Shown here: positions 1 through 64,000 of the stretch, in pieces
Numbering within the stretch: position 1 is the first letter of the stretch
Layout: each line of letters begins with the position of its first letter
The notes under the pieces: model-generated
Told to the model about the DNA's origin: nothing
The model's input: only the letters and a program-made list of their open reading frames with translations
Databases searched by the model: none
Assembly (NCBI GenBank): GCA_029262235.1
Contig: JAJCZU010000002.1
Span: 1,142,927 to 1,206,926 of the forward strand
DNA: 64,000 nt
Origin: Candidatus Eiseniibacteriota bacterium
GTDB taxonomy: Bacteria > Orphanbacterota > Orphanbacteria > Orphanbacterales > Orphanbacteraceae
Reading direction: 5' to 3'
Program-made: the position numbers and the translations under genes

Positions 1-1866
1 CGGCTTATCGACGAGCTGGATGCCCCGGCGCCCGAGGCAAAGGTCGAAACGAATTACCGCCTCATTGATTCCCTGCAGGACTTGAAAAAGTGCGCCGCGG
101 CGTGGAAGAAGAGCGGGCGGATTGCGCTATTCGTCATACCCGACTCCGCGAACCGCATTCGTACCGGTGTCCGCGGCATGGCGATCGCGGCCGCGCCGGG
201 CGTCGCGGAATACGTTCCGTTTTCACAGGGCGGAGGGGAGTCGCTCTTTCCCGAGGAGATTCTGTCCGTGATTGCTCCCGTCCTTGCCGACCGCAGGATC
301 AGGATCGTGATTCCGGGCGCGAAGGAGGCGATGTTCGCGCTTCAAAATGCCGGCATACCCATCGAAGGCCCGCTGTCGGATCCGGCCATCGCGTCGTACG
401 TTCTCGACCCGGGACAGCGGACGCACGCGATCGAGCATCTGAGCCAGGTTCACCTGAATCGCAGGCTGAAGCCACCGGAGGAGATCCTCGGGACCGGACG
501 CAACAAGAAAACGATCCAGGAACTGTGGCCGGACGAAGTGTATGCGTTCGCATGCGAACGTGCCGACTGCGCGCTGCAGCTCGGGGGCATTCTCAGCGAC
601 GAAATGGAAGCGGTGGAGGGCGAAGATCTCTACGAGAACATCGAGATTCCACTCCTCAAGGTGCTGCAGAAGATGGAGGGGGCGGGCGTTCGACTCGACC
701 TCGAGTTTCTCGCGGCCATGTCGAAGGAACTGCACGCCGAGATCGACTCGATCGAACAGAAGATCTACGAACTCGGCGGCGGAGAATTCAATGTCAATTC
801 GCCCCTGCAGCTCCAGAAGATTCTGTTCGAGGATCTGGGGCTGAAGCCGACCAAGAAGACGAAGACCGGCTACTCGACGGACAACGACGTGCTGCAGGAA
901 CTCGCGAAGGTGCATCCGCTTCCCGCGCTGATCCTCGAAAACCGTCAGCTCGTGAAGCTTTGCGGCACGTATATTGACGCGCTTCCGAAACTCGTCGACG
1001 AGGAAACGAACCACATTCATACGTCGTTCAATCAAACCGTAGCCGCGACGGGCCGGCTGTCGTCGAGCGACCCGAACCTGCAGAACATTCCGATTCGCAC
1101 CGACGTCGGACGCCGCATTCGCAAAGCCTTCCTGCCGCGCAGCGACGGCCATCGACTGATCTCCCTCGACTACTCGCAGGTTGAGCTTCGCCTGCTCGCG
1201 CATCTGTCGGAAGACGATCACCTGATCGAAGACTTCCGCACCGGAACGGACATCCATCGTCGAACGGCCGCCACGCTCTTCGGCATGGAAGAAAGCGAGG
1301 TTTCGGGCGAGATGCGTTCCCGTGCCAAAGCGGTGAACTTCGGAATCGTGTACGGCATGGGCGCATTCGGTCTCGCTACCCGCCTCGATATCGGGCGCAA
1401 GGAAGCCGAAGAGTTCATCCGAAATTACTTCGAAGCGTATCCCGGCGTGCAGGGTTTTCTCGATCGGACGATCGAAGAGGGACGCGAAAACGGGTACGTC
1501 GAAACCATGCTCCACAGGCGCCGGTACCTTCCCGATCTGAACAGCAAAAACGGCCGGATCCGGGCGTTTGCGGAGCGGACGGCCGTCAACACGCCGATCC
1601 AGGGCTCGGCCGCGGATCTGATCAAACTTGCCATGATTGCGATCGATGACGAACTTGAAAAGAAGGGCCTCGAGACGAAGATGATATTGCAGGTGCACGA
1701 TGAACTCGTATTCGACGCTCCTGTGGCAGAAGTGGAAGAGGTCACGGCACTGGCGAAGAAGCGTATGGAAGGCCAGATGGAGCTCAGAGTCCCGATCCTC
1801 GTCGACTCGGGATCCGGCAGCAACTGGCTCGAAGCGCACGGGATCGATCCCGGGGCGACCGCATGA
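1..1866 (+). CDS. polA: DNA polymerase I, 3' portion (5' end lies upstream of the window)
   Basis: Reading frame is open from base 1; family A polymerase motifs DYSQVELR (A), RxxAKAVNFGIVYG (B) and QVHDELVFD (C); the 3'-5' exonuclease-like region is present but its acidic motifs look degenerate. Confidence 0.9.
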   Translation, partial: RLIDELDAPAPEAKVETNYRLIDSLQDLKKCAAAWKKSGRIALFVIPDSANRIRTGVRGMAIAAAPGVAEYVPFSQGGGESLFPEEILSVIAPVLADRRIRIVIPGAKEAMFALQNAGIPIEGPLSDPAIASYVLDPGQRTHAIEHLSQVHLNRRLKPPEEILGTGRNKKTIQELWPDEVYAFACERADCALQLGGILSDEMEAVEGEDLYENIEIPLLKVLQKMEGAGVRLDLEFLAAMSKELHAEIDSIEQKIYELGGGEFNVNSPLQLQKILFEDLGLKPTKKTKTGYSTDNDVLQELAKVHPLPALILENRQLVKLCGTYIDALPKLVDEETNHIHTSFNQTVAATGRLSSSDPNLQNIPIRTDVGRRIRKAFLPRSDGHRLISLDYSQVELRLLAHLSEDDHLIEDFRTGTDIHRRTAATLFGMEESEVSGEMRSRAKAVNFGIVYGMGAFGLATRLDIGRKEAEEFIRNYFEAYPGVQGFLDRTIEEGRENGYVETMLHRRRYLPDLNSKNGRIRAFAERTAVNTPIQGSAADLIKLAMIAIDDELEKKGLETKMILQVHDELVFDAPVAEVEEVTALAKKRMEGQMELRVPILVDSGSGSNWLEAHGIDPGATA

Positions 1867-2465
1867 TCATCGGGATCACGGGCAATACCGGGAGCGGCAA
1901 GAGTACGCTGGCCCGCATGTTCGCGGAGTGGGGCGGTACGCTTGTCGACGCGGACGAAATCGGCCGCTCCGTCTGGCAGAACGACGCGGGTCTGCAGCGC
2001 GCGATCGTGGACACCTTCGGCGACTCCGTCCTGGGATCGGACGGTAAAGTCGATCGGCGGCAGCTCGGGCGCACGGTTTTTTCGTCCCGGGAGAATCTGG
2101 TGAAGCTCGACCGGCTTCTGGCCGAGCCGCTGCGGAGCGCCATCGAGCGCGCCCTCCGCGAAGCGGAGGAGAGGTCGCCCGGCCCCGTCGTTCTCGATGC
2201 GGCGCTTCTCTTCGATTGGGGTTATCAGAAACGCGTCGATGTGGTAGTTCTGATTCTGGCGCCGCCCGGTACGAGACGCGCGCGCATTCGCACCAGGGAT
2301 TCCCTCGACGAGCAGGGGGCGCGCGATCGGATCGACAGACAGAGCGATCTCGACGCACGAATAGAAGAAGCGGACCATGTCATCGATAACGACGGCACGC
2401 TCGACGATCTCGAGCAGAAGGCGCGTGCGGTCTGGGAATCGATCGGTGATCAGGATAAGGAGTGA
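1863..2465 (+). CDS. coaE: dephospho-CoA kinase
   Basis: N-terminal P-loop GITGNTGSGKST; about 200 aa; ATG overlaps the polA stop (ATGA). Confidence 0.85.
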   Translation: MIIGITGNTGSGKSTLARMFAEWGGTLVDADEIGRSVWQNDAGLQRAIVDTFGDSVLGSDGKVDRRQLGRTVFSSRENLVKLDRLLAEPLRSAIERALREAEERSPGPVVLDAALLFDWGYQKRVDVVVLILAPPGTRRARIRTRDSLDEQGARDRIDRQSDLDARIEEADHVIDNDGTLDDLEQKARAVWESIGDQDKE

Positions 2466-2470
2466 GGGGA

Positions 2471-3569
2471 ATGCCGGACGTCAGAGAAATCGAACAGGAA
2501 CTCGAGTCGAGCCGCACTCGCATTGACGAGCTCGAAGGTTATCTTTGACATTTCCAAACGCATCGCGCACATCGCGCAGCTAGAGGAAAAGATGACGGCC
2601 CAGGACTTCTGGGACCATCAGGCGAAAGCACAGGAAACCACGCGCGCACTCTCTTCGCAGAAGCGCATCGTCGATGAGTTCACGAAGGTGAAGACGGCGC
2701 ACGAGGAAACGGCGATCCTGCTCGAAATGGCGCAGGAAGAGTCGGACGAAGACACGATGCGCGAGGTCGAAAAGGGTCTGCGCCAGCTGACCGTGCTCGT
2801 CACCGATCTCGAAACGAAGAGTCTGCTCGGCGCGCCCGAAGATTCCGGGAATGCCATCATCAATATCAATCCCGGCGCCGGCGGAACGGAATCGCAGGAC
2901 TGGGCCCAGATGCTCCTTCGCATGTATCAGCGATGGGGCGAACGCCGCGGGTTCAAGCAGAACCTGATCGATATCTCCGCGGGCGACGAAGCGGGAATCA
3001 AAAGCGCCACCCTCGAAATGGAGGGTGATTACGCGTACGGATTTCTGCGCTCGGAAGCGGGCGTGCATCGCCTCGTTCGCATTTCGCCTTTCGACGCGGC
3101 GCATCGAAGACACACGTCTTTCGCGTCGGTCGCCGTCTTCCCCGAATCGGAAGAGATCGAAGAAGTGGAGATCCTCGATTCGGATCTCCGCGTCGACACG
3201 TTCCGATCGAGCGGGGCGGGCGGCCAGCACGTCAACAAGACCGATTCCGCGGTCCGCATCACGCACCTTTCGACGAACATCGTCGTCACGTGCCAGAGCG
3301 AGCGCTCCCAGCATCGAAATCGGGCGAACGCGATGAAAGTGCTGAAGGCACGTCTTCTGCAACAGCGCCTCGAGGAGGAAGCGCAGAAATCCGCGGAGCG
3401 CGAAGGGGAGAAGAAAGAGATCGCGTTCGGGAATCAGATCAGGTCGTACGTTTTCCAGCCGTACACGCTCGTGAAGGATCACCGGACCAATACGGAGGTC
3501 GGCAACGTGCAGGGTGTCATGGACGGCGATATTGAAGCATTCATAGAGGCGTACCTGCGAAGAAAGTAG
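2471..3569 (+). CDS. prfB: peptide chain release factor 2, expressed by programmed +1 frameshift (frame 0 2471..2545, +1 frame 2547..3569)
   Basis: ATG at 2471 encodes 25 codons (MPDVREIEQELESSRTRIDELEGYL) ending at an in-frame TGA inside CTT TGA C (2543-2549); the +1 frame continues DISKRIAH... and contains the RF2-type SPF and GGQ motifs. Confidence 0.9.
2534..2549 (+). promoter_or_regulatory. programmed +1 ribosomal frameshift site of prfB (internal SD-like GAAGG, then UAU CUU UGA C)
   Basis: Sequence gaaggttatctttgac read directly; it matches the classical RF2 autoregulatory slippery site CUU UGA C with an upstream SD-like element. Confidence 0.8.
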
Positions 3570-3633
3570 GCGCCGCGTTCCGTTTGACGCGCCCAATTCG
3601 TCTCCTTATATTGGGGCGACTACGGAGGAGATC

Positions 3634-5109
3634 ATGGCAGACGAAAAACAGTTGATCAAAGTGCGGTACGACAAGAGAGCGATGCTCGAAGAACTGGGCG
3701 TCAACCCGTATCCCACGAAGTACGACAGGGATACGATGGCGGCCGCCGTGCACGAAAACTTCGAGGAGTGGTCAGCGGAGGAACGTCTCGTTTCGATCGC
3801 CGGCCGTCTCATGACCGTTCGCAAAATGGGGAAAGCCTCGTTCGCGAATCTGAAGGACCGGTCGGGTACGATTCAGATCTACGTGACCACGGACAACGTC
3901 GGCGCGGACGCCTACACGATCTGGAAGCGGCTCGAGGGGGGCGATCTCGTCGGCGTACGCGGTATCCCGTTTCGCACACAGAAGGGCGAGATCTCGCTGC
4001 AGGTCAGGGAGTTCTCGGTGCTCGCGAAGTCCCTTCGCCCGCTGCCCGAAAAATGGCACGGTCTGAAGGACAAGGAAACCCGGTACAGGCAGCGCTACGT
4101 CGATCTCATCGTGAACGACGACGTGCGCGCCGTGTTCGAGAAGCGGGCGCTCATCGTGCGTGTCGTCAGGAACTATCTCGACGAGCGCGGGTTTCTCGAA
4201 GTAGAGACGCCGATCCTGCAGCCCCTGTACGGCGGCGCCTCGGCGCGGCCGTTTACGACGCATCACAACACTTTGGACATGAAGCTGTTCCTCAGGATCG
4301 CGGACGAGCTCTACCTGAAGCGTTTGATCGTCGGCGGATACGAAAAAGTGTACGAGATCGGAAAAGACTTTCGAAACGAGGGGATGGACAAGACGCACAA
4401 CCCCGAGTTCACGCAGCTCGAACTGTACGAGGCTTACGCCGACTACAACACCATGATGGAGCACGTGGAGAACATCATGCGTGCGATCGCCATGGCCCTG
4501 CACGGGAGCACGACGATTACGTTCCAGGGGCGCGAAAATGATCTCGGGAAGCCGTGGACACGCCTTTCCTTCGTCGACGCGCTCTCGGAAAAGGTCGGGA
4601 AGGACGTGCTCGCGCTTTCGAACGACGAGCTTCGGGCGGCGGCGAAAGAGCGCCACATCGAACTCCCGGACGAAGCGTCGAACGGCATGATCATGGCGGA
4701 ACTCTTCGACGTGCTCGTGGAACCGGGGATTCAGGACCCGACGTTCGTTCTCGATTTTCCGAAGGAGATATCGCCTCTCGCGAAAGAACGCCAAGGCCGC
4801 CCCGGTGTGGTGGAGCGGTTCGAACCGTATTTGTGCGGAATGGAGATCGGAAATGCGTTCTCGGAGCTGAACGACCCCGTGGAGCAGCGCAGGCGCTTCG
4901 AAGCGCAGCTCGAACTCCGGGGGCCCGAGAGCGAGGAAGCGCAGCAGCTGGACGAGGATTATCTCCGTGCGCTCGAATACGGCATGCCGCCGACGGGCGG
5001 GCTCGGGATCGGCATCGACCGGATCAGCGTGGTCTTCGCGGACCAGCCCTCGATCCGGGACGTGATCCTGTTCCCGCAGATGAGACCCGAGACCGCTCCC
5101 TCAAAGTAG
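3634..5109 (+). CDS. lysS: lysyl-tRNA synthetase (class II)
   Basis: 491 aa; N-terminal OB anticodon-binding region followed by class II catalytic core; conserved prfB-lysS gene order; GGAGGAG before the ATG. Confidence 0.9.
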   Translation: MADEKQLIKVRYDKRAMLEELGVNPYPTKYDRDTMAAAVHENFEEWSAEERLVSIAGRLMTVRKMGKASFANLKDRSGTIQIYVTTDNVGADAYTIWKRLEGGDLVGVRGIPFRTQKGEISLQVREFSVLAKSLRPLPEKWHGLKDKETRYRQRYVDLIVNDDVRAVFEKRALIVRVVRNYLDERGFLEVETPILQPLYGGASARPFTTHHNTLDMKLFLRIADELYLKRLIVGGYEKVYEIGKDFRNEGMDKTHNPEFTQLELYEAYADYNTMMEHVENIMRAIAMALHGSTTITFQGRENDLGKPWTRLSFVDALSEKVGKDVLALSNDELRAAAKERHIELPDEASNGMIMAELFDVLVEPGIQDPTFVLDFPKEISPLAKERQGRPGVVERFEPYLCGMEIGNAFSELNDPVEQRRRFEAQLELRGPESEEAQQLDEDYLRALEYGMPPTGGLGIGIDRISVVFADQPSIRDVILFPQMRPETAPSK

Positions 5110-5116
5110 GCGAAAC

Positions 5117-6352
5117 ATGGGCTACGAGTTCTTCATCGCGAAAAGGCACATCAAGTCGCCCAGCCGCTTCGGCTTCGTGCCGATCATTACGCTGATCTCG
5201 ATTCTCGGCGTCTTCGTCGGGGTCGCTTCGCTGATCGTCGTTCTTTCCGTCATGAACGGCTTCGAAACCGAGGTGAAGTCGAGGATCGTGGGCACACATG
5301 CCCATGTCATCCTGCTGAAGTTCGGGAACGAGCCGATCGAACCCGATGCCGCCCTGATGACGACCGTGCGCGAAACGCCCGGTGTTACCGCGAGCGCGCC
5401 GTTCGTCTATTCCAAGGCGATGATTCAGGTCGGCAAGGAGCAGGACGGGATCGTCATCAAAGGCGTCGATCCGGAACAGGAAGACGCCGTGTCGGATCTG
5501 CTGCGCCGCACGTCGCCGCCCGACGCACGCCTGCAGTGGGAGGACGGCGCCATGCCCCCTGTGCTGCTCGGTGAAGAGATCGCGCTGAACCTCGGCGCCA
5601 CGCTCGGCGAGACGATCGTGCTCGCATCGTTTCAGAACACGTCGCGCAACCCGTTCGGCGCCGTCCCGAAGATGCGTCGCTTCCGCGTGCAGGGGACGTT
5701 CGACTCGGGCATGTACGAATACAATTCGACTCTACTATTGATGCCGCTCCGCGCGGCGCAGGACTTCTTCGGCCTGGGCGACAACGTGACCGGCATCGCG
5801 ATCAATGTCGAAGACGCGTACGCCGCCCCTGAAATCGCCGCGCAGGTGGTCGCGCGCGTCGGCAGCCCGCCGTACAGGACGAACAACTGGATTCATTTGA
5901 ACCGCACGCTCTTTACGTGGATGGAAACGGAAAAACGGGTGATGTTCATCATCCTGGCTCTCGTGGTTCTCGTGGCCGCGTTCAACATCGCGAGCACGCT
6001 GATCATGGTCGTCATGGAGAAAACACGCGAGATCGGTGTTCTCAAATCGATGGGCGCCACGCTCCGCAGCATTCTGATCATTTTCGTCTTGGAGGGCGTG
6101 ACGATCGGAGGGATCGGCACGCTGCTCGGATGCATCGGGGGGTGGGGGACCTGTGTCCTGATCGATCGCTATCAGATCATTCCGCTTCCCTCGGACATCT
6201 ACTTCATCGATTCTCTCCCCGTGAGCCTCGAATGGACCGACGTGGCCCAGGTCGCGGTGGCGGCCATGGTGATCTGTCTCTTCGCGACTCTCTATCCCGC
6301 GTGGAAAGCCTCTCGTCTCGAGCCGATCGAGGCGATCCGGGTGGACGGCTGA
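5117..6352 (+). CDS. lipoprotein-release ABC transporter permease (LolC/LolE family, FtsX-like)
   Basis: 411 aa; N-terminal TM helix, large periplasmic loop and C-terminal TM bundle typical of FtsX/LolCE permeases; immediately followed by a LolD-like ATPase. Confidence 0.8.
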   Translation: MGYEFFIAKRHIKSPSRFGFVPIITLISILGVFVGVASLIVVLSVMNGFETEVKSRIVGTHAHVILLKFGNEPIEPDAALMTTVRETPGVTASAPFVYSKAMIQVGKEQDGIVIKGVDPEQEDAVSDLLRRTSPPDARLQWEDGAMPPVLLGEEIALNLGATLGETIVLASFQNTSRNPFGAVPKMRRFRVQGTFDSGMYEYNSTLLLMPLRAAQDFFGLGDNVTGIAINVEDAYAAPEIAAQVVARVGSPPYRTNNWIHLNRTLFTWMETEKRVMFIILALVVLVAAFNIASTLIMVVMEKTREIGVLKSMGATLRSILIIFVLEGVTIGGIGTLLGCIGGWGTCVLIDRYQIIPLPSDIYFIDSLPVSLEWTDVAQVAVAAMVICLFATLYPAWKASRLEPIEAIRVDG

Positions 6353-6353
6353 T

Positions 6354-7055
6354 ATGAGTTACATCGTCGAAACGAAAAACCTCAGCAAGTCGTACCGGAC
6401 GGGCGATCAGTCGCTCTCGGTGCTCGAAGACATCGACCTGCAGGTCAGTCAGGGAGAAATTCTGTCGATCGTGGGAACGTCCGGCGCCGGCAAGAGCACG
6501 CTGCTGCACGTGATCGGTACGCTCATCCGCCCGACGACGGGCGAGGTTCTGATCGACGGCCAGGATGTATTCAGACTCTCCGATCACAAGCTTTCGCGCT
6601 TTCGCAACGAACGCATCGGGTTCGTGTTTCAGTTTCACCATCTGCTCCCGGAGTTCAGCGCGGAAGAGAACATCATGCTTCCGCTTCTGATCGGGGGAGC
6701 GCGCGAAGGCGACGCACGGAAGCGGGCGCGCGAACTGCTGCACTCCGTGTCTCTCGAAGCGCGCGCATCGCATCATCCGTCCGAACTCTCCGGCGGCGAA
6801 CAGCAGCGTATCGCCGTAGCGCGTGCGCTTGCGACGAAACCCGCCGTGGTGCTGGCCGACGAACCGTCGGGCAATCTCGACGAAGACACGAGCGAAGAAC
6901 TTCACCAGTTGATATGGGACGTCCGGAGCGAAACCGGGCAGGCCTTCGTGATCGTTACCCATGACGCCCTCCTCGCCGACCGCGCCGACCGCAAGGTCGT
7001 GCTGCACGCGCACCGGCTCGCGACGGATCCGGGTCCCGTGAAAGTGGGCGCATGA
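6354..7055 (+). CDS. lolD: lipoprotein-release ABC transporter ATP-binding protein
   Basis: Walker A GTSGAGKST, ABC signature LSGGEQQR, Walker B VVLADEP. Confidence 0.85.
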   Translation: MSYIVETKNLSKSYRTGDQSLSVLEDIDLQVSQGEILSIVGTSGAGKSTLLHVIGTLIRPTTGEVLIDGQDVFRLSDHKLSRFRNERIGFVFQFHHLLPEFSAEENIMLPLLIGGAREGDARKRARELLHSVSLEARASHHPSELSGGEQQRIAVARALATKPAVVLADEPSGNLDEDTSEELHQLIWDVRSETGQAFVIVTHDALLADRADRKVVLHAHRLATDPGPVKVGA

Positions 7056-7657
7056 TGAAATGCCAGATCTGCTCCGAGCGCGAGGCCCGGGTTCACTACA
7101 CGGAGATGAAGGACGACGAAGTACGTACGCTGCGTCTTTGCGAACAGTGCGCCGAGGCACGCGGATTCACGAAGATGGAGAAGAAACCCGAATTCAGCCT
7201 GCCCGATCTCCTGGCCGGCATGGCCGAGGACAAATTCGCGGGGACGGAAACCGAAGCGGCCCCTCTCACGTGCGAGCGCTGCGGTCTCACGTACCCCGAA
7301 TTCAAGAAGACCGGGCGCCTCGGCTGCGGGGAGTGCTATGAAGCCTTTGCCGCCCCGCTCCTGCCGCTCCTGAAGCGGATTCACGGGAGCGAGAACCACG
7401 TGGGGAAAGTCCCGGCGGCCTCGCGGGAAACCGACCGGCGCCCCCCCCGGGAGGTCCCTCGCAAGGTCCCCGTGGAGCCTCCCGAGCCCGGGGAGTCCCG
7501 GGAGACGGATGAGGTCCGGGAAACGCAGGAAACCCGCATGGCGCGTCTGGAGGACCTCAGGCGCCAGCTCGACCGCTGTGTCGACGCGGAGGACTTCGAG
7601 CGCGCGGCGGCCATCAGGGACCGGATTCAGCGACTGGAGGAGTCCCGTGGTGCCTAG
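7052..7657 (+). CDS. mcsA: McsA-like protein (UvrB/UvrC-motif protein, putative arginine kinase activator)
   Basis: Two CxxC pairs (CQIC...CEQC and CERC...CGEC) plus a C-terminal UVR-like helix (EDFERAAAIRDRIQRLEE); ATG overlaps the lolD stop (ATGATGA); directly precedes mcsB. Confidence 0.7.
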   Translation: MMKCQICSEREARVHYTEMKDDEVRTLRLCEQCAEARGFTKMEKKPEFSLPDLLAGMAEDKFAGTETEAAPLTCERCGLTYPEFKKTGRLGCGECYEAFAAPLLPLLKRIHGSENHVGKVPAASRETDRRPPREVPRKVPVEPPEPGESRETDEVRETQETRMARLEDLRRQLDRCVDAEDFERAAAIRDRIQRLEESRGA

Positions 7658-8714
7658 AGCGCCCTGGCCCGAGCCCGACTGGATGTCCGGAGAAGGCCCG
7701 GAGTCCGTCACCGTTCTTTCGACGCGGATACGTCTCGCCCGCAATCTGACCGGCCATCCGTTCACTCATCGTGCGGAGGAAGAGGAGCGCGGGGAGATCC
7801 TCGAGGATGTCCGGGAAGCGGCCCGCGCGGCACGGTCACTCGCCACGCCGCGCATTCTCCGCCTCGACCGGACGTCGACCCTCGACCGGCAGTATCTCGT
7901 CGAACGTCATCTGGTCTCTCCCGACCTCGCCAACGCCCGCGGACCGCGCGCCGTTGCGGTGGGAAAAGGGGAGACTTTGAGCGTAATGATCAACGAAGAA
8001 GACCATTTGCGGATCCAGGGCCTCTTATCCGGGTTTCAACTAAGGAATGCCTGGAATCTCGTCGATAAATTGGACGAGGATTTGGGGACGAATCTGGACC
8101 TGGCGTTTTCCCCGAAATGGGGATACCTGACCGCCTGCCCGACGAATACGGGTACCGGTCTTCGCGCATCGGTCCTGATTCATCTCCCGGGGCTCGTTCT
8201 CACGAAGCAGATCGGCAAGGTACTGCGAGGCATCTCGCAGGTGGGCCTCGCGGTCCGCGGCATGTTCGGAGAGGGCACGGAAGTCATGGGGAACTTTTTC
8301 CAGATTTCCAACCAGACCACTCTGGGCCTCAGTGAGAACGAAGTGATCGAAAGTCTCGGTCGGGTGACCCGCCAGGTCATCGATCATGAACAGAGCGCTT
8401 CCGAGGTACTGCTCAAGAGCGCTCCTCATCAGATCGAGGACAAGGTGTTTCGCGCGTACGGGATTCTTCGGCACGGCCGCGTCATTTCTTCGCAGGAAGT
8501 CGTGAGCATGACTTCGGCATTGCGATTCGGATTCGGTCTCGGCTTTCTGCGGGACCGGCTCGACGCGCACCGCCTGAACCGTCTCATGATCGAGACACTC
8601 CCGGCGCATCTTCAGCGCGCGAACGGGACGAGGCTCGATCAGGCGGAACGGGATTACCGGCGCGCCGCATTCGTTCGCAGCCTGCTCGGCGAAGAGACGG
8701 ACGCAGAGGCGTAA
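7647..8714 (+). CDS. mcsB: protein arginine kinase (ATP:guanido phosphotransferase family)
   Basis: Phosphagen-kinase-like catalytic domain; GTG start at 7647 or 7650 preceded by GGAGGAG (7636-7642) and overlapping the mcsA stop; ATG at 7683 is an alternative. The ORF-track start at 7509 is rejected because it overlaps mcsA. Confidence 0.8.
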   Translation: MVPRAPWPEPDWMSGEGPESVTVLSTRIRLARNLTGHPFTHRAEEEERGEILEDVREAARAARSLATPRILRLDRTSTLDRQYLVERHLVSPDLANARGPRAVAVGKGETLSVMINEEDHLRIQGLLSGFQLRNAWNLVDKLDEDLGTNLDLAFSPKWGYLTACPTNTGTGLRASVLIHLPGLVLTKQIGKVLRGISQVGLAVRGMFGEGTEVMGNFFQISNQTTLGLSENEVIESLGRVTRQVIDHEQSASEVLLKSAPHQIEDKVFRAYGILRHGRVISSQEVVSMTSALRFGFGLGFLRDRLDAHRLNRLMIETLPAHLQRANGTRLDQAERDYRRAAFVRSLLGEETDAEA

Positions 8715-8716
8715 CC

Positions 8717-8745
8717 TTGTGCCTGCCGTGGGGAGTGGGTATATT
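8717..8745 (+). promoter_or_regulatory. candidate sigma70-type promoter upstream of clpC (-35 TTGTGC, 17-bp spacer, -10 TATATT)
   Basis: Hexamers and spacing read directly in the mcsB-clpC intergenic region; no experimental support. Confidence 0.3.
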
Positions 8746-8788
8746 ATGGGCAACCTTTTCCTGAGAAGCAGCCGGAGGGGCTAACGGA

Positions 8789-11272
8789 ATGCACGATCGA
8801 TTTACAGAACGCGTCCGCAAGGTCATGTATCTTGCGCGTGAAGAAGCAGGCCGCTTGCAGCACGACTACATCGGAACAGAACATCTGCTTCTCGGCATCG
8901 TTCGCGAAGGAGAGGGGATCGCCGCCACGGTGCTCCATAATCTCGGCCTGGATCTCGATCAGATCCGACAGGCGGTCGAGAACATGGTATCGGGGAGCGG
9001 GGGAACGCTCACGATCGGCGAGATTCCGTTTACGCCGCGCGCCAAGCGTGTGCTCGAACTCGCGGTGGAAGAAGCGCGGCTGCTGAGCCATAACTACGTC
9101 GGCACGGAACATCTGCTGCTCGGCCTCATTCGCGAAGGCGAAGGGGTTGCGGCGCGCGTGCTGATCGACCTCGGCGCGGACAAGAAGAAAGTACGCGAGG
9201 AGACGCTCAAGCTTCTCGGCGGCCATCCCGTCGGCAACACGCAGGCGCAGGCTCCGCAGAAAAGTGAAACGCCCGCACTCGACCAGTTCGGGCGCGATCT
9301 CACGACGCTCGCGCGCGAAGGAAAACTCGATCCCGTGATCGGACGCAACGGCGAAATCGAACGCGTGATCCAGGTTCTCTGCCGTCGCAAGAAAAACAAT
9401 CCGGCCCTGATCGGCGAACCGGGCGTCGGCAAGACCGCCATCGCCGAAGGGCTCGCCGAGCGGATCGCTTCGAACCACGTTCCGCATCTTCTGATGAACA
9501 AACGCCTCGTGACGCTCGACCTCGCGTCGATCGTCGCCGGCACGAAATATCGCGGCCAGTTCGAAGAGCGGCTCAAGGCCGTCATGAATGAAATCCGCGA
9601 ATCCGACAACGTCATCATCTTCATCGACGAACTGCACACGATCGTCGGGGCCGGCGGCGCGGAAGGCGCCATCGACGCTTCGAACATGCTGAAGCCGGCG
9701 CTCGCGCGCGGCGAACTGCAGTGCATCGGCGCGACCACGCTCGACGAATACCGCAAGCACATCGAAAAGGACGGCGCGCTCGAGCGTCGCTTCCAGCCGA
9801 TCACGATCAACCCGCCGACCGTGCAGGAGACCATCCAGATCATCCGCGGACTGCGTGACAAGTACGAAGCGCATCATCGCGCCGAGATCACGGACGATGC
9901 GATCACGGCCGCCGTCAAGCTGTCTGATCGCTTCATCAACGACCGCTTCCTGCCCGACAAGGCAATCGACATTATCGACGAAGCGGGTTCGCGCGCGCGC
10001 CTCAGCGTGAGCGAGATCCCGAAGGACCTGAACGACATCGAGCGCAAGCTGAACCAGGTCACGCAGGAAAAAGAAGCGGCGATCTGTTCGCAGGAATTCG
10101 AAAAAGCCGCCGCGCTCCGCGACCAGGAGAAGGATCTCCGGAACCAGCTCCTCAATTTCCAGAAGGACTGGGACGTGCAGAAGAAAGAGGACCGCGCCGT
10201 CGTCGATGTCGAAGACGTCGCGCAGGTCATCTCCGCGATTACGGGGATCCCGGTGCAGAAGCTCGAACGGACGGAGAGCGAAAAGCTTCTCCATATGGAA
10301 GACGGACTGCAGACGAAAGTCATCGGTCAGGCCGAAGCGGTCACGGCGATTTCGAAAGCGATTCGCAGAAACCGCGCCGGACTGCAGAATCCGAACCGCC
10401 CGATCGGGTCGTTCATCTTCCTCGGACCGACCGGTGTCGGGAAAACGGAACTCGCGCGCGTCATGTCCGAATTCCTGTTCGACGACCGCGATTCGCTGAT
10501 CCGGATCGACATGTCCGAATACATGGAAAAATTTGCCGTGAGCCGTCTCGTCGGAGCGCCTCCGGGATACGTGGGATATGAAGAGGGCGGCCAGCTGACG
10601 GAGAAGGTCCGCAGAAAGCCGTATTCGATCGTGCTGCTCGACGAGATCGAGAAAGCGCACCCGGACGTCTTCAATCTGCTGCTGCAGGTGCTCGAAGACG
10701 GCCAGCTGACGGACAGCTTCGGCCGCCGCGTCAATTTCCGGAACACGGTCATCATCATGACCTCGAACATCGGGGCCCGCCAGGTCAAGCAGGGAGGCTC
10801 GCTCGGCTTCCAGAAGGCCGGCGAGGACGTCAAGCAGGGGCTTCAGAGCGGCAAGTTCATGGATGAGCTGAAGAAAACGTTCAATCCCGAGTTCTTGAAC
10901 CGCGTGGACGAAACCATTATCTTCCGTTCTCTGGTACGCGAGGATCTCGAGAAGATCGTGAACATCCTCTTCTCGGAAGTCGAAGGGCGGCTGATCGAGC
11001 ACGATTTCACCGTCGAGCTCTCGGATGAGGCGAAGGAGCTGATCGTCGACAAGGGATACGACCCGGCCTACGGGGCGCGCCCGCTTCGGAAGACGATCCG
11101 TCAGCTCGTGGAAGATCCGCTTTCCGAGGAGATCCTCGGCGGCAATATCAAGCCGGGACAGAAGATCATCATCGGCCGCAAGGGCGACGTGCTCACGTTC
11201 AAGAAGCAGAAGGTGGCCAAGCCCGCGAAGAAGGCGGTCGCCGCGCCGGCATCAGACGAAGAAGACTCGTAG
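8789..11272 (+). CDS. clpC: ATP-dependent Clp protease ATP-binding subunit ClpC
   Basis: 827 aa; duplicated N-terminal Clp repeat domains, two AAA+ modules with Walker A GEPGVGKT and [11 protein letters not shown]-like middle region. Confidence 0.9.
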
Positions 11273-11303
11273 AAGCGAAGCTTCTCGCACTACATACGAA
11301 CGT

Positions 11304-13583
11304 ATGAGAATTTGTGGGGACGTAATTCTCAAGATCATTGCGGGGGGGAAGTCCTTTCTTCTCCCCCTTCTTTTTGCCATGCATATGCTCGCGCCGGCTC
11401 TCGCAGGCGCGCAGACCGTGCAGTCGATCGACGTCAGAGGCGCGACGCGGATCAAGGCCGCATCGGTCGTCAAGACGTTCGGGATCCAGCCGGGTGACCG
11501 GTACTCGGGCGACGAAATCGCCGAGGGGATCCGCAACCTCTACGCTACCCGCCAGTTCCGGACCGTGGCAATCGAGCGCCGGGCGCTCGACGGCGGCGAC
11601 TTCGCTCTCACGATCGAGATCGAAGAGCGCACCGTGCTCGGAGACTTCTCCTACCAGGGCAACGACAAACTCAAAAAAGACGACCTGAAAGAGGAAACGA
11701 TCCTGCGTCGCGGGCTCGTGCTCTCGGACCGCTCTCTCTTTCGCGAAAAAGTCCGTATCCAGAATCTCTACAAGGAGAAAGGGTACAGGAGCGCCACTGT
11801 AGAGTGGGAGCTTGCTGAGGCCGATACCGGCGGGCGCCAGTCCGTCGTCTATCGGATCGACGAAGGCAACAAGGTCAAGGTGAAGAAGGTCGTTGTGCAG
11901 GGCGCGGACAAGCTCGGCGAGGGCAAAGTCCGCGGCGAGATGAAGACGAAGCCAGACAACTGGTATCGAAGCGGCGACTTCAAGGAAGAGGAATTCGAAG
12001 GGGACAAGACGCTGATCGAGCGTCTCTATGCGAAGAACGGTTATCTGGATGCCCGCGTCGATTCGACGACGGTCGTGGTGGCGAAGAACGGCAAGGACCT
12101 GACGGTCAAGGTGTTCGTGACCGAGGGCGAGCAGTTCCGCATGGGCAGCGTCAGGTTCGAGGGGAATGAACAGTTCGAAACCGACGTGCTCCGGCGCACG
12201 ATGAGACTGCGCCCCGGCGATGTATTCGATCAGGAAAAGTACGAGTTCTCGATCGGCGAACTCTACGGCGTGTATTCCGAAGAGGGATACATCTTCACGA
12301 ACATCATCCCCGAGCGAACGCCCAAGGGTCAGGTCATCGATATCGCTTTCTATATTACCGAGGGCGATCCCGCGCGAATCGATCGCGTCAACATCGCGGG
12401 CAACAACAAGACGAAAGAGCGCACGATCAGGCGCGAACTCGTCGTGGCGCCGGGCGATCTCTTCAAGCGCTCCCGGATCATCCGGTCGCAGCGTGAACTC
12501 ATGCAGCTCGGATTCTTCCAGGACATTCGCTTCGACTATCAGCCCGTGCGCGGCACCGACCGGATCGACATCACGTTCGATGTCGTGGAGCGGACGACCG
12601 GCGAAGCGAGCATGGGGGCGGGATTCAGCTCGCTCAATGGAGCCACCGGGTTCCTGCGACTGTCGCAGGGGAACCTGTTCGGCGGCGGGGAACGCGTGAA
12701 CCTCACGTGGGAATTCGGCGACTTCCAGCAGATCGAACTTTCGTACACCGAACCCTGGCTTTTCGATACACCGACGTCCGCCGGCTTCGACATCACCTCG
12801 GTGCGGCGCAACTGGGACTCGTACGTCGAGAAGCGAAAGGGGGGCGGGGTGCGCCTCGGCCGCCGCCTGCCGTGGCTCGATTATTCGCGAGTGGACGCCG
12901 CGTATCGGATCGAAGAACGCACGATCGACCCGGACGAGGACGCGAGTGAATCCGTGCAGAACGCTGCGGGAACGCGCACGCTTTCGTCGACACGACTTTC
13001 GTTCACGCGCAATTCCACCGACCGGCTGTTCCATCCGACGAGCGGCTCGGTCAACATTCTCGTAGGCGAATGGGCGGGCGGGATTCTCGCCGGCTCGACC
13101 GACTACCAGCAGTACGAAGTGGAAACGCGGTGGTATTACCCGTCGTTCTGGAAATTCTTCCTGGGGCTGCGCGCACGGATCGGTGTCGTGGACGGACTCG
13201 ACAAACCATCCACCGTACCGCTTTACAAACGCTATCGCCTGGGCGGCACCGGAGTCTGGGGGCTGCGGGGATACGACGACCGCGCGGTCGTACCGGACGG
13301 AAACTCGTTCGACTTCGGCGGGCGCACCATGTTGATTCTGTCGGCTGAATACAAATTCCCGATCGCGGATCCGTCGATTTTCGGCCTGTTCTTCTTCGAC
13401 GCCGGCAATTCATGGAACAGCTTCGAAGAGATTCGGCCTAACGATTTGAAGCGCGGCGCCGGATTCGGGGTCCGTTTCCAGATCCCGATGCTGGGCCAGA
13501 TGGGCTTCGATATGGGATACGGACTCGACAAGGACGGCGGAGGAGCCTGGGAACCCCACTTCCAGCTCGGCTCGCTCTTCTAG
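11304..13583 (+). CDS. bamA: outer membrane protein assembly factor BamA (Omp85 family)
   Basis: 759 aa; N-terminal signal-like segment, POTRA-repeat region, C-terminal beta-barrel ending in aromatic F; the exact start is uncertain. Confidence 0.85.
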   Translation: MRICGDVILKIIAGGKSFLLPLLFAMHMLAPALAGAQTVQSIDVRGATRIKAASVVKTFGIQPGDRYSGDEIAEGIRNLYATRQFRTVAIERRALDGGDFALTIEIEERTVLGDFSYQGNDKLKKDDLKEETILRRGLVLSDRSLFREKVRIQNLYKEKGYRSATVEWELAEADTGGRQSVVYRIDEGNKVKVKKVVVQGADKLGEGKVRGEMKTKPDNWYRSGDFKEEEFEGDKTLIERLYAKNGYLDARVDSTTVVVAKNGKDLTVKVFVTEGEQFRMGSVRFEGNEQFETDVLRRTMRLRPGDVFDQEKYEFSIGELYGVYSEEGYIFTNIIPERTPKGQVIDIAFYITEGDPARIDRVNIAGNNKTKERTIRRELVVAPGDLFKRSRIIRSQRELMQLGFFQDIRFDYQPVRGTDRIDITFDVVERTTGEASMGAGFSSLNGATGFLRLSQGNLFGGGERVNLTWEFGDFQQIELSYTEPWLFDTPTSAGFDITSVRRNWDSYVEKRKGGGVRLGRRLPWLDYSRVDAAYRIEERTIDPDEDASESVQNAAGTRTLSSTRLSFTRNSTDRLFHPTSGSVNILVGEWAGGILAGSTDYQQYEVETRWYYPSFWKFFLGLRARIGVVDGLDKPSTVPLYKRYRLGGTGVWGLRGYDDRAVVPDGNSFDFGGRTMLILSAEYKFPIADPSIFGLFFFDAGNSWNSFEEIRPNDLKRGAGFGVRFQIPMLGQMGFDMGYGLDKDGGGAWEPHFQLGSLF

Positions 13584-13727
13584 CGACGCCGCTTGAACTT
13601 ACCTGCCCGCATTGCCACAATGGAGTGCCTGTCAGGGAACCCGGCGCGATCAGCCCGTGTTTCCCCCGCAGCACATCATGCATGCCCGTGAGAAACGCAT
13701 TCTCATGCCAATTAGGAGGCGTAGTAT

Positions 13728-14252
13728 ATGAAATGGGGAATGATCGGAATCGCCCTGACGGCTCTTCTGCTCTCGACCGGAGACGCGCTCGCTGAGTCAA
13801 AAATCGGGTATATCGATTCGGCGCGCATTTTCGCCGAGTACAAAGGGACCGAGGACGCACAGCGCACCTTCGACTCCGAGGTGGAGCAGTGGGAGCAGCA
13901 GGCGCAGGGCCTCAAGACGCAGCTCGACTCGCTCGAAGGCGAGTATCAGCGCCAGAGCCTGATGCTCTCGGAGACGCGCAAGAGAGAGCGCCAGCAGGAG
14001 ATCCTGACGAAGCGCCAGGAGTACGAGACCTTCGTACAGTCCGTCTGGGGCCCGCAGGGCAAGCTCGCCGTGAAGAATTCGGAACTGGTCCAGCCGATCG
14101 TGGAACTGATCAACGTCATTCTGCAGCGTCTGGGCGTGGAAGAGGACTATGCGATCGTGTTCGACGCCTCGCTGGGGGGGATCGTCTACGCAGCCGAAGG
14201 AATCGATCTGACGGACAGAATCATCGAGGAGCTCAATCAAGGCGTGCAATAG
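13728..14252 (+). CDS. skp: periplasmic chaperone Skp/OmpH
   Basis: 174 aa; signal peptide followed by a coiled-coil-rich sequence; conserved position between bamA and lpxD; AGGAGG before the ATG. Confidence 0.8.
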   Translation: MKWGMIGIALTALLLSTGDALAESKIGYIDSARIFAEYKGTEDAQRTFDSEVEQWEQQAQGLKTQLDSLEGEYQRQSLMLSETRKRERQQEILTKRQEYETFVQSVWGPQGKLAVKNSELVQPIVELINVILQRLGVEEDYAIVFDASLGGIVYAAEGIDLTDRIIEELNQGVQ

Positions 14253-14366
14253 TTTCTTCGGCGGGGAAATGCCTCGCCAACTCATGCAGGAATAACAAGT
14301 TACGGCCTGAAATGGGGATAATTGCCTTGACGTTCCCGTTCACCGGTCAGTAGGATCAATGCCGCC

Positions 14367-15419
14367 ATGAAGCTATCTGAAATCGTGGAGCGCGTCGGAG
14401 GAAAACTCCGCGGCGACGGTTCTATCGAGATCACCGGTGTGGCGGGAATTCGCGAAGCGCAGGAGGGCGATATCACCTTTATTGCGGACTCGCGTTATGA
14501 AGCTTTTCTGGCTTCGACCCGCGCCTCGGCAGTGATCCTCGCGAAAAACGGGGACCTCGGTGATATCGACAAAGCCGTTGTCATCGTGAACGAGAATCCA
14601 TACGTCGCGTTCCTGAGAGCCATTGAAATCTTCTCGCCCCGCGATCACGACGATCCGCGGGGAGTGCATCCGACTGCCGTGATCGGCGAGGGCGTCGAAC
14701 TCGGCGAACGGATCACGATCGGCGCGCACGTCGTCGTGGAAGACCACTGCGCGATCGGTGCCGGAACGCGGATCCTTGCGGGAAGCTATATAGGATTCCG
14801 ATCGCGGGTCGGCGCCGACTGCATGATCTTTCCGAACGTAACGGTGCGCGAAGATTCGGCGATCGGCGACCGCGTGATCATTCACAGCGGCACGGTTGTG
14901 GGGTCGGACGGTTTCGGCTTCGCCACGACCGGTGGAAAGCACACGAAGATTCCGCAGATCGGGCGCGTCGTGATCGATGACGATGTCGAGATCGGTTCGA
15001 ACGTTTCGATCGATCGCGCGACAACCGGAATCACGCACATACACAGCGGCACGAAGATCGACAACCTCGTGCAGATCGCGCACAACGTCGTGATCGGCGA
15101 GAACTCGCTCATCGTTGCGCAGGTCGGGATTTCCGGCAGCACGGAAATCGGAAGAAACGTGACAATCGCCGGACAGGCCGGAGTCATCGGCCACATCACG
15201 ATCGGGGACAACGTACAGGTTGCAGCGCAGTCGGGGGTCGTCAAGTCGGTCCCGGCGAATACACAGGTGAGCGGCTTCCCCGCGAGAGAGCACTCTGTCA
15301 GCCGGCGCATCTGGGCGGCCATTGCGAAGCTGCCGGACCTCGTGAAGACGATCAAACGCCTCTCGAAGCGGGTCGATGAGCTCGAAAAGCAGCTCGACTC
15401 CAAATCGATCTCCCAATAA
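14367..15419 (+). CDS. lpxD: UDP-3-O-acylglucosamine N-acyltransferase
   Basis: 350 aa; left-handed beta-helix hexapeptide repeats with an LpxD-type N-terminal domain. Confidence 0.9.
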
Positions 15420-15439
15420 TTCAATAAGGGTTTCACCAC

Positions 15440-16762
15440 TTGCGCGAAAATCAGAGAACGATCGAGAGAGAAGTCACGTTCAGCGGCGTCGGACTTCATA
15501 CGGGCGTGGCGGTCGACATGCGTTTCCGTCCGGCGCCCCCGAACACGGGCATCAAATTCCATCGCACGGATCTCGGAGTCGAGATCGTGGCGGATATCGC
15601 GAATGCGCCCGACCTGGCGGGAAGCATCCGTCGCACGATCCTCGGATCGGGCGACGAGCGTGTCAGCACGGTCGAACACGTCCTGGCGGCCGCCGTCGGA
15701 CTCGGCATCGACAACATGGTGATCGATCTGAACGCCGAGGAACCGGCCGAGCCGGATGGAAGCGCGCTTCCTTATGTGGAACTGCTGCGCACCGCCGGTC
15801 TCGTCGAGCAATCCGAAAAGCGCTTCTTTCTCGAGATCCGCAAACCCATCTCACTGCAGGAAAACGGCATTGAACTGATTGCGCTGCCGCACGACGGCTT
15901 CCGCATCAGCTATACGCTGCAGTACGACGACCCCGCGATCGGAACGCAGCACATGGTGATCGATGTCGACGAAGAGACGTTCATCGACCAGATCGCGCCG
16001 GCGCGCACGTTTGCGCTCGGCTCCGAAGTCGCCGCGCTGAAAGAGATGGGTCTTATCAAGGGCGGCAGTTACGACAATGCGATCGTCGTAACCGAGGGAG
16101 CTACGAAAAGCAACGAACCGCTTCGTTTCGACGACGAGTTCGTACGCCATAAAATTCTGGATTTGATCGGCGATCTTTTCCTGACCGGACTTCCCATCAA
16201 GGGCCACATCATTGCGCACAAATCCGGACACTCGACAAACGTGAAACTGGCGCGGCTCCTACGCAGCTACGCAGAAACCAAGTACGGTCCCACAATGAAG
16301 CTGAGGCACGAGACCCCCATGCAGACACAATTCGACATTCATGAAATCATGAAGATTCTCCCGCACCGATACCCGTTTCTCCTCGTCGACAAGATCATCG
16401 ACCTGGGGCCGAAACATGTGACGGCTATCAAGAACGTTACGATGAACGAACCGTTCTTTATGGGACATTTTCCGGGGCACCCGATCATGCCGGCCGTTCT
16501 CATCATCGAGGCGATGGCGCAGGCAGGGGGGATTCTGCTGCTGAACTCGGGCGGCAATCCCGCGGAAAAACTCGTATACTTCATGGGAATCGATAACGCG
16601 AAATTCCGAAAGCCGGTCCTTCCCGGCGATACGCTCCGATTCGAGCTGAAACTCATCAGGCTGAAGACCCGTATCTGCAAGATGCGCGGGGAAGCCTACG
16701 TGGGGGATGATCTCGTGGCGGAAGCCGACCTTTTGTCAACCATCGTCGATCGACAGGAATAG
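15440..16762 (+). CDS. lpxC: bifunctional UDP-3-O-acyl-GlcNAc deacetylase / 3-hydroxyacyl-ACP dehydratase (LpxC-FabZ fusion)
   Basis: 440 aa; N-terminal LpxC-like domain and C-terminal FabZ hot-dog domain (PFFMGHFPGHPIMPAVLIIEAMAQ); TTG start. Confidence 0.9.
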   Translation: MRENQRTIEREVTFSGVGLHTGVAVDMRFRPAPPNTGIKFHRTDLGVEIVADIANAPDLAGSIRRTILGSGDERVSTVEHVLAAAVGLGIDNMVIDLNAEEPAEPDGSALPYVELLRTAGLVEQSEKRFFLEIRKPISLQENGIELIALPHDGFRISYTLQYDDPAIGTQHMVIDVDEETFIDQIAPARTFALGSEVAALKEMGLIKGGSYDNAIVVTEGATKSNEPLRFDDEFVRHKILDLIGDLFLTGLPIKGHIIAHKSGHSTNVKLARLLRSYAETKYGPTMKLRHETPMQTQFDIHEIMKILPHRYPFLLVDKIIDLGPKHVTAIKNVTMNEPFFMGHFPGHPIMPAVLIIEAMAQAGGILLLNSGGNPAEKLVYFMGIDNAKFRKPVLPGDTLRFELKLIRLKTRICKMRGEAYVGDDLVAEADLLSTIVDRQE

Positions 16763-16770
16763 AAAGCAAC

Positions 16771-17565
16771 ATGAGCAGCGAACCCAAGTTGGCAGAATCC
16801 CTGATACACCCCACCGCAATCGTGGAAGAAGGGGCGGAGATCGGGAAGAACGTCCGGATCGGGCCGCATTCCTGGATCCGTGAGAACGTCGTCATCGGAG
16901 ACGACTGTGTAATCGGCGCGAACGTCGTCATCGAAGGATGGACGAGCATCGGCCGCGGATGCACGGTTTATCACTCGGCCGTCGTCGGAGCCCCCCCGCA
17001 GGATCTGAAGTACCGGGGCGACAGAAGCTACGTCGAAATCGGCGAGCACAACGTCATCCGCGAGTTCGTCACGATCAACCTCGCGACCTCGCCCGAAGGC
17101 GTCACGCGAATCGGCGACCACAATCTGCTGATGGCATATGTCCACGTGGCACACGAGTGCGAGATCGGGAATCACACGATCATCGCCAACGCCGTGAATC
17201 TGGCCGGCCACGTAACAGTCGAAGACTACGCGACGATCGGGGGCGTCTCACCCGTCCACCAGTTCGTGCGCATCGGAGCACACAGCTTCATCGGAGGCGG
17301 CTCGCGCGTCGCGAAGGACGTACCGCCTTTCGTTCTCGCAGCCGGCAATCCGCTTCGCGTCGGCGGCATCAACGTCGTCGGCCTCACGAGGCGCGGTTTC
17401 GATTCCGACGTCAAGAGTCACCTCATTCGAGCCTACAAAATCCTGTTTCGCAGTGACAGGAACACGTCGCAGGCAATTGCAGCGATTCGCGCCGAGATCC
17501 CGATGACCCCCGAGGTCGAGCGCTTCGTGCAGTTCATCGAGTCTTCGGAACGGGGCATCATCTAA
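16771..17565 (+). CDS. lpxA: acyl-ACP--UDP-N-acetylglucosamine O-acyltransferase
   Basis: 264 aa hexapeptide-repeat acyltransferase in the canonical lpxD-fabZ-lpxA order. Confidence 0.9.
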   Translation: MSSEPKLAESLIHPTAIVEEGAEIGKNVRIGPHSWIRENVVIGDDCVIGANVVIEGWTSIGRGCTVYHSAVVGAPPQDLKYRGDRSYVEIGEHNVIREFVTINLATSPEGVTRIGDHNLLMAYVHVAHECEIGNHTIIANAVNLAGHVTVEDYATIGGVSPVHQFVRIGAHSFIGGGSRVAKDVPPFVLAAGNPLRVGGINVVGLTRRGFDSDVKSHLIRAYKILFRSDRNTSQAIAAIRAEIPMTPEVERFVQFIESSERGII

Positions 17566-17586
17566 ACCGGAGCTTCGGTTCATCTC

Positions 17587-18558
17587 ATGAAACCCTCCCG
17601 CCTCGGCGTCATTGGAGTCGGAATCTGGGGACGCAATCACGCCCGCGTTCTGGCCGGCCTGGCCGATGCGGAGCTGGTCGGCCTGTACGACCCGGACGAG
17701 GCCCGCGCCCGCGAAATTGCGAACGAACACGGCTGTCAGGCATTCGCGTCACTCGCGGATCTCGTCGAACGCACGGAGGCCGTCGTTGTCGCCGCTCCCA
17801 CGACCCACCATCATTCCATCACACTCGAATCCCTTGCCGCCGGAAACCACGTTCTCGTCGAAAAACCCATCGCATTTACTCTGACCGAGGCGGACGAAAT
17901 GATCGCGGCCGCCGAGCGCGCCGATCGCGTGCTGGCCGTGGGCCACCTGGAACGCTTCAACCCGTCGATCGAGGCGCTGATCGAAACGACGAACAATCCG
18001 CGCTTCGTCGAAGTTCACCGCCTCTCGCCATTCTCGGTCCGCGGACTCGACGTGTCGGTCGTGCTCGATCTCATGATTCACGATATCGATGTCCTTCTCC
18101 GCGTCGTGCAGTCCCCGGTTGCCGAGGTCCGCAGCGTCGGCGTCCCCGTCCTGAGCCGCGCGATCGATATCGCGAACGTACGGCTTCGCTTCGAGAACGG
18201 ATGCGTCGCCAACGTCACGGCAAGCAGGATCTCGCTCTCGAAGACACGCAAGATCCGCATCTTCGAACCGGACCGCTATATATCCGTCAACTCACAGACG
18301 CAGGAGATCGTGGCGTATCGAAGAACGGGGCCGTCACCCGCGCCCGAGAAGCTGACGGCGGAAGCGTTCGGAAAGCTCGTCGAAAGACAGAACCTCTCCC
18401 GTCCTCAGGAAGAACCGCTGCAGCGCGAGCTCAGCTGCTTTCTTGCCGCAGTACGCGGCGAAGAGAAGCGCATCGTCCCGGGCCGGGAGGGACGGGATGC
18501 GCTGGCCGTAGCGCTGCGCATTCTCGACGAGATGGAGCTTCGAGAAGAGATCGGATGA
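17587..18558 (+). CDS. Gfo/Idh/MocA family NAD(P)-dependent oxidoreductase (possible GnnA-like UDP-GlcNAc 3-dehydrogenase)
   Basis: N-terminal Rossmann motif IGVGIWG and EKP motif; located between lpxA and lpxB. Confidence 0.8.
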   Translation: MKPSRLGVIGVGIWGRNHARVLAGLADAELVGLYDPDEARAREIANEHGCQAFASLADLVERTEAVVVAAPTTHHHSITLESLAAGNHVLVEKPIAFTLTEADEMIAAAERADRVLAVGHLERFNPSIEALIETTNNPRFVEVHRLSPFSVRGLDVSVVLDLMIHDIDVLLRVVQSPVAEVRSVGVPVLSRAIDIANVRLRFENGCVANVTASRISLSKTRKIRIFEPDRYISVNSQTQEIVAYRRTGPSPAPEKLTAEAFGKLVERQNLSRPQEEPLQRELSCFLAAVRGEEKRIVPGREGRDALAVALRILDEMELREEIG

Positions 18559-19193
18559 GGGAAGGCGCGGGGACGATGCGACCGGAAAGCGCCGCGCGCG
18601 AGAGCGGATCTGCGATGGAGAGCCTGGGCCGGTTTCTGTTCCGGCACCGAAGCCTGACTCCCGTTCCCCTCGTGATCCTATTGCTCGTACTGGCGCGGCC
18701 GACGATGATGACGGCACTCTCCGCCGTACCGTTCTGGCTCGCAGGCGCCGCCGTCCGGCTGTCGGCCCTCCGTTTCATCGGGGGGGCCTCCCGCTCCACG
18801 AATCTGGCTCCCGGCGAAATCGTCACGGCCGGCCCGTTCGGCGTCGTTCGAAACCCGCTCTACGTGGGCAACTTTCTCCTGACAACCGGATTCGCCGTCT
18901 TCTCCGGGCACTGGCTCTTCGCCCTCGTGCCGCTGCTTCTGTTTCCGATCCAGTACGTGCCCGTCGTCCGCGCGGAAGAGGCCGAACTGGGCCGACGATT
19001 CCCCGCCGCGTTTGACGACTATTCCCGGACCGTCCCGCGCTGGTTCCCGCGGCGCCCTGCATCTCTCATTGTGTTCGGTGACGCCCCGCGCACATGGCGC
19101 GAAGCCGCCCGGATCGAAAGAAGCACGATCCGCTCCGTGCTCGCGCTCATTATCGCACTTGCACTCGTGCAGTCCTGGCGGGGAACCCACTGA
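18555..19193 (+). CDS. ICMT/PEMT-family membrane methyltransferase (possible LmtA-like lipid A methyltransferase)
   Basis: Multi-TM protein with the C-terminal RNPLYVG...EEAELGRRF...Y...VPRWFP motif typical of the isoprenylcysteine carboxyl methyltransferase family; ATG at 18555 overlaps the upstream stop (ATGA). Confidence 0.65.
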   Translation: MREGAGTMRPESAARESGSAMESLGRFLFRHRSLTPVPLVILLLVLARPTMMTALSAVPFWLAGAAVRLSALRFIGGASRSTNLAPGEIVTAGPFGVVRNPLYVGNFLLTTGFAVFSGHWLFALVPLLLFPIQYVPVVRAEEAELGRRFPAAFDDYSRTVPRWFPRRPASLIVFGDAPRTWREAARIERSTIRSVLALIIALALVQSWRGTH

Positions 19194-20356
19194 TGCCGAG
19201 GAACGTCCTGATCGTCGCGGGAGAGGCCTCAGGGGATCTCTACGGCGCGGAACTGGCGCGCGAATTGAAGCGTATCGAACCTGATATCGTCCTCTGGGGA
19301 ACCGGCGGCGAGAAGATGGAACGGGAGGGAGTCGAACTTCTTTATACAACAAGAGAGTTCGCGGTTCTCGGATTCGCGGAAGTGTTCGCCCGGCTCCCTT
19401 TCTTTTTTCGCGCGATGAAACACATGAAACAACTCGTGCGCGAGAGACGACCGTCCGTGTTCGTCCCGATCGACTACCCCGGCTTCAACATGCGCCTCGC
19501 TCGTTTTGTTTCGGATGAACACCACCCGGTTGCCTATTTCGTAAGTCCCCAGATCTGGGCCTGGGGCTGGGGTCGCGTCCCGAAAATCCGCTCGATCGTG
19601 AGCCGCATGATCGTTACGTTTCCGTTCGAGGAAGACATTTATCGCAAAGAGAACATTCCGGTAACCTACGCAGGGCATCCGCTCATCGATCTCGCGAAGC
19701 CGGAACTCCCCGCCGCGGCGTTTCGCGCGAAGCTCGGGATCGAGGATGACCTCCCGATCATCGCGCTGTTCCCGGGCAGCCGGACACACGAGGTGGACTC
19801 ATTGCTTCCCGTAATGATGGAGGCCGTTTCTGTCATGCGTGCGAAGGGCGAGCGTTTTCACGCCGTTCTGGGGGCCGCGCCCACGGTTGACGACGCCGCG
19901 TACGATGCGATCCTGGGGGACGATGGCAGCTCCCCGATTCTCCGCGTTCGCGACGCGACGTACGACCTGCTCGCCGCCGCCCGCTTCGCGATTCTGGCGT
20001 CCGGCACGATGACCGTCGAGGCCGCGGTTCTTCGAACGCCGATGATTATCATCTATAAAGTAAAATTGCTGTCCTACCTGCTTGGCCGACTCCTCGTGCG
20101 CGTCAATCATATCGGTATGGTCAATATTCTCGCGGAGAAGCGTGTCGTGCCCGAACTCCTGCAGGGCGAAGCGAACGCGGAGAACGTCGTAAAGATCGCC
20201 GGCCGCTGGCTGCGGCACGACGACACTCTTTCGGAAATCCATACGGAACTCGATCGCGTACGCCTGCTTCTTGGCGGCGGCGGAGCTTCCCGCAGGGCGG
20301 CCGAAGCCGTCATCGCGGTTGCGGACACCCCGCGCGAAACGGACGGGACTTCGTGA
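19193..20356 (+). CDS. lpxB: lipid-A-disaccharide synthase
   Basis: LpxB-like (GT19) sequence; ATG at 19193 overlaps the upstream stop. Confidence 0.85.
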   Translation: MPRNVLIVAGEASGDLYGAELARELKRIEPDIVLWGTGGEKMEREGVELLYTTREFAVLGFAEVFARLPFFFRAMKHMKQLVRERRPSVFVPIDYPGFNMRLARFVSDEHHPVAYFVSPQIWAWGWGRVPKIRSIVSRMIVTFPFEEDIYRKENIPVTYAGHPLIDLAKPELPAAAFRAKLGIEDDLPIIALFPGSRTHEVDSLLPVMMEAVSVMRAKGERFHAVLGAAPTVDDAAYDAILGDDGSSPILRVRDATYDLLAAARFAILASGTMTVEAAVLRTPMIIIYKVKLLSYLLGRLLVRVNHIGMVNILAEKRVVPELLQGEANAENVVKIAGRWLRHDDTLSEIHTELDRVRLLLGGGGASRRAAEAVIAVADTPRETDGTS

Positions 20357-21030
20357 AACCCGTCGTGCGCACGATTCTGTTTTATGCCGGTACGCTTCTC
20401 GGCCCCTGGCTCATCCGCCTGCTCGGCGCCACGTGGCGTGTGCAGTGGGTCGGCGAGGAGAGCCACAAAGCGTGCCGCGCGGAAGGGCGGAACGTCATTC
20501 TCGCGATCTGGCACGGCCGGCTGCTTCCGCTTGCCTACACGCATCGCAGGCGCAACATTCAGATACTGATCAGCCGCCATCAGGACGGTGAGATCATCCG
20601 GCGTGTCACGAAGAGTCTCGGGAACGGCTCGGTGCGCGGGTCGACGGGCAAGGGAGGGGCGCGCGCGATTCTGCAGATGGCGAAGAGGGCGAAGGAGGGG
20701 TGCGACCTCGCGATCACTCCGGACGGGCCGCGCGGACCGCGTGAGGTTGCGCAGGCGGGCGTGCTTCGGATTGCGCAGCGCGCCGGTATCCCCGTCCTTC
20801 CGCTCACGAGCGCCTCGCGCACGAAGCGCGTCTTGTCGTCGTGGGACGGCTTCCAGATTCCGGCGCCGTTCACGCGCCTTGTCGTTGCGTACGGGACGCC
20901 GATCGAGATTCCGGACGACCTCGACGACACGCAGTTCGAGAGAGCGCGGCTGCAGGTCGAAAGCGCGATGCGGGATCTCACGGAAACAGCGGACCGCATT
21001 GCCGGAGGCGAGTCCGAGGCAGCACCATGA
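20353..21030 (+). CDS. DUF374 / lysophospholipid-acyltransferase-like protein
   Basis: 225 aa; small conserved protein of the type usually found between lpxB and kdtA; ATGA-type overlap on both sides. Confidence 0.65.
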   Translation: MKPVVRTILFYAGTLLGPWLIRLLGATWRVQWVGEESHKACRAEGRNVILAIWHGRLLPLAYTHRRRNIQILISRHQDGEIIRRVTKSLGNGSVRGSTGKGGARAILQMAKRAKEGCDLAITPDGPRGPREVAQAGVLRIAQRAGIPVLPLTSASRTKRVLSSWDGFQIPAPFTRLVVAYGTPIEIPDDLDDTQFERARLQVESAMRDLTETADRIAGGESEAAP

Positions 21031-22271
21031 CGGACGGCCTTTACCGTATCGCGACGACTATCGCCGATCCTCTTGCGCCGCTGATCGCCCGCCTGTTCGT
21101 GCGCGATCCCCGCGAACGAAACGAGCGGCTCGGACGATACGGCGCAGATTCGCTTCCCGCGCGCCCGCTCTGGATCCATGCAGCGTCGGCCGGCGAGATG
21201 ACGGGCGTCGAACCTGTGCTCGACGAAATCGCGCAACTTGCGGCGGCGCCGTCCGTGATCGTCAGCGCGACGACGAGAACCGGACGCGCACGCGCCGGAC
21301 AGTTCACGCAGCCCGCACGCGTTGTGTTCGCCCCCGCCGACTTTCCCGGATGCGTGAGGCGTGCCACCGGCGCTCTGGCGCCGCGCGCTCTTCTGCTGGT
21401 GGAAACGGAACTCTGGCCGAACCTGATTCGCGTCGCCCACGAAGCGGGGTTCCCGATCGCGATCGGGAACGGGAGAATCACGGCGCGCTCCCACAGTCGT
21501 ATGAAACGGGCCGGCGCCCTGTATCGAAACACGGTGTCCCGGCTTGCGGCCGTCGGATGCCAGACCGAGGACGATGCCGCGCGATTTCGTGAGTGGGGAG
21601 CGCAGCCGGACCGTGTATTCGTGCACGGCAACACGAAAGCCGACCAGAAGGCGCCATCGAGTGCTTCCCCGATCGCGCGACAGCCCGGAGAACGGTGGAT
21701 TCTTTTCGCCTCGATTCGCCCCGGTGAAGAACGTGCTGTTGCCGAGGCCATCGCAATAGTCGCGGGCAGGGATCGATCGGCGCGTTTCGTTGTCGGCCCG
21801 CGCCATCCCGATCGTTCCCCCTTTCTGCGAACCGCACACGATCACGGATTCCGTCGATGGAGTGAACTCAAGGAGGGCGCGGGCTCCGGAGAGGCGAGTC
21901 CCGAGCGGATCGTGCTCGACACGATCGGCGACCAGGCCTCGTTTTTCGGGGCGATGGATGCAGCCTTCATTGGCGGGTCGCTCGCGGATCACGGCGGCCA
22001 CAATCCACTCGAAGCCGCGCGGGTCGGAACGCCCGTACTGTTCGGTCCGCACATGCAGAACTGCCGTGACCTCGCCGACGCGCTCCTTGCAAGCGGAGGG
22101 GGACGCGAGATCCGGAACGGCACGGAGCTGGGCGAAACGATTCTGACATTGCTCCGGGACGATCCCGCGCGCGATGCCATGGCAGAGGGAGCACGTACCA
22201 TGTTCTCGTCGAACCGCGGCGCCTCTCGCCGACTCGTTCAGGAACTCGTGGCCCGGGAGGTGCTGGCGTGA
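21027..22271 (+). CDS. waaA: 3-deoxy-D-manno-octulosonic acid (Kdo) transferase
   Basis: KdtA-like sequence (WIHAASAGE...); ATG at 21027 overlaps the upstream stop. The ORF-track start at 20841 is rejected. Confidence 0.85.
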   Translation: MTDGLYRIATTIADPLAPLIARLFVRDPRERNERLGRYGADSLPARPLWIHAASAGEMTGVEPVLDEIAQLAAAPSVIVSATTRTGRARAGQFTQPARVVFAPADFPGCVRRATGALAPRALLLVETELWPNLIRVAHEAGFPIAIGNGRITARSHSRMKRAGALYRNTVSRLAAVGCQTEDDAARFREWGAQPDRVFVHGNTKADQKAPSSASPIARQPGERWILFASIRPGEERAVAEAIAIVAGRDRSARFVVGPRHPDRSPFLRTAHDHGFRRWSELKEGAGSGEASPERIVLDTIGDQASFFGAMDAAFIGGSLADHGGHNPLEAARVGTPVLFGPHMQNCRDLADALLASGGGREIRNGTELGETILTLLRDDPARDAMAEGARTMFSSNRGASRRLVQELVAREVLA

Positions 22272-23326
22272 AGCCGATCGGGGGAGTGGCGGGGCACGCG
22301 ATGAGCGCGATCTACGCGGCCGCCATTCGTATGCGACACACTCTGTACGACCGAGGGTTGCTGCCCGTTCGCACGCTTCCGGTTCCGGTCTGGAGCGTCG
22401 GCAATCTGACCGTGGGGGGAACGGGGAAGACACCGGTGACCGCATTTCTCGCGGCCGCGCTTCACGCGCTCGGCGAGCGCCCGGCGATTCTCTCGCGCGG
22501 CTATGGACGCCGGGACGAGGGAAAGCGCGTCGTTGTCCCGACGGACGAAGACGCGGGAAGACTCGACGCCGCGCTCTTCGGCGACGAGCCGATTCTTCTT
22601 CGCCGCCGTCTCCCCGACACTCCGATCATTCTGGACGCCGATCGATTCGGCGCGGGCGTTTACGCGTGCCGCGAGTACGAACCTGATCTCATTCTGCTCG
22701 ACGACGGCTTTCAGCATCGCAATCTCGCCCGCGCCCGCGAACTCCTCGTGCTGAACGGCGCCGCTCCCTTCGGAAACGGCCGCCTTCTTCCCGCGGGAAC
22801 ACTTAGAGAACCTGTGAGTCGCGGCCGCACGGCTGACTGGCACCTCGTGAACGAGACGGGCGGACTCTCGCCCGCATGCGAAGAGACGCTCGACTCCGCC
22901 GGTTTCCAAAGCCCGCGCGCCCGGTTTCGGTACGTGGCGAGCCGCGTCATTCTGCCGGACGGGGGCGAAGTGGATCCGTTACAATGGGGCACGCGCCCGG
23001 TACTGGCATGCAGCGGGATCGGCAATCCCGATTCTTTTCTGTCCCTTCTCCGGCGCTCTGACTTCCGTACCGCGGGTCATCGGACGTTCCGCGACCATCA
23101 CAGGTTCACGCAGAGCGAACTCGCGACCCTGTCCTCGGAAGCGCGCGCAGCAGGGGCCGATGTTCTGATGACGGAGAAGGACTGGCTCCGGATCCCGGAC
23201 AGCGCGAGACAGCGGTTCGCCGTTCACGCGTTGTCGGTCGATCTCGCGTGGACCGAGGGAGAGGATGCATTCCGTGCCTGGATAGCGGGCGCGCTGAAGG
23301 GAGATCGGTTTGGCGGCTCATCGTAG
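22268..23326 (+). CDS. lpxK: tetraacyldisaccharide 4'-kinase
   Basis: P-loop VGNLTVGGTGKTP; GTG start overlapping the kdtA stop. Confidence 0.85.
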   Translation: MKPIGGVAGHAMSAIYAAAIRMRHTLYDRGLLPVRTLPVPVWSVGNLTVGGTGKTPVTAFLAAALHALGERPAILSRGYGRRDEGKRVVVPTDEDAGRLDAALFGDEPILLRRRLPDTPIILDADRFGAGVYACREYEPDLILLDDGFQHRNLARARELLVLNGAAPFGNGRLLPAGTLREPVSRGRTADWHLVNETGGLSPACEETLDSAGFQSPRARFRYVASRVILPDGGEVDPLQWGTRPVLACSGIGNPDSFLSLLRRSDFRTAGHRTFRDHHRFTQSELATLSSEARAAGADVLMTEKDWLRIPDSARQRFAVHALSVDLAWTEGEDAFRAWIAGALKGDRFGGSS

Positions 23327-24926
23327 CGACTTTCTCGTCCTCGGCAGCGGGATCGCGGGCCTCGTGTTCGCGATCCGGGCCGCGAAGGCGGGTACGGTAT
23401 GCATCGTAACGAAAAAGCGCAGCCTCGAATCGAACACGAACTACGCGCAGGGCGGGATCGCGGCCGTACTCGACCCGAAGGACTCGTTCAAACTTCATGT
23501 CAAAGACACGCTGATCTGCGGCGAAGGGCTTTCCGATGAACGCTCCGTCCGCAAGATCGTGGAAGAGGGACCGGCGCTCGTGCGCGGGCTGGCCGAATGG
23601 GGCGTTCGCTTTTCGCAGACCGACGGGGAGTTCGACCTCGGCCGTGAAGGCGGCCATTCGAAGCGCCGGATCGCCCATGCGAAGGATACGACCGGGCGCG
23701 AAGTCGAGCGCGCGCTCCTCGCCGAAATCAAACGCCATCCCCGTATAAAAATGTTTGAGTATCATCATGCGTTCGAACTCGTGCGGAACGACCACGGCGA
23801 AATCTGGGGCGCGCATACACTCGACTTGTCGAACGGACGTCTCGCTACGTTTCTCGCCCGCAAAACGCTGCTCGGCACGGGAGGCGCAGGCAAAGTCTAC
23901 GTCTACACCACGAATCCCGATATCGCCTCCGGCGACGGCTTCGCGATGGCGTACCGCGCGGGCGCGCGGCTTTCGAACCTCGAGTTCGTGCAGTTCCATC
24001 CCACGTGCCTCTACCACCCGAAGGCGAAATCGTTCCTGATCTCCGAGGCGGTCCGCGGCGAAGGCGCGATCCTTCGCACACTCGACGGCAAGCCGTTCAT
24101 GCAGCGGTATCACAAGCTGAAAGATCTCGCCCCGCGCGATACCGTGGCACGCGCCATCGACCAGGAGATGAAAACCCGGGGAGAGCGCCACGTCCTTCTC
24201 GACCTGTCGAGCATGACAGCCGAACGGATCAAGAGCCGCTTCCCGAACATTCACAAGAAATGCTTTTCGCTCGGTATCGACATTACGAAAGAACCGATAC
24301 CCGTCGTCCCCGCGGCGCACTACATGTGCGGCGGCGTCAACACCGATCACAAGGGCCGCACTTCCGTTCCGCGGCTCTTCGCATGCGGCGAAGTCTCCCA
24401 CACGGGAGTGCACGGGGCGAACCGTCTCGCTTCGAACAGCCTGCTCGAAGCGCTCGTCTACTCGGTCAGCGCCGCGGAGGAAGCCACACGCACACTCGAC
24501 ACGGCTGCCTTCCCCGGCGTCTACACGAAACCGCCGAAGCGCCGCGTCGTAAAACGAAGCCGCGTGAGCATCAGCCACAACTGGGACGCGATCCGCAATC
24601 TCATGTGGGACTACGTCGGCATCGTCAGAAACGAAGTCTATCTTCGCAAGGCAGCGCAGAAGCTGGCGCCGATCCGGGCCGAGGTCGAGGAACTGTACGA
24701 ACGGCACGCGCTCATGGGCGACCTCGTGGAGCTTCGCAACATCGCCCTCGTCGGGGAGCTCATCATCAAGTGCGCGTCCCGTCGCAAGGAAAGTCGCGGA
24801 CTCCATTTCATGGAAGACTATCCGCGTCGCCTGAAGGGAAAGGCGAAGAATACGGTCGTCTTCAAGCGGGTGAAGAAAACCGGGGCGGCCGGCACTGCAG
24901 GAAAGAAGGGAGGAAGGCGCGCATGA
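23310..24926 (+). CDS. nadB: L-aspartate oxidase
   Basis: 538 aa; FAD-binding N-terminus (LVLGSGIAGL), fumarate-reductase/aspartate-oxidase flavoprotein family; TTG start. Confidence 0.8.
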   Translation: MAAHRSDFLVLGSGIAGLVFAIRAAKAGTVCIVTKKRSLESNTNYAQGGIAAVLDPKDSFKLHVKDTLICGEGLSDERSVRKIVEEGPALVRGLAEWGVRFSQTDGEFDLGREGGHSKRRIAHAKDTTGREVERALLAEIKRHPRIKMFEYHHAFELVRNDHGEIWGAHTLDLSNGRLATFLARKTLLGTGGAGKVYVYTTNPDIASGDGFAMAYRAGARLSNLEFVQFHPTCLYHPKAKSFLISEAVRGEGAILRTLDGKPFMQRYHKLKDLAPRDTVARAIDQEMKTRGERHVLLDLSSMTAERIKSRFPNIHKKCFSLGIDITKEPIPVVPAAHYMCGGVNTDHKGRTSVPRLFACGEVSHTGVHGANRLASNSLLEALVYSVSAAEEATRTLDTAAFPGVYTKPPKRRVVKRSRVSISHNWDAIRNLMWDYVGIVRNEVYLRKAAQKLAPIRAEVEELYERHALMGDLVELRNIALVGELIIKCASRRKESRGLHFMEDYPRRLKGKAKNTVVFKRVKKTGAAGTAGKKGGRRA

Positions 24927-25777
24927 CGGACGTGCTCGATCGACTTCCCGCCGTGGCCGGACGCTTCTACCCCTCGGACCCGGCGGAGCTTCGCGAAGAC
25001 ATCGCGGCGTTTCTCGCCGAAGCGGACGAGCAGGCCGAAGCGGACGCGGGCGCCAGAACCATCGCCATCGTTTCGCCGCACGCCGGATACGTTTTCTGCG
25101 GGGGAGTGGCCGCGCATTCCTATCGAGAAATCGTCGGCAAGTCGTTCGCACGCGTTGTCGTGCTCTCACCCGCGCACACGATGTCCGTTTCGGGTGTCGC
25201 GCTGCATCCCGCGGGATCGTTCCGCACGCCGCTCGGCACCGTGCCGATCGACGAGGCGGGAACCGCCGCGCTCCTCATGCGCGCGCCCGGGTTCTTTCAA
25301 ATCGACCCGGAACCGCACCGGCTCGAGCACGGAATCGAGACGCAGCTCCCGTTCCTGCAGCAATCACTCAAAGGCTCTTTCGCGCTCGTTCCTTTGATCA
25401 TCGGCGCCCACGACCTCGCGTTCGCGGAGCATCTCGCGCGGTATCTCTCCGAGACATTCGACGCAGAAGACACACTTTATATCGCCAGTTCCGACCTCTC
25501 TCACTTTCATCCGTACGAAATCGCCAATCAGATCGACGGCCTCCTGCTGGAGCTCCTCGAAGAAATGGATCTTGTAAAACTGTCACGCGGTCTCGAGCTC
25601 GGCGAGATCGAAGCTTGCGGAGCCGGCGCCATTTTGACCACGGCGCTTCTCGCACGCGAGCAGAGCGGTTCGCAATGCCGTTTCCTGCACTACGAGAATT
25701 CGGGCGATCGCGGCGGAGACCGGGATGAGGTGGTCGGCTACTCGTCGTTTGCATGGACCATGGGGGATGGCGAATGA
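24923..25777 (+). CDS. MEMO1-family protein (AmmeMemoRadiSam system protein B-like)
   Basis: About 284 aa starting MTDVLDRLPAVAGRFYP; ATG overlaps the nadB stop (ATGA). The longer ORF-track start at 24005 is rejected. Confidence 0.75.
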   Translation: MTDVLDRLPAVAGRFYPSDPAELREDIAAFLAEADEQAEADAGARTIAIVSPHAGYVFCGGVAAHSYREIVGKSFARVVVLSPAHTMSVSGVALHPAGSFRTPLGTVPIDEAGTAALLMRAPGFFQIDPEPHRLEHGIETQLPFLQQSLKGSFALVPLIIGAHDLAFAEHLARYLSETFDAEDTLYIASSDLSHFHPYEIANQIDGLLLELLEEMDLVKLSRGLELGEIEACGAGAILTTALLAREQSGSQCRFLHYENSGDRGGDRDEVVGYSSFAWTMGDGE

Positions 25778-26310
25778 TTCCGCCCGATGACAGGCGCACG
25801 CTGCTCCGTATCGCCGCAGAGGCGGTCGCGTCCGCGCTTCGGGGCGAAACGTACGAACCGGAGACTCCGCCCGAAGGCGCCCTTTGCGAGCGCCGGGGCG
25901 CTTTCGTGACACTCGAACGAAACTCCCTGCTTCGCGGCTGCATCGGGCGCATCGCGAGCGACGAGCCCCTCTACGCGCTCATCCCGCACATGGCGCACGA
26001 TGCGGCGTTTCGGGATCCGCGGTTTCCGCCGGTTACGGAAAAGGAACTCCCGCAGCTCTCGTTCGAAATTTCGGCGCTCGGCCCGCCGCGCGCGATCGCT
26101 GACCCCGAAGAGATCCGACTCGGGATCGACGGACTCATCGTGCGGCACGGATCGCGAACCGGACTGCTGCTCCCGCAGGTTGCGGAAACGTTCGGCTGGA
26201 CGAAGCGACAGTTCCTGGAAGAGACGTGTGAGAAGGCCGGACTTGCGCCCGCAATGTGGAGAGAAACCGCCACAGTGGAAGCATTCGAAGCGGAGGTTTG
26301 GAAATCATGA
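25774..26310 (+). CDS. AMMECR1-domain protein (AmmeMemoRadiSam system protein A-like)
   Basis: About 178 aa with an AMMECR1-like core (CERRGAFVTL...LRGCIG); ATG at 25774 overlaps the upstream stop. Confidence 0.75.
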   Translation: MIPPDDRRTLLRIAAEAVASALRGETYEPETPPEGALCERRGAFVTLERNSLLRGCIGRIASDEPLYALIPHMAHDAAFRDPRFPPVTEKELPQLSFEISALGPPRAIADPEEIRLGIDGLIVRHGSRTGLLLPQVAETFGWTKRQFLEETCEKAGLAPAMWRETATVEAFEAEVWKS

Positions 26311-27119
26311 CAGCACAGGACAGACCGATCGTCACGCTCCTGACGGACTTCGGCGAGGGCTCCTATGTCGCGAGCGTCAAGGGCGTGCTTCTCAGCATTA
26401 CGCGCTCGATACAAATCGTCGACATCACACACTCTCTCATGATGGGCGACGTGGGGCCGGCAGGGTACGTGCTCTCGAATACGTCACGCTATTTTCCCCC
26501 GGGCACCATTCATCTCGCTGTGGTTGACCCCGGTGTGGGCATGGATCGCCTGCCCCTGATCCTGCGCGCGGACGGCCATTATTATGTAGGGCCGGACAAC
26601 GGCCTTTTCGGTGAGGTACTCCGCACCGCGGTCGAAGTGAACGCGTTTCATGTCCGCGAGGAGAAGTGGCTGGCGCAGCGCATCAGCCCGACGTTTCACG
26701 GCCGCGACCTGTTTGCGCCGGTTGCGGCGCGGCTGGCGGGCGGCGCGGATCCGGGGGACCTGGGGGACGAAATCGCTCCGGCAGACCTGATCCCGTCCCC
26801 GATTCCGACGCCTGTGCGGACACGTGACGACCTCACGGGCCAGATCGTGTGGGCCGACAGCTTCGGCAATCTCATGACGAATCTCACGGAGAAGATGGTC
26901 GAGGAATGGTGCGGCGAAAATACGTATCAGGTCGTGCTCGGCTGGGAGCGGATTCGAAACCGGATCCGCACGTTCCAGGACACGAGCAAAGGGAGCCTCG
27001 CGTTTCTGTTCGGCAGCTGGAACACACTCGAGGTCGTGGTTTCCGAGGGAAGCGCGGCAACGCGGCTCGGCGTATCGATCGGCGAACCGGTTCGACTGGA
27101 GCGGGTTGTTGCCGGTTGA
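26307..27119 (+). CDS. SAM hydroxide adenosyltransferase / DUF62 (fluorinase-chlorinase fold SAM hydrolase)
   Basis: N-terminal IVTLLTDFGEGSYVASVKGV and YYVGPDNGLFG motifs characteristic of DUF62; ATG at 26307 overlaps the upstream stop. Confidence 0.7.
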   Translation: MTAQDRPIVTLLTDFGEGSYVASVKGVLLSITRSIQIVDITHSLMMGDVGPAGYVLSNTSRYFPPGTIHLAVVDPGVGMDRLPLILRADGHYYVGPDNGLFGEVLRTAVEVNAFHVREEKWLAQRISPTFHGRDLFAPVAARLAGGADPGDLGDEIAPADLIPSPIPTPVRTRDDLTGQIVWADSFGNLMTNLTEKMVEEWCGENTYQVVLGWERIRNRIRTFQDTSKGSLAFLFGSWNTLEVVVSEGSAATRLGVSIGEPVRLERVVAG

Positions 27120-28740
27120 CAACGTGACAATTCGCGTGGAGCCGGTCCCCGCCCTCACGCCGCCGCTCGTACGGCGCTACTGTGCCGGCGATTCCTCACT
27201 GACGCCGCTGTACGCGCACGCCCCGTTCGACGCCTCGCGTCCCCCCGTCTCACCTGCCGGGGGACGCGCTCTCGACGACGACGTCATCCAGCGCATGCTG
27301 AAGCTGAACCGTGAGACCGGCGCCTCCGCCCGCTCACTTGCCAACTGCGAAAAACTGCGCGACCCGGCCGTTCATGCCATGCTCGCGGGACAGCAGCCGG
27401 GACTGCTTCTCGGTCCGCTATTCGCTCTCTATAAGATTGTCACTCTGGTCGCCCGGTGCCGCGCCTGGGAAGCGCAGTCGGGCCAGTCGTACGTGCCCGT
27501 TTTCTGGATCGCGTCGCACGATGCGGACCTCGCGGAAATCGATCACGTCTATCTGCCGGGGCAGGGCGGGGAACCCGAAAAACTCCGCTACCCGTGGACC
27601 GAAGTTCCACGGCAGCAACTGAGCGCCTATGAGATCACCGATTCGGACTGGCGCGCGTTCACTGAAGCCCTGCGTGAACGATTGCCGGATAACGATTTTC
27701 GCGAGGACGCTCTCGCGCGCTTCACGCCATCCCGCTTTCCCGCATCTCCTACGCATGCGTTCGCAGAGGCCGTACATGCTCTGCTGCCGGACGCGGGGAT
27801 CGTATGCTTCGACGGACGCGATGCGGAAACATGCGAGGCGGGGCGTTCGTTTCTCGCACGCACGCTGCGGAACCCGGCGCGCACCCTCGCGTCATGGCGG
27901 GAGGGCGAGGAGACCGTGCGGAACGCGGGGATAGCGCCGCCGCTCGACCTTGCGGAATCGCGATTCCCGCTGTTCCTCGTGGAAAACAGCGTGCGCCATC
28001 CGCTGTCATGGAACGGTTCTCGATTCGAAACGTCGGCCGGGTCTTTCGAACCCGAGACACTGGCGAAGGGCGTGGAGGAGGGAACCCGGACGGTGTCTCC
28101 GAACGCGGGCCTGCGTCCGGTTCTGCAGGACCTGCTGTTCGCGACCGCGGCGACGATCGCCGGTCAGTCCGAACTCGCCTACCATCCGCAACTCGCCTCT
28201 CTCTATGAAAGCGCCGGAGTCGCGCGTCCGCTTCTCGTTCCGCGTGCGAGCCTTTCGCTCGTTCACTTTCGGGCCTACGACCAGCTCGCGGACTTCGGAC
28301 TTACGATCGCGGATCTCAGAGAATCCCCCGACACGGCACAGGAGGGAGCGGCCGGCGACGCACACGCGGCAAGCCGCAGCCGCTTTACGCAGACGATCGA
28401 GGACGCCTGGCGCCGGTTCGCGGAAGAAGTCGCGTCCGCGTCGGACACGAGCCCCGTCCCCGGCGCCGACGACACGGAGTCGCAGTTCCTGAAAGCCGCC
28501 GCGCGATCGGCGGACAAGTTCGTCAAGCAGGCCGACCGCGCCGGGGAAAACAGATCCCGCAAGATTCACAAGCTGACGCAGGAACTCGCACCGAAGGGCA
28601 CGGCGCAGGAATTCGTATGGTCGCTGCTTCCGTTTCTGGCGCGCTACGGACCGGACTTCGCGACCCGCATCGCAGAGGCTTTGCCTGAGGAATCGACCGA
28701 GCATATGATGATGACAGTAGACCCGAGAGGAGCATCATGA
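27106..28740 (+). CDS. bshC: putative bacillithiol biosynthesis cysteine-adding enzyme
   Basis: 544 aa with BshC-like N-terminal blocks (QQPGLLLGPLFALYK...PVFWIASHDAD); adjacent and coupled to bshA; start codon uncertain (TTG 27106 or GTG 27124). Confidence 0.6.
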   Translation: MLPVDNVTIRVEPVPALTPPLVRRYCAGDSSLTPLYAHAPFDASRPPVSPAGGRALDDDVIQRMLKLNRETGASARSLANCEKLRDPAVHAMLAGQQPGLLLGPLFALYKIVTLVARCRAWEAQSGQSYVPVFWIASHDADLAEIDHVYLPGQGGEPEKLRYPWTEVPRQQLSAYEITDSDWRAFTEALRERLPDNDFREDALARFTPSRFPASPTHAFAEAVHALLPDAGIVCFDGRDAETCEAGRSFLARTLRNPARTLASWREGEETVRNAGIAPPLDLAESRFPLFLVENSVRHPLSWNGSRFETSAGSFEPETLAKGVEEGTRTVSPNAGLRPVLQDLLFATAATIAGQSELAYHPQLASLYESAGVARPLLVPRASLSLVHFRAYDQLADFGLTIADLRESPDTAQEGAAGDAHAASRSRFTQTIEDAWRRFAEEVASASDTSPVPGADDTESQFLKAAARSADKFVKQADRAGENRSRKIHKLTQELAPKGTAQEFVWSLLPFLARYGPDFATRIAEALPEESTEHMMMTVDPRGAS

Positions 28741-29855
28741 GAATCGGCATCACATGCTATCCGAGTGCGGGCGGCTCAGGCGTCATCGCGACGGAACTCG
28801 GCCGTTCGCTCGCGGGCCGCGGCCACGACATTCACTTCATCAGCTACTCGCGTCCGTTCCGCCTTCCGGAGGAGGACGACCACATCCGCTTTCACAAAGT
28901 GAAAACGGTCACCTACCCGCTCTTCAAGTATCCGCCGTACTCACTGGCGCTCGCTGTTCGCATGGCCGAGGTGGCGCGCCGGGAAAAGCTCGATCTGTTT
29001 CACGTGCACTACGCGATTCCTCACGCCACGAGTGCGCTCCTGGCCAACATGATTCTCGAGCCGCACCGCGTCGGCGTCGTGACGACACTCCACGGCACGG
29101 ACATCACACTCGTCGGCAGCGACGAAAGCTTCTTCGAAATCACGAAGCTCAGCATCGAGCGCTCCGACGCCGTTACGGCGGTTTCGGATTTCCTTGCACG
29201 GGAGACGCAGCAGAAACTCGCCGTAAAGCACCCGATTGACGTGATTCCGAACTTCGTCGACGCCCACATGTTCGATACGCATGCCAGTCCGGCGATCCGC
29301 GCCGAAATCGGGCTCGAGGACGGACCCGTGCTGATGCACATTTCGAACTTCCGCAAAGTGAAGAACGTGAAAGATGTCATCCAGCTGTTCGCGGCAGTCC
29401 AGGAATCGACGGGAGCGCAGCTGGTACTCGTGGGCGACGGGCCCGAGCGTATCCCCTCGCGTATCCTTGCGGAAGAGCTCGGCGTTCTCGACCGCATTCT
29501 GTTTCTCGGGAATCGCGTGGAAGTGGGGCAGATTCTGCCGCTCGCGGATGTCCTGCTGCTGCCGAGTACGGTGGAAAGCTTCGGCCTCGTCGCTCTCGAA
29601 GCGATGGCGTGCGGAATCCCCGTCGTCGGATACGACGGCGGCGGCCTTCCCGAGGTGGTTCGGCACGGCACAGACGGCATGCTGGCCCCGCTCGGGAGCG
29701 TGGAAAGAATGATTGAAATGACTCTTGAGCTGCTACAGAATCCAGAGAAACGGGAGGCGATGGGCAAGGCCGCGCGGGAACGGGCCGTGCGTGACTTCGC
29801 GACCGCGTCGATCACGGCACAGTATGAAGCCGTTTACGAACGGGTTCTGCGATGA
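28737..29855 (+). CDS. bshA: N-acetyl-alpha-D-glucosaminyl L-malate synthase (GT4)
   Basis: N-terminus [22 protein letters not shown] matches the BshA-type GT4 signature; 372 aa. Confidence 0.8.
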   Translation: [372 protein letters not shown]

Positions 29856-30229
29856 GCCTGGATCGAATTCTGGACGAGCTCGTCGAGCGGGAACCGCGCT
29901 ATCATCGAGACGCATACATTTTCGTGCTCGAAGCGATCACGTTCACGCAGGCGAAGTTCGTGGAGCCCCGGCATGTTTCGGGGCAGCAGCTTCTGGACGG
30001 TATTCGCGAGTACGCGAGGGAAATTTACGGGCCCACGGCGTGCATGGTGTTCGAACACTGGGGCGCGACCGAGACCCTCGATTTCGGCAGAATGGTTTAC
30101 GCTCTGATCGAAACGGGCCAGGTGAGCAAGCAGCCGGAAGACTCTCTCGAGGATTTTCGAGAGTACTACGATTTCAAGAAAGTGTTCGAAGAGCAGTACA
30201 AGTACATCGACGAGTCTTCTTCGCCCTGA
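29852..30229 (+). CDS. small conserved hypothetical protein
   Basis: 125 aa; ATG overlaps the bshA stop; no recognisable catalytic motif. Confidence 0.5.
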   Translation: MSLDRILDELVEREPRYHRDAYIFVLEAITFTQAKFVEPRHVSGQQLLDGIREYAREIYGPTACMVFEHWGATETLDFGRMVYALIETGQVSKQPEDSLEDFREYYDFKKVFEEQYKYIDESSSP

Positions 30230-30257
30230 ACGCAGTCATCCCGATGGAGCCACTCGA

Positions 30258-31328
30258 ATGGGCGTTCTCGATTTATATTTGCGGTATCAGCGCGCCGTTC
30301 GCCGCGATCGGAACGAAACGATTTCGTTTCGCAAGCAACTCGAGAATCCGAGACGCGTCACCGTGCTCATTCCGGGAGACGACCGCATGCCGGCCGTGGT
30401 CGTACCCGCGCTTCGTCTTCTCCGCGCCCATCATCCCCATGTTCGGATCGTGCTCGTCGCGGGCCCGGACAACATCGACGCGATTCGCAAGGAGAAGATG
30501 GCGGACAAATCCATCGTCTTTCATCGCAAGCGCGGCACGACGCAGATCGGTGAGATCAAGCGCGTCGCGAAAGAAGTCAGCAAGCTCGCTCCCGAACTGC
30601 TGCTCCTGTTCGATCCGGAAAACGAACCGTCGCTCCTGGCGCTTGCCGAGGCCACGGGAACACCGCTTCGCGTCGGCTTCGGAGACGGCGCCCACTATCC
30701 TTATCTGAACTTCCAACTGGCCCCGCCTGAAAAAGAACTCTATCTCGCGGATGCGTTTCTGAAGCTCGTCGGCTCGCTCACGGGCGAGTTCGTCGACTTT
30801 CTGGACGATCGCGTCCGCCTTCGCATTCCGGAAGCGGATGTCACGCGCGCCACCCGTCTTCTTCATTTCTGGCAGCCGAAATCGGACAAGCTCCTCTTTG
30901 CGATCGAGCCGCCCGCGGGCGGACGAGACGCCGACATCCAGAAGTACGCGGGCATTGCGAGGCTTCTCTTAAAAGCCTACGACGCACGGATCATGGTGCT
31001 CACCGAACCGCGCGAGAAGTCTGCAGGAGAAGCGCTCGAGCAGAAGCTGGGCGCGATCGAACCGTATCGGGCACCGGTAGAGGGGATGCACGAATCGATC
31101 GCGTTCCTCTCGCGGGTCGATCTCTTCGTAGGCCCGAACGCGCCCCTGTTTCATCACGCCGTCGCGATGGGCACGCCCGCTGTCGGGCTCTTCACGGGGA
31201 ACGACGCGTGCTGGTGGTATCCGCCTCACGACGTGCGCGCGCGCGCCCTTGATCTCGGCCGCAAGATGACGGAAGAGACGTTTCTGAAGGCGGTGCAGGA
31301 AGTCGGCGCGCCGGAGGACGCTTCTTGA
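30258..31328 (+). CDS. glycosyltransferase family 9-like protein (divergent heptosyltransferase-like)
   Basis: C-terminal block DLFVGPNAPLFHHAVAMGTPAVGLFTGND resembles the GT9 nucleotide-sugar-binding motif; the N-terminal half is divergent; start uncertain. Confidence 0.6.
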   Translation: MGVLDLYLRYQRAVRRDRNETISFRKQLENPRRVTVLIPGDDRMPAVVVPALRLLRAHHPHVRIVLVAGPDNIDAIRKEKMADKSIVFHRKRGTTQIGEIKRVAKEVSKLAPELLLLFDPENEPSLLALAEATGTPLRVGFGDGAHYPYLNFQLAPPEKELYLADAFLKLVGSLTGEFVDFLDDRVRLRIPEADVTRATRLLHFWQPKSDKLLFAIEPPAGGRDADIQKYAGIARLLLKAYDARIMVLTEPREKSAGEALEQKLGAIEPYRAPVEGMHESIAFLSRVDLFVGPNAPLFHHAVAMGTPAVGLFTGNDACWWYPPHDVRARALDLGRKMTEETFLKAVQEVGAPEDAS

Positions 31329-33205
31329 ACGATCTCCGGCGTTTGTTTGCCTACGTGAAACCGTGGTGGAAGCTTCTGCTCGGCGGGCTCTTCTGCACGT
31401 TCCTTTTCGCGCTCTTTTCCGGCATCTCGATCGGCATGATTCTGCCGTTCACGAAAATCCTGTTTGAACAGGAGATCCCCCCGGCAGGCATCACGGTCGC
31501 CGATCCCGCCGGCATTTCCGAAGAGGCGCTCTTTCCGCAGATCGAAGTATGGAAAGAAACCGGGCGCGCCTGGTTCATGGGTCTCTTCGCGGATGCCGAC
31601 CCGAAAGCCGCGCTTCTGCGTGTGTGCATCGGCGTGTTCGTAATCTTTCTGATCAAAGGACTCTTCAATTACTATCGCCAGATCTTCATGGCCACGCTCG
31701 AAGAGCGCGTGATCAAGGACATCCGCGACCATCTCTATCATCATATGGAACGGCTCCCGCTTTCGTATTTCGAGAAGGAACGGACCGGTGTCATCATTTC
31801 GCGTATTACGAACGACGTACAACTCGTACGGGAAATGGTCGGCAACCTGTTCTCGGCGTTCACACAGAATGCCTCGCTTCTGCTGATCTTTCTCGTCGTC
31901 GCGCTGATCATCAACTGGCAGATGGCGATGCTCTCGTTCCTCGTGTTTCCGCTGATCGCGCTTTTCACGGCTAAAATTTCGAAGAGGCTCAGGCGGCACA
32001 GCGCACGTTTTCAGGAAGACATGGGGCGGATTACGAGCACGCTGCAGGAGACCATCGCCGGCATCCGGATCGTGAAGGCGTTCGGCATGGAGCGCTTCGA
32101 AGAGGCGAAGTTCGCGAAACAAACGGAGAGTTATCTGCAGTCGTTCATTCGCTTCAAGCGAACCTCGATCCTCGCGAGCCCGATTTCCGAACAACTCGGC
32201 GCGCTCGGCGCCATCATCGTGCTCTGGTACGGCGGGAACCAGGTCCTCGACGGAAACAGGCTCGCCCCCGAGGAGTTCTTTCTCTTTCTCGCCGCGGTGC
32301 TCAACATGATGCAGCCGATCAGAAAGCTGAGCCACGTGAACACCGTCGTGCAGCAGGGCCTCGCCGCGGCGCGACGGATCTTTTTCGTGCTCGACACACC
32401 GATCGAACCGCGATCCGCGGGGGGCGCGCGGATCGAAGGCGTGCACGACGCGATCGCGTTCGAGAACGTTTCGTTTTCGTACGACAACGCCGCGCCGGCT
32501 CTCAGCGACATCACGCTTCGCATCGAGGCCGGTACGATGGTCGCGCTGGTCGGACCGTCGGGGGCGGGGAAGTCGACGCTCGCCGACCTCGTGGCGCGCT
32601 TTCACTCTCCCACGTCCGGGAGGATCACGATCGACGGCCTCGATCTTCAGGAAATCGAAATCGAATCGCTTCGGGAGAACATGGGCATCGTCACGCAGGA
32701 GGTCATCCTTTTCAACGACAGCGTGAGAGACAACATCGCGTACGGAAAGAGCGAGATCCCCGAGGAGACGCTTCGTCATGCGGCACGCGCCGCGAGCGCG
32801 GACGAATTCATCACGAACCTGCCGGACGGGTATGAAACGATCGTGGGCGACCGCGGTGTTCGGCTTTCGGGCGGCGAGCGTCAGCGCCTTGCGATTGCGC
32901 GCGCGATTCTGAAAGACCCGCCGATTCTGATTCTCGACGAGGCCACATCGAATCTCGACACGCAATCGGAAGCGCTCGTGCAGGCGGCCGTCGAGAATCT
33001 CGTGAAAGATCGCACGACGCTCGCGATCGCCCATCGGCTCTCGACCATCCTGCGCGCCCACCGGATCCTCGTTCTCGACCACGGACGAATCGTCGAAGAG
33101 GGGACACACGAAGACCTCGTGGGGCGGGGCGGTCTCTATTCCCGCCTGTTCGAAATGCAGTTTGCGGAGAGTGATCGCGCCCGGACCAGCCCGCCCGCGC
33201 GATGA
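31325..33205 (+). CDS. msbA: lipid A export ABC transporter (fused permease/ATPase)
   Basis: 626 aa; N-terminal 6-TM exporter domain; Walker A GPSGAGKST, signature LSGGERQR, Walker B ILILDEATS. Confidence 0.85.
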   Translation: MNDLRRLFAYVKPWWKLLLGGLFCTFLFALFSGISIGMILPFTKILFEQEIPPAGITVADPAGISEEALFPQIEVWKETGRAWFMGLFADADPKAALLRVCIGVFVIFLIKGLFNYYRQIFMATLEERVIKDIRDHLYHHMERLPLSYFEKERTGVIISRITNDVQLVREMVGNLFSAFTQNASLLLIFLVVALIINWQMAMLSFLVFPLIALFTAKISKRLRRHSARFQEDMGRITSTLQETIAGIRIVKAFGMERFEEAKFAKQTESYLQSFIRFKRTSILASPISEQLGALGAIIVLWYGGNQVLDGNRLAPEEFFLFLAAVLNMMQPIRKLSHVNTVVQQGLAAARRIFFVLDTPIEPRSAGGARIEGVHDAIAFENVSFSYDNAAPALSDITLRIEAGTMVALVGPSGAGKSTLADLVARFHSPTSGRITIDGLDLQEIEIESLRENMGIVTQEVILFNDSVRDNIAYGKSEIPEETLRHAARAASADEFITNLPDGYETIVGDRGVRLSGGERQRLAIARAILKDPPILILDEATSNLDTQSEALVQAAVENLVKDRTTLAIAHRLSTILRAHRILVLDHGRIVEEGTHEDLVGRGGLYSRLFEMQFAESDRARTSPPAR

Positions 33206-34206
33206 AGACGCGATCCCCCCGCACGATTCTGATCATCCGCCTCGGACGCCTCGGCGACCTCGTGCTGACCGCGGCCATGACGCGCGAAACGAAGCGCGCG
33301 TTCCCGGACGCCACGATCACGTTCGTGACGGCGCCCGTGTACGAAAGCGTGGCACGGCTTCTCCCGGGCATCGACACGGTCGTGCCCATTCCGAAAACGG
33401 GACTCTCTGAGCTCCGCGAAACCGTAGCCGCTTCGCTCCCCGATTCCTTCGACTGGATCATCGACCTGCACGGGAACGCGCGCAGCAAGACGATCGCGGG
33501 CGCGATCCGGGCCGATCGCCGGTCGACGTACCCGAAGGACAGCATGCGACGCCGCATTCTCGTCTGGTTCAAGCGGGGCCGCGGAAAAGGGGCGCCGGTC
33601 TGGCGGCGGTATCTCGCTCCACTCGAGAGGGCCGGCATCGCGCCGGAATACTCCCCGCCAGCTCTTCTGCCCGTGTCCGGCAGCGGCGTGCCCGGGGCGA
33701 TCGTGCTGGCGCCAGGGGCGGGGAGACCCACCAAACAGTGGCCGATCAACAAGTTTGCAGATCTTTCTAAGAAACTGCTCGAATCGTTTCCTGACCGATC
33801 TCTCGTGGTGGCGCTCGGTCCCGGCGAAGAGGACCTCGGGGCCCGGCTGGATCCCGACGGGAATGACCGCATACGGAAGCTCGTGGCCGCGCCGCTTTCC
33901 GCCCTGGCCTGCCATCTTCGGGACGCCGCTGTGGTGGTTTCGAACGATTCGGGCCTTCTTCATTTTGCGGAAGCCGTTGGTACGCCGGTTGTTGCGTTGT
34001 TCGGCCCGACCACGGAGGAACTCGGATTCGCCCCCGCGGGTACAAGAAGCACACGGATCGAAAAAGATCTCGCCTGCCGACCCTGCTCTCTTCACGGGAG
34101 CCAGACCTGCCCACTTCCGGATCGAAGCCACCGCTGCATGGAGGAGATCTCCGTGGATGAGGTGCTGGCCGCGGTTCGCGAAACGGCGGGTGGCCGGGCA
34201 CTCTGA
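33202..34206 (+). CDS. glycosyltransferase family 9 (LPS heptosyltransferase-like)
   Basis: N-terminal ILIIRLGRLGDLVLT and C-terminal VVSNDSGLLHFAEAVGTPVVALFGPT motifs of GT9. Confidence 0.8.
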   Translation: MKTRSPRTILIIRLGRLGDLVLTAAMTRETKRAFPDATITFVTAPVYESVARLLPGIDTVVPIPKTGLSELRETVAASLPDSFDWIIDLHGNARSKTIAGAIRADRRSTYPKDSMRRRILVWFKRGRGKGAPVWRRYLAPLERAGIAPEYSPPALLPVSGSGVPGAIVLAPGAGRPTKQWPINKFADLSKKLLESFPDRSLVVALGPGEEDLGARLDPDGNDRIRKLVAAPLSALACHLRDAAVVVSNDSGLLHFAEAVGTPVVALFGPTTEELGFAPAGTRSTRIEKDLACRPCSLHGSQTCPLPDRSHRCMEEISVDEVLAAVRETAGGRAL

Positions 34207-34240
34207 GATCCGCTAGTATGCATCAGTTCAGGAGGAACCC

Positions 34241-34825
34241 GTGGGGCAGCGAGCCGTATTTCTTGATCGTGACGGAACCGTAAATCGGCAGGTCGGCTAT
34301 CCGAACCATGTCTCGCGTCTCCGCGTCTATCCGTTCACGGCGGAGGCGATCCGAAAGGTCAACGATCGCGGCATCCCCGTGATCGTCGTGACGAATCAGT
34401 CGGGTGTCGCGCGCGGCCTCTATCCTGAAAGCGTGGTGCTCGAAACGAACGAGGCGCTCCAGGCGGAACTGGCTGAAGGAGGGGCGAGGATCGACGCGAT
34501 TTACTATTGCCCGCATCATCCGACCGCGGGAGATCATCCCACGCCATGCGACTGTCGCAAACCGGCGACGGGGATGGCCGAGCAGGCGGCTCGCGAGCAC
34601 GGACTCGACCTCGGACGCTCGTTCCTTGTGGGGGACAGCCCGTCGGATATCGAAATGGCGGTCCGGGCCGGCATGCGAAGCGTGCTCGTTCTGACCGGGT
34701 ACGGCCTCGGCGAAGCAACGTACCGCCGGGAGCAGTGGAAGAATGAGCCCGATTGTATCAGTGAGAATTTAAACACGGCCGTGGACTGGATCCTGAGCCG
34801 GATCGACGAGGAGAATGACGAATGA
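34241..34825 (+). CDS. gmhB: D-glycero-D-manno-heptose 1,7-bisphosphate phosphatase (HAD family)
   Basis: HAD motif I FLDRDGT; about 194 aa; GTG start preceded by AGGAGG. Confidence 0.75.
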   Translation: MGQRAVFLDRDGTVNRQVGYPNHVSRLRVYPFTAEAIRKVNDRGIPVIVVTNQSGVARGLYPESVVLETNEALQAELAEGGARIDAIYYCPHHPTAGDHPTPCDCRKPATGMAEQAAREHGLDLGRSFLVGDSPSDIEMAVRAGMRSVLVLTGYGLGEATYRREQWKNEPDCISENLNTAVDWILSRIDEENDE

Positions 34826-35553
34826 AATGGAACCGAGCCATTCCGGCGGCTGCCGGAGTCCTCTGCGTTCTTCTTGCGCTGTCCTCGCCGGCGGGAGCCC
34901 GTCCGGGTCCATCGGAAAAGGGCGAGAAGTTTACGTTTCAGATCCAGTACGGAATCATCAAGGCGGGCACCGCCACGATCGAATACCGGCCTGACCGCAA
35001 CGGCCTCTGGCTGATCGAGTCGCGCGCGGCTTCGAACTCGTTCTTCGACAGGTTCTTCAAAGTGCGGGACCGCGTTTCCGCGTGGGTCGAACCGGGTACC
35101 ATGCGATCGGTCAGGTTCGAAAAGGAACTGCGCGAAGGAAGTTACGACAAAGACGAGTACGTCGATTTCGACTGGGACAGAAACCTCGCGATCTATGGAG
35201 ACGGAGCGGAAGTACCGATCACGGATGGCGTGTACGACGTGCTTTCCGTCTTCTACTACGTGCGCACGCTCCGCATGCCGCTCGGCGGACGCATCCCGGT
35301 TACGTATCACTCGAGCAAGAAAAACTGGCCGGTGCACGTCGACGTTCATCGCGTCGAGACGATCAAAACGCCGGCGGGCGAGTTCCGGTGCATCAAGATC
35401 GAGCCGCATCTGGAAAGCGTCGGCGTTTTCAATCAGAAGGGGAAGCTCTCGGTCTGGATTACGGCAGACGAGAGAAGAATGCCGGTGAAGCTGGAGAGCA
35501 AAGTCATCTTCGGGGCGTTCGAGGCCGTTCTCACCGATTACACGTCGGGATGA
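34822..35553 (+). CDS. secreted hypothetical protein (DUF3108-like)
   Basis: 243 aa with signal peptide; family call is by overall resemblance only. Confidence 0.45.
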   Translation: MKWNRAIPAAAGVLCVLLALSSPAGARPGPSEKGEKFTFQIQYGIIKAGTATIEYRPDRNGLWLIESRAASNSFFDRFFKVRDRVSAWVEPGTMRSVRFEKELREGSYDKDEYVDFDWDRNLAIYGDGAEVPITDGVYDVLSVFYYVRTLRMPLGGRIPVTYHSSKKNWPVHVDVHRVETIKTPAGEFRCIKIEPHLESVGVFNQKGKLSVWITADERRMPVKLESKVIFGAFEAVLTDYTSG

Positions 35554-35560
35554 TCGGTCG

Positions 35561-36610
35561 CTATTCCTGTGCGGGCGCATCCTTTTCGCGCCGCGCATTG
35601 GCCAGACGATCGTCGTACCAGGACGCGAAGAACTGCGCCCATGACGGACGCCGGCGAATCGCTTCCCACCAGTCCGCGTTATCCCTGTACCACGCCACCG
35701 TTCTGTCGATCCCGCCTTCGAATGAAACCGCGGGCTTCCAGCCGAGGTCGCGTTCGATTTTCGCAGGGTCGATCGCATAGCGCCAGTCGTGGCCGGGTCG
35801 GTCCTTCACGAAGCGGATGAGTTCCGGCGACCGACCGAGACGCGTCAGAATCTCACGGACGATTTCGAGGTTCGGGCGTTCCGCGCGCGATCCGATATTG
35901 TAGACATCGCCGATCGTTCCCTTCTCGAGCACCGCGTGGATCGCCGCGCAGTGATCCTCCACGAAAATCCAGTCGCGCACGTTCGAACCGTCGCCGTAAA
36001 CGGGCAGCGTCTTCTCTTCGAGCGCCCGGATCGTCATGAGCGGGATCAGCTTTTCGGGAAACTGGAACGGCCCGTAGTTGTTGCAGCAGCGGGTGACCAT
36101 GGCGGGTACACCGTGCGTCTCGACATACGAACGCACGAAGAGATCCGCGGCGGCCTTGCTCGCGGCATACGGGCTGTTCGGCTGAATAGGGCTGCTCTCG
36201 GAGAACGCGCCGGTCTCGCCGAGCGAGCCGTACACTTCGTCGGTGGAGATCTGAACGAAGCGCGACGGCTTGTGAACACGGGCGGCTTCGAGAAGAACGA
36301 GCGTGCCTTCCACGTTCGTCCTGTAAAACGACGAGGCGTCGAGAATGCTGCGGTCGACGTGCGACTCGGCCGCGAAATGAACGACGGCGTCACAGCCGCG
36401 CATGACCGCGTCCACCGCTTTCGCGTCGGCAATGTCGCCCTGCACGAACCGGTAGCGGGGATCACTTTCAACATCCCGCAGGTTCTCTTCGTTCGCCACT
36501 TCCGTAAGCTTGTCGAAGTTGACCACCTGCGCGTCAGGACGGTTCGCGAGCACCCAGTGCACGTAATTCGAACCGATGAAGCCGGCGCCGCCTGTCACGA
36601 GAAGCTTCAC
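35561..36610 (-). CDS. rfbB: dTDP-glucose 4,6-dehydratase
   Basis: Extended SDR with GGAGFIGS and YAASK; GTG start at 36610 overlaps the rmlA stop (GTGA). The longer ORF-track start at 36700 is rejected. Confidence 0.9.
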   Translation of the reverse strand: MKLLVTGGAGFIGSNYVHWVLANRPDAQVVNFDKLTEVANEENLRDVESDPRYRFVQGDIADAKAVDAVMRGCDAVVHFAAESHVDRSILDASSFYRTNVEGTLVLLEAARVHKPSRFVQISTDEVYGSLGETGAFSESSPIQPNSPYAASKAAADLFVRSYVETHGVPAMVTRCCNNYGPFQFPEKLIPLMTIRALEEKTLPVYGDGSNVRDWIFVEDHCAAIHAVLEKGTIGDVYNIGSRAERPNLEIVREILTRLGRSPELIRFVKDRPGHDWRYAIDPAKIERDLGWKPAVSFEGGIDRTVAWYRDNADWWEAIRRRPSWAQFFASWYDDRLANARREKDAPAQE

Positions 36611-37329
36611 GACATCTTCTTCCTGGCCACGAGTTCGTTCGCGCGGTAGAGGGAGGGGAATGTGCCGGCATCCGTCCACCATCCCTCGAGTTCGTTCCAC
36701 GTGAGTTCGCCGCGGTCAATGTACGCGTTGTTCACGTCGGTGATCTCGAGTTCGCCCCGGTCGGACGGCCGCAGCGTCTTGATGATTTCGAAAACGTTCG
36801 CATCGTAGAGATACACACCGGTTACGGCGTAGTGGGAGAGAGGCGTTTTCGGCTTCTCGACGATCCGCACCACGCGATCGCCATCGAGTTCGGCAACACC
36901 GAAGCGTTCCGGATCGCTCACTTCCTTGAGCAGGATCTTCGCGCCGCGCTTCTGTTTCGCGAAATCTTCGACAGCCCCGCGAATGCTCGACTCGATAATG
37001 TTGTCGCCGAGAATGACGCACACCGGATCGCCGCCCGCGAAGTACGCGGCCAGCCCGAGGGCTTCGGCGATGCCGCCTTCGCCTTCCTGATACGTGTAAT
37101 TCAGATGCTCGAGCCCGAATTCCTTGCCGTTTCCGAGCAGCGTGAGAAAATCGCCCGCATCGTTCCCGCCGGTCACGATCAGAATGTCCGTAATGCCCGC
37201 GTCGACGAGGGTCTGAATCGGGTAGTAGATCATTGGTTTGTCGTAAACGGGAAGCAGATGCTTGTTCGTCACTTTCGTGAGCGGATGAAGACGAGTGCCG
37301 AGGCCCCCCGCCAGTACGATGCCCTTCAT
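36607..37329 (-). CDS. rfbA: glucose-1-phosphate thymidylyltransferase
   Basis: Starts MKGIVLAGGLGTRLHPLT; the ORF-track upstream extension to 37416 overlaps metH and is rejected. Confidence 0.9.
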   Translation of the reverse strand: MKGIVLAGGLGTRLHPLTKVTNKHLLPVYDKPMIYYPIQTLVDAGITDILIVTGGNDAGDFLTLLGNGKEFGLEHLNYTYQEGEGGIAEALGLAAYFAGGDPVCVILGDNIIESSIRGAVEDFAKQKRGAKILLKEVSDPERFGVAELDGDRVVRIVEKPKTPLSHYAVTGVYLYDANVFEIIKTLRPSDRGELEITDVNNAYIDRGELTWNELEGWWTDAGTFPSLYRANELVARKKMS

Positions 37330-37393
37330 ATCGTCAATCGTCCTTCTGCTTGGTGTAACAGGTTGTGGAGTCGTGATAATACCACGCCGGCCG

Positions 37394-40300
37394 TCAGACG
37401 GCGAAGTAGCGGGCATCCGGATGGTGAAACACGAGCGCGGAAACGCTGGCTTCGGGATCCATCATGTCGCCTTCGGTGAGCGAAACGCCGATCTCGGTCG
37501 GATCGAGCAGCGCGAAAAGGAGCTGCTGGCCGGCAAGATCGGGGCAGGCGGGATAGCCGAAACTGTAGCGCTTGCCACGATACCGGGCGGACAGCGTCTC
37601 TTTCATCGTCATCGCGGCCGGGTCCGGGAAGCCCCATCGCCTGCGGATGTCGCGATGCACCCACTCGGCAGCCGCCTCGGCGGTCTCGAGTGCGAGCGCT
37701 GCCAGCGCGTGGCTTCGCAGGTACTCGCCCTGCTGCTTGTATTTCTCGACCCGCTCACGCATGGCGCTTCCGGCGGTCGTGACGAAAAGGGCGACATGAT
37801 CGTTCTCGGGAAGCACGTAGTCCGCAAGACAGAGCCCGTCCGGGCCGGCCCTTCGCGGAAGATCCCAGTGCCCGGCCTCCGCGCCACCGGAGTCGAGGAG
37901 AGTGAGGCGGTTCCCGTCCGACACGGCGCGATAGAAGCGATGCACCGCGCGCGCTTCCAGACCATCGCGCCGCCACTCGTCCTGCAGGCTCTTGACGAGA
38001 CGCTTCAGATCGGCAAGCTTCGGGTCGTTCTTCTTCGCGAGACGCTCGACGCCTCCGCGGAGGCCGAGGTGTTTTCCGTAGAGCATCTGCTCGCTGAGAA
38101 GCGACCATACGCCGTCGAGATCAAGCACATCGACATGGCGATCGAGATCGGGGGGGACCGGTGCTTCGATCGAGCGATCGACGAGCGAACTCGGGGTCGT
38201 CCCCGCTTCCGCCTGGTCGGGCACGCTCTCCTGTGCGGATTCGCGATCGGCCGCCACCGATTCGGCGACCTCCGCCGCGAGTACGCCGCGCTCCTTCTCG
38301 TCCGTAAGACGCTCGACGAGCCGCAGCCCGGTCATGGCGTCTTCCGCGTACGTGCAGAGGCCGTCGTATGCCGCCGCAATCTTCTTGTGCGTGAAGCGGC
38401 GCGAGAGGGCCGCCCCGCCTACGAGGAGCGGCGTCGTGACACCCTGCGCCCGCAGGTCCCCTGCGGTCAGCACCATCTGCTGGGCGCTCTTCACAAGAAG
38501 ACCGGAGAGGCCGATCACATCCGGGTTGTGCTCACGCACGGCCTGCAGAATCCGTTCGCTCGGAATCTTGATCCCTAAATTGATAACTTTAAAACCGTTG
38601 TTCGAAAGAATGATGTCGACCAGATTTTTCCCGATGTCGTGCACGTCTCCCTTGACGGTCGCAAGCAGAACGCGCCCGCGCGTCGCATCTTCGCTCTTGT
38701 CCATGTACGGCTCGAGATGAGAGACGGCGGCCTTCATTGCTTCCGCGCTCTGCAGTACCTCCGCGACGATCAACTGGTTCGACGAGAAGAGCCGGCCCAC
38801 TTCCGCCATTCCCTTCATGAGCGGCCCGTTGATGATCGCGAGCGGCCCGTCCCACCGACCGTCCCCGAGCGCCGTGTCGAGATCTTCCGTCAGTCCGACT
38901 TTGCTTCCCTCGACGATGGCGCGCGCGATGCGATCTTCGAGCGGCAGCGATTCGCGCGGCGTGGCCGATTCGCGCTTGCGTCCGCGGAAGTGCAACGTGA
39001 ACGCTTCGATCGCGGCCTGGCTTCCGGCTTCGTCGCCCGGATCGAGGAAGATCAGGCTTTCCGCCAGGCGGCGTTCCTCTTCGGGGATTTCGGCGTACCG
39101 TGCGAGGCGTTCCGTGTTGACGATCGCGGCGTCCAGACCCGCGCGCGTCGCGTGATGCAGAAAGACGGCGTTCAGCACTTCGCGTCCGGCGGGGGGGAGC
39201 CCGAACGAGACGTTCGAAATGCCCAGTATCGTTTTCGTGAGCGGGAATTCGCCCTTGAGCATACGGACGCCTTCGATGGTAGCCCCTGCGGAGCCGATGT
39301 ACTGGACGTCGCCGGTGCCGCATGGAAAGACGAGGGCGTCCCACAGGATGTCCTCGGGCGGTATCCCGTACTCTTCCGTCAGCAGTTCGTAGCTCCGGGC
39401 GGCCACTTCGCGTTTTCGCTCCACCGTAACGGCCATGCCCTGATCGGGATCCTCGTCGATCAGTCCGACCACGAGCGAGGCGCCGTACTTTCTGGCGAGC
39501 GGTACCACCTGATCGAAACGCTCCGGCCCGTCTTCGAGATTGATCGAGTTCAGAATCGACTTGCCCTGGCAGTATGTCAGCGCTCTTTCCATGACCTTGT
39601 GATCGGTGGAGTCGATCATGAGAGGCACGCGCACCATGCGCACGATCCGGTCGAGAAAACGTTCGATGTCGTCCAGCTCGTCGCGATCGGGATTCTGCAT
39701 GCAGATGTCGACGATCTGAGCGCCCGTGCGAACCTGGGCGCGCCCGACTTCCGCGGCCGCTTCGAAATCGCCGGCTTCGATTAATCGCTTGAACTTGCGG
39801 CTGCCGAGAACGTTCGTACGCTCGCCGACGAGGAGCGGGCGGTTGTCGTTCGTGAGCTCCACCGCTTCCATGCCGGAGAGCAATGTTCGCTGATGGATAG
39901 ACGAGCTGCGGGGCGTTCGCTCGCGCACCATGGCGGCGAGCGCCTTGATATGGGTGGGCGTCGTTCCACAGCAGCCGCCGACGAGATTGAGCCAGCCTTC
40001 GTCCGCGAACCGGCCGAGAATGCCGGCAACGTGCTCGGCGTCCTGCGAATAGAGTCCATCCTCGTTCGGGAGCCCCGCGTTCGGCACACAGGCAACGCGC
40101 GTCCGCGCCAGTCCGGAAATCGTACGGAGATGGTCGGTCATGAGATCGGGGCCCGAACCACAGTTCAGGCCGAGGTACAGCAGTTCGGGGTGGAGCATGG
40201 AAATGGCGTACGCCTCCGCATCCTGGCCCGCCAGCATGGTCCCCATGGTTTCGATCGTCGCCGAAACCGCAACGGGAAGCGTGCGCCCCGTCGCGCCCGC

Positions 40301-40867
40301 CGCGTCATCGATCCCGAGAAGGCCCGCTTTGATATTGCGCGTGTCCTGGCACGTTTCGAGCAGCAGATAATCCGCGCCGCCTTCGATAAGACCGATGGCC
40401 TGATCGCGGTACGACGCGCGCAGTTCCTCGAACGTGACGCCCCCCGTAACCGAAATGGCCTTCGTGGTCGGCCCCATCGATCCGCACACGAACCGCAGGC
40501 GCCCGGGCGCATCGAACTCCGCGCACGCCTCGCGCGCGATTTCCGCGGCAAGGCGATTGATTTCGATCGCGTGGTCCTGCAGATCGTATTCCGCGAGCAC
40601 GATGCTCGCCCCGCCGAACGTGTTCGTCTCGATGATGTCCGCGCCCACCGCCAGGTAGTCACGATGCAGATCGAGCACGACGTCGGGCCGCGTTCTTACG
40701 AGGTTTTCGTTACACCCTTCGAGCGCCGGACCGCCGAAATCGTCTGCAGCAAGATTCCGCGCCTGGAAGCCGGTGCCGGTGGCCCCGTCCATGACGAGAA
40801 TCCGTTCGTCGAATGCGTCGTAAAGCGCCGCCTCGCGGGCCGCGCGGTCCTGTTGTGTTTCACTCAT
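37394..40867 (-). CDS. metH: cobalamin-dependent methionine synthase
   Basis: 1157 aa; Hcy-binding and pterin-binding barrels, B12-binding DxHxxG (DVHDIGKN), C-terminal reactivation domain. Confidence 0.9.
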
Positions 40868-40869
40868 GA

Positions 40870-42708
40870 TTAAAGGATCTCATCCAGTATGCGCTGTGCC
40901 GCTTCCGTTCGCCCGAACGGCGCGGCAATTTGAACGCCTTGTGTGTTGTTCTTCATATGGCGGAATGTTTCGAGTGCGATTGCGAGCCCTTCCTCGCGCG
41001 CGTCCTCGCGTGAATCGCACTTTCTGAGGCGCTCGATCACATCCGCGGGCACCGAACATCCCGGCACTTCGTTGTTCATGAACTCCGCGTTCCGCAGAGA
41101 CTGCAGCGGCCAGAGGCCCGCGATCACGGGAACGTCGAATCGCTCCACTTTCTCGAGAAAGCGATTCAGAACATCGAGATCGAACACGGGTTGCGTAATA
41201 ATGTACTCGGCGCCGGCCTCGAGCTTCCAGTAAAGCCGCTTCAGTTCCTGGTCGAGGTTCAGCGCGCCCGGATCCGCTCCGACGCCGATGCAGAATCCTG
41301 CCGGCTCTCCGATCGGATTCGCGGCGATGTCGAGCCCGTGATTCAGGCGGTTCAAGATATTCGTAAGTCCGATCGAGTCGATATCGAACACGGCCGTTGC
41401 GTCCGGATAGTTCCCGAGCTTCGGCGGATCGCCCGTGATGGCCAGTATGTTGCGGACGCCGAGCGCCCACGCACCCAGAAGATCGCTCTGGATCCCGATC
41501 ACGTTCCTGTCGCGGCACGCGTAATGAAGCACCGCTTCGATACCGACCTCGCGTTGAATCTGGATCGCGAGGGAGAGTGCGCTCATGCGCGCCATCGCGC
41601 GCGGTCCGTCGGGAATATTGATGCAGTCGACGCCGAGCACGTGCATCCTGCGCGCGGCTTCGAGCTCCTTTTTCGCGCTCGTGCCACGGGGGGCCACGAG
41701 CTCGACGAGCGTCACGAAGCGCCCGGTCGCGAGCTTCCCGCCCAGGCGACTCTTGTCGTACAGCGCGCGGGGTTCGACCTCCGGAGGCGCTTCGACCGCT
41801 TCGATCGGAGCGCGCGCGACGACCGACATCGCCGCCTCGGCCCGAAACGTGCGCGCCATCGCTTTCAGATGAGAGGGGGAGACGCCGCAGCATCCCCCGA
41901 CAACACTGGCGCCCGCCTGCAGAAACCGCTTCGTGAAGCTGGCGAGATATTCCGGCGTGCTCAGATAGATATTGCGCCCTTCGACGTCGCGCGGCTTGCC
42001 GGCGTTCGGCATCACGGCGAGCGGCACTTCGGTATTCTCGCGCACCGTTTCGAGCCACTCCAGCATCACGTGCGGGCCGACCGAACAGTTGACGCCCACG
42101 AGATCGGCTCCCACCGAGAGAAGGTCGGTCAGCACCTGCGAGGGGGAAGCGCCCGTCAGTGAACCGGCGTCATCGGTGATCGTGAGCTCCGCCAGGATCG
42201 GAATGTCCGGCGCGATCTGACGGCAGGCGCGCACGGCTTCCGCCAGTTCCGAGTGATACGTGAACGTTTCACATACGAAGAGATCGATGCCGCCCGCAAC
42301 AAGTGCCTCCACCTGCTCCGCGAACATGTCGCGCGCTTCAGACAGCGCAAGGGGGCCGAGCGGTTCGATCTGAACACCGAGAGGGCCGACGCAGCCCGCG
42401 ACCCACACTTCGTCGCCCGCCGCCTGCTGCGCAATCTCCGCCCCGCGACGATTGATTTCGACGACTTGATCCGCAAGCCCGTGTCGCTTCAGTTTCGCGC
42501 GATTCGCGCTGAACGTGTTGGTCGTGAGCACTTCCGCGCCCGCGGCCCTGAATTCCTCGTGCAGAGAGCGCACGAGATCCGGATCGCTGAGATTCACCTG
42601 GTCGAACGACCGGTTGATGTAGACGCCGCGTTCGTAGAGGCTCGTCCCCATGCCGCCGTCGAACAGAACGGGGCCCTGGAGAAGGCGCTCTCGAAACGGG
42701 ATCTTCAT
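40870..42708 (-). CDS. bifunctional homocysteine S-methyltransferase / 5,10-methylenetetrahydrofolate reductase (YitJ-like)
   Basis: N-terminal Hcy-binding domain (VLFDGGMGTSLY) fused to a C-terminal MTHFR-like domain; start taken at MKIPFRERL (42708); the ORF-track start at 42759 is the alternative. Confidence 0.8.
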   Translation of the reverse strand: MKIPFRERLLQGPVLFDGGMGTSLYERGVYINRSFDQVNLSDPDLVRSLHEEFRAAGAEVLTTNTFSANRAKLKRHGLADQVVEINRRGAEIAQQAAGDEVWVAGCVGPLGVQIEPLGPLALSEARDMFAEQVEALVAGGIDLFVCETFTYHSELAEAVRACRQIAPDIPILAELTITDDAGSLTGASPSQVLTDLLSVGADLVGVNCSVGPHVMLEWLETVRENTEVPLAVMPNAGKPRDVEGRNIYLSTPEYLASFTKRFLQAGASVVGGCCGVSPSHLKAMARTFRAEAAMSVVARAPIEAVEAPPEVEPRALYDKSRLGGKLATGRFVTLVELVAPRGTSAKKELEAARRMHVLGVDCINIPDGPRAMARMSALSLAIQIQREVGIEAVLHYACRDRNVIGIQSDLLGAWALGVRNILAITGDPPKLGNYPDATAVFDIDSIGLTNILNRLNHGLDIAANPIGEPAGFCIGVGADPGALNLDQELKRLYWKLEAGAEYIITQPVFDLDVLNRFLEKVERFDVPVIAGLWPLQSLRNAEFMNNEVPGCSVPADVIERLRKCDSREDAREEGLAIALETFRHMKNNTQGVQIAAPFGRTEAAQRILDEIL

Positions 42709-42737
42709 AGCGGGGCCTTCCGTAAGGGGAGAAGGAG

Positions 42738-43259
42738 CTAGCGGTTCGTAATTCCCCACGCATCGAAGCCGACGGCGGGATCGTCATGTGGAATACGGAA
42801 TTCGTCGGACGGGTCGTAGGTCCTGTTCGTGTAGTAGACCATCACCAGATCGTCCCCCGGCATGACCTCGTATCCGTGCGCCACCCCCGCGGGGATGCGA
42901 ACGGCCCGCGGGTAGAGTTCGCCCGCGAAAATCGAGTGCGCCACGCCGTAAGTGGGGGAGTCGACCCGGAAGTCGACAAGCGCAATCCGCGCCTTGCCCA
43001 TGACGGGGAGGAAGATGTCGTCCTGCTTCTTATGATAGTGGAAAGCTTTGATGACGCCAGCCTGGGACCGGGTGGTGGAAGTCTGGCGAAACGTAAAACC
43101 GGCGGCGATGGGGTCGTCATGACGAAAGACCTCGGCGAAGTGGCCGCGATCGTCCGGAAACAGACGAAGAGACCGGATCACGACTCCGTCGATCAGGCCG
43201 TCAGGCGCGTCGCCCTGAACAATGGTGTGAGTGCGAATGTTTGTCGGCTCCAGACGCAT
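42738..43259 (-). CDS. rfbC: dTDP-4-dehydrorhamnose 3,5-epimerase
   Basis: Cupin-type RmlC sequence; ATG at 43259 is preceded by GGAGGAG, so it is preferred over the ORF-track start at 43337. Confidence 0.8.
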   Translation of the reverse strand: MRLEPTNIRTHTIVQGDAPDGLIDGVVIRSLRLFPDDRGHFAEVFRHDDPIAAGFTFRQTSTTRSQAGVIKAFHYHKKQDDIFLPVMGKARIALVDFRVDSPTYGVAHSIFAGELYPRAVRIPAGVAHGYEVMPGDDLVMVYYTNRTYDPSDEFRIPHDDPAVGFDAWGITNR

Positions 43260-43404
43260 GCGTACGTACTCCTCCACGGGCCGGGCGGGCTTTGTGCGTG
43301 CGGAAAACAGAATCTGCGTGTACGATGCCGCAGGCATCCGGCAAGGTCAAGGGGAAAGGGGCTTGCGGCGGCCCTCCGACAAACCCCGTAAGTGCATGGA
43401 AGAC

Positions 43405-43434
43405 TTGACGCAGCGCCGTTTTTCATGGTATCGT
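43405..43434 (+). promoter_or_regulatory. candidate promoter for the polysaccharide locus (-35 TTGACG, 18-bp spacer, extended -10 TGgTATCGT)
   Basis: Read directly in the divergent rmlC / sugar-transferase intergenic region; prediction only. Confidence 0.3.
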
Positions 43435-43441
43435 AAGAAGG

Positions 43442-43454
43442 CGTCACAGTGACG
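43442..43454. promoter_or_regulatory. 13-bp palindrome CGTCACaGTGACG followed by a GTGAC direct repeat (candidate operator)
   Basis: Perfect 6-1-6 inverted repeat immediately downstream of the candidate -10 element. Confidence 0.25.
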
Positions 43455-43576
43455 TGACGACCCTCCCCCGCATCATCCTCAGCAGGAGCATACGTACAAC
43501 GAACCTTGCTATCGAGCGGGACCGAACGAAATCGACGGTTCCATACATCCCTGAAGGACACCACGAGGGAAACTCG

Positions 43577-44218
43577 ATGACCGAGGTTCTACTCTCCCTT
43601 CCCATGGAGAAGCGGAGTACGTATGCATTCGTCAAGCGCGCGGTCGACATTCTGGTCGCCGGCGTTTTCCTTGTTGCATTTTTCCCTCTTTTTCTCATGA
43701 TAGCGTTGCTGATTCGTATCGACTCACCAGGGCCGGTCATCTTTCGGCAGGTCCGCGTGGGAAAAGATGGAAAAAGATTTAACTTCTATAAATTCCGGTC
43801 GATGGTTAAAGATGCGGAGCAAATGAAGCAAAGTCTGCTGGATCAGAACGAAGCGGAACAACCGTTGTTCAAGATTCGTGAGGATCCGCGGATCACACGA
43901 CTGGGTAAGTTCTTGCGGCTCAGCAGCTTGGACGAAGTACCCCAGCTGTTCAACGTTCTGCGCGGCGACCTGACGCTCGTGGGGCCCAGGCCGCATCTTC
44001 CGGAAGAAGTCCGTGAGTACACGGAGGCGCACCGGATCAGGCTGAGTGTGGCGCCGGGAATCACCTGTCTCTGGCAGGCGAATCACCGGTTGTCGACGAA
44101 ATTCGTGGACTGGATCGAGTCGGACATCCGTTACGTGAACGAGCGATCGTTCGCACTCGATCTGAAGATATTGTGGGACACGCTGATCACGGTCCTAAGC
44201 AGGAGAAACGCGGCTTGA
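43577..44218 (+). CDS. short-form sugar phosphotransferase (PglC-like bacterial sugar transferase)
   Basis: About 213 aa with a single N-terminal TM and the C-terminal PRP...DxxY...W catalytic region of the bacterial sugar transferase family; ATG at 43577 preceded by GAGGGA. Confidence 0.8.
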   Translation: MTEVLLSLPMEKRSTYAFVKRAVDILVAGVFLVAFFPLFLMIALLIRIDSPGPVIFRQVRVGKDGKRFNFYKFRSMVKDAEQMKQSLLDQNEAEQPLFKIREDPRITRLGKFLRLSSLDEVPQLFNVLRGDLTLVGPRPHLPEEVREYTEAHRIRLSVAPGITCLWQANHRLSTKFVDWIESDIRYVNERSFALDLKILWDTLITVLSRRNAA

Positions 44219-45078
44219 AACGGATCGCTCTTCTCATGGCCGGCTCACTGGCCGTCTGGATACTCTTCGCGGGTTGCGGTTCGCGCCCCGGTTTCGAGGC
44301 GGACTTCGCGGAAGGCCCTCGTGTGGACGCCCCGGAAAGCGGGATGACCGACGAGGAACTGGACAAGATCCGGCGTGAGGAAGCGGCGCAGCGAAAAACC
44401 GAGTTGCGCGAGATGATCGCGGCCGATCGCCTGCAGGCGGTCGACTCCGAACGCGAGGGCGTGGACATTTACGCAGGGGTGGGACCGTATCGTCTCGGGC
44501 CCGGCGATGTGTTTCTGCTCCGGTTCGCGCCGCAGAACGAAATGAACGCGTCGTTCACGGTGCAGCCCGACGGCATGGTCAACTTCGACCTGATCGGGGA
44601 GCTCCCCGTCGCAGGGATGACGCCGTCCGATCTCGGGAAAACTCTCGAAGAACTGTACGCGGTCTATCTGCGCGATCCGATCATCAACGTCACGATGCGG
44701 GAGACGACCTCCCAGCGGCTTTATGTGTTCGGCGAGGTCACGAGACCGGGCATGTTCGAGCTGAAGAATCCGACCACGCTCACGCACGCGCTCAGCATGG
44801 CGGGCGGGTGGAAGGATTCGGCACGCATGGAAAACGTCATGGTGATCCGCGTCGGCGAGGATGACGTGCCGTTCGCGTTTCAGATCGACATCAAGGAGAT
44901 GCTGGAAGAGCGCGTCGTGCACAGAGACGTCACGCTTCAGAATATGGATATCGTATACGTACCGGAAGGCAGGATCTCGGCGACGGGAGACTGGATCGCG
45001 CGCTTCTTCCGGATCGTGCAGCCGCCGATCGACGCGGCATGGCGCGCTGTCATCGTGAAGAACGGGTTCACTCCGTAG
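44215..45078 (+). CDS. polysaccharide export outer-membrane lipoprotein (Wza/OPX-like)
   Basis: Lipoprotein signal (LAVWILFAGC) then polysaccharide-export-type sequence; TTG start after AGGAGA, overlapping the upstream stop. Confidence 0.7.
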   Translation: MKRIALLMAGSLAVWILFAGCGSRPGFEADFAEGPRVDAPESGMTDEELDKIRREEAAQRKTELREMIAADRLQAVDSEREGVDIYAGVGPYRLGPGDVFLLRFAPQNEMNASFTVQPDGMVNFDLIGELPVAGMTPSDLGKTLEELYAVYLRDPIINVTMRETTSQRLYVFGEVTRPGMFELKNPTTLTHALSMAGGWKDSARMENVMVIRVGEDDVPFAFQIDIKEMLEERVVHRDVTLQNMDIVYVPEGRISATGDWIARFFRIVQPPIDAAWRAVIVKNGFTP

Positions 45079-45126
45079 GCACACTGTGTTTACGCAATCG
45101 ATAACGAGCGGGGCACCGGGAACGGC

Positions 45127-46554
45127 ATGAGCGATCAGGATACGAAAACAGTGGAAAACAACCACCGTCGCGAGGGGGCTACCTCGGAGTCCATCCGCGA
45201 GGGGGGGCAGCTCACCGGGCGCGATATCTTCAAAGTCCTCTTTCGCCGCAAATGGGTCATCCTGCTGCTGTTCCTGACCACACTCGTCTTCGTTCTCTGG
45301 CAGGCGAGTCAGATTCCGACGGAATACCGCGCCACGGCGGAAGTATTGATCAATCGCGGACAGCGCAAGAGCGCGCTCGACAGAAACGTTTCGCTCCTGA
45401 CATGGGACGAAACGGTGGCGACCGAGCTGCAGATCGCCGAGAGTCGTCCGGTCATCAAGAGCGCGCAGGCCGCGCTCAATGCCGAGGCGGAAGCGAACGG
45501 TACCAAACCGATCGAGATCATCGCGAATAAAGTCCGGTCGCGACTCATGGAAGAGTCGAACGTGGTCGGAGTCATGTATACGTCACTCCGCGAGGAAGAC
45601 GCCCGGCCTGTGGCCAACGCGCTCGCGACCGCCTACATCGAGTACCACAAACAGCTCTTCGCGCTTCCCGACGCCACCTCGTTCTTTGTCGAACGCGTGG
45701 CGTCCGCGGAAGAAAACCTGACCGACCTCATGTCGCGTCGCCAGGCGATCAAAGAGGCGGGCACGATCACGCGCATGGCGACGCAGCAGGATCTGCTGCT
45801 CCAGGAAATGCGCACGATCCGCGAATCACTCATGAAGGACGAGAAGGAATACGCGGCGATGCAGACCGAGCTGGAACAGGCGCGACGGCTGTACCGGGGC
45901 GGAGTCGACATGCCGTTCGGCACCACGCGCGACGAGGGGAACGCCGGTCTCGCGCGCATCATGCTGCGTCTCAAGGAAGATCTGCTCAAGCTGAAGCAGA
46001 ACCGCGACCAGCTTCTTACGAAGTACACTCCGCAGCACCCGCAGGTGCTTGCGCTCGACGACCAGATTGAGAAAGTGCAGGAGAGTCTGACGGATGAGAC
46101 GGGCCAGGTTCTGCAGGTCAAGGAATCCGAGATCGCGATCAAGCGCTCCGAGATCCAGGATCTGCGGGAAAGCCTGAACAACCTGAACGCGAAAATGCGG
46201 GAGATGCCGCGGATCGAACGGGAACTGGACGACCTCGACAGGTCCATCGACCTCGCTAGCAAAGCGTACCAGGAACTGCTCGACAACCAGGTGCGCATTC
46301 AGGTGGCCGAAGTAAGCTCACGCGACTTTACGCTGACGCTGCTTTCGGATGCCGGCGCTCCCATCGCAAGCAACCCGCGCGACCCCGTGAGGCTCGCGCT
46401 CGTTCCCGCGTTCAGTCTGTTGGTCGGGGTCAGCCTGGCCTTCTTTCTCGAAACAATGGACCACTCCTTCAAGAGCCGTGAGGACGTGGAACGATATCTC
46501 GATCTTTCGGTGCTGGCTTCCGTGCCCGACCGGAAGAAAGCGTTGACCCGCTGA
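45127..46554 (+). CDS. polysaccharide co-polymerase / chain-length determinant (Wzz/GumC-like)
   Basis: 475 aa; N-terminal TM, long coiled-coil periplasmic region, C-terminal TM. Confidence 0.7.
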   Translation: MSDQDTKTVENNHRREGATSESIREGGQLTGRDIFKVLFRRKWVILLLFLTTLVFVLWQASQIPTEYRATAEVLINRGQRKSALDRNVSLLTWDETVATELQIAESRPVIKSAQAALNAEAEANGTKPIEIIANKVRSRLMEESNVVGVMYTSLREEDARPVANALATAYIEYHKQLFALPDATSFFVERVASAEENLTDLMSRRQAIKEAGTITRMATQQDLLLQEMRTIRESLMKDEKEYAAMQTELEQARRLYRGGVDMPFGTTRDEGNAGLARIMLRLKEDLLKLKQNRDQLLTKYTPQHPQVLALDDQIEKVQESLTDETGQVLQVKESEIAIKRSEIQDLRESLNNLNAKMREMPRIERELDDLDRSIDLASKAYQELLDNQVRIQVAEVSSRDFTLTLLSDAGAPIASNPRDPVRLALVPAFSLLVGVSLAFFLETMDHSFKSREDVERYLDLSVLASVPDRKKALTR

Positions 46555-46566
46555 CGGACGGAATCG

Positions 46567-47343
46567 ATGAGCAAGATTTATGAAGCGCTGAATCGCGCGC
46601 GAGACGACGACGACGATCCGAAGAAGCCGACGCCGCCGACCGAAAAGCCGGTGGGCACCGGTTCGGGCTCGGGTACGCGCGGTGGTTTCGATCCTCGCAT
46701 ACTGAGCGAGGAACTGCAGAAGGTCGCCGTCGACTACGAAGCGCTGCACAGCTCGATGGAGAAGACCCTTTCGACCGTCGCCGGCCATGCGATCATGATG
46801 GTCTCCTCGGTCGAGGAAGAGGGCACGACCACGGTCGCCGCGGAATACGCGAGCACGCTCGGACGCGGCATTCCGCGCGGCACGCTGCTGATCGACGCGA
46901 ACTTCAGGAACCCTACGCTTCACGACGTGTTCGGCGTGCCGAACGATACCGGTTTCGCCGACGTCCTCCAGGAGCGTGTCACCCTGAAGCAGGCCGTGCA
47001 GACGCTTGCCGAAAACGAACTGTATCTGCTGACGGCGGGCCTTGTCGATTTCTCGCCGAGCGCGCGCATTTCGGGTTCTGTCGTCTCCCGGTTTCTCGCC
47101 GAGGCGAAAGCCCAGTACGGCGCCGTCATCCTGGACGGACCTCCCGTCATTCCGTATCCCGAGGCGGTCCACATCGCGAGCGCGGCCGACGGCGTTGTTT
47201 TCATCATCGAGTCGGAACGGACGAAGCGCGAGATCGTCGCGCGGGCGAAGGATGCGCTCGACGCGGTCGATGCCAACATTCTCGGAGTCGTGCTGAATCG
47301 CCGCCGCTATGTCATACCGGAATTCCTGTATCGCCAACTCTAA
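46567..47343 (+). CDS. BY-kinase-like P-loop protein with degenerate Walker A
   Basis: 258 aa; CpsD/CapB-like layout but the Walker A position reads VSSVEEEGTTT with no GK[ST]; Walker B-like VILDGPP is present. Confidence 0.6.
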   Translation: MSKIYEALNRARDDDDDPKKPTPPTEKPVGTGSGSGTRGGFDPRILSEELQKVAVDYEALHSSMEKTLSTVAGHAIMMVSSVEEEGTTTVAAEYASTLGRGIPRGTLLIDANFRNPTLHDVFGVPNDTGFADVLQERVTLKQAVQTLAENELYLLTAGLVDFSPSARISGSVVSRFLAEAKAQYGAVILDGPPVIPYPEAVHIASAADGVVFIIESERTKREIVARAKDALDAVDANILGVVLNRRRYVIPEFLYRQL

Positions 47344-48598
47344 GCCGGACGCCCGCTTGCACTCGACCGATCCGTACACCGCACCTTTCGCGCCCGATCC
47401 GGACGTGGATCAATTCTACCGGGAGAAAGTGCGCGCGGTCGTCGACATCGTGCTCGGCGCATGGAACGGCGAAGCCCCCACTGTGGTGCTGAGCGGAAGT
47501 CTCGCACTCGGCGATGGGCGCGCTACACGCACTCCCGAAGGCCCCGGGCCCGCAAGCGACGTCGACCTCTATCTCGTAACAGAAGAAGCCGCGCACGCCG
47601 CCGCACTCACCGACCTTCCCCGCATCCACGGCGCGCTCCGACGTTCCGACCGCACGTCTGATCTCACGGTCGATCTCGGCGTCACGACTGCCGCGCGCCT
47701 CGCGGCCGCGCCCGTTTCGATCGCAAACCGAACGCTGGCCGAGCACGGACGTGTTCTGACCGGTGATCGGGAGGTGCTCGATGCGATGCGGTCCGTACGG
47801 GGAAGACCGATCCCGCCGGCGGACGGACTGCTGCTGCTGCAGAACCGCACGGTGGAAGCGCTCGTGCCTGTCGCTCTCTTCGGGGACTCATCGATGCACG
47901 ACGCTTTCTGGTATCTTCACGCGAAGACGCTGCGCGATATCGGACTCTCGGCGATTGTCGCCGCCGGGCGTTTCGCTCCGCGACCCGGCGACCGTGCGGA
48001 ACTCGTGCGGGCGACATGGGAAGAGAGTGAGCTCGGCAAGGTCGTTCCCGGTTTTCCCGCACGCTATGAAGAGTCCTCGGGCTCGTCTTCGCGCGGAAGC
48101 GCGCCTTCGCGCGGAAGCGGAAGCAGCGTGCGCGGCGAAACGGCGCTTCGGCGCGCATGGGAAGATCTCGGCACCACTCTGTTCGCCGTGGCGCGATGGG
48201 AGCACCGTACGATCGACCCGCATGCGAGCGACGATCCGAACAGCTGGGTGCGTGCCGGGAGCGGACCGCTTCGGAGGCGGGTCAAATCGTGGCTCCCGTT
48301 TGCCACAGGAGACCCCGGCGCTTTTGCGAAAGCGCTGACCCGGGGATTTCCGGGAACACCGATGCAGGGCGCCTACGTGGCGGCTTCGTGTCTCATGGCA
48401 TCCGCGGGGACCGCATGGGGAGGCGGCGCGCCCGATCAAGGCACGATGATTGCAGGAGCCCGGGCCATCTGCCCGTTCACCGTCAAGGATCGCCGCCCGG
48501 ACGCCGCATGGTGGGAACTCCGGAACGCGATCTGCGAGTACTGGAATGAAACGGTCCTCGGCGGAAGCCGCACGATCGAGAAGGGAGGTCCGCGATGA
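47309..48598 (+). CDS. hypothetical protein, possible nucleotidyltransferase-fold domain
   Basis: 429 aa; weak GS...DxD signature (LSGSLALGDG...SDVDLYLV); internal Ser/Gly-rich linker; start uncertain because it overlaps the upstream gene. Confidence 0.4.
   Translation: MSYRNSCIANSKPDARLHSTDPYTAPFAPDPDVDQFYREKVRAVVDIVLGAWNGEAPTVVLSGSLALGDGRATRTPEGPGPASDVDLYLVTEEAAHAAALTDLPRIHGALRRSDRTSDLTVDLGVTTAARLAAAPVSIANRTLAEHGRVLTGDREVLDAMRSVRGRPIPPADGLLLLQNRTVEALVPVALFGDSSMHDAFWYLHAKTLRDIGLSAIVAAGRFAPRPGDRAELVRATWEESELGKVVPGFPARYEESSGSSSRGSAPSRGSGSSVRGETALRRAWEDLGTTLFAVARWEHRTIDPHASDDPNSWVRAGSGPLRRRVKSWLPFATGDPGAFAKALTRGFPGTPMQGAYVAASCLMASAGTAWGGGAPDQGTMIAGARAICPFTVKDRRPDAAWWELRNAICEYWNETVLGGSRTIEKGGPR
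48087..48119. repeat. imperfect 18-bp tandem direct repeat (cttcgcgcggaagcg core x2) inside the coding sequence
   Basis: Read directly; it encodes the SSRGSAPSRGSGS low-complexity linker. Confidence 0.6.
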
Positions 48599-49749
48599 AG
48601 CGTGCCGTGCTGGCCGTTCTGATCGACGCCTTCGGCTATGACCTGCTCGATCGTCATCCGTTCATGCCGGAACTTGCAGAGCGCAGGCCGCTTGCAACGG
48701 TGGCCGGTTTCAGTTCATCCGCGATCCCGTCGCTCCTGACCGGCAAATGGCCGAACGAGCACGGGCGCTGGTTCCTGTACGGAAAAGCGGGCGAAACGAC
48801 GCCGTTCAGCAACGCGCGTCTCTACGCATGGGCGGAGAATCTGCCGAAGATCGGCATCCGCGCGCGCCAGCGTTATGAACGCGAGTTCGCCCGGACTTCC
48901 GGCATCAACGAGTATTACCATCTCTATAATATACCCTTGAAATATCTCCCCTCGTTCGACCTTCCCGGCAAGCGATCGATCTACGAACCGGGCGCGATCG
49001 AAGGCGTACCGAATCTTTTCGACAAGCTCGTCGAACACGAGATCCCCTACGCGTCCTGGAACTGGAGCACGCCCGAAGAGAAAAACTTCACGGAACTGCA
49101 CGCGACGATCCGCGAGGCGAAGCTTCCGTTCTATTTCCTCTACACGGCCGTGCTCGACGGCGTGATGCACGCGACGGGAACGGATTCGCCGGAAACCCGG
49201 GCGGTCATCGAGAGCAATCAGAAGTCGATTCGCGAGGCGGTGCGCATCGCGGAGGAATGCTACGACGAAGTCTCCCTCTACATTTTCTCGGATCACGGCA
49301 TGGTGAACGTCGAGACCGTGATCGATCTGATGAATGACGTGCGGGCGCTCCCTTTCGTCGAAGGGAAGGACTATCTGCCGTTCTACGACTCGACATACGC
49401 GCGCTTCTGGTTCCGGAACGAGCGCGCGGAGAAAGCGATCCGCGCACTGCTCGACTCCGCGGCGGGGGGCAGGCTGCTGTCACGCGGGGAACTCGAGCGC
49501 CTGCATGTATGGTTCCCGGACCGCGAATACGGCGACGCGATCTTTCTGACGGACGCCGGAACGGTCATCGCGCCGTCGTTCATGGGGAACGAACCGCCCC
49601 GCGCGATGCACGGATACCATCCTGAAGACGCCGGTTCGAACGGGATGCTGGTCGGGAGCCGGTCCATCCCCGCGGGAGTCACCTCGATCATGGATATGGC
49701 GCTCTTTCTCGAGCAGGAAGCGCGGCGCGCCCACGGGACCGGGTCGTGA
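48595..49749 (+). CDS. alkaline-phosphatase-superfamily enzyme (type I phosphodiesterase / nucleotide pyrophosphatase-like)
   Basis: Metal-ligand style motifs LIDAFGYD, SSSAIPSLLTG, FSDHGM, HGYH; 384 aa; ATGA overlap with the upstream gene. Confidence 0.7.
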   Translation: MKRAVLAVLIDAFGYDLLDRHPFMPELAERRPLATVAGFSSSAIPSLLTGKWPNEHGRWFLYGKAGETTPFSNARLYAWAENLPKIGIRARQRYEREFARTSGINEYYHLYNIPLKYLPSFDLPGKRSIYEPGAIEGVPNLFDKLVEHEIPYASWNWSTPEEKNFTELHATIREAKLPFYFLYTAVLDGVMHATGTDSPETRAVIESNQKSIREAVRIAEECYDEVSLYIFSDHGMVNVETVIDLMNDVRALPFVEGKDYLPFYDSTYARFWFRNERAEKAIRALLDSAAGGRLLSRGELERLHVWFPDREYGDAIFLTDAGTVIAPSFMGNEPPRAMHGYHPEDAGSNGMLVGSRSIPAGVTSIMDMALFLEQEARRAHGTGS

Positions 49750-51227
49750 GCACACTCGCGCGCGCCTCGCGGGCAGCCCCTTTCAGCCTCATCGCAAAAG
49801 CCGTCCGTTTCATCCTTTCGTTCGCGACCAGTATTCTGGTCGTGCGCATGCTTCCCGAGAACGAATACGGTGTACTTACGATCGTCCGCACGATCGCGTC
49901 GCTCGCGGGCGCGCTGATCGGCTTCGGAATGGGAAACGCAATCCTGCGCTTCCTGCCCGAACGCGAAGCGCAGGGAGAGGGGACCCGCGCGCTCCTGAAC
50001 TGGGCCGCGCTTCTGCCCATGGCCGCCTGGGCGGTCGTCACCGGCTGCGCGTTTCTGCTTCGCGACTCGATCGACGCCCTCTATGGAACGCCGATCGGAA
50101 CCCCGCTGCTCGCCGGCATCGCCCTGCTTTCCGGGAATCTCCTCTACACGATCCTGATGAACACATGGACGGCAACGTTTCGAACGCGGGAACTCGCGCT
50201 CGTGCAGTCCGTGCTCAGCTTCGCGATCCTGGCCGCTTCGTATGGCGCGATCCGCATGGGCTGGGGCGTGATCGGCGTCCTCGCCGCGAGCTCGCTCCCG
50301 TATCTGCTGGCCGCGATCGTGCGCGGCCCGGCCGTATGGCTGTCGCTCAAGCACGGGGCGGCGAGGCTGCCGGCCGGGCCGCTGCTTGCATACGGCATCC
50401 CCGTGGCGTTCGTCGACATTCTGAACCAGATCACGTGGCGCCAGTCCGAAACGATTCTGCTCGGGCATTACACGTCGGCCGCCGCGGCCGGCACGTTCGA
50501 TATCGCGTACAAGCTCCCGCAGCTGCTCGTCGAATTCGTGCCCGACACGATCTGGCCGCTCGTTCTGGCGGCATTCGCCGAGGTGTACACGCGGGACCGC
50601 TCCCGTCTCGACGAGATGATCCGGCGGTACTACCAGGTGCTTTTTCTGCTCGTGCTCCCCGTCAGCGTGTTCGGTGTGCTCTACGGGGACCTTCTGATTC
50701 AGACGGCCTACGGCGCGGAACGGGCCGAAGCCGGGCAGTACGCGCGGATCTTCTTTTTCATCTTTCATCTCACGTTCTGGGGCACGCCGCTCTCGATGGC
50801 CCTCTATCTTCTGAAGAAGACGAACGTGAATCTCTGGCTCGCGCTGGTGGCCGCCACGGTGAACGTCGGCCTCGACTTCGTGATGATTCCGAAGTACGGG
50901 CTGCGCGGGGCGGTGCCTCCGGTCGCGATCGCGGTCGCGCTGACGGCGATTCTCCGCGGAATCACGCTCCGGCGCATGCACGGGACGCTTCCCATACCAT
51001 GGCGATTTCTCGGCCGGGCCTATCTGGCAACGGCCCCGCTCGCGATTTTTTACCCGATTCGGGGCATGGGATCGCCTCAGACGGCTCTTTGTGCGATCAG
51101 TGCTTTGTCTCTTTTGCTGTTGCCCTTTACAATAAGGTTCGCGCGACTGCTCGGCGACGAGGAGCGCGAGTATCTCAGGCAGTCGGGCATTCCCGGACGC
51201 GAAATTCTCCTCCGGTGGTTCCGTTGA
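49746..51227 (+). CDS. polysaccharide flippase (Wzx, MOP superfamily)
   Basis: 493 aa polytopic membrane protein with Wzx-like N-terminus; GTG start overlapping the upstream stop. Confidence 0.75.
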   Translation: MSTLARASRAAPFSLIAKAVRFILSFATSILVVRMLPENEYGVLTIVRTIASLAGALIGFGMGNAILRFLPEREAQGEGTRALLNWAALLPMAAWAVVTGCAFLLRDSIDALYGTPIGTPLLAGIALLSGNLLYTILMNTWTATFRTRELALVQSVLSFAILAASYGAIRMGWGVIGVLAASSLPYLLAAIVRGPAVWLSLKHGAARLPAGPLLAYGIPVAFVDILNQITWRQSETILLGHYTSAAAAGTFDIAYKLPQLLVEFVPDTIWPLVLAAFAEVYTRDRSRLDEMIRRYYQVLFLLVLPVSVFGVLYGDLLIQTAYGAERAEAGQYARIFFFIFHLTFWGTPLSMALYLLKKTNVNLWLALVAATVNVGLDFVMIPKYGLRGAVPPVAIAVALTAILRGITLRRMHGTLPIPWRFLGRAYLATAPLAIFYPIRGMGSPQTALCAISALSLLLLPFTIRFARLLGDEEREYLRQSGIPGREILLRWFR

Positions 51228-51263
51228 TGCGGACACGGGGGTTCACGAACTACGGAGATCAGG

Positions 51264-51938
51264 ATGTATCGAGAGCGAACGGTATCGGCAGTGATTCCCT
51301 GCTACAACGAGGAGGAGGGGATCGCGCACGTCATCGAGTCGATGCCCGACTTCGTGGACGAAGTCGTCGTCGTCGACAACAATTCGACGGACCGCACAGC
51401 GGAAATTGCGACGAAGCTCGGCGCGCGGGTGATTCACGAAAAGCGCAAGGGTTACGGCGCGGCCTACAAAGCGGGGATTCCCGCGGCGAAGTCGGACATC
51501 ATCGTGACGATGGACGGCGACGGGACGTACCCGGTCGAGGAGATCAAGGATCTGATCGACTTCATGTTCGAGAAAGATCTCGACTTCGTTTCGGGTTGCC
51601 GGTTCCCGCTCAAGAACGCCGAAGCGATGCACTCCCTGAACAAGCTCGGCAACACGATCCTGACGATCGAAATGCTGATTCTGTATGCGCGCGGCATTCG
51701 CGATTCGCAGTCCGGCATGTGGTGCTTCAAGTCCGCAGTGTATCCGAAGTTCAAGATGACGTCGGACGGTATGCCGTTCTCCGAGGAGATCAAGATCGAA
51801 GCGATTCTCGCGAAGGACGTCAAGTTCGACGAGTATCACATTACGTATCATCAGCGAATCGGCGAAGTGAAGCTCAACATGTGGGCCGACGGCTTCGAGA
51901 ATCTCTTTTTCCTCGCAAAGAAGCGATTCTTCCGGTAG
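51264..51938 (+). CDS. family 2 glycosyltransferase (DPM1/GtrB-like polyprenyl-phosphate glycosyltransferase)
   Basis: VIPCYNEE start, DxD-type MDGDG motif; 224 aa with no obvious TM segment. Confidence 0.8.
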   Translation: MYRERTVSAVIPCYNEEEGIAHVIESMPDFVDEVVVVDNNSTDRTAEIATKLGARVIHEKRKGYGAAYKAGIPAAKSDIIVTMDGDGTYPVEEIKDLIDFMFEKDLDFVSGCRFPLKNAEAMHSLNKLGNTILTIEMLILYARGIRDSQSGMWCFKSAVYPKFKMTSDGMPFSEEIKIEAILAKDVKFDEYHITYHQRIGEVKLNMWADGFENLFFLAKKRFFR

Positions 51939-51983
51939 AGGGCGCCGCTGCGCGACACGCGCCGCGCGGGGGGGACATGTAGC

Positions 51984-54452
51984 ATGTTGTCCGTGCGCAT
52001 CGCCCGTACTCTCGTTCTCGTCACGCTGTTCGCGATCGCGCGCAGCCCTTTCTTTACGAGCCTCGCTCTTCCCCCGTTCGTTACGATGTCCGCCGCGCTT
52101 CTCGCCATCGTGCTCCCGGGCATCTGGCTCGCGCAGGCGGTGCGCGGAATCGACGATTCGCCCGCCGCCGCAATCTGCTGGGGATTCGCCTTCTCTCTCG
52201 CGCTCGTGTCAGCCGGTTCGATCGCGTTTCATCTTACGGGAGCGTTCGGCCTCGGCGCGCTTCTCGCCCTTGTCATGGTATGCGGGTACGCGATCGCTCT
52301 GCTCGTGCCGCCCCGGGCAGAATCAACGCCGCTTCTTGCCCGCGCCGAAACCTGGCTGCTCGTCGCAACCGTGGCGATCACGGCACTCGTGTCCTCACCG
52401 CGAACCGGCTACCTGACCGACGCGTACGATCATCTCGGCACGGTGCGCTGGATGACGATCGAGGATCGCGCCTATCCGGTCGAGTCGTTTCACGCGGACC
52501 GCGCGGCGGCGGGCACGCTCGATCCACGCAAGGGGACGTATCACACGACTTTCGCGCTCGCGAGCGACCTGACGGGCGTCGATCCGGTCGACGGCTACCG
52601 GACGTTCTGGGCGTTCACGCTGCTGCTCGCATTTGCTTCCGTGCTCACCGCGGCGCGCGCCTTTCTGACCGGAGAACGCGCCGCCTGGATCGCGTTCATT
52701 CTGTTCGTGGTGCTGCATCGCGGCGGCCCCGCGGGAGAGTGGTTCTCGACGGCGGGCTACCCGGGCTCGGCCGGGCTCTGGCTCTACCTGCTTTTCGTTT
52801 CGGTGATCGTACGCGGGCGCATGGCGCGCATGGCGCGCATGCCGCGCATGGCGTTGATCGCGCTCGGATTCGCGACGCTCGGCGTACATCTTTTCTACGG
52901 ACTGCTGGCCGGCCTCGCATTCCTGTATCTGTTCGCGGGGCTCTTGATCTTCCGCCGCGCGGAGGGCGCAGGCCTGGTGCTGCGCGGGGCGATCGCGTTC
53001 GGCGCGGGCGCATTGCCCGTCGCGATCTTTCGCTATTTCGCCACGTACGATCCCGCCAACCCGATCCATCTGCACCGTCAGGCCGTGATCGAACTGACCG
53101 ACCGGCTGGCGGTACTCGACGCGACCCCCGTTCTGCAGGCGTTCGGCATCGGCGGTCTGATCGCGCTGTTCTTTCTGCCGTTTCTCGACTGGCGCGGCAG
53201 AGACGAACAGGGGGGGCGGGGCGACCTGTTTCTGGGAACCTCGCTTGCCGGCACGTTCCTGATCGTATGGAATCCGATCGTGTTTCCGGCTCTCGAACCA
53301 CACCTCGGTTATCTCATGCGCCGGATTCCGTACGCGGTTCCGTGGGCCTTCGTCTTCGCGGCTGTCATGACCCGGACCATGGGGCCCGTCGGAACACCGG
53401 GCAGGACATCGATCTCCCGGGGCCGGCGCTCGATCGCGTGGGCGGCTCTGGCCGTCGTGGTCATTACCGCAGGCTGGGACGCGACACGCAGGCGTCCGCC
53501 CCGCGCAAAACCCGCGGCGGGCGTCGAAGAGATCGCGCAGCAGGTCGTGGCGGACGCGGCGAAACTGCTCCCGCCCGGCACGACGGTCCTGACCGATCCC
53601 GTAACCGGATACGTGCTCTTCGGGCGCACCTCGCTCCGGCCGGTTGCCATTCTCGACCAGCACTCGTCGCCGAACGATCCGCTGGCCGCACGCCGCCTCT
53701 CCGAAAGCCAGCGCGCGCTTCACCCCGCAACGAGCGAAGCCGAACGCCTGGACGTCATGAACCAGTACGAAACCCGTCACATTCTGCTCGTGACGGGGTA
53801 TCCCCGCGATTTTCAGACATACAACGCGTTCTATTCGCCCGGAATGGCGTCCACGATGGACGCGGTTCTCACCGGCCGGACGACGTTCGACACGATCATG
53901 CGCACCGAACAGGCCGTGCTCTACCGTCTGGACGGCCGTGAATCGGTCGTGCCGCCGGGTGACCGTCGCCCCTGGGCCACAGCGGGCTCGCTCACGCGCC
54001 CCGGGGGCCCCGCGGACCTCCCGGGGGGCATCAGGCTCACGGGAGCGCGTCTCGGGACGTCTGAGGGGCGTCCGGGAGATCTCGTGTGGCTCGAAAGTGA
54101 GTGGACGCTCCCTCATGAGGATGCCGGGGCCGTGCCGATGCTTCTTTATATAACGGGAGTCCGGCTGGAGGAGGGCTCCGATCCTGTGAGAACGCGTGCG
54201 GAGAGGCCCTGGAAGATCTTCTCCCTCGGCGGCCGTGAATTTCCGTATCTTCTCTGGAAGAAGAAGGAGCGGATCGCGTATGACGCCCCGCTTCGGATTC
54301 CGGAGCGGATCGCGCCTGGCCGGTACGAAGTGCAGGTCACGACGGATCGGCATCCGTTTTTCGCCGTGCGCAGACTTGAGAGGAACGGCCTTCGCTGGAG
54401 CGCCGCCCGCACGGGTTGGACGGCCGTTGATACAGTCGAGGTGATGCCTTGA
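51984..54452 (+). CDS. large polytopic membrane protein, unknown family (GT-C-like candidate), paralogue 1
   Basis: 822 aa; multiple N-terminal TM helices plus a C-terminal soluble domain; shares sequence blocks with the 55944..58451 product. Confidence 0.6.
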   Translation: MLSVRIARTLVLVTLFAIARSPFFTSLALPPFVTMSAALLAIVLPGIWLAQAVRGIDDSPAAAICWGFAFSLALVSAGSIAFHLTGAFGLGALLALVMVCGYAIALLVPPRAESTPLLARAETWLLVATVAITALVSSPRTGYLTDAYDHLGTVRWMTIEDRAYPVESFHADRAAAGTLDPRKGTYHTTFALASDLTGVDPVDGYRTFWAFTLLLAFASVLTAARAFLTGERAAWIAFILFVVLHRGGPAGEWFSTAGYPGSAGLWLYLLFVSVIVRGRMARMARMPRMALIALGFATLGVHLFYGLLAGLAFLYLFAGLLIFRRAEGAGLVLRGAIAFGAGALPVAIFRYFATYDPANPIHLHRQAVIELTDRLAVLDATPVLQAFGIGGLIALFFLPFLDWRGRDEQGGRGDLFLGTSLAGTFLIVWNPIVFPALEPHLGYLMRRIPYAVPWAFVFAAVMTRTMGPVGTPGRTSISRGRRSIAWAALAVVVITAGWDATRRRPPRAKPAAGVEEIAQQVVADAAKLLPPGTTVLTDPVTGYVLFGRTSLRPVAILDQHSSPNDPLAARRLSESQRALHPATSEAERLDVMNQYETRHILLVTGYPRDFQTYNAFYSPGMASTMDAVLTGRTTFDTIMRTEQAVLYRLDGRESVVPPGDRRPWATAGSLTRPGGPADLPGGIRLTGARLGTSEGRPGDLVWLESEWTLPHEDAGAVPMLLYITGVRLEEGSDPVRTRAERPWKIFSLGGREFPYLLWKKKERIAYDAPLRIPERIAPGRYEVQVTTDRHPFFAVRRLERNGLRWSAARTGWTAVDTVEVMP
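52817..52852. repeat. tandem repeat, 4 copies of a 9-bp unit gcgcatggc (third copy gcgcatgcc)
   Basis: Read directly; in frame, encoding RMARMARMPRMA within paralogue 1. Confidence 0.8.
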
Positions 54453-55930
54453 AACGACAATCGACGATAGGAAAAGTGCTGAGCCCGCAACTCATCTGGG
54501 CGCTCTTCACCATTGCGCTCACGATGGTGCTCGGCTACGTGCTCGCGGGACAGATCATCTCGCCGAATCAGCGCATCATCAAAGCCTCGGTCGGTCTCGC
54601 GCTTCTCACGACGGCGTTTCTGCTTCCGAACCGCTTCGCCGTGGCGTTCATGCTTTTCGCGATCCCGTTTCCGCAGAACACGACCATTGGATCGACAACG
54701 GTCATCTTCGCGTTCATCATCTTTTCGTTCTGGCTCCTCAAGATGGCTCTCGGGTACGAAAAACCTCCGATCCTCACAGGTCTCGAGCCGTGGCTCGTCG
54801 CCATCGTGCTTCTCTACTTCATCTCGTTCGTCATGGTGCAACCGAACGAAATGAAGCAGGCGGTTGCGGGCTTCCAGACTTTCATTTCCGCTGTCTTCAT
54901 CTTTTATCTCGTCACGAACATGGTGCGAACCGAACGCGACATTCAATTCGTTCTGAACGCGCTGATCATTTCGTTTTCCGTTGTGGCCACGATCGCGATG
55001 ATCGAACTCTGGCTGCCGGGCGCGGCCGACAAGCTCGGGTTCCTGAAGGTTTCCACGCGCACGGTGGGGAAGGCGTCGGGCGTGCGCGTCGGCTCCGTAT
55101 TCGGCGACTACGAAATGTTCGCGGAGTACTGCGCGATCTTCATACCGATTCTTCTGATTCGCGTGATCGGCGAGAAAGTATTCCTGCGCCAGTTCATCTG
55201 GATGCCGCTTCTGGGCGTCGCCATCATGCTTCTGATCGGCACCGCTACGCGCGGCGCGTTTCTGAGCATGCTCATCGGCCTGACTTACCTGGTCTGGATT
55301 TCGTGGCGCATCATGGACTTTCAGAAGTTTCTGCCGCTCGTTATCGTCGCGGCCGTCGCGTTCTACGTATTCGCCATTACGCTCGACCAGTACACCGAAT
55401 CGGCGTCGCTGTTCGGGCGGCTCGGAAGAACGAAGCTCGTCGACGGAATGCCGGACACGAGGGCCCGCGTCTGGAACGAAGCGTGGATTCGCATTCAGGA
55501 CTCGCCCTGGATCGGCCATGGGCCTTACTACTTCACCGGCGTCGACGAGCGAAACGTGCATTCGAATTACCCGCACAGCCTGTTTCTCTTTCTGGCGCAC
55601 ATGATCGGCATCCCGGGCGCCGTGCTTTTTTACGGCTTTCTGCTCGCCATTTTCAGGCGGGGCTACATGGCGGCCCGGGCTTTCGCAACGGAGCGAGGTC
55701 AGTTCGCCTATACCGTGGTGATTCTATCGAGCTGCATGGTTATTTTTCTGATCGACGAATTCAAAATCTCGTTCCTGCGGTACGATCAGACGCAGCAGTT
55801 CACGTGGACGATGTTCGCGCTCGTTCTCGCCGCGAGCCGCGTGGCCATGATGCGCGTGGAAGAACGCAAGAACCAAAACCTGCCAGCGACTCTGCGCAGG
55901 AACGCGACCCGCTCCGCGCGCATCGCCTGA
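54449..55930 (+). CDS. O-antigen polymerase / ligase family protein (Wzy-like)
   Basis: 493 aa polytopic protein with a Wzy_C-like block (GTATRGAFLSM...WIGHGPYYF...HSNYPH); TTG start overlapping the upstream stop. Confidence 0.7.
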   Translation: MKRQSTIGKVLSPQLIWALFTIALTMVLGYVLAGQIISPNQRIIKASVGLALLTTAFLLPNRFAVAFMLFAIPFPQNTTIGSTTVIFAFIIFSFWLLKMALGYEKPPILTGLEPWLVAIVLLYFISFVMVQPNEMKQAVAGFQTFISAVFIFYLVTNMVRTERDIQFVLNALIISFSVVATIAMIELWLPGAADKLGFLKVSTRTVGKASGVRVGSVFGDYEMFAEYCAIFIPILLIRVIGEKVFLRQFIWMPLLGVAIMLLIGTATRGAFLSMLIGLTYLVWISWRIMDFQKFLPLVIVAAVAFYVFAITLDQYTESASLFGRLGRTKLVDGMPDTRARVWNEAWIRIQDSPWIGHGPYYFTGVDERNVHSNYPHSLFLFLAHMIGIPGAVLFYGFLLAIFRRGYMAARAFATERGQFAYTVVILSSCMVIFLIDEFKISFLRYDQTQQFTWTMFALVLAASRVAMMRVEERKNQNLPATLRRNATRSARIA

Positions 55931-55943
55931 TCCCTGAGGACCC

Positions 55944-58451
55944 ATGCTCCTTGCACGCCTTCTGAGCCTTCTCGGTATCGTCGGAACGCTCGGGCTCTTT
56001 CTGCCCGGCCGCTTTCGTGTGTTCGCGATTCTGGCTGCGGCCTCCGTTCTGCCGGGGCACGCGCTGCTCGTTCGCACGGCATGGGGGAGGCAGCAGAGCC
56101 CGTGGATGCGCGCCACCGCGTCGATTGCCACGTCATGGGCGCTCTTCTTCGTGGCCATCGTCATTGCGGAGCGGCTTCAGATCGGCACGGGCTGGTTCTC
56201 CATCCCGCTGCTCGCCGCCACGCTTCTCGGCTCGTTCGTGGCCTGGCTCCCGCCGAGGATTCCGGTTGCGGACGGAGGGAGAGAGACCGGCGCGCTGATC
56301 GTGCTACTGACGGTTCTCGCTGCGCTCGCGCTGGCGCGCGGCGCCTCGGTCACACTCGCGACGGATGCTCTCGATCACATCGCTTATCTCAAGGAGATCG
56401 TGCACACGGGCGATCCGTTTCCGCTGACGTCTTACTACGACCCGTCCACCGACACGGCGTACGACATCCGCAAGGGATTTTTTCAGCCGGTGCAGGCGGC
56501 CGTACTCGTTGCCACCGGATGCGATGCGGTGGAAGGGTGGCACGCCTTTCCCGCGGTGGTGCTGCTTCTCAGCGGCCTCGCGTTCTTCGCACTCGCGCGG
56601 GAAACTCTCGGGGACGCGCGGGCGGGCGTGATCGCAACCGCGGTCTATCTCCTCGGGTTCGACGCGGGAATCGCGGGTGTCTGGTTCGGACGCGCGTGCA
56701 CGCCGTTTCTGTTTTCGGCGCCGCTTGTCTGGGGAATTCTGCTTCTTGCGTATCGAGCGGGGCGCGGGGAGAAAACGCCGTTCGTTCTTCCGTTCGTCTT
56801 CGGCTTCGCCATCATGGGCGCGCACATCTTCGCCGCGGTCGTCGCCGGACTCCTTGCCGCGCTCTACGCGTTTCTGCACGTACTCCGTTGGAAGGGGCGC
56901 GCGCTTCGTTCTTTCAGCGCCGCTCTCGGACTCATTGCCGCGGGCATGCTGCCGCTCGGACTCTGGCGGTTCGCGACGAGCTATCCGCCGGTCGACCCGG
57001 TGCACACGCATCTCCAGGGAGTCGTTACCGTAAGCGAGGGACTGTTCTTCTCGACACCCGTTCTCGCGGTCGCGCGGCTCGGACTCTTTTCGCTCCTCGC
57101 GATCCCGGCAACGATTCTGCTCGGCAGACGCTTATGGAAAGAGGAAGGCGTATTCTTCGCGGGGGCCGTTACGATCGGCCCGCTGCTGCTCATTTTCAAC
57201 CCGCTTCTTGTCCCCGTGCTCGCCAGGATCGCGGGGTATCTCGTCGCCCGTCTCGCCTGGTTCGGCGGTTACGCCCTCGTGTGGGGAGCGCTCCTCGGTC
57301 ACTGGTTCCGCAGCCGTGCTCCGGGTGACCGGAACACGGCACTCGCCAGGGGCGCCGGGGTCGCGGCGCTGCTCGTGTTTCTCGGCACGCTGAGCCTCGG
57401 CGATCGTCAGGAGGACTGGCGCAAGCTGCAATGGATGCGGACGGCACCGCGCGCGGAATGGCACGTCGAGACCTGGCCCGATCTGATCGGGCTTCTGAAC
57501 ACGCTGCCCGCACGTTCGCGGATCGCGTCCGATCCGCTGACCTCGTATATGATTCCGGCGTTCACGTCGCACAAGGTGACCACGCTGCTCGCGCAGCATT
57601 CATCACCGGCGGATCCTGTTGCGCCCGCGCGTCTGCAGGACGCCGTACGCATTCTTTCGCCGTTTACGAGCGCGCGCGAGACGTGGGACGCGCTCCGGCG
57701 CCGGGACGCGGATTATCTGGTGCTGAATTTCCGTTTCGAGAAGCCCGTTGTGCTCTTCTACAGCGGAATCGATCCCGCGCTCCACGAAGCGACCCTCGCG
57801 AAGTTCCGGCGTGACCCGGACCGCTATGAGGAGATCGGGGCGATGGACCGCTGTCATCTTTTCCGGATCGTGAAAAGCGCGCCTGCGCCGGAGCCCGGCG
57901 TCCCGGACGGGATGGCGGCGATGACCCCGGAAGTGGCCCTGTTGCCCCCGGATGCCACGCCGGTCGCTCCGAACGCGAGCCCCGCGGGCATACAGCTGCT
58001 GGCGGCGTCGCTCGGCACGAAGACCGTGTCGCCGGGAGACACGATTCCGCTTACCCTTTACTGGACACGCGGGGCGGGCAAGGTCGGCCCGATCCCGGAA
58101 AGGCTCTATCTGCGCCTCGACAGCCGGGAGCCCGGGGCGATCGATCGCGATTCTCCGATCGGCAAGCTGACCCGCAAATGGAGACAGACACGCGAAGGGA
58201 AGCTGTTCCGGGCGCGCACGAGCAGAAACCTCGTGCGCGGAAGCCTGCCGGCGTTTCTCTGGCATCCCGGAGCGATTCTCGTCGATTCGATCGCGATTCA
58301 GGTCCCTGCCCGGATGGCGCCCGGCCGGTACGCCGTGGAGGCCATGCTCCGCCCCCATGCGCACATTCAGGTCTACCACTGGACCGACTTCCTTCGCGAA
58401 GAGGATTCGTTCAGCGGTATCACCGTAGGAGAACTGGAGATACGGCCGTAA
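55944..58451 (+). CDS. large polytopic membrane protein, unknown family (GT-C-like candidate), paralogue 2
   Basis: 835 aa; same architecture and shared blocks with the 51984..54452 product (DAxDH...RKG loop, xDPxxPxHxHL, QHSSPxDP, PGRY). Confidence 0.6.
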   Translation: MLLARLLSLLGIVGTLGLFLPGRFRVFAILAAASVLPGHALLVRTAWGRQQSPWMRATASIATSWALFFVAIVIAERLQIGTGWFSIPLLAATLLGSFVAWLPPRIPVADGGRETGALIVLLTVLAALALARGASVTLATDALDHIAYLKEIVHTGDPFPLTSYYDPSTDTAYDIRKGFFQPVQAAVLVATGCDAVEGWHAFPAVVLLLSGLAFFALARETLGDARAGVIATAVYLLGFDAGIAGVWFGRACTPFLFSAPLVWGILLLAYRAGRGEKTPFVLPFVFGFAIMGAHIFAAVVAGLLAALYAFLHVLRWKGRALRSFSAALGLIAAGMLPLGLWRFATSYPPVDPVHTHLQGVVTVSEGLFFSTPVLAVARLGLFSLLAIPATILLGRRLWKEEGVFFAGAVTIGPLLLIFNPLLVPVLARIAGYLVARLAWFGGYALVWGALLGHWFRSRAPGDRNTALARGAGVAALLVFLGTLSLGDRQEDWRKLQWMRTAPRAEWHVETWPDLIGLLNTLPARSRIASDPLTSYMIPAFTSHKVTTLLAQHSSPADPVAPARLQDAVRILSPFTSARETWDALRRRDADYLVLNFRFEKPVVLFYSGIDPALHEATLAKFRRDPDRYEEIGAMDRCHLFRIVKSAPAPEPGVPDGMAAMTPEVALLPPDATPVAPNASPAGIQLLAASLGTKTVSPGDTIPLTLYWTRGAGKVGPIPERLYLRLDSREPGAIDRDSPIGKLTRKWRQTREGKLFRARTSRNLVRGSLPAFLWHPGAILVDSIAIQVPARMAPGRYAVEAMLRPHAHIQVYHWTDFLREEDSFSGITVGELEIRP

Positions 58452-58578
58452 AGACTCTCCAGAAATCGGGAATCCCGTCCGAAAAGAGGAACAATAGAGA
58501 GGGTTTACGCGAATCGCCACGCGTCATACACTTTTACACGACCTGTGCCATCGACACGCTCGCATTCGAAGGAGAGAA

Positions 58579-59676
58579 ATGAATATTCCGTTCGTCGACC
58601 TCAAGTCGCAGTACGCAGGCATTCGTGATGAAGTTGCCGAAGCTGTTCAGGGGATTCTCGACAATACCGCGTTCATCGGCGGCAAGCCTGTGAAAGACTT
58701 CGAGGAGGCGTTCGCCGCCATGGAAGGCGCGCGCTTCGCCGTGGGAACGAGTTCCGGTACGTCTTCGCTTCACATCGCCCTCGAAGCGGCCGGGGTCGGC
58801 CCCGGCGACGAAGTCATCACCGTGCCGAACACGTTCATCGCGACGACCGAGTCCATCAGCCAGTGCGGCGCCAAGTTCCGGTTCGTCGATATCGAGCCGC
58901 TGCGCCACAACATGGATCCGGCGAAGATCGAAGCGGCCATCACGCCGAAGACGAAAGCCATCGTGCCGGTTCACCTGTACGGCCAGCCGGCCGACATGGC
59001 CCCGATCATGGCGATCGCGAAGAAGCACGACCTGATCGTGATCGCCGACTGCGCGCAGGGTCACTGCGCGACGTACGACGGAAAGAAGATGGGCGAGCTC
59101 TGCCACGCTTCGACATACAGTTTTTACCCGGGCAAGAACCTCGGCGCGTACGGCGACGCCGGCGCACTCGTCACGAACGACGAGGCGCTCGCAAAGAAAT
59201 GCGCGCAGCTGATCGACCACGGCCGCTCGGGCAAGTACGAGCACAATCTCGAAGGGTACAATTACCGGCTCGACGGGATACAGGCGGCGATCCTGCAGGT
59301 GAAGCTCAAGTACATCGAGGGCTGGACCGAAGCGCGGCGCGCGGCGGCCTCCTATTATCGGGAACGCCTGACTTCGCTTCCGATCGAAGTGAATCAGGAA
59401 GCGAAGGGTTCGCGCCACGTCTACCACCTCTTCTCTGTGTTTCACGAAGACAGAGACCGACTGCGGGAGGGACTCGAGGCAAAAGGCATTGCCGCCGGAA
59501 TCCACTATCCGATTCCGCTGCATCTGCAGGTGGCGTATGCCGACCGTGGATACGCGAAGGGAGATTTCCCGATCGCCGAGAAGAGCGCGGCCACCCAGCT
59601 CTCTCTGCCCATTTTTCCGGAACTGACGAAGGAACAGATCGACCACGTTGTCGATACGCTCGGGTCGCTGCTGTAG
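58579..59676 (+). CDS. DegT/DnrJ/EryC1/StrS-family PLP-dependent sugar aminotransferase
   Basis: 365 aa; typical start MNIPFVDLKSQY; AAGIHYPIPLHLQ block; AGGAGAG before the ATG. Confidence 0.9.
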   Translation: MNIPFVDLKSQYAGIRDEVAEAVQGILDNTAFIGGKPVKDFEEAFAAMEGARFAVGTSSGTSSLHIALEAAGVGPGDEVITVPNTFIATTESISQCGAKFRFVDIEPLRHNMDPAKIEAAITPKTKAIVPVHLYGQPADMAPIMAIAKKHDLIVIADCAQGHCATYDGKKMGELCHASTYSFYPGKNLGAYGDAGALVTNDEALAKKCAQLIDHGRSGKYEHNLEGYNYRLDGIQAAILQVKLKYIEGWTEARRAAASYYRERLTSLPIEVNQEAKGSRHVYHLFSVFHEDRDRLREGLEAKGIAAGIHYPIPLHLQVAYADRGYAKGDFPIAEKSAATQLSLPIFPELTKEQIDHVVDTLGSLL

Positions 59677-59707
59677 CACGCCCGGCCTGATCCCTTTCGC
59701 GGAGACC

Positions 59708-61195
59708 ATGTTGGATTCCAAACTCGCATCGTTACGGAGTCGCCGTTCGCGGAACCGCGCACTCCTGCTTGTCCTGAGCGACATGATTCTCGTCGCGGCG
59801 AGCTTCCTGTTTGCGTACTGGTTCCGGCTGCAGTCCGGGTTCTTTCTGCGAACCATTCCACTCGAGTCGTACCATTTCCTCTCGCTCGGGGCCGTCTGCC
59901 TCGTCTGGGTGATGATCATGAGCGCGCACGGGCTGTACCGGCGCGAAGTGTATCTCTCCGTGTTCGATCAGATGGTCGGCATATTCAATTCCGTGAACCT
60001 GGGCGTACTGCTCGTCCTGTTTCTCGCGTTCGTTACGAAGTTCGACTACTTCCTCGAGCGACGTCTCGTGCTGCTCGTCGCCTGGGTCATGGCGATCACG
60101 CTGCTTACAGGTACGCGCGTTTTTCTCTATCGCGGCCTTTTTCTGACGCGCATCGCGAAGGATCCGTTCCGGTGTCGCATTCTGATCGTGGGCGCGGGCG
60201 AAACAGGCACGCAGTTTCTGCAGCTCGTCCGTCACACGAAAGACCATGTGTACGACGTGGTGGGGTTTCTCGACGACGACCCCGCGAAACACGGACAGAC
60301 GGTCGAAGACATTCGCATTCTCGGGAAAGTGGACGATATCGAAGACATCGTGGCCCGCCTCAATATCGAACGCGTGTTCGTGGCCGTGCAGAAAATCGGG
60401 CAGGAGGGGCTGATCGATCTGATCTCCCGCTGCATGCGGTCGAAGGTCCCCGTCAAAATGATTTCCGATCAGTTCCACATGTTTGCCGCGGACGGCGCGA
60501 TCGAACGAATCGACGGCGTACCGACGCTCGCCGTGCGCGATACGCCGATGACGGGTTTCCATTTTCTGATGAAGCGGGCGTTCGACGCCACGACCGCGGG
60601 CGTGCTGCTGATCGTGCTCGCCCCGCTCTTTCTCGCGCTGGCGATCATGATCAAGACAGTAGGCGGGCGCGGCCCGGTCTTCTTCAGGCAGACCCGCGCG
60701 GGGCAGGGCGGAAAGCCGTTCAACTTCTACAAATTCCGTTCGATGCGGACCGACATGGACGACGCGGTCCATCGCGACTACGCGAAGAACTTCGTTTCAG
60801 GAGAAGCGAAAGCGACTTCGGATTCCGAAGCGGACACGCCTGTCTATAAGATGAAACGCGATCCGCGCGTGACGGGAATCGGATGGATTCTGCGCAAGAC
60901 GTCGCTCGACGAACTCCCGCAGCTCTTCAACGTTGTGAAGGGGGAAATGAGCCTCGTCGGGCCGCGACCGCCGATTCTGTACGAACTGCAGTACTACAAA
61001 GAGTGGCACCGGCGGCGCCTCGACGCGAAACCCGGCCTCACCGGTCTCTGGCAGGTGAGCGGGCGGAGCAGCGTGCCGTTCAACGAAATGGTGCTTCTCG
61101 ACCTCTATTACATCGATCACTGGTCCTTGAAGCTGGATTTTGAGATCATGTTGCGCACCGTCCCGGTTATACTGTTCGGGAAGGGCGCTTACTAA
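59708..61195 (+). CDS. undecaprenyl-phosphate sugar phosphotransferase, long form (WbaP/WcaJ-like)
   Basis: About 495 aa; N-terminal TM bundle, central Rossmann-like region, C-terminal bacterial sugar transferase domain (PRP...[10 protein letters not shown]). Confidence 0.85.
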
Positions 61196-61209
61196 GCGAA
61201 AGGACACCA

Positions 61210-62220
61210 ATGCGCAACATTGCCGTGATCGGGTGCGGATACTGGGGACCGAACTTCGTTCGGATCTTCACGCAGATGCCCGGATCCCAGGTTAAATACG
61301 TCTGTGATCTGAGTCAGGATCGCCTCGACCAGATGAAACTCCTCTATCCGCACGTGACGACCACCACGGATATGAACGATATTCTTCAAGACCCCGAGGT
61401 CGACGGTGTGGTCGTAGCCACCCCCGTGCGGACACATCATCCGATCGCGAAGATGTGCCTCGAAGCGGGGAAGCCGACGCTGATCGAAAAGCCGATCTGC
61501 TCCTCGGTCGAGGAAGCGGACGACCTCATCGCCATCGCGAAAAAGAAGAAAGTCGCCCTGATGGTGGGGCATACTTTTCTGTTCACCGCCGCCGTCAACA
61601 AGGTCAAGGATCTGTTGAACAAGGGCGACATGGGTGACATGCACTATGTGAACTCGACGCGCGTCAATCTCGGGATCTTCCAGGAAGACATCAACGTCAT
61701 CTGGGATCTCGCGCCGCACGACATTTCGATTTTGAATTTCATTTTCGATTCCGATCCGGTCAGCGTCTCCGCGCACGGCCGCGACTACATTCAGAACGGC
61801 GTAGAGGATGTCGCGTTTCTGACGCTTCATTACCCGAACGGCAAGATGGCGAACCTGCACGTGAGCTGGCTCGACCCGTGCAAGATCCGCCGCACCACGT
61901 TCGTCGGCAGCAAGAAGATGGTCGTATACGACGATGTCGAACAGCTCGAGAAGATCCGCATCTACGACAAGGGCGTCGACGTGCAGCCGCACTACGAAAC
62001 GTTCGGCGAGTTTCATCTCGCGTATCGCTTCGGCGATATCTTCACGCCGAAACTGGACGACCGGGAGCCGCTGAAGGCGGAAGCCCAGGAGTTTCTGAAG
62101 GCGATCGAAACGGGTCGCGCAGAGCGCGCCACCGGGGAAGAGGGACGTTCGGTGGTCCGCGTGATCGAAGCTGCCTGTGAGTCGATCAAGAAACAGGGCG
62201 CCCAGATCTCACTCTCATAA
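61210..62220 (+). CDS. Gfo/Idh/MocA-family sugar-nucleotide oxidoreductase
   Basis: N-terminal VIGCGYWGPNF Rossmann motif and EKP motif; 336 aa. Confidence 0.85.
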   Translation: MRNIAVIGCGYWGPNFVRIFTQMPGSQVKYVCDLSQDRLDQMKLLYPHVTTTTDMNDILQDPEVDGVVVATPVRTHHPIAKMCLEAGKPTLIEKPICSSVEEADDLIAIAKKKKVALMVGHTFLFTAAVNKVKDLLNKGDMGDMHYVNSTRVNLGIFQEDINVIWDLAPHDISILNFIFDSDPVSVSAHGRDYIQNGVEDVAFLTLHYPNGKMANLHVSWLDPCKIRRTTFVGSKKMVVYDDVEQLEKIRIYDKGVDVQPHYETFGEFHLAYRFGDIFTPKLDDREPLKAEAQEFLKAIETGRAERATGEEGRSVVRVIEAACESIKKQGAQISLS

Positions 62221-63315
62221 ATGAACGCACACCGCATCCTGTATGTTTCGAGCGGCCGCACATTCGGCGGCGCGGAGCAGGTCATGCTGTCGCTCGCGAC
62301 GGCGTTCGCGCATGCCGGATGGGAAGTGCGTGCGACTCATCACCCCGAGAACACGATTCTGATGGACGAGATCGCGCGCCGCGGACTGGACGGGCGCGCG
62401 TTCCCCGAAATCGCGCGGCGCGCGGACGCGGGTGTGTTCGCGGACTTCGTTCGTGAGTACGCGCCTCGCCTCGTCCATATCCATCGAACATGGCCGCTGT
62501 CGGACCGACACGCGGGCCGGGGCGCGCGCAAAGCCGGAGTGCGCGTCATTGCAACCGAACATGTACGCATCGAAGAGGCGGGAGTGCGCGACCGTCTCGC
62601 GAAGCGCGTTCTTTCGCGCTACGACGACCGCGTGATCGCGGTTTCGGATGCGGTACGCCGTTCGTTGACGGGCTTCTGGGGCGTGGATAAGACGCGCGTC
62701 ACGACGATCCCGAACGGGGTCGATGTGGCGTCTTTTGCGCGCCCCCGCGTTCCCGCCGGGAGCGGCACGCACTTCTCATCCGGCGCGGCTTTTCGCATCG
62801 GCGCGATCGGACGCCTGGAACGCCAGAAGAACATGCCGGCGCTCATCGAAGCGTTTGCGATCGCGCGCCGTTCCGGCCTCGACGCCGAGCTTCGCATCGT
62901 AGGGGTGGGGTCCGAGCGCGACCGCGTAACACAGGCGATCGCCACGTCCGGCGAAGCTGATCGCGTGGCCGTTCTTCCTCGCATCGACGACGTCCCCGGA
63001 TTCCTGGCCGAGCTCGATCTTTTCGTGCTTCCTTCGCTCTGGGAGGGACTCCCGCTGACGATTCTCGAGGCGATGGCGTCGGGCGCGCCGATCGTCGCAA
63101 CCGAAGTCGACGGCACGCGCGAAGCGCTCACGCACGGCGAGCATGCGCTGCTCGTGCCGCCGGACGACACGAAAGCGCTCGCTCGGGCCATCACGACGGC
63201 GGCCCGCGATCACGAAGGTGCGGCGCAGCGCGCGACCGCAGCCGGCCGGCGCGTGCGGGACGAGTTTTCGTTCGATGCCGTCGTCGCGCGGCACCGGGAG
63301 ATCTACGAATCATGA
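62221..63315 (+). CDS. glycosyltransferase family 4
   Basis: 364 aa; GT-B layout with the C-terminal E-x7-E region (EGLPLTILEAMASGAPIVATE). Confidence 0.8.
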   Translation: MNAHRILYVSSGRTFGGAEQVMLSLATAFAHAGWEVRATHHPENTILMDEIARRGLDGRAFPEIARRADAGVFADFVREYAPRLVHIHRTWPLSDRHAGRGARKAGVRVIATEHVRIEEAGVRDRLAKRVLSRYDDRVIAVSDAVRRSLTGFWGVDKTRVTTIPNGVDVASFARPRVPAGSGTHFSSGAAFRIGAIGRLERQKNMPALIEAFAIARRSGLDAELRIVGVGSERDRVTQAIATSGEADRVAVLPRIDDVPGFLAELDLFVLPSLWEGLPLTILEAMASGAPIVATEVDGTREALTHGEHALLVPPDDTKALARAITTAARDHEGAAQRATAAGRRVRDEFSFDAVVARHREIYES

Positions 63316-64000
63316 AACGTGTCGTCGGTTTCTCGAGCATCCCGATTCGAAACGCCGCGAGCGGAGGCGCCGAGCGGATCGAAAGTCTATACCGCCACCT
63401 CCCGGATCGTTATCGCTGCACCGTGGCCACGCTCGGCGGCGCGAAAGCCCGGCGGGGGAGCGAAGACGTCACTCCGCACTTCACGATTCAGAATTATCCT
63501 TCGCCGGCGCAGACCGCGTTCTATTACGCGGACCGGTTTCGGATCGCGCCTTTTTTCGAAGTTCACAAACTGCACGCGAAACGGCGCGCCATTCCGCGCG
63601 CTCTTCTCCGCGACGCACCCGACCTCGTACAGTTCGACTCGCTCTGGCTCACGCCGTGGGCGGCGGAAGTGCCGGCCGGCGTTCCCGTCGTTTACGCGAG
63701 CCACAATTACGAAACGGAATGGTATCAGGGGCAGCTGCGTCGTTTTCCGTTCTCGCAATCGCATCTCCGCAGCCTGCACGCGCTCGAGAAGCGGGCCGTG
63801 GCGCGCGCGGATCTCGTGATCGCCGTGACGAACGAGGATCGCGACAAGATGATCGAAGAGCTCGGAGGGAGCGCGGACAGGATCCGCGTGATCCCGAACG
63901 GTTTCGACGACGAGACGATCCTGCCCGCGGACGAGCGCACGAAGCGGGAGGCGCGTCGCGCGCTCGGGCTGCCCGAAGACCGCACGATCGCGCTCTTTTC
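63312..64000 (+). CDS. glycosyltransferase (GT4-like), 5' portion; continues beyond the window end
   Basis: ATG at 63312 overlaps the upstream stop (ATGA); the frame is open to the window end; absent from the ORF track only because no stop falls inside the window. Confidence 0.65.
   Translation, partial: MKRVVGFSSIPIRNAASGGAERIESLYRHLPDRYRCTVATLGGAKARRGSEDVTPHFTIQNYPSPAQTAFYYADRFRIAPFFEVHKLHAKRRAIPRALLRDAPDLVQFDSLWLTPWAAEVPAGVPVVYASHNYETEWYQGQLRRFPFSQSHLRSLHALEKRAVARADLVIAVTNEDRDKMIEELGGSADRIRVIPNGFDDETILPADERTKREARRALGLPEDRTIALF

What the first reader, a model, noticed from the sequence alone, without database searches (positions are those of the whole stretch)
23310..27119. Memo-like and AMMECR1 proteins coupled to a DUF62 SAM-cleaving enzyme instead of a radical SAM partner
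Three genes joined by ATGA overlaps (starts at 24923, 25774, 26307) encode a MEMO1-like protein, an AMMECR1-domain protein and a DUF62/SAM hydroxide adenosyltransferase-like enzyme, directly behind nadB. Memo and AMMECR1 homologues are the A/B components of the uncharacterised AmmeMemoRadiSam system, whose third member is normally a radical SAM enzyme. No CxxxCxxC radical SAM protein is encoded anywhere in this window; the neighbouring SAM-utilising enzyme is instead a SAM hydrolase-type protein. This looks like an undescribed variant of a system whose function is unknown, sitting inside an LPS/bacillithiol operon.
Basis: partly seen in the sequence, partly recalled or inferred. Interest (0 to 1): 0.7.

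Follow-up and report, generated by a model that had tools for sequence, protein, structure and literature searches.

The report
Memo, AMMECR1, SAM-hydrolase genes in housekeeping operon
The three genes are real and sit in this order throughout one uncultured bacterial lineage (Candidatus Eisenbacteria), but they are three links in a roughly 20-gene housekeeping operon, and nothing found here shows that the SAM hydrolase replaces the usual radical SAM partner, so this is most likely an ordinary lineage-specific gene order.

Summary
Genes at 24923-25777, 25774-26310 and 26307-27119 (+ strand) encode a Memo protein (AmmeMemoRadiSam protein B), an AMMECR1 protein (protein A) and a DUF62 SAM hydrolase. 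They are joined by ATGA overlaps, lie behind nadB and ahead of bshC/bshA, and the 64 kb window holds no radical SAM gene.

- The trio is intact in seven separate Eisenbacteria-clade lineages, with protein identity down to 47-56%. However, the whole lipid A / nadB / bacillithiol / msbA block of about 20 genes is conserved with it.
- Overlaps just as tight join clearly unrelated genes in that block (lpxK-nadB, DUF62-bshC, bshC-bshA).
- Outside this clade the link does not recur. None of 24 Memo loci from other genomes has a DUF62 gene. Of 80 DUF62 loci from metagenomes, one has AMMECR1 nearby, and it is not in the same operon.
- Lacking an adjacent radical SAM gene is common: 5 of 15 other Memo-AMMECR1 pairs sampled have none in their flanks.
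- Other Eisenbacteria carry a canonical radical SAM-Memo-AMMECR1 cluster.
- The DUF62 protein keeps the hydrolase Asp-Arg-His triad.

I could not test whether these genomes encode the radical SAM enzyme elsewhere. That remains the decisive test.

The parts
14367..23326 (+). Upstream part of the same tightly packed operon: lpxD, lpxC-fabZ fusion, lpxA, GFO/IDH/MocA oxidoreductase, PEMT-like methyltransferase, lpxB, DUF374, kdtA and lpxK.
   Evidence: Pfam hits. The same gene order is found in L027, L028, L110, L111, L114 and L122.
23310..24926 (+). nadB, L-aspartate oxidase. It overlaps the end of lpxK by 17 nt and the Memo start by 4 nt (ATGA).
   Evidence: NF006567 654 bits (cutoff 629) and TIGR00551 563 bits. 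The overlap was read.
24923..25777 (+). Memo-family protein of 284 aa (AmmeMemoRadiSam system protein B). The MEMO1 metal ligands are conserved as H53, H85 and C232.
   Evidence: PF01875 197 bits and TIGR04336 251 bits. Alignment to MEMO1 7kq8. Ligands H49/H81/C244 are taken from PMC11081632.
25774..26310 (+). AMMECR1-domain protein of 178 aa (AmmeMemoRadiSam system protein A). The LRGCIG cysteine (C56) is conserved.
   Evidence: PF01871 176 bits and TIGR04335 175 bits, cutoff 99. Alignment to PH0010 1vaj. Position.
26307..27119 (+). DUF62 / SAM hydroxide adenosyltransferase-type SAM hydrolase of 270 aa. The D74-R81-H131 triad is conserved.
   Evidence: PF01887 164 bits plus PF20257 67 bits. 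The best solved relative is PH0463, 2wr8, E = 4e-38. The three residues sit in invariant columns of a 34-sequence alignment.
27106..29855 (+). bshC (27106-28740) and bshA (28737-29855), bacillithiol biosynthesis. bshC overlaps the end of DUF62, and bshA overlaps bshC by 4 nt.
   Evidence: TIGR03998 292 bits and TIGR03999 502 bits.
29852..34206 (+). Downstream part of the operon: a Minf_1886-family protein, a GT9-like protein, an msbA-type ABC exporter and a GT9 heptosyltransferase.
   Evidence: The same order is found in relatives, some of which carry an HSP20-Lon insertion that the window lacks.

Best explanation
The three genes are co-transcribed, translationally coupled members of one long housekeeping operon. 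That operon runs from lipid A synthesis through nadB, Memo, AMMECR1, DUF62 and bshC/bshA to msbA and heptosyltransferases, and it is fixed in one Candidatus Eisenbacteria lineage.

Memo is a metal enzyme with a His/His/Cys site. AMMECR1 has a conserved Cys in its LRGCIG motif. Together they form the usual two-protein core of the AmmeMemoRadiSam system. I infer that they work with a radical SAM enzyme encoded elsewhere in the genome, or alone as in eukaryotes.

The DUF62 protein is a standard SAM hydrolase. I infer that it cleaves SAM to adenosine and methionine using the Asp-Arg-His water-activating triad, and that it prefers the inactive (R)-sulfonium epimer, as its characterised relatives do. 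On that reading it is a general metabolite-repair enzyme, and its position beside AMMECR1 is inherited gene order rather than a dedicated partnership.

Shown here: family membership, conserved catalytic residues, operon structure, and the distribution of the adjacency. Inferred: the enzymatic activities, and a radical SAM partner elsewhere.
For: Family and residue evidence.

Operon-wide conservation. All seven sampled lineages carry the same block of about 20 genes. They are the window/L001, L027, L028 (GCA_016930695.1), L110 (GCA_024276995.1), L111, L114 and L122 (GCA_016867715.1). Identity of the trio to the window (47-56%) falls in the middle of the operon's range of 35-82%.

Overlaps are not specific to the trio. 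lpxK-nadB, DUF62-bshC (11 nt in five relatives) and bshC-bshA (up to 4 nt) overlap as well. By contrast, nadB-Memo has a 23-98 nt gap in relatives. No internal promoter or terminator signal rises above chance.

No recurrence elsewhere.
- 0 of 24 Memo loci from GTDB genomes have DUF62 within up to 10 kb.
- Of 80 DUF62 loci from JGI metagenomes, none has Memo or a radical SAM gene. One has AMMECR1, 2.3 kb away across two opposite-strand ORFs.
- No DUF62 fusion to Memo or AMMECR1 appears among the top 120 hits of either family, whereas Memo-AMMECR1 fusions are common.

Local absence of radical SAM is common. Of the 15 other distinct Memo-AMMECR1 pairs sampled, 10 have an AmmeMemoRadiSam-type radical SAM gene in the flanks and 5 do not. 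The 5 are L004, L006, L010 (a complete Sulfurimonas genome), L118 and L121.

DUF62 enzymes from S. acidocaldarius, H. volcanii and Salinispora are (R)-SAM-specific hydrolases (bioRxiv 10.1101/2025.08.29.672840).
Against: - The trio is never broken in the seven lineages, although the operon has changed elsewhere through an HSP20-Lon insertion or deletion.
- AMMECR1 and DUF62 overlap by 4 nt, or are 3 nt apart, in every member.
- Both Memo and DUF62 show the same sharp identity gap between clade members (at least 48%) and everything else (at most 45%). That is compatible with co-inheritance as a unit.
- I could not show that these genomes encode a TIGR04337 radical SAM enzyme anywhere. None of the top 120 relatives of an Eisenbacteria radical SAM protein lies on a contig with the length of a known clade contig.
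- The DUF62 protein scores below the narrow NCBIfam (R)-SAM hydrolase equivalog cutoffs (167 against 350, and 150 against 470), so its exact substrate is an inference.
Confidence: 0.62

Rival explanations
1. In this lineage DUF62 is a true functional partner of Memo/AMMECR1. Either it replaces the radical SAM enzyme by cleaving SAM through nucleophilic rather than radical chemistry, or it removes a SAM-derived by-product or the inactive SAM epimer for the system.
For: - The order Memo-AMMECR1-DUF62 is invariant, with overlapping or near-abutting genes, in seven lineages down to about 50% identity.
- No radical SAM gene lies within the 64 kb window or within 10 kb in any relative.
- Both enzyme types use SAM.
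Against: - The conservation cannot be told apart from that of the whole 20-gene block.
- DUF62 is coupled just as tightly to bshC.
- The link has not arisen independently anywhere else, and no gene fusions were seen.
- DUF62 keeps the standard hydrolase triad, with no sign of a new function.
- A SAM hydrolase produces adenosine, not a 5'-deoxyadenosyl radical, so it cannot chemically stand in for a radical SAM enzyme.
- Pairs without a local radical SAM gene are common.
Confidence: 0.13
2. The operon context is functional for Memo/AMMECR1, with or without DUF62. On this reading the pair modifies an envelope lipid, a lipid A or isoprenoid carrier, or takes part in low-molecular-weight thiol (bacillithiol) metabolism, which would explain its fixation between lipid A genes and bshC/bshA.
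For: - The pair is embedded between lpxK/nadB and bshC/bshA in all seven lineages.
- A PEMT-like methyltransferase and DUF374 lie in the same operon.
- From my own memory of Burroughs et al. 2019 (JBC 294:10211), which is not held in the library: the authors proposed nucleotide-base or aliphatic isoprenoid modification for Memo systems.
- MEMO1 crystallised with glutathione next to its iron site (PMC11081632).
Against: - The operon mixes clearly unrelated functions (NAD synthesis, lipid A, a thiol cofactor, and Lon/HSP20 in some members), so position carries little functional information.
- Memo-AMMECR1 pairs in other phyla sit in unrelated contexts.
- No bshB gene is present in the window.
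Confidence: 0.15

Closest known systems
AmmeMemoRadiSam system (NCBIfam TIGR04335 protein A, TIGR04336 protein B, TIGR04337 radical SAM enzyme). The AMMECR1 / ring-opening-dioxygenase / radical SAM neighbourhood was first noted by Balaji and Aravind 2007 (PMC2034487).
   Same: The window's Memo and AMMECR1 proteins pass the protein B and protein A models. They are adjacent in the usual B-then-A order seen in L003-L015. They keep the metal ligands and the LRGCIG cysteine. GenBank already names the close relative NNE10258.1 'AmmeMemoRadiSam system protein B'.
   Different: No radical SAM gene lies in 64 kb or within 10 kb in six relatives. The pair sits inside a lipid A/bacillithiol operon. The canonical Eisenbacteria clusters (L007, L117) look different: a radical SAM protein with a twin-arginine-like N-terminus, a fused Memo-AMMECR1, and a spermidine-synthase-like membrane protein.
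DUF62 SAM hydroxide adenosyltransferases / (R)-S-adenosyl-L-methionine hydrolases: PH0463 (PDB 1wu8, 2wr8), TTHA0338 (2cw5), Saci0719, and the HVO_0781 and Salinispora tropica enzymes.
   Same: Both Pfam domains are present. The protein is about 40-45% identical to DUF62 proteins of other phyla. The Asp-Arg-His triad and the motifs TDFG, VVDPGVG, GPDNG and TFHGRD are invariant.
   Different: It scores below the narrow NCBIfam equivalog cutoffs. The clade has a one-residue deletion after TDFG. The genomic context is Memo/AMMECR1 and bshC, rather than, for example, the triphosphate-tunnel-metalloenzyme/NMN-adenylyltransferase operon of S. acidocaldarius.
SAM-dependent halogenases: fluorinase FlA (1rqp) and chlorinase SalL (2q6i).
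   Same: Same fold and superfamily.
   Different: The fluorinase model TIGR04507 scores 62 bits against a cutoff of 400. The hydrolase triad is retained. The PDB matches to halogenases are much weaker (E = 1e-18 to 1e-22) than those to PH0463.
Eukaryotic MEMO1 and AMMECR1.
   Same: The same two domain families operate without a dedicated neighbouring radical SAM gene. The MEMO1 iron ligands are conserved.
   Different: The eukaryotic genes are unlinked. The window's AMMECR1 scores higher on the bacterial system-A model (175 bits) than on the archaeal/eukaryote-type model TIGR00296 (121 bits).

Membership tests
AmmeMemoRadiSam system | The AMMECR1-type protein A passes TIGR04335. | tested here: met
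   175 bits against a cutoff of 99.
AmmeMemoRadiSam system | The Memo-type protein B passes TIGR04336. | tested here: met
   251 bits against a cutoff of 26.
AmmeMemoRadiSam system | A dedicated radical SAM enzyme (TIGR04337 type, GCNxxCxFCQNW motif) lies next to the A/B genes. | tested here: not met
   No CxxxCxxC ORF and no tblastn match anywhere in the 64 kb window. None lies within 8-10 kb in L027, L028, L110, L111, L114 or L122.
AmmeMemoRadiSam system | The radical SAM enzyme is encoded somewhere in the same genome. | not testable with these tools
   Only the window and flanks of up to 10 kb are readable.
DUF62 / SAM_HAT (SAM hydrolase) family | Both the SAM_HAT_N and SAM_HAT_C domains are present. 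| tested here: met
   PF01887 164 bits (cutoff 26.3) and PF20257 67 bits (cutoff 25.5).
DUF62 / SAM_HAT (SAM hydrolase) family | The water-activating Asp-Arg-His triad is present (D68/R75/H127 of PH0463; the numbering is from my memory of Deng et al. 2009). | tested here: met
   D74, R81 and H131 align to the PH0463 residues and sit in invariant columns across 34 homologues.
(R)-SAM hydrolase equivalogs (NF058624, NF053629) | The score reaches the curated equivalog cutoff. | tested here: not met
   167 against 350, and 150 against 470. These are narrow Thermus and Pyrococcus models, so the result limits the naming, not the likely chemistry.
(R)-SAM hydrolase equivalogs (NF058624, NF053629) | Stereoselective hydrolysis of (R,S)-SAM. 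| not testable with these tools
   This needs an enzyme assay.
SAM-dependent halogenases (fluorinase) | The score reaches the TIGR04507 cutoff. | tested here: not met
   62 bits against a cutoff of 400.
Memo family (PF01875) | The domain is present and the His/His/Cys metal site of MEMO1 is conserved. | tested here: met
   197 bits. H53, H85 and C232 align with MEMO1 H49, H81 and C244.
Single transcription unit (operon) containing the trio | Same strand, overlapping or abutting genes, and no internal terminator. | tested here: met
   Overlaps read. The terminator scan found fewer sites than expected by chance and none at the trio's gene junctions; the only site within 23310-27119 is a minus-strand match inside nadB. 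Transcription itself was not tested.

The most novel reading that the evidence does not exclude
In this Eisenbacteria lineage the Memo/AMMECR1 pair has lost its radical SAM enzyme and works instead with the DUF62 enzyme. That would make it a non-radical, nucleophilic SAM-cleaving variant of the AmmeMemo system, possibly acting on an envelope or thiol metabolite made by the surrounding operon.
Probability: 0.1. Interest if true: 0.65.

Novelty: new member of a known kind. Interest (0 to 1): 0.3.

Why it matters
The function of the Memo/AMMECR1/radical SAM system is unknown, although it is found in all domains of life and both human homologues are linked to disease. A natural variant that had swapped the radical SAM enzyme for a different SAM-cleaving enzyme would give a strong clue to the chemistry. 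The evidence here points to an inherited gene order within a housekeeping operon, so the finding offers little such leverage unless whole-genome searches show that the radical SAM gene is truly missing from these genomes.

Tried and rejected
1. Same-genome test for a radical SAM partner. I searched with the Eisenbacteria radical SAM protein from L007. I then compared contig lengths and GenBank accession ranges with those of the clade's DUF62 and Memo proteins. No link was found. The one promising candidate, P0219 labelled 'Gemmatimonadota', has accession MGE5190735 and so is unrelated to NNE10258/NNE10260. This is inconclusive, because only the top 120 hits are shown.

2. The genome-contig scan with the window's Memo protein returned only distant relatives, at most 37% identical. 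It did not find the source genome. It was still useful as an outgroup sample.

3. The look-up of P0241 was wasted, because that protein is identical to the window's own DUF62 protein. It did show that the sequence also lies on an NCBI contig of 1,234,040 bp, which I could not read.

4. L042, the only DUF62 locus with an AMMECR1 gene nearby, was rejected as a second instance. The two genes are 2.3 kb apart with two opposite-strand ORFs between them.

5. Burroughs et al. 2019 could not be read, so its content is cited from memory only.

6. A halogenase reading of the DUF62 protein was rejected.

7. The methionine-cycle genes metH and a homocysteine-methyltransferase/MTHFR fusion lie about 10 kb downstream on the opposite strand. 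I considered them as a SAM-related context and judged them too distant to count.


Full report
**1. Observation**

The + strand between about 14.4 and 34.2 kb is one densely packed run of genes:

| Coordinates | Gene |
|---|---|
| 14367-15419 | lpxD |
| 15440-16762 | lpxC-fabZ |
| 16771-17565 | lpxA |
| 17587-18558 | GFO/IDH oxidoreductase |
| about 18.5-19.2 kb | PEMT-like gene |
| 19094-20356 | lpxB |
| 20353-21030 | DUF374 |
| to 22271 | kdtA |
| 22268-23326 | lpxK |
| 23310-24926 | nadB |
| 24923-25777 | Memo |
| 25774-26310 | AMMECR1 |
| 26307-27119 | DUF62 |
| 27106-28740 | bshC |
| 28737-29855 | bshA |
| 29852-30229 | Minf_1886-family protein |
| 30258-34206 | GT9-like protein, msbA-type exporter, GT9 heptosyltransferase |

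- Memo passes TIGR04336 (251 bits). AMMECR1 passes TIGR04335 (175 bits, cutoff 99). DUF62 has both SAM_HAT domains (164 and 67 bits).
- The only CxxxCxxC motif in the window is in a spurious frame.
- Five AmmeMemoRadiSam-type radical SAM proteins taken from other loci find nothing in the window, best E = 0.19.
- The rest of the window is housekeeping and polysaccharide genes.

**2. Are the proteins intact?**

- The DUF62 protein is closest to PH0463 among solved structures (E = 4e-38).
- In a 34-sequence alignment, D74, R81 and H131 fall in invariant columns, as do the motifs TDFG, VVDPGVG, GPDNG and TFHGRD. These three residues correspond to the water-activating Asp-Arg-His triad of PH0463.
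- The fluorinase model scores far below its cutoff.
- Memo keeps the MEMO1 iron ligands as H53, H85 and C232.
- AMMECR1 keeps the LRGCIG cysteine, C56.
- All three look like working, typical members of their families.

**3. Source and relatives**

- The window matches a Logan metagenome contig.
- The same proteins also lie on an NCBI contig of 1.23 Mb.
- Close relatives are labelled Candidatus Eisenbacteria; one is labelled Gemmatimonadetes.
- DUF62 and Memo show the same pattern. A clade of about 20 clusters is 48-94% identical to the window, and then identity drops to 45% or less.

**4. Conservation of the adjacency**

- Six further lineages were examined, with DUF62 identity to the window of 49-57%. 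They are L027, L028 (GCA_016930695.1), L110 (GCA_024276995.1), L111, L114 and L122 (GCA_016867715.1).
- All carry Memo-AMMECR1-DUF62. All also carry the entire block from lpxC-fabZ (or lpxA, where the locus begins, in L122) to the heptosyltransferases, in the same order.
- The only difference seen is an HSP20-Lon pair after the Minf_1886 gene. It is present in five relatives and absent from the window and L027.
- Per-gene identity to the window is 47-56% for the trio, in the middle of the operon's range of 35% (bshC) to 82% (lpxC-fabZ).
- Junctions behave as follows:
  - AMMECR1-DUF62 overlaps by 4 nt or has a 3-nt gap.
  - DUF62-bshC overlaps by 11 nt in five relatives.
  - bshC-bshA overlaps by up to 4 nt.
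  - nadB-Memo has a gap of 23-98 nt everywhere except in the window.
- The coupling is therefore a property of the whole operon and not a mark of a three-gene module.

**5. Recurrence outside the clade**

- A GTDB scan gave 24 Memo loci from many phyla, 26-37% identical to the window.
  - None has a DUF62 gene within the flanks.
  - Twelve have AMMECR1 directly downstream.
  - Ten have an AmmeMemoRadiSam-type radical SAM gene in the flanks, directly upstream of Memo in nine.
- A JGI metagenome scan gave 80 DUF62 loci, 32-44% identical, with a median of 6.1 kb held.
  - None has Memo or a radical SAM gene.
  - One, L042, has AMMECR1 2.3 kb away, across two opposite-strand ORFs.
- No DUF62 fusion to Memo or AMMECR1 appears in the top 120 hits of either family. 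About half of the Memo hits are Memo-AMMECR1 fusions.

**6. Is a missing neighbour unusual?**

- No. Of the 15 other distinct Memo-AMMECR1 pairs sampled, five have no radical SAM gene in the flanks.
- Those five are L004, L006, L010 (a complete Sulfurimonas genome), L118 and L121. The last two are among the closest outgroups, at 42-43% identity.
- Eisenbacteria also carry canonical clusters. L007 and L117 encode three adjacent genes:
  - a radical SAM enzyme with an RRRFLK twin-arginine-like N-terminus;
  - a fused Memo-AMMECR1;
  - a large spermidine-synthase-like membrane protein.
- The window's Memo is no closer to those (35-36%) than to Memo proteins of other phyla.

**7. What could not be done**

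- The decisive test is whether genomes with this operon also encode a TIGR04337 enzyme. That needs whole genomes, which these tools do not expose.

**8. Interpretation**

- The most economical reading is an inherited, lineage-specific gene order inside a housekeeping operon.
- On this reading, Memo/AMMECR1 is the ordinary A/B core. The AMMECR1 / dioxygenase-like / radical SAM association has been known since 2007 (PMC2034487).
- DUF62 is an ordinary SAM hydrolase. Characterised members of the family remove the inactive (R)-epimer of SAM.
- A SAM hydrolase makes adenosine and methionine, not a 5'-deoxyadenosyl radical, so it is not a chemical substitute for a radical SAM enzyme.
- The unbroken trio across seven lineages keeps a functional link possible. 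I give that about 13%.
- I give about 15% to a role of the pair in envelope or thiol metabolism.

**9. Verdict**

The feature is real and the annotation is correct, but the claim of a new system variant is unproven. Interest is modest (0.3). It would rise if whole-genome searches showed the radical SAM gene to be absent from these genomes.

Noticed in passing
L007:8590-13563 and L117:6001-10955: The canonical Eisenbacteria AmmeMemoRadiSam clusters have three unusual features. The radical SAM enzyme has a twin-arginine-like N-terminus (MSERLEISRRRFLK...). Memo-AMMECR1 is a fused protein of 510-528 aa with a hydrophobic, signal-like N-terminus. A spermidine/spermine-synthase-like membrane protein of 700-838 aa follows. 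This radical SAM type is at least 57% identical across many phyla. That hints at an exported or membrane-associated form of the system.
   Followed up: partly
window 37394-42759 (- strand): B12-dependent methionine synthase MetH (1157 aa) lies next to a fused homocysteine S-methyltransferase/MTHFR protein (629 aa). These methionine/SAM-cycle genes are about 10 kb downstream of the DUF62 gene, on the opposite strand.
   Followed up: no
window about 18540-19193 (+ strand): A PEMT-like (phospholipid or isoprenylcysteine methyltransferase family) gene lies inside the lipid A operon between the GFO/IDH oxidoreductase and lpxB. It is conserved in all relatives. It is a SAM-dependent enzyme in the same transcription unit as the SAM hydrolase.
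   Followed up: no
window 29855-30258 compared with L028:13949-16680, L110, L111, L114 and L122: Five relatives carry an HSP20-Lon protease pair inserted after the Minf_1886-family gene. The window and L027 lack it. This is the only gene-content difference seen in the block of about 20 genes.
   Followed up: partly
window 23310-24926: nadB sits alone inside the LPS operon, with no nadA or nadC in the window. In S. acidocaldarius the DUF62 SAM hydrolase lies in an operon with an NMN adenylyltransferase. This is a second, independent DUF62/NAD-biosynthesis adjacency and may be coincidence.
   Followed up: no
window 51984-54452, 55944-58451 (+ strand) and 58534-59919 (- strand): Three large ORFs (822, 835 and 461 aa) have no Pfam match. 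They lie inside a polysaccharide/O-antigen gene cluster that includes Wzy_C, Bac_transf, and GT2 and GT4 glycosyltransferases.
   Followed up: no
window 7052-11272 (+ strand): An McsA-like UVR-motif protein, an McsB-type protein arginine kinase (ATP:guanido phosphotransferase) and ClpC lie in a row. This module is best known from Firmicutes, and here it sits in a bacterium with an outer membrane (BamA and lipid A genes).
   Followed up: no
L118:6001-8398: In one of the closest outgroups to the window's Memo, the fused Memo-AMMECR1 gene is followed by an overlapping DUF362 gene rather than a radical SAM gene. The arrangement is conserved on three contigs.
   Followed up: no

What the first reader, a model, noticed from the sequence alone, without database searches (positions are those of the whole stretch)
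47309..49749. Nucleotidyltransferase-like hypothetical protein and AlkP-superfamily enzyme inside the polysaccharide locus
Between the kinase-like gene and Wzx lie a 429-aa protein with a weak nucleotidyltransferase-fold signature (GS...DVD) plus a Ser/Gly-rich linker, and a 384-aa alkaline-phosphatase-superfamily enzyme with metal-ligand motifs. Neither is a standard Wzx/Wzy pathway component. Together they could add or remove a nucleotide-derived or phosphodiester substituent on the glycan or lipid carrier. The first protein has no confident family assignment.
Basis: inference. Interest (0 to 1): 0.6.

Follow-up and report, generated by a model that had tools for sequence, protein, structure and literature searches.

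The report
Conserved nucleotidyltransferase–phosphodiesterase pair in polysaccharide loci
Two adjacent, translationally coupled genes in a bacterial polysaccharide locus encode an unannotated nucleotidyltransferase-fold enzyme and a cytoplasmic phosphodiesterase that almost always occur together across many phyla and are sometimes fused to glycosyltransferases, which points to an uncharacterised two-enzyme step in sugar-polymer assembly.

Summary
Both ORFs are real genes at the stated coordinates. ORF1's true start is probably TTG 47357, giving 413 aa.

**ORF2.** It is a PF01663 (NPP-type) alkaline-phosphatase-superfamily enzyme. All six metal ligands and a Ser nucleophile are invariant. It has no signal peptide or TM segment, so it is cytoplasmic.

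**The pair.** The two genes are linked almost obligately:
- 24/24 ORF1-anchored loci carry an ORF2 homolog.
- 35/39 full-flank ORF2-anchored loci carry an ORF1 homolog.
- The linkage spans Eisenbacteria, Verrucomicrobiota, Acidobacteriota-like soil contigs, Cloacimonadota, Planctomycetota, Latescibacteria and some Proteobacteria.

The ORF1 domain is recurrently fused in-frame to GT2 or GT4 glycosyltransferases (at least 85 clusters), which ties it to glycan building.

**Function.** Best reading (inferred, about 0.4): ORF1 puts a nucleotide-derived phosphoryl group on a sugar hydroxyl of a lipid-linked intermediate, and ORF2 trims or removes that phosphodiester. Regulatory and signalling alternatives remain open.

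**Verdict.** The function is still untested.

The parts
47309..48598 (+). ORF1: unannotated nucleotidyltransferase-fold protein. The maximal ORF is 429 aa; the probable true start is TTG 47357, giving 413 aa.
   Evidence: start; family of 901 representatives; AF2 pLDDT 92.9; fold matches.
47399..47761 (+). ORF1 Pol-beta-type NTase core (residues 15-135 of the 413-aa form). It contains G47-S48 (47495..47500) and D68-V-D70 (47558..47566).
47774..48082 (+). ORF1 middle helical domain (KNTase_C/HEPN-like). It carries the family-invariant D156, N163-R164, E167, Y186, K190, D194 and R213.
48083..48124 (+). Ser/Gly-rich disordered linker, specific to the window's close clade. It replaces the family's conserved T-x-x-K-L motif (K244 is 93% conserved elsewhere).
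   Evidence: pLDDT below 50 only here; column counts; alignment.
48125..48553 (+). ORF1 C-terminal all-helical domain (conserved W312, P335, P373). No solved structural counterpart was found.
48595..49749 (+). ORF2: cytoplasmic PF01663 (NPP-type) alkaline-phosphatase-superfamily phosphodiesterase. Metal ligands are D11, D188, H192, D233, H234 and H339; the nucleophile is S40 (48712..48714).
   Evidence: No TM segment or signal peptide.
48583..48598 (+). GGGAGG Shine-Dalgarno (48583..48588) and the ATGA stop/start overlap between ORF1 and ORF2 (48595..48598).
49746..49749 (+). GTGA stop/start overlap between ORF2 and Wzx.
46567..47343 (+). Upstream neighbour: BY-kinase-like P-loop protein that lacks the Walker-A lysine (SSVEEEGTTTV) and has a conserved tail, RRYVIPEFLYRQL.
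49746..51227 (+). Downstream neighbour: Wzx-type flippase, co-translated with the pair.

Best explanation
ORF1 and ORF2 form a conserved two-enzyme cytoplasmic module that acts during assembly of a glycan on its lipid carrier.

Shown:
- ORF1 is a Pol-beta-fold nucleotidyltransferase of the ANT/KNTase/MNT/GlnE/DrrA kind with an intact metal-binding site.
- ORF2 is a bimetallo NPP-type phosphodiesterase with a Ser nucleophile.
- Both are soluble and cytoplasmic.
- They are translationally coupled to each other and to Wzx.
- They co-occur almost obligately across phyla.
- The ORF1 domain is often fused to a GT2 or GT4 glycosyltransferase.

Inferred mechanism: ORF1 uses an NTP (or an NDP-linked donor) to put a nucleotidyl or phosphoryl-linked group on a hydroxyl of the sugar that the partner glycosyltransferase has just added, in the way ANT enzymes O-adenylylate aminoglycoside sugars. 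ORF2 then cleaves the resulting phosphodiester. It could trim off the nucleoside to leave a phosphate or phosphodiester substituent or bridge, or it could remove the group again (write/erase), before Wzx flips the unit.
For: Fold:
- AF2 on a 123-sequence alignment gives pLDDT 92.9 and pTM 0.91.
- Foldseek returns HalB, AadA, LinB and ANT(4').
- The best PDB profile hit aligns on GS...DxD of a minimal NTase.

Active sites:
- In ORF1, G47, D68 and D/E70 are invariant.
- In ORF2, PF01663 scores 50.4 bits. D11/S40/D188/H192/D233/H234/H339 are invariant in 57 sequences. The nearest solved relatives are ENPP6, ENPP7, ENPP5 and Xanthomonas NPP.

Compartment: neither protein has a hydrophobic segment.

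Coupling: ATGA and GTGA overlaps.

Pairing:
- Same gene order in L001-L007 and L089.
- 63/88 ORF2-anchored loci carry an ORF1 homolog, and 35/39 with full flanks do.
- 24/24 ORF1-anchored metagenome loci with at least 2.6 kb upstream carry an ORF2 homolog.

Link to glycosyl transfer:
- In-frame GT2-ORF1 fusions (L037, L068) and a GT4-ORF1 fusion (L081) lie next to ORF2 homologs.
- At least 85 database clusters of 680-770 aa cover 96-100% of the fusion query.
- AlkP-GT4-ORF1 order in soil contigs.
- AlkP followed by a GT2-ORF1 fusion in L141 and L142.

Context: always glycan genes, namely PGT, GT4s, Wzy_C, Wzx, PCP and OPX.
Against: - No substrate, product or phenotype is known for any member of either family.
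- The third catalytic carboxylate on the later beta-strand is acidic in only about half of the ORF1 family.
- The window's own ORF1 clade has lost the otherwise 93%-conserved K244 and has D instead of E at position 53, so its activity could be altered.
- NPP enzymes normally release the 5'-nucleotide. That would simply undo a nucleotidylylation rather than leave a phosphate.
- In the window and related Eisenbacteria/Latescibacteria loci the pair sits in the conserved PCP/kinase-like/Wzx core, not beside a cytoplasmic GT, and the fused GT2 has no ortholog in the window.
- Partner-switching and response-regulator genes flank the pair in Verrucomicrobiota, which is equally compatible with a regulatory role.
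Confidence: 0.4

Rival explanations
1. Regulatory nucleotidylylation cycle on the assembly machinery. ORF1 AMPylates or UMPylates a protein hydroxyl, as its structural relatives GlnE, DrrA and MNT do on Tyr. A candidate target is one of the two conserved tail tyrosines of the adjacent lysine-less BY-kinase-like protein. ORF2 removes the nucleotide. This would replace the usual BY-kinase/phosphatase cycle that controls polymerisation and export.
For: - The upstream kinase-like protein and all 17 detectable homologs next to the pair lack the Walker-A Lys (GEG[T/A][T/S]T). Nearly all end in RRYxIPxFLYRxL.
- The order PCP / kinase-like / ORF1 / ORF2 / Wzx is kept in Eisenbacteria, Latescibacteria and L007.
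- NPP enzymes (snake-venom phosphodiesterase) classically de-adenylylate Tyr-AMP proteins (established knowledge).
Against: - The fused Wzz/P-loop proteins of the Shewanella (HEGKST) and Cloacimonadales (ETGKS) loci keep the lysine.
- A kinase-like gene was detected in only 19/88 and 10/51 loci, against 63/88 and 33/51 for the partner enzyme.
- The pair also occurs in compact operons with no PCP or kinase-like gene.
- The recurrent fusion is to glycosyltransferases, not to PCP or kinase domains.
Confidence: 0.15
2. Local nucleotide signalling. ORF1 synthesises a linear or cyclic (oligo)nucleotide signal and ORF2 degrades it, as the soluble PF01663 enzyme AtaC degrades c-di-AMP. The signal gates the glycosyltransferase or export step.
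For: [quoted passage not shown] ORF2 has the same layout with Ser in place of Thr.
- STAS, RsbW/SpoIIE-like and response-regulator genes lie next to the pair in L088, L141 and L142.
Against: - No PADLOC model matches.
- No recognisable receptor domain was seen.
- Fusing a signal synthase to a GT catalytic domain would be unusual.
- ORF2 gave no NCBIfam hit at all.
Confidence: 0.12
3. The two proteins act on the carrier or precursor pool rather than decorating the glycan. For example, ORF2 could hydrolyse a nucleotide by-product, an NDP-sugar or a stalled Und-PP-linked intermediate, while ORF1 nucleotidylates a lipid phosphate (as the NTase-fold CDP-DAG synthase Tam41 does) or serves mainly as a scaffold. 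Either would support priming by the phosphoglycosyl transferase.
For: - After ORF1, the commonest neighbour of ORF2 is the priming Bac_transf enzyme (52/88), followed by an NTP_transferase/LbH/Bac_transf-like fusion (39 loci).
- A bona fide uridine kinase (NF004018, 186.9 bits against a 180 cut-off) lies in 22 Verrucomicrobiota-type loci.
Against: - The uridine-kinase linkage may be phylum-level synteny only.
- The invariant catalytic residues of ORF1 argue against a pure scaffold.
- No lipid-binding or membrane segment is present.
Confidence: 0.13

Closest known systems
ANT(3'')(9)/AadA and related aminoglycoside/lincosamide O-nucleotidyltransferases (AAD(9), KNTase/ANT(4'), LinB)
   Different: Sequence identity is 8-13% and there is no Pfam membership. 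ORF1 has an extra helical domain of about 150 aa at the C-terminus. It sits in glycan-assembly loci, not resistance contexts. It is paired with a phosphodiesterase and fused to GT2 or GT4 in many lineages.
Protein AMPylators/UMPylators of the same fold (GlnE, DrrA/SidM N-terminal domain, MNT of MNT-HEPN toxin-antitoxin systems)
   Different: No HEPN Rx4-6H motif. Not in a two-gene toxin-antitoxin module. No evidence of a protein target.
NPP/ENPP phosphodiesterases (ENPP6, ENPP7, ENPP5, Xanthomonas NPP)
   Same: PF01663. Same six metal ligands and the nucleophile-TG...P-x-x-HG motif. Profile E-values 2e-10 to 7e-9.
   Different: ORF2 is cytoplasmic with no signal peptide. Its nucleophile is Ser, not Thr. 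The NPP Asn three residues after the nucleophile is Ala. Only the C-terminal half aligns significantly.
AtaC, the soluble PF01663 c-di-AMP phosphodiesterase of Streptomyces and S. pneumoniae (PMC7132281)
   Same: Soluble single-domain cytoplasmic PF01663 enzyme of about 390-400 aa with a 3 Asp/3 His/1 hydroxyl-nucleophile site acting on a nucleotide phosphodiester.
   Different: Direct sequence relatedness was not tested here. ORF2 is embedded in glycan loci and paired with an NTase, and AtaC is not.
LicD/FKRP-fukutin phosphotransferases (NTase-fold enzymes that move P-choline or ribitol-P from CDP donors onto glycans)
   Same: They offer a functional analogy: an NTase-fold enzyme in a glycan pathway that creates a phosphodiester substituent (established knowledge).

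Membership tests
Pol-beta superfamily nucleotidyltransferases (ANT/KNTase/MNT clade) | alpha/beta NTase core fold | tested here: met
Pol-beta superfamily nucleotidyltransferases (ANT/KNTase/MNT clade) | hG[GS] loop and [DE]h[DE]h metal-binding carboxylates | tested here: met
   G47 123/123, S48 117/123, D68 123/123, D/E70 123/123. The window has GS...DVD.
Pol-beta superfamily nucleotidyltransferases (ANT/KNTase/MNT clade) | Third catalytic carboxylate or general base on a later strand or helical domain | tested here: inconclusive
   Position 106 on strand 105-111 is D/E in only 61/123 members (D in the window). Invariant D156, E167 and D194 in the helical domain could substitute, but no residue-level structural superposition was available.
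Pol-beta superfamily nucleotidyltransferases (ANT/KNTase/MNT clade) | Sequence membership in a curated NTase family (e.g. PF01909 NTP_transf_2) | tested here: not met
   The window protein has no Pfam or NCBIfam hit at E<=0.1. Only 2/14 diverse members touch PF01909, at E=0.07. The PDB profile hit has E=0.037.
Pol-beta superfamily nucleotidyltransferases (ANT/KNTase/MNT clade) | Nucleotidyl-transfer activity | not testable with these tools
   Needs biochemistry.
Alkaline-phosphatase superfamily, NPP type (PF01663) | Pfam PF01663 above the gathering score | tested here: met
   50.4 bits against 23, E 3e-13, covering residues 5-309.
Alkaline-phosphatase superfamily, NPP type (PF01663) | Two-metal site (3 Asp + 3 His) and a hydroxyl nucleophile | tested here: met
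   D11, D188, H192, D233, H234, H339 and S40 are invariant in 57 sequences.
Alkaline-phosphatase superfamily, NPP type (PF01663) | Canonical NPP details: Thr nucleophile, Asn at +3, secreted or ecto location | tested here: not met
   The nucleophile is Ser, +3 is Ala (motif GFSSSAIPSLLTG), and there is no signal peptide or TM segment. This resembles the cytoplasmic AtaC/PhnA branch.
Known anti-phage defence NTases (Hailong HalB, CD-NTases/CBASS) | Match to defence-system models and a defence-island context | tested here: not met
   No PADLOC hit for ORF1, ORF2, the GT2-ORF1 fusion or the neighbours. The context is always glycan assembly.
LicD/FKRP phosphotransferases | LicD (PF04991) sequence or closest-fold match | tested here: not met
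BY-kinase / phosphatase regulatory pair of Wzx/Wzy systems | Walker A GK[ST] in the kinase, and a Wzb/CpsB-type phosphatase | tested here: not met
   The adjacent kinase-like protein lacks the Walker-A Lys. ORF2 is an AlkP-superfamily enzyme, not an LMW-PTP or PHP phosphatase.

The most novel reading that the evidence does not exclude
The pair is a previously unrecognised 'nucleotidylylate-then-cleave' chemistry in glycan assembly. An ANT-like enzyme activates a sugar hydroxyl (or a tail tyrosine of the lysine-less Wzc-like protein) with an NMP. An NPP-type enzyme with a Ser nucleophile then resolves that diester. It could leave a phosphate, forge a sugar-phosphate-sugar or sugar-phosphate-lipid bridge through a covalent enzyme intermediate, or erase a regulatory mark. 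Either outcome would be a new biosynthetic or regulatory logic, shared by the polysaccharide loci of many little-studied phyla.
Probability: 0.15. Interest if true: 0.8.

Novelty: new variant of a known kind. Interest (0 to 1): 0.55.

Why it matters
Polysaccharide loci of Verrucomicrobiota, Acidobacteriota, Planctomycetota, Cloacimonadota, Eisenbacteria and relatives are largely annotated by analogy to E. coli and Gram-positive models. This pair is a widespread component of those loci with no counterpart in the textbook Wzx/Wzy pathway: about 900 ORF1 family representatives at 50% identity, and more than 569 species genomes for ORF2.

Public annotation calls ORF1 relatives 'hypothetical protein', and the GT-fused forms merely 'rhamnosyltransferase' or 'GT2', so half of those proteins goes unrecognised.

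Defining the reaction would do two things. It would add either a new kind of glycan modification (phosphate, phosphodiester or nucleotide-derived) or a new control step. It would also give a family definition (NTase core, invariant N-R-x-x-E and Y-x3-K-x3-D helices) for annotating thousands of genes.

Tried and rejected
- **AF2 with the 4-sequence alignment** gave an unusable model (pLDDT 42). It was replaced by a 123-sequence alignment built from the exhaustive search.
- **The word-seeded database search** suggested ORF1 was nearly an orphan, with 3 homologs. The exhaustive HMM search rejected this.
- **The search for related loci with the 123-sequence ORF1 alignment** failed because no block was conserved enough. 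I used the ORF2 alignment on genomes and a tighter ORF1 subset on metagenomes.
- **The AFDB50 fold library** was unavailable.
- **Sequence-only PDB searches for ORF1** were not significant. A single-sequence PDB search for ORF2 found nothing, and only the profile did.
- **'The lysine-less kinase always accompanies the pair'** was rejected as a universal rule.
- **'The GT2 fused to ORF1 elsewhere equals the window's small GT2'** was rejected, since the two show no similarity.
- **A defence-system reading**, prompted by the HalB hit, was rejected: no PADLOC match and a glycan context.
- **De novo single-linkage clustering of neighbourhood ORFs** was noisy because of antisense ORFs in high-GC DNA. 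It was used only to pick recurrent families for Pfam annotation.
- **Literature searches** for the pair in polysaccharide loci returned nothing relevant.
- **ORF2** could not be structure-predicted because both jobs went to ORF1.
Full report
**Observation**

They lie inside a co-directional polysaccharide locus:
- small phosphoglycosyl transferase, 43577..44218 (PF02397)
- Poly_export/OPX, 44173..45078
- Wzz-like co-polymerase, 45127..46554
- BY-kinase-like P-loop protein, 46567..47343
- ORF1 and ORF2
- Wzx, 49746..51227
- a small DPM/AglJ-like GT2, 51264..51938
- an 822-aa polytopic protein
- Wzy_C, 54449..55930
- an 835-aa polytopic protein
- DegT aminotransferase, a second large PGT, a GFO/IDH/MocA oxidoreductase and a GT4

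.

ORF1 and ORF2 overlap by ATGA, with a GGGAGG Shine-Dalgarno 6 nt upstream. ORF2 and Wzx overlap by GTGA. The three genes are therefore translationally coupled.

Close homologs of ORF1 all start at the residue aligned to codon 17. In the window that codon is a TTG at 47357, immediately after the kinase-like gene's stop. ORF1 is thus most likely 413 aa, and residue numbers below use that form.

**ORF1: what it is**

ORF1 has no Pfam, NCBIfam or PADLOC match. The word-seeded search of 5.8 billion clusters found only three relatives. An exhaustive HMM search with their alignment found 901 representatives at E<=1e-3 and 302 at E<=1e-10, nearly all about 400 aa. It is a large, unannotated family, although JGI labels at least one member 'predicted nucleotidyltransferase'.

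A first AlphaFold run on four sequences failed (pLDDT 42). A run on a 123-sequence alignment gave pLDDT 92.9 and pTM 0.91, with only the Ser/Gly-rich stretch (residues 243-256) disordered.

Fold searches gave these results:
- Foldseek agrees, giving HalB, AadA, LinB and ANT(4').

The catalytic signature is intact and essentially invariant: G47 in 123/123 members, S48 in 117/123, D68 in 123/123 and D/E70 in 123/123. It sits within an MNT/ANT-like 'L-[TS]-G-S-x-A-R-G-E ... [GS]-D-x-[DE]' motif. Further family invariants lie in the helical domain: D156, N163-R164, E167, Y186, K190, D194 and R213.

Caveats:
- The usual third carboxylate position (106) is acidic in only half of the family.
- By sequence alone the family does not reach any curated NTase model. 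Only 2/14 members touch PF01909, at E 0.07, and the PDB profile hit has E 0.037.

**ORF2: what it is**

ORF2 matches PF01663 (type I phosphodiesterase/nucleotide pyrophosphatase) at 50.4 bits against a cut-off of 23.

In a 57-sequence alignment the complete alkaline-phosphatase-superfamily bimetallo site and nucleophile are invariant: D11, S40, D188, H192, D233, H234 and H339. The NPP-like motif G-x-S-S-x-A-I-P-S-x-L-T-G-x-x-P-x-E-H-G is also present.

The nearest solved relatives by profile are ENPP6 (2e-10), ENPP7, Xanthomonas NPP and ENPP5. A single-sequence search finds none.

Neither ORF1 nor ORF2 has a hydrophobic segment or signal peptide. The N-terminus of ORF2 is the first beta-strand, which carries D11. 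Both are therefore cytoplasmic, unlike classical ecto-NPPs. They resemble the soluble PF01663 enzyme AtaC, which hydrolyses c-di-AMP with a 3 Asp/3 His/1 Thr site (PMC7132281).

**The two genes are a pair**

All three close ORF1 homologs lie in the same gene order. Every ORF2 relative I looked up had an unannotated protein of about 400-437 aa directly upstream. These proved to be ORF1 homologs:
- 33-34% identity by BLASTP, E 4e-50 and 9e-43.
- hhalign 93.6% over the full length for the distant L007 protein.
- HMM E 2e-51 for the Latescibacteria protein.

.

Systematically, a genome scan with the ORF2 alignment found at least 569 species genomes. Of 88 loci, 63 carry an ORF1-family gene within 8 kb. 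Among loci with full flanks the count is 35/39.

In the reverse direction, metagenome loci were anchored on ORF1. All 24 with at least 2.6 kb of upstream sequence carry an ORF2 homolog. It is either directly adjacent or separated by a single GT4 gene.

Of all the window-locus genes, ORF1 is the most tightly linked to ORF2 (63/88). The priming Bac_transf enzyme follows (52), then GT2 (32), Wzz-like (31) and the exporter (28).

Lineages include Eisenbacteria and 'Gemmatimonadetes'-labelled MAGs (the window's relatives), Latescibacteria, Verrucomicrobiota, Cloacimonadota, Sumerlaeota, Planctomycetota, Acidobacteria, Chloroflexota, Methylomirabilota, Shewanella benthica KT99, Ca. Uabimicrobium and Campylobacterota.

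**Link to glycosyl transfer**

Several ORF1-family reading frames are unusually long. Three are in-frame fusions, each next to an ORF2 homolog: GT2-ORF1 in L037 (Verrucomicrobiia) and L068 (a Deltaproteobacteria MAG), and GT4-ORF1 in L081. The fused domains keep the NTase signature (LGGGYGRG[E/Q]GG...ND-x-[D/E]).

A database search with the L037 fusion returned at least 85 independent clusters of 680-770 aa covering 96-100% of the query. Sources annotate them only as 'rhamnosyltransferase' or 'GT2'. The search also returned stand-alone proteins of about 400 aa that are 55-67% identical to the C-terminal half.

Independently called genomes show AlkP immediately followed by GT2-ORF1.

In Shewanella, Cloacimonadales, Uabimicrobium and Latescibacteria the pair is surrounded by GT4s, Wzy_C, Wzx, PCP and OPX.

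In L141 and L142 it sits instead in a compact operon: an outer-membrane beta-barrel-like protein, GT4, a uridine-kinase-like kinase, STAS, an RsbW/SpoIIE-like protein, a response regulator, AlkP, GT2-ORF1 and a PPTase. No Wzx, Wzy or PCP gene is nearby. The pair therefore belongs to glycan building in general rather than to the Wzx/Wzy export machine specifically.

**Mechanism**

What is shown:
- ORF1 is a catalytically plausible NTase of the kind that O-nucleotidylates hydroxyl groups.
- ORF2 is a catalytically complete NPP-type phosphodiesterase.
- Both are cytoplasmic.
- They are co-translated, and with Wzx.
- They are inherited together.
- ORF1 is recurrently welded to glycosyltransferases.

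The most economical inference (confidence about 0.4) is sequential action on one substrate during repeat-unit assembly. ORF1 transfers an NMP, or a phosphoryl-linked group from an NDP donor, to a sugar hydroxyl of the lipid-linked intermediate. ORF2 then cleaves the diester. It could trim the nucleoside to leave a phosphate or phosphodiester, or it could erase the mark.

Points against this reading:
- Canonical NPP chemistry would merely reverse a nucleotidylylation.
- The third carboxylate is variable, and the window clade has lost K244.
- In the window the pair sits in the PCP/kinase-like/Wzx core rather than next to a cytoplasmic GT.
- The GT2 that is fused elsewhere has no ortholog here.

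**Rivals**

(i) *A regulatory nucleotidylylation cycle.* The adjacent kinase-like protein and all 17 detectable homologs lack the Walker-A lysine. Nearly all share a two-tyrosine tail, RRYxIPxFLYRxL. ORF1's structural relatives include the Tyr-AMPylators GlnE, DrrA and MNT. However, the Shewanella and Cloacimonadales P-loop domains keep the lysine. Kinase-like genes are far less constant than the pair. The fusions are to GTs, not to PCP or kinase domains.

(ii) *Local nucleotide signalling.* This rests on HalB- or CD-NTase-like synthesis, AtaC-like degradation, and the partner-switching and response-regulator neighbours. It is weakened by the much stronger similarity to two-domain O-nucleotidyltransferases and by the absence of a receptor.

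(iii) *Carrier or precursor housekeeping linked to the priming transferase.* This draws on the Bac_transf linkage and a bona fide uridine kinase in 22 Verrucomicrobiota-type loci.

None of these is excluded.

**Comparison with known systems, and novelty**

At fold level each protein belongs to a well-known superfamily. ORF1 works like ANT/KNTase/MNT-type NTases but fails sequence membership in any curated family and has an extra C-terminal helical domain. ORF2 is a PF01663 member of the cytoplasmic (AtaC/PhnA-like) kind, with Ser as nucleophile.

I found no description of an NTase/NPP pair in polysaccharide loci in the searchable literature, and no defence-system match.

I therefore rate it a new variant of a known kind: two known enzyme superfamilies combined into an undescribed, widely conserved module of glycan assembly. 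Its functional suggestion is strengthened but unproven.

Noticed in passing
window 46567..47343 (+); homologs in L001-L011, L026, L040, L041, L044, L064, L079: The BY-kinase-like protein upstream of ORF1 lacks the Walker-A lysine (SSVEEEGTTTV against the canonical GEGKST) and has DAN instead of DxD in Walker A'. All 17 detectable homologs next to the pair lack the lysine too, and nearly all end in the conserved tail RRYxIPxFLYRxL. It may be a pseudokinase or an ATP-independent partner of the co-polymerase. The Shewanella and Cloacimonadales fused versions keep GK[ST].
   Followed up: partly
window 51264..51938, 51984..54452, 55944..58451 (+): A small DPM/AglJ/PpgS-like GT2 (polyprenyl-phosphate sugar synthase type) is followed by two proteins of 822 and 835 aa. 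Neither has a Pfam hit. Each has about 10-14 N-terminal hydrophobic segments and a large soluble C-terminal part, and they flank Wzy_C. They look like GT-C-type periplasmic glycosyltransferases that use a lipid-P-sugar donor. They are conserved in the 10 Eisenbacteria-type loci, and Latescibacteria has a GT2 + EamA-like + 910-aa equivalent (L089).
   Followed up: partly
window 43577..44218 and 59648..61195 (+): The locus encodes two priming phosphoglycosyl transferases: a minimal 213-aa Bac_transf and a 515-aa WbaP/PglC-like form with a CoA_binding_3 domain. This suggests two lipid-linked products, or two separate pathways merged in one locus.
   Followed up: no
L030:5191-5910, L141:4451-5134, L142:4452-5123 (22 Verrucomicrobiota-type loci): A bona fide uridine kinase (NF004018, 186.9 bits against a 180 cut-off) lies inside the glycan operon next to the PGT, AlkP and GT genes. 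It could salvage a nucleoside released by the pathway, or it could be simple phylum-level synteny.
   Followed up: partly
L141:5118-7578, L142:5151-7626, L088:9297-10001: A partner-switching module (STAS protein, HATPase_c_2+SpoIIE protein, and a response regulator or STAS-receiver fusion) sits immediately upstream of the AlkP gene in Verrucomicrobiota. This hints at post-translational control of the operon's products.
   Followed up: no
L038:5410-6810, L087:4053-5408, L088:7969-9300 (39 loci): A recurrent protein of about 450 aa combines an N-terminal sugar-1-phosphate nucleotidylyltransferase-like region, a left-handed beta-helix (hexapeptide) region and the C-terminal part of a Bac_transf domain. 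It often lies directly upstream of the AlkP or ORF1 gene. It was not characterised here.
   Followed up: no
window 37394..42759 (-) and 42738..43337 (-): MetH (1157 aa), an MTHFR/S-methyltransferase fusion (629 aa) and an RmlC-like cupin lie divergently upstream of the polysaccharide locus. The same arrangement is kept in L001 and L003-L006, so the locus boundary and neighbourhood are stable in this lineage.
   Followed up: no
L078:9130-10017: In Ca. Uabimicrobium an APH-family (choline/aminoglycoside kinase-like) protein directly follows the AlkP gene. It is another phosphotransfer enzyme associated with the pair.
   Followed up: no

What the first reader, a model, noticed from the sequence alone, without database searches (positions are those of the whole stretch)
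46567..47343. BY-kinase-like protein with a degenerate Walker A (predicted pseudokinase)
At the position where bacterial tyrosine kinases carry GxxGxGK[ST], the protein reads VSSVEEEGTTT: the invariant lysine and a glycine are replaced. A Walker B-like hydrophobic-D stretch is retained and there is no C-terminal tyrosine cluster. It may be a non-catalytic regulator of the Wzz/Wza machinery rather than an autokinase.
Basis: partly seen in the sequence, partly recalled or inferred. Interest (0 to 1): 0.55.

Follow-up and report, generated by a model that had tools for sequence, protein, structure and literature searches.

The report
Lysine-less tyrosine-kinase-like polysaccharide export subunit
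This gene encodes a bacterial tyrosine-kinase look-alike that has lost its catalytic lysine and most likely works as a non-catalytic scaffold for the sugar-polymer export machinery; such "pseudokinases" were described in 2025-2026, so it is a correct but not a new kind of finding.

Summary
ORF 46567-47343 (+, 258 aa) is a clear BY-kinase homologue (CapB E=3.5e-21). In the alignment, CapB's Walker A SEAPGAGKST lies opposite SSVEEEGTTT, giving Lys->Thr87 and Gly->Glu84. The second Walker A' aspartate is Asn112. Walker B Asp190 is kept. There is no Tyr cluster.

This is a family trait rather than a one-off. Of 250 relatives, 219 lack Lys/Arg at that position (T/A/C/V/S/N). Of those, 212 end in the same short tail, NRRR-Y-x-I-P-x-F-L-Y-x-x-L, in place of a Tyr-rich tail, and 185 also carry Asn in Walker A'.

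The gene is under strong purifying selection (dN/dS 0.04). It always follows a kinase-less PCP whose C-terminus resembles the CapA activator peptide, and a short OPX lies upstream. No second BY-kinase and no LMW-PTP motif was found in the window.

PslE shares GEG-V-T and the NRRRFEVP tail start.

Verdict: a new member of a known kind. One question stays open: the rest of the nucleotide pocket is almost invariant, so the protein may still bind nucleotide.

The parts
46567..47343 (+). Stand-alone BY-kinase-like gene (258 aa plus stop), predicted pseudokinase
   Evidence: ORF. TIGR01007 106.3 bits, just under its 108.05 cut-off. CapB E=3.5e-21. AF2 pLDDT 81, with fold matches to CapAB, Etk, VpsO and Wzc. 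dN/dS 0.04 against the L085 orthologue.
46567..46602 (+). Conserved N-terminal helix MSKIYEALNRAR (residues 1-12)
   Evidence: MSKIYEALxKA is present in most full-length relatives. It is modelled as a helix at low confidence. Its role was not tested.
46804..46833 (+). Degenerate Walker A: SSVEEEGTTT (residues 80-89), with Thr87 at the Lys position (nt 46825-46827) and Glu84 at a Gly position
   Evidence: Alignment to CapB SEAPGAGKST. Among the 219 Lys-less relatives: G86 100%, [ST]88 100%, T89 89%. Position 87 reads T116/A47/C21/V15/S12/N6.
46885..46914 (+). Walker A'-like LLIDANFRNP (residues 107-116): Asp110 kept, second Asp replaced by Asn112
   Evidence: Aligned to CapB LIVDGDMRKP. Asn at position 112 in 185 of 219 Lys-less relatives, against Asp in 27 of 31 Lys/Arg-bearing relatives.
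47122..47145 (+). Walker B-like AVILDGPP (residues 186-193), Asp190 kept
   Evidence: Aligned to CapB FVIIDTPP. Asp190 is present in 218 of 219 Lys-less relatives.
47296..47340 (+). C-terminal tail NRRRYVIPEFLYRQL (residues 244-258), which takes the place of the Tyr cluster
   Evidence: Among the 219 Lys-less relatives: I250 92%, P251 99%, F/W253 81%, Y255 78%. The tail is present in 212 of 219 Lys-less relatives but in only 5 of 31 Lys/Arg-bearing ones. PslE reads NRRRFEVPSK at the same place. The tail is modelled at low confidence, as expected for a segment that docks on a partner.
45127..46554 (+). Partner polysaccharide co-polymerase (PCP-2 type, 475 aa) without a kinase domain
   Evidence: Matches TIGR03017 EpsF, TIGR03007 and Pfam Wzz. 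Residues 306-468 align to Wzc 314-474, which ends where the Wzc kinase domain starts. It lies directly upstream of the pseudokinase in L001, L003, L085 and L086; in L004 one AAA gene lies between them.
46471..46551 (+). Cytoplasmic C-terminal peptide of the PCP (KSREDVERYLDLSVLASVPDRKKALTR), resembling the CapA activator fragment
   Evidence: BLASTP against the CapA part of the CapAB chimera: 12/27 identical, E=3e-4 for this single comparison. Binding to the pseudokinase is inferred from the CapA/CapB and EpsV/EcpK precedents (PMC12004946).
44173..45078 (+). Short OPX (Wza-like) export protein
   Evidence: Poly_export plus SLBB domains. Aligns only to Wza 85-251, and also to PslD.
43454..44218 (+). 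Small phosphoglycosyl transferase (Bac_transf), first gene of the conserved block
   Evidence: Pfam E=1.8e-64. Same position in L001, L085 and L086.
49746..51227 (+). Wzx-type flippase of the same cluster
   Evidence: Polysacc_synt_3 and Polysacc_synt.
54449..55930 (+). Wzy-type polymerase candidate of the same cluster
   Evidence: Wzy_C, E=7.9e-17. Same position in L001 and L086.

Best explanation
The gene encodes a stand-alone bacterial-tyrosine-kinase (BY-kinase) homologue that can no longer phosphorylate. Together with the kinase-less co-polymerase encoded just upstream it forms a two-part PCP-2 of a Wzx/Wzy-dependent exopolysaccharide pathway.

Shown here:
- The fold and the homology to BY-kinases.
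- Loss of the Walker A lysine (Thr87), of a P-loop glycine (Glu84), of the second Walker A' aspartate (Asn112), of the ExxRxxR arginines and of the Tyr cluster.
- These losses define a large, old family that is under purifying selection.
- A fixed gene order: phosphoglycosyl transferase, short OPX, PCP, this gene.

Inferred:
- The protein docks on the CapA-like C-terminal peptide of the PCP and assembles with it into a ring under the membrane, as CapB, Wzc and PslE do.
- The conserved tail (Y-x-I-P-x-F-L-Y) reaches the membrane interface, the trans-membrane helices of a neighbouring PCP and the Wzy polymerase, as the PslE tail does. In this way it supports polymerisation and export by protein-protein contacts, with no phosphorylation/dephosphorylation cycle.

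Open: whether the otherwise intact pocket (G86, S/T88, T89, D110, D190, N244) still binds a nucleotide as a structural or switching ligand.
For: Homology and motif mapping:
- CapB E=3.5e-21 with a residue-level alignment.
- TIGR01007 scores 106.3 bits; no Pfam P-loop family is hit.
- AF2 pLDDT 81; best folds are CapAB, Etk, VpsO and Wzc.

Family statistics:
- 219 of 250 relatives lack Lys/Arg at position 87, and the replacement varies.
- 212 of those 219 carry the IPxF tail, against 5 of 31 Lys/Arg-bearing relatives.
- Asn112 is present in 185 of 219, against Asp in 27 of 31.

Selection: dN 0.022, dS 0.546 against the 95%-identical orthologue.

Context:
- Identical synteny in a Gemmatimonadetes MAG (L085), in L086 and in an Eisenbacteria MAG (L001).
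- The OPX-PCP-this-gene order is also seen in Binatia (L003) and in L004.
- The PCP stops at the equivalent of Wzc residue 474 and ends in a CapA-like peptide.
- No second BY-kinase in the window or in five related loci. No LMW-PTP signature. No phosphatase family among the ORFs scanned from 25.7 to 63.8 kb.

Precedent:
- EcpK binds the PCP EpsV and is needed for EPS. HfsB stabilises HfsA (PMC12004946).
- PslE lacks the lysine and the Y cluster. Cross-linked octamers still work, and deleting its C-terminal tail abolishes Psl production and weakens binding of the polymerase PslJ (PMC13434223).
- PslE shares 'GEG-V-T' and 'NRRRFEVP' with this family.
Against: - There is no biochemical or genetic evidence for this protein or for any close relative.
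- Apart from Lys87 and Asp112, the nucleotide-site residues are almost invariant across phyla. A pure scaffold would not be expected to keep them; EcpK, by contrast, has lost all Walker motifs (PMC12004946).
- A tyrosine (Y255) is conserved in the tail and could in principle be a phospho-acceptor.
- PDB entry titles show that Wzc K540M still holds MgADP, so loss of the lysine does not by itself abolish nucleotide binding.
- The rest of the genome could not be searched for an active BY-kinase or a phosphatase.
- Similarity of the tail to PslE covers only the first 7-8 residues.
Confidence: 0.75

Rival explanations
1. Nucleotide-binding but non-phosphorylating switch. The Lys-less pocket still binds ATP or ADP-Mg, and occupancy, not tyrosine phosphorylation, controls ring assembly or the grip on the PCP.
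For: Among the 219 Lys-less relatives the rest of the pocket is almost fully conserved: G86 100%, [ST]88 100%, T89 89%, an acidic residue at 110 in 99.5%, D190 99.5%, N244 99%. Solved Wzc K540M structures are titled as MgADP complexes.
Against: The replacement at position 87 is not constrained (T/A/C/V/S/N/G/W). No compensating invariant Lys or Arg was found near the motifs; the only strongly basic conserved run is R245-R247, at the start of the tail. The Mg/phosphate-contacting second Asp of Walker A' is also lost. PslE, a relative, has deleted the whole Walker A' region.
Confidence: 0.17
2. It is still an active autokinase that uses a non-canonical basic residue, supplied in cis or by the PCP peptide, in place of the Walker A lysine, and phosphorylates Tyr248 and/or Tyr255.
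For: Y255 is conserved in 78% of relatives and lies about where the CapB Tyr cluster lies. Walker B and the first Walker A' Asp are kept. Databases name these proteins 'tyrosine autokinase'.
Against: Lys is absent in 219 of 250 relatives, with apolar or small replacements. The second Walker A' Asp and the ExxRxxR arginines are also lost. In the Binatia-type branch Y255 is Glu (tails such as 'SYIPAFLENLL'). No phosphatase was found next to the gene. The database names are automatic transfers from family models. The protein falls below the TIGR01007 cut-off.
Confidence: 0.05
3. It is a substrate or decoy of a separate, active BY-kinase encoded elsewhere in the genome, by analogy with eukaryotic pseudokinase/kinase pairs.
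For: The conserved tail tyrosine. The rest of the genome was not available to search.
Against: No second BY-kinase lies in the window or in 20 kb around five relatives. In M. xanthus the pseudokinase EcpK does not depend on the two active BY-kinases (PMC12004946). The gene is strictly coupled to its own PCP.
Confidence: 0.03

Closest known systems
PslE of Pseudomonas aeruginosa (PCP-2 with a tyrosine-kinase-like domain; cryo-EM structures 9v6l/9v75, PMC13434223)
   Same: Its kinase-like domain lacks the Walker A lysine within the same 'GEG-x-T' context: TSARHGEGVTF against SSVEEEGTTTV. Walker B reads hhhhD-A-P. There is no Tyr cluster. The tail begins with the same NRRR-[YF]-x-[IV]-P junction. 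It is paired with a short OPX, PslD, which the window's OPX also matches. Its tail is required for function and for polymerase binding, and its function does not need octamer disassembly (paper).
   Different: PslE is one polypeptide, with PCP and domain fused; here the two are separate genes. The PslE domain is cut down: it lacks the Walker A' region, roughly residues 95-175 of this protein, and the profile matches only positions 59-92 and 176-245. The PslE tail is longer and different after the proline. Overall similarity is weak (E about 1e-3).
EcpK (MXAN_7447) / EpsV of Myxococcus xanthus, and HfsB / HfsA of Caulobacter crescentus: stand-alone BY pseudokinases with a kinase-less PCP-2 (PMC12004946)
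   Same: The same architecture and logic: a stand-alone BY-kinase-fold protein without catalytic residues or a Tyr tail, working with a PCP-2 that lacks a kinase domain in a Wzx/Wzy pathway. The contact is proposed to go through the PCP's cytoplasmic C-terminus, as in CapA/CapB.
   Different: EcpK has lost all three Walker motifs and several secondary-structure elements, ends in a Lys/Arg-rich helix without Tyr, and is not encoded next to epsV (paper). The protein here keeps a full-length domain, Walker B, most of Walker A and A', has a different and highly conserved tail, and lies directly after its PCP.
CapB / CapA of Staphylococcus aureus (canonical two-part PCP-2b with an active BY-kinase; 3bfv, 2ved, 4jlv)
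   Same: The best sequence and fold match (E=3.5e-21; Foldseek E about 3e-13). It is likewise a stand-alone protein encoded after its PCP. The PCP C-terminus resembles the CapA activator peptide.
   Different: CapB has GAGKST, DGDMR, the ExxRxxR motif and a YYAYY tail, and it autophosphorylates. All four features are altered here.
GumC of Xanthomonas campestris, called a possible 'pseudo-BY-kinase' in a review (PMC9800525)
   Same: The same idea of a phosphorylation-independent PCP with a kinase-like cytosolic part and no Y cluster.
   Different: Only the review's statement was used; no sequence comparison was made here.

Membership tests
Active BY-kinase (CpsD/CapB/Wzc type; NCBIfam TIGR01007) | P-loop (MinD/ParA-like) BY-kinase fold and sequence homology | tested here: met
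   CapB E=3.5e-21. Foldseek places the model on CapAB, Etk, VpsO and Wzc with probability 1.00.
Active BY-kinase (CpsD/CapB/Wzc type; NCBIfam TIGR01007) | Walker A GxxxxGK[ST] with the catalytic lysine | tested here: not met
   Thr87 is aligned to CapB Lys55 and Glu84 to a Gly. There is no GK[ST] in the protein (and the sequence itself).
Active BY-kinase (CpsD/CapB/Wzc type; NCBIfam TIGR01007) | Walker A' hhhhDxDxR with both aspartates | tested here: not met
   The motif reads LLIDANFR: Asp110 is kept and the second Asp is Asn112.
Active BY-kinase (CpsD/CapB/Wzc type; NCBIfam TIGR01007) | Walker B hhhhDxxP | tested here: met
   AVILD190GPP is aligned to CapB FVIIDTPP.
Active BY-kinase (CpsD/CapB/Wzc type; NCBIfam TIGR01007) | C-terminal tyrosine-rich cluster (the phosphorylation sites) | tested here: not met
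   The tail is RRRYVIPEFLYRQL: two separated Tyr within a fixed motif. Lys-bearing relatives instead end in YYY-type tails.
Active BY-kinase (CpsD/CapB/Wzc type; NCBIfam TIGR01007) | ExxRxxR oligomerisation motif in the helix before the P-loop | tested here: not met
   CapB E-K-F-R-G-I-R lies opposite V55-D-Y-E58-A-L-H61. The family consensus keeps only E55 (45%) and R/K61 (60%).
Active BY-kinase (CpsD/CapB/Wzc type; NCBIfam TIGR01007) | Score at or above the curated family cut-off | tested here: not met
   106.3 bits against a cut-off of 108.05. No Pfam P-loop family (ParA, AAA_31, CbiA) is hit at E<=0.01.
XrtA/PEP-CTERM-associated tyrosine autokinase (TIGR03018) and EpsG (TIGR03029) | Score at or above the curated cut-off | tested here: not met
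   91.8 bits against 230.65, and 84.7 against 313.8. More distant family members (L003, L004) do lie next to sigma-54 response-regulator and AAA_16/AAA_22 ATPase genes, which I recall (not tested) as typical of XrtA/PEP-CTERM loci.
[quoted passage not shown] | BY-kinase fold, but catalytic residues and Tyr-rich tail missing | tested here: met
[quoted passage not shown] | Partner PCP-2 lacks its own kinase domain, within a Wzx/Wzy cluster | tested here: met
   The 475-aa PCP ends at the equivalent of Wzc residue 474. Wzx, Wzy_C, a phosphoglycosyl transferase and an OPX are in the cluster.
[quoted passage not shown] | Direct binding to the cytoplasmic C-terminus of the PCP | not testable with these tools
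   The only indirect support is that the PCP C-terminus resembles the CapA activator peptide. No multimer modelling or experiment was possible.
[quoted passage not shown] | No kinase activity, and required for polysaccharide synthesis | not testable with these tools
   This needs biochemistry and genetics.
PslE-type kinase-like domain (PMC13434223) | Walker A lysine replaced within GEG-x-[ST], and a tail starting NRRR-[YF]-x-[IV]-P | tested here: met
   The PslE orthologue ORF in L046 reads TSARHGEGVTF and NRRRFEVPSKVLQTIARYRSAF.
PslE-type kinase-like domain (PMC13434223) | Domain fused to the PCP and shortened (no Walker A' region) | tested here: not met
   Here the gene is separate and the domain is full-length. 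The profile matches PslE only at positions 59-92 and 176-245.

The most novel reading that the evidence does not exclude
The Lys-less 'IPxF-tail' proteins may be neither kinases nor inert scaffolds. They would form a distinct, very widespread class that keeps a working nucleotide pocket (invariant G86, S/T88, D190, N244) but has discarded the phosphotransfer residues Lys87 and Asp112. Nucleotide occupancy, instead of tyrosine phosphorylation, would then time ring assembly of the co-polymerase. That would be a third regulatory mode for Wzx/Wzy export. It would also mean that many genes now annotated as 'tyrosine autokinase' are mis-named.
Probability: 0.17. Interest if true: 0.55.

Novelty: new member of a known kind. 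Interest (0 to 1): 0.3.

Why it matters
BY-kinases are thought to time capsule and exopolysaccharide polymerisation through cycles of tyrosine phosphorylation. Recent work on EcpK, HfsB and PslE shows that some pathways manage without such cycles.

This locus adds a well-defined member, and with it a large family spread across several phyla that has a clear sequence signature:
- GEG-[TACVS]-[ST]-T in place of GEGK[ST]T;
- D-x-N in place of D-x-D;
- an NRRR-Y-x-I-P-x-F-L-Y tail in place of a Tyr cluster.

The signature could be used to correct the current automatic annotation of these genes as 'tyrosine autokinase'. It could also help choose tractable members for testing whether a Lys-less pocket still binds nucleotide. 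It does not open a new kind of biology.

Tried and rejected
- Looked for a lysine-bearing P-loop elsewhere in the protein. There is none. The Gly-rich stretch at residues 30-40 is a disordered, lineage-specific linker.
- Looked for a second BY-kinase by tblastn of seven canonical relatives against the window, and by a six-frame profile search of five related loci. Only the one gene was found each time.
- Looked for a cognate phosphatase. There is no CxGNxCRS signature in six frames. The generic CX5R hits are out-of-frame noise. No phosphatase family was found among the ORFs scanned from 25.7 to 63.8 kb. The ORFs between 1 and 25 kb were not scanned against Pfam.
- Considered a decaying pseudogene. 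Rejected, because dN/dS is 0.04.
- Plasmid collection, tblastn: only canonical kinases were found, and most alignments start after the P-loop. No family member was found.
- Tried to obtain full-length PslE from the protein database with a 44-aa fragment. Only C-terminal fragments came back. The sequence was obtained instead from Pseudomonas genome loci.
- A fused Lys-less member (P0148) does not hit PslE in the PDB search, so PslE is a distant relative and not a close one.
- The AFDB Foldseek library was unavailable, so EcpK and HfsB could not be ranked against the model.
- The 2009 Cuthbertson review is not held in the library.
Full report
**What is there.** The ORF at 46567-47343 on the + strand is real and encodes 258 aa. 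Its start is secure, because the N-terminus MSKIYEAL recurs in well over a hundred homologues. The antisense ORF that overlaps it is the usual by-product of high G+C content.

NCBIfam places the protein with the polysaccharide tyrosine autokinases. TIGR01007 scores 106.3 bits, just under the curated cut-off of 108.05. TIGR03018 scores 91.8 against 230.65. No Pfam P-loop family is hit at all.

Against the PDB the best matches are the S. aureus CapA/CapB chimeras (E=3.5e-21), followed by VpsO, Etk, BceF and Wzc. An AlphaFold2 model built on 36 homologues has a mean pLDDT of 81. It is confident from residue 48 to 245, and disordered at residues 13-39 and in the last 11 residues. Foldseek places it on CapAB, Etk, VpsO and Wzc with probability 1.00.

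**The observation.** The HMMER alignment to CapB gives the following mapping.
- Walker A: SSVEEEGTTT (residues 80-89) lies opposite SEAPGAGKST, so the lysine is Thr87 and a P-loop glycine is Glu84.
- Walker A': LLIDANFRNP lies opposite LIVDGDMRKP, so the first Asp is kept and the second is Asn112.
- Walker B: AVILD190GPP lies opposite FVIIDTPP, so this motif is kept.
- Oligomerisation motif: CapB's ExxRxxR lies opposite V55..E58..H61.

After the last strand (GVVLN) the protein ends in RRRYVIPEFLYRQL. That tail has two tyrosines but no cluster. There is no GK[ST] anywhere in the protein. The Gly-rich stretch at residues 30-40 lies in a disordered linker that is absent from most relatives. Two things should be added: the Walker A' change, and the conserved tail.

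**It is a family trait.** The word-indexed search found 103 relatives. The exhaustive profile search found 27,685 cluster representatives at E<=1e-30, a count that includes canonical kinases, and the best 150 were inspected. I aligned all 250 that cover the motif to the profile.

Of these 250, 219 have no Lys or Arg at position 87. The replacements are T 116, A 47, C 21, V 15, S 12, N 6, G 1 and W 1. Such variety is what one expects of a position that no longer does chemistry.

Three traits go together:

| Trait | 219 Lys-less relatives | 31 Lys/Arg-bearing relatives |
|---|---|---|
| Ends in the [YF]-x-[IV]-P-x-[FW]-[LI]-Y-x-x-L tail | 212 | 5 |
| Residue at position 112 (second Walker A' Asp) | Asn in 185 | Asp in 27 |

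By contrast, the rest of the pocket is almost invariant among the Lys-less proteins: G86 100%, S/T88 100%, T89 89%, Asp or Glu at 110 in 99.5%, D190 99.5%, N244 99%.

Sources name these proteins 'CpsD/CapB family tyrosine-protein kinase', 'tyrosine autokinase', 'YveL', 'ExoP' or 'Mrp ATPase'. These are family-model transfers, and for the kinase names they are probably wrong.

Named members come from Gemmatimonadetes, Eisenbacteria, Latescibacterota and Binatia MAGs. Fused PCP-plus-domain versions also exist, for example P0148, P0154, P0166 and P0195.

**The gene is functional.** Against the 95%-identical orthologue in a Gemmatimonadetes MAG (L085), dN is 0.022 and dS is 0.546, a ratio of 0.04.

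**Context.** In the window the gene order is as follows:

| Coordinates | Product |
|---|---|
| 43454-44218 | small phosphoglycosyl transferase |
| 44173-45078 | short OPX (Poly_export + SLBB) |
| 45127-46554 | PCP |
| 46567-47343 | this gene |
| 47309-48598 | conserved ORF without any family hit |
| 48595-49749 | Phosphodiest-family protein |
| 49746-51227 | Wzx |
| 51264-51938 | GT2 |
| 51984-54452 | large membrane protein |
| 54449-55930 | Wzy_C |

The same order is found in L085, in L086 and in an Eisenbacteria MAG (L001). The core OPX-PCP-this-gene order also occurs in Binatia (L003) and in L004.

The PCP aligns to Wzc residues 314-474 and stops where the Wzc kinase domain begins. Its last 27 residues (KSREDVERYLDLSVLASVPDRKKALTR) match the CapA peptide that activates CapB, with 12 of 27 identical. 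The pseudokinase itself aligns to Wzc 513-678. Together the two genes amount to a split Wzc.

The OPX aligns only to Wza 85-251, and also to PslD.

No second BY-kinase is present in the 64 kb window or in 20 kb around five relatives. No LMW-PTP signature occurs in any frame. No phosphatase family was found among the ORFs scanned from 25.7 to 63.8 kb.

**What is already known.** BY pseudokinases are published.
- Blocher et al. 2025 (PMC12004946) show that M. xanthus EcpK has the BY-kinase fold, lacks all Walker motifs and the Tyr tail, binds the kinase-less PCP EpsV and is needed for EPS.
- The same paper groups C. crescentus HfsB/HfsA with EcpK/EpsV and proposes a third, phosphorylation-independent PCP-2 subfamily that is widespread in Gram-negative bacteria. 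It names Syntrophus and Acidiphilium pairs as examples, along with fused variants.
- A 2026 cryo-EM study of PslD-PslE (PMC13434223) reports that the PslE kinase-like domain lacks the catalytic lysine and the Y cluster. Disulfide-locked octamers remain functional. The C-terminal tail (645-662) sits at the membrane interface near TMH2 of the neighbouring protomer, and deleting it abolishes Psl production and weakens binding of the polymerase PslJ.
- A 2022 review had already called GumC a possible pseudo-BY-kinase (PMC9800525).

**Relation to PslE.** I recovered a PslE orthologue from a Pseudomonas paraeruginosa locus (L046). Its P-loop reads TSARHGEGVTF, with Lys replaced by Val in the same GEG-x-T context. 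Its Walker B reads VVLLDAPA. Its tail begins NRRRFEVPSK, against NRRRYVIPEF here. PslE, however, lacks the whole Walker A' region: the family profile matches it only at positions 59-92 and 176-245. It is also fused to its PCP. The protein in the window is therefore a fuller, stand-alone relative of the PslE domain. It is clearly less eroded than EcpK is described to be.

**Mechanism.**
- Shown: the fold, the motif losses, the family-wide co-variation of those losses, purifying selection and the fixed gene neighbourhood.
- Inferred: the protein docks on the CapA-like C-terminal peptide of its PCP and forms a ring under the membrane. It uses the conserved IPxF tail at the membrane/PCP/Wzy interface, as PslE does, to support polymerisation and export without a phosphorylation cycle. 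I give this a probability of about 0.75.
- Open: why the remaining nucleotide-site residues are so well kept. PDB titles show that Wzc K540M still holds MgADP, so a nucleotide-binding but non-phosphorylating switch is a real alternative (about 0.17).
- Unlikely: a cryptic active kinase (about 0.05) or a decoy of another kinase (about 0.03).

**Verdict.** The thing is a new member of a kind described in 2025-2026, so the surprise for a specialist is small. The useful by-products are a crisp signature for a large, mis-annotated family and the question of nucleotide binding. Interest is 0.3.

Noticed in passing
window 47309-48598 (+): This ORF (429 aa as listed) lies directly downstream of the pseudokinase; its true start is probably after 47343, as in L085. 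It has no Pfam, NCBIfam or PDB hit, yet it keeps this position in L001, L085 and L086 (415-426 aa). By eye it carries 'GSLALGDG...SDVDLYLV', which looks like a Pol-beta-type nucleotidyltransferase motif.
   Followed up: partly
window 46552-46569: The PCP gene and the pseudokinase gene are in the same reading frame, separated only by TGA plus 12 nt. Together they align to Wzc 314-474 and 513-678, like a split Wzc. Fused Lys-less versions exist elsewhere (P0148, P0154, P0166, P0195).
   Followed up: partly
window 44173-45078 (+): The OPX protein is short. It has only Poly_export plus SLBB domains and aligns to Wza 85-251 and to PslD, with no equivalent of the Wza outer-membrane helix. A separate outer-membrane partner may therefore be needed; none was identified.
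   Followed up: partly
window 43454-44218 (+) and 59648-61195 (+): The same region holds two phosphoglycosyl transferases: a small Bac_transf-only protein at the head of the cluster, and a large CoA_binding_3 plus Bac_transf protein about 15 kb downstream.
   Followed up: no
window 51984-54452 (+), 55944-58451 (+), 58534-59919 (-): Three large ORFs inside or next to the cluster have no Pfam hit. The counterpart of the first in L001 has only a faint DUF6541 hit. The first two keep their positions in L001 and L086.
   Followed up: no
window 37394-42759 (-): A methionine synthase gene and a fused S-methyl_trans/MTHFR gene, plus a dTDP-sugar epimerase-like gene at 42738-43337, lie divergently upstream of the cluster. 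The same arrangement is seen in L001, L085 and L086, so the synteny extends beyond the polysaccharide genes.
   Followed up: no
L003 1-2726 and L004 8466-9875 and 18228-19631: More distant Lys-less family members (Binatia and others) lie next to AAA_16/AAA_22 ATPase genes and sigma-54 response-regulator genes. I recall (not tested here) that these are typical of XrtA/PEP-CTERM exopolysaccharide loci, which suggests the family spans both that type of cluster and the type seen here.
   Followed up: no
window 46603-46704 (residues 13-46): An acidic, Pro- and Gly-rich linker (DDDDDPKKPTPPTEKPVGTGSGSGTRGG) lies between the N-terminal helix and the domain. It is specific to this lineage, disordered in the model, and a gap in most relatives.
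   Followed up: partly
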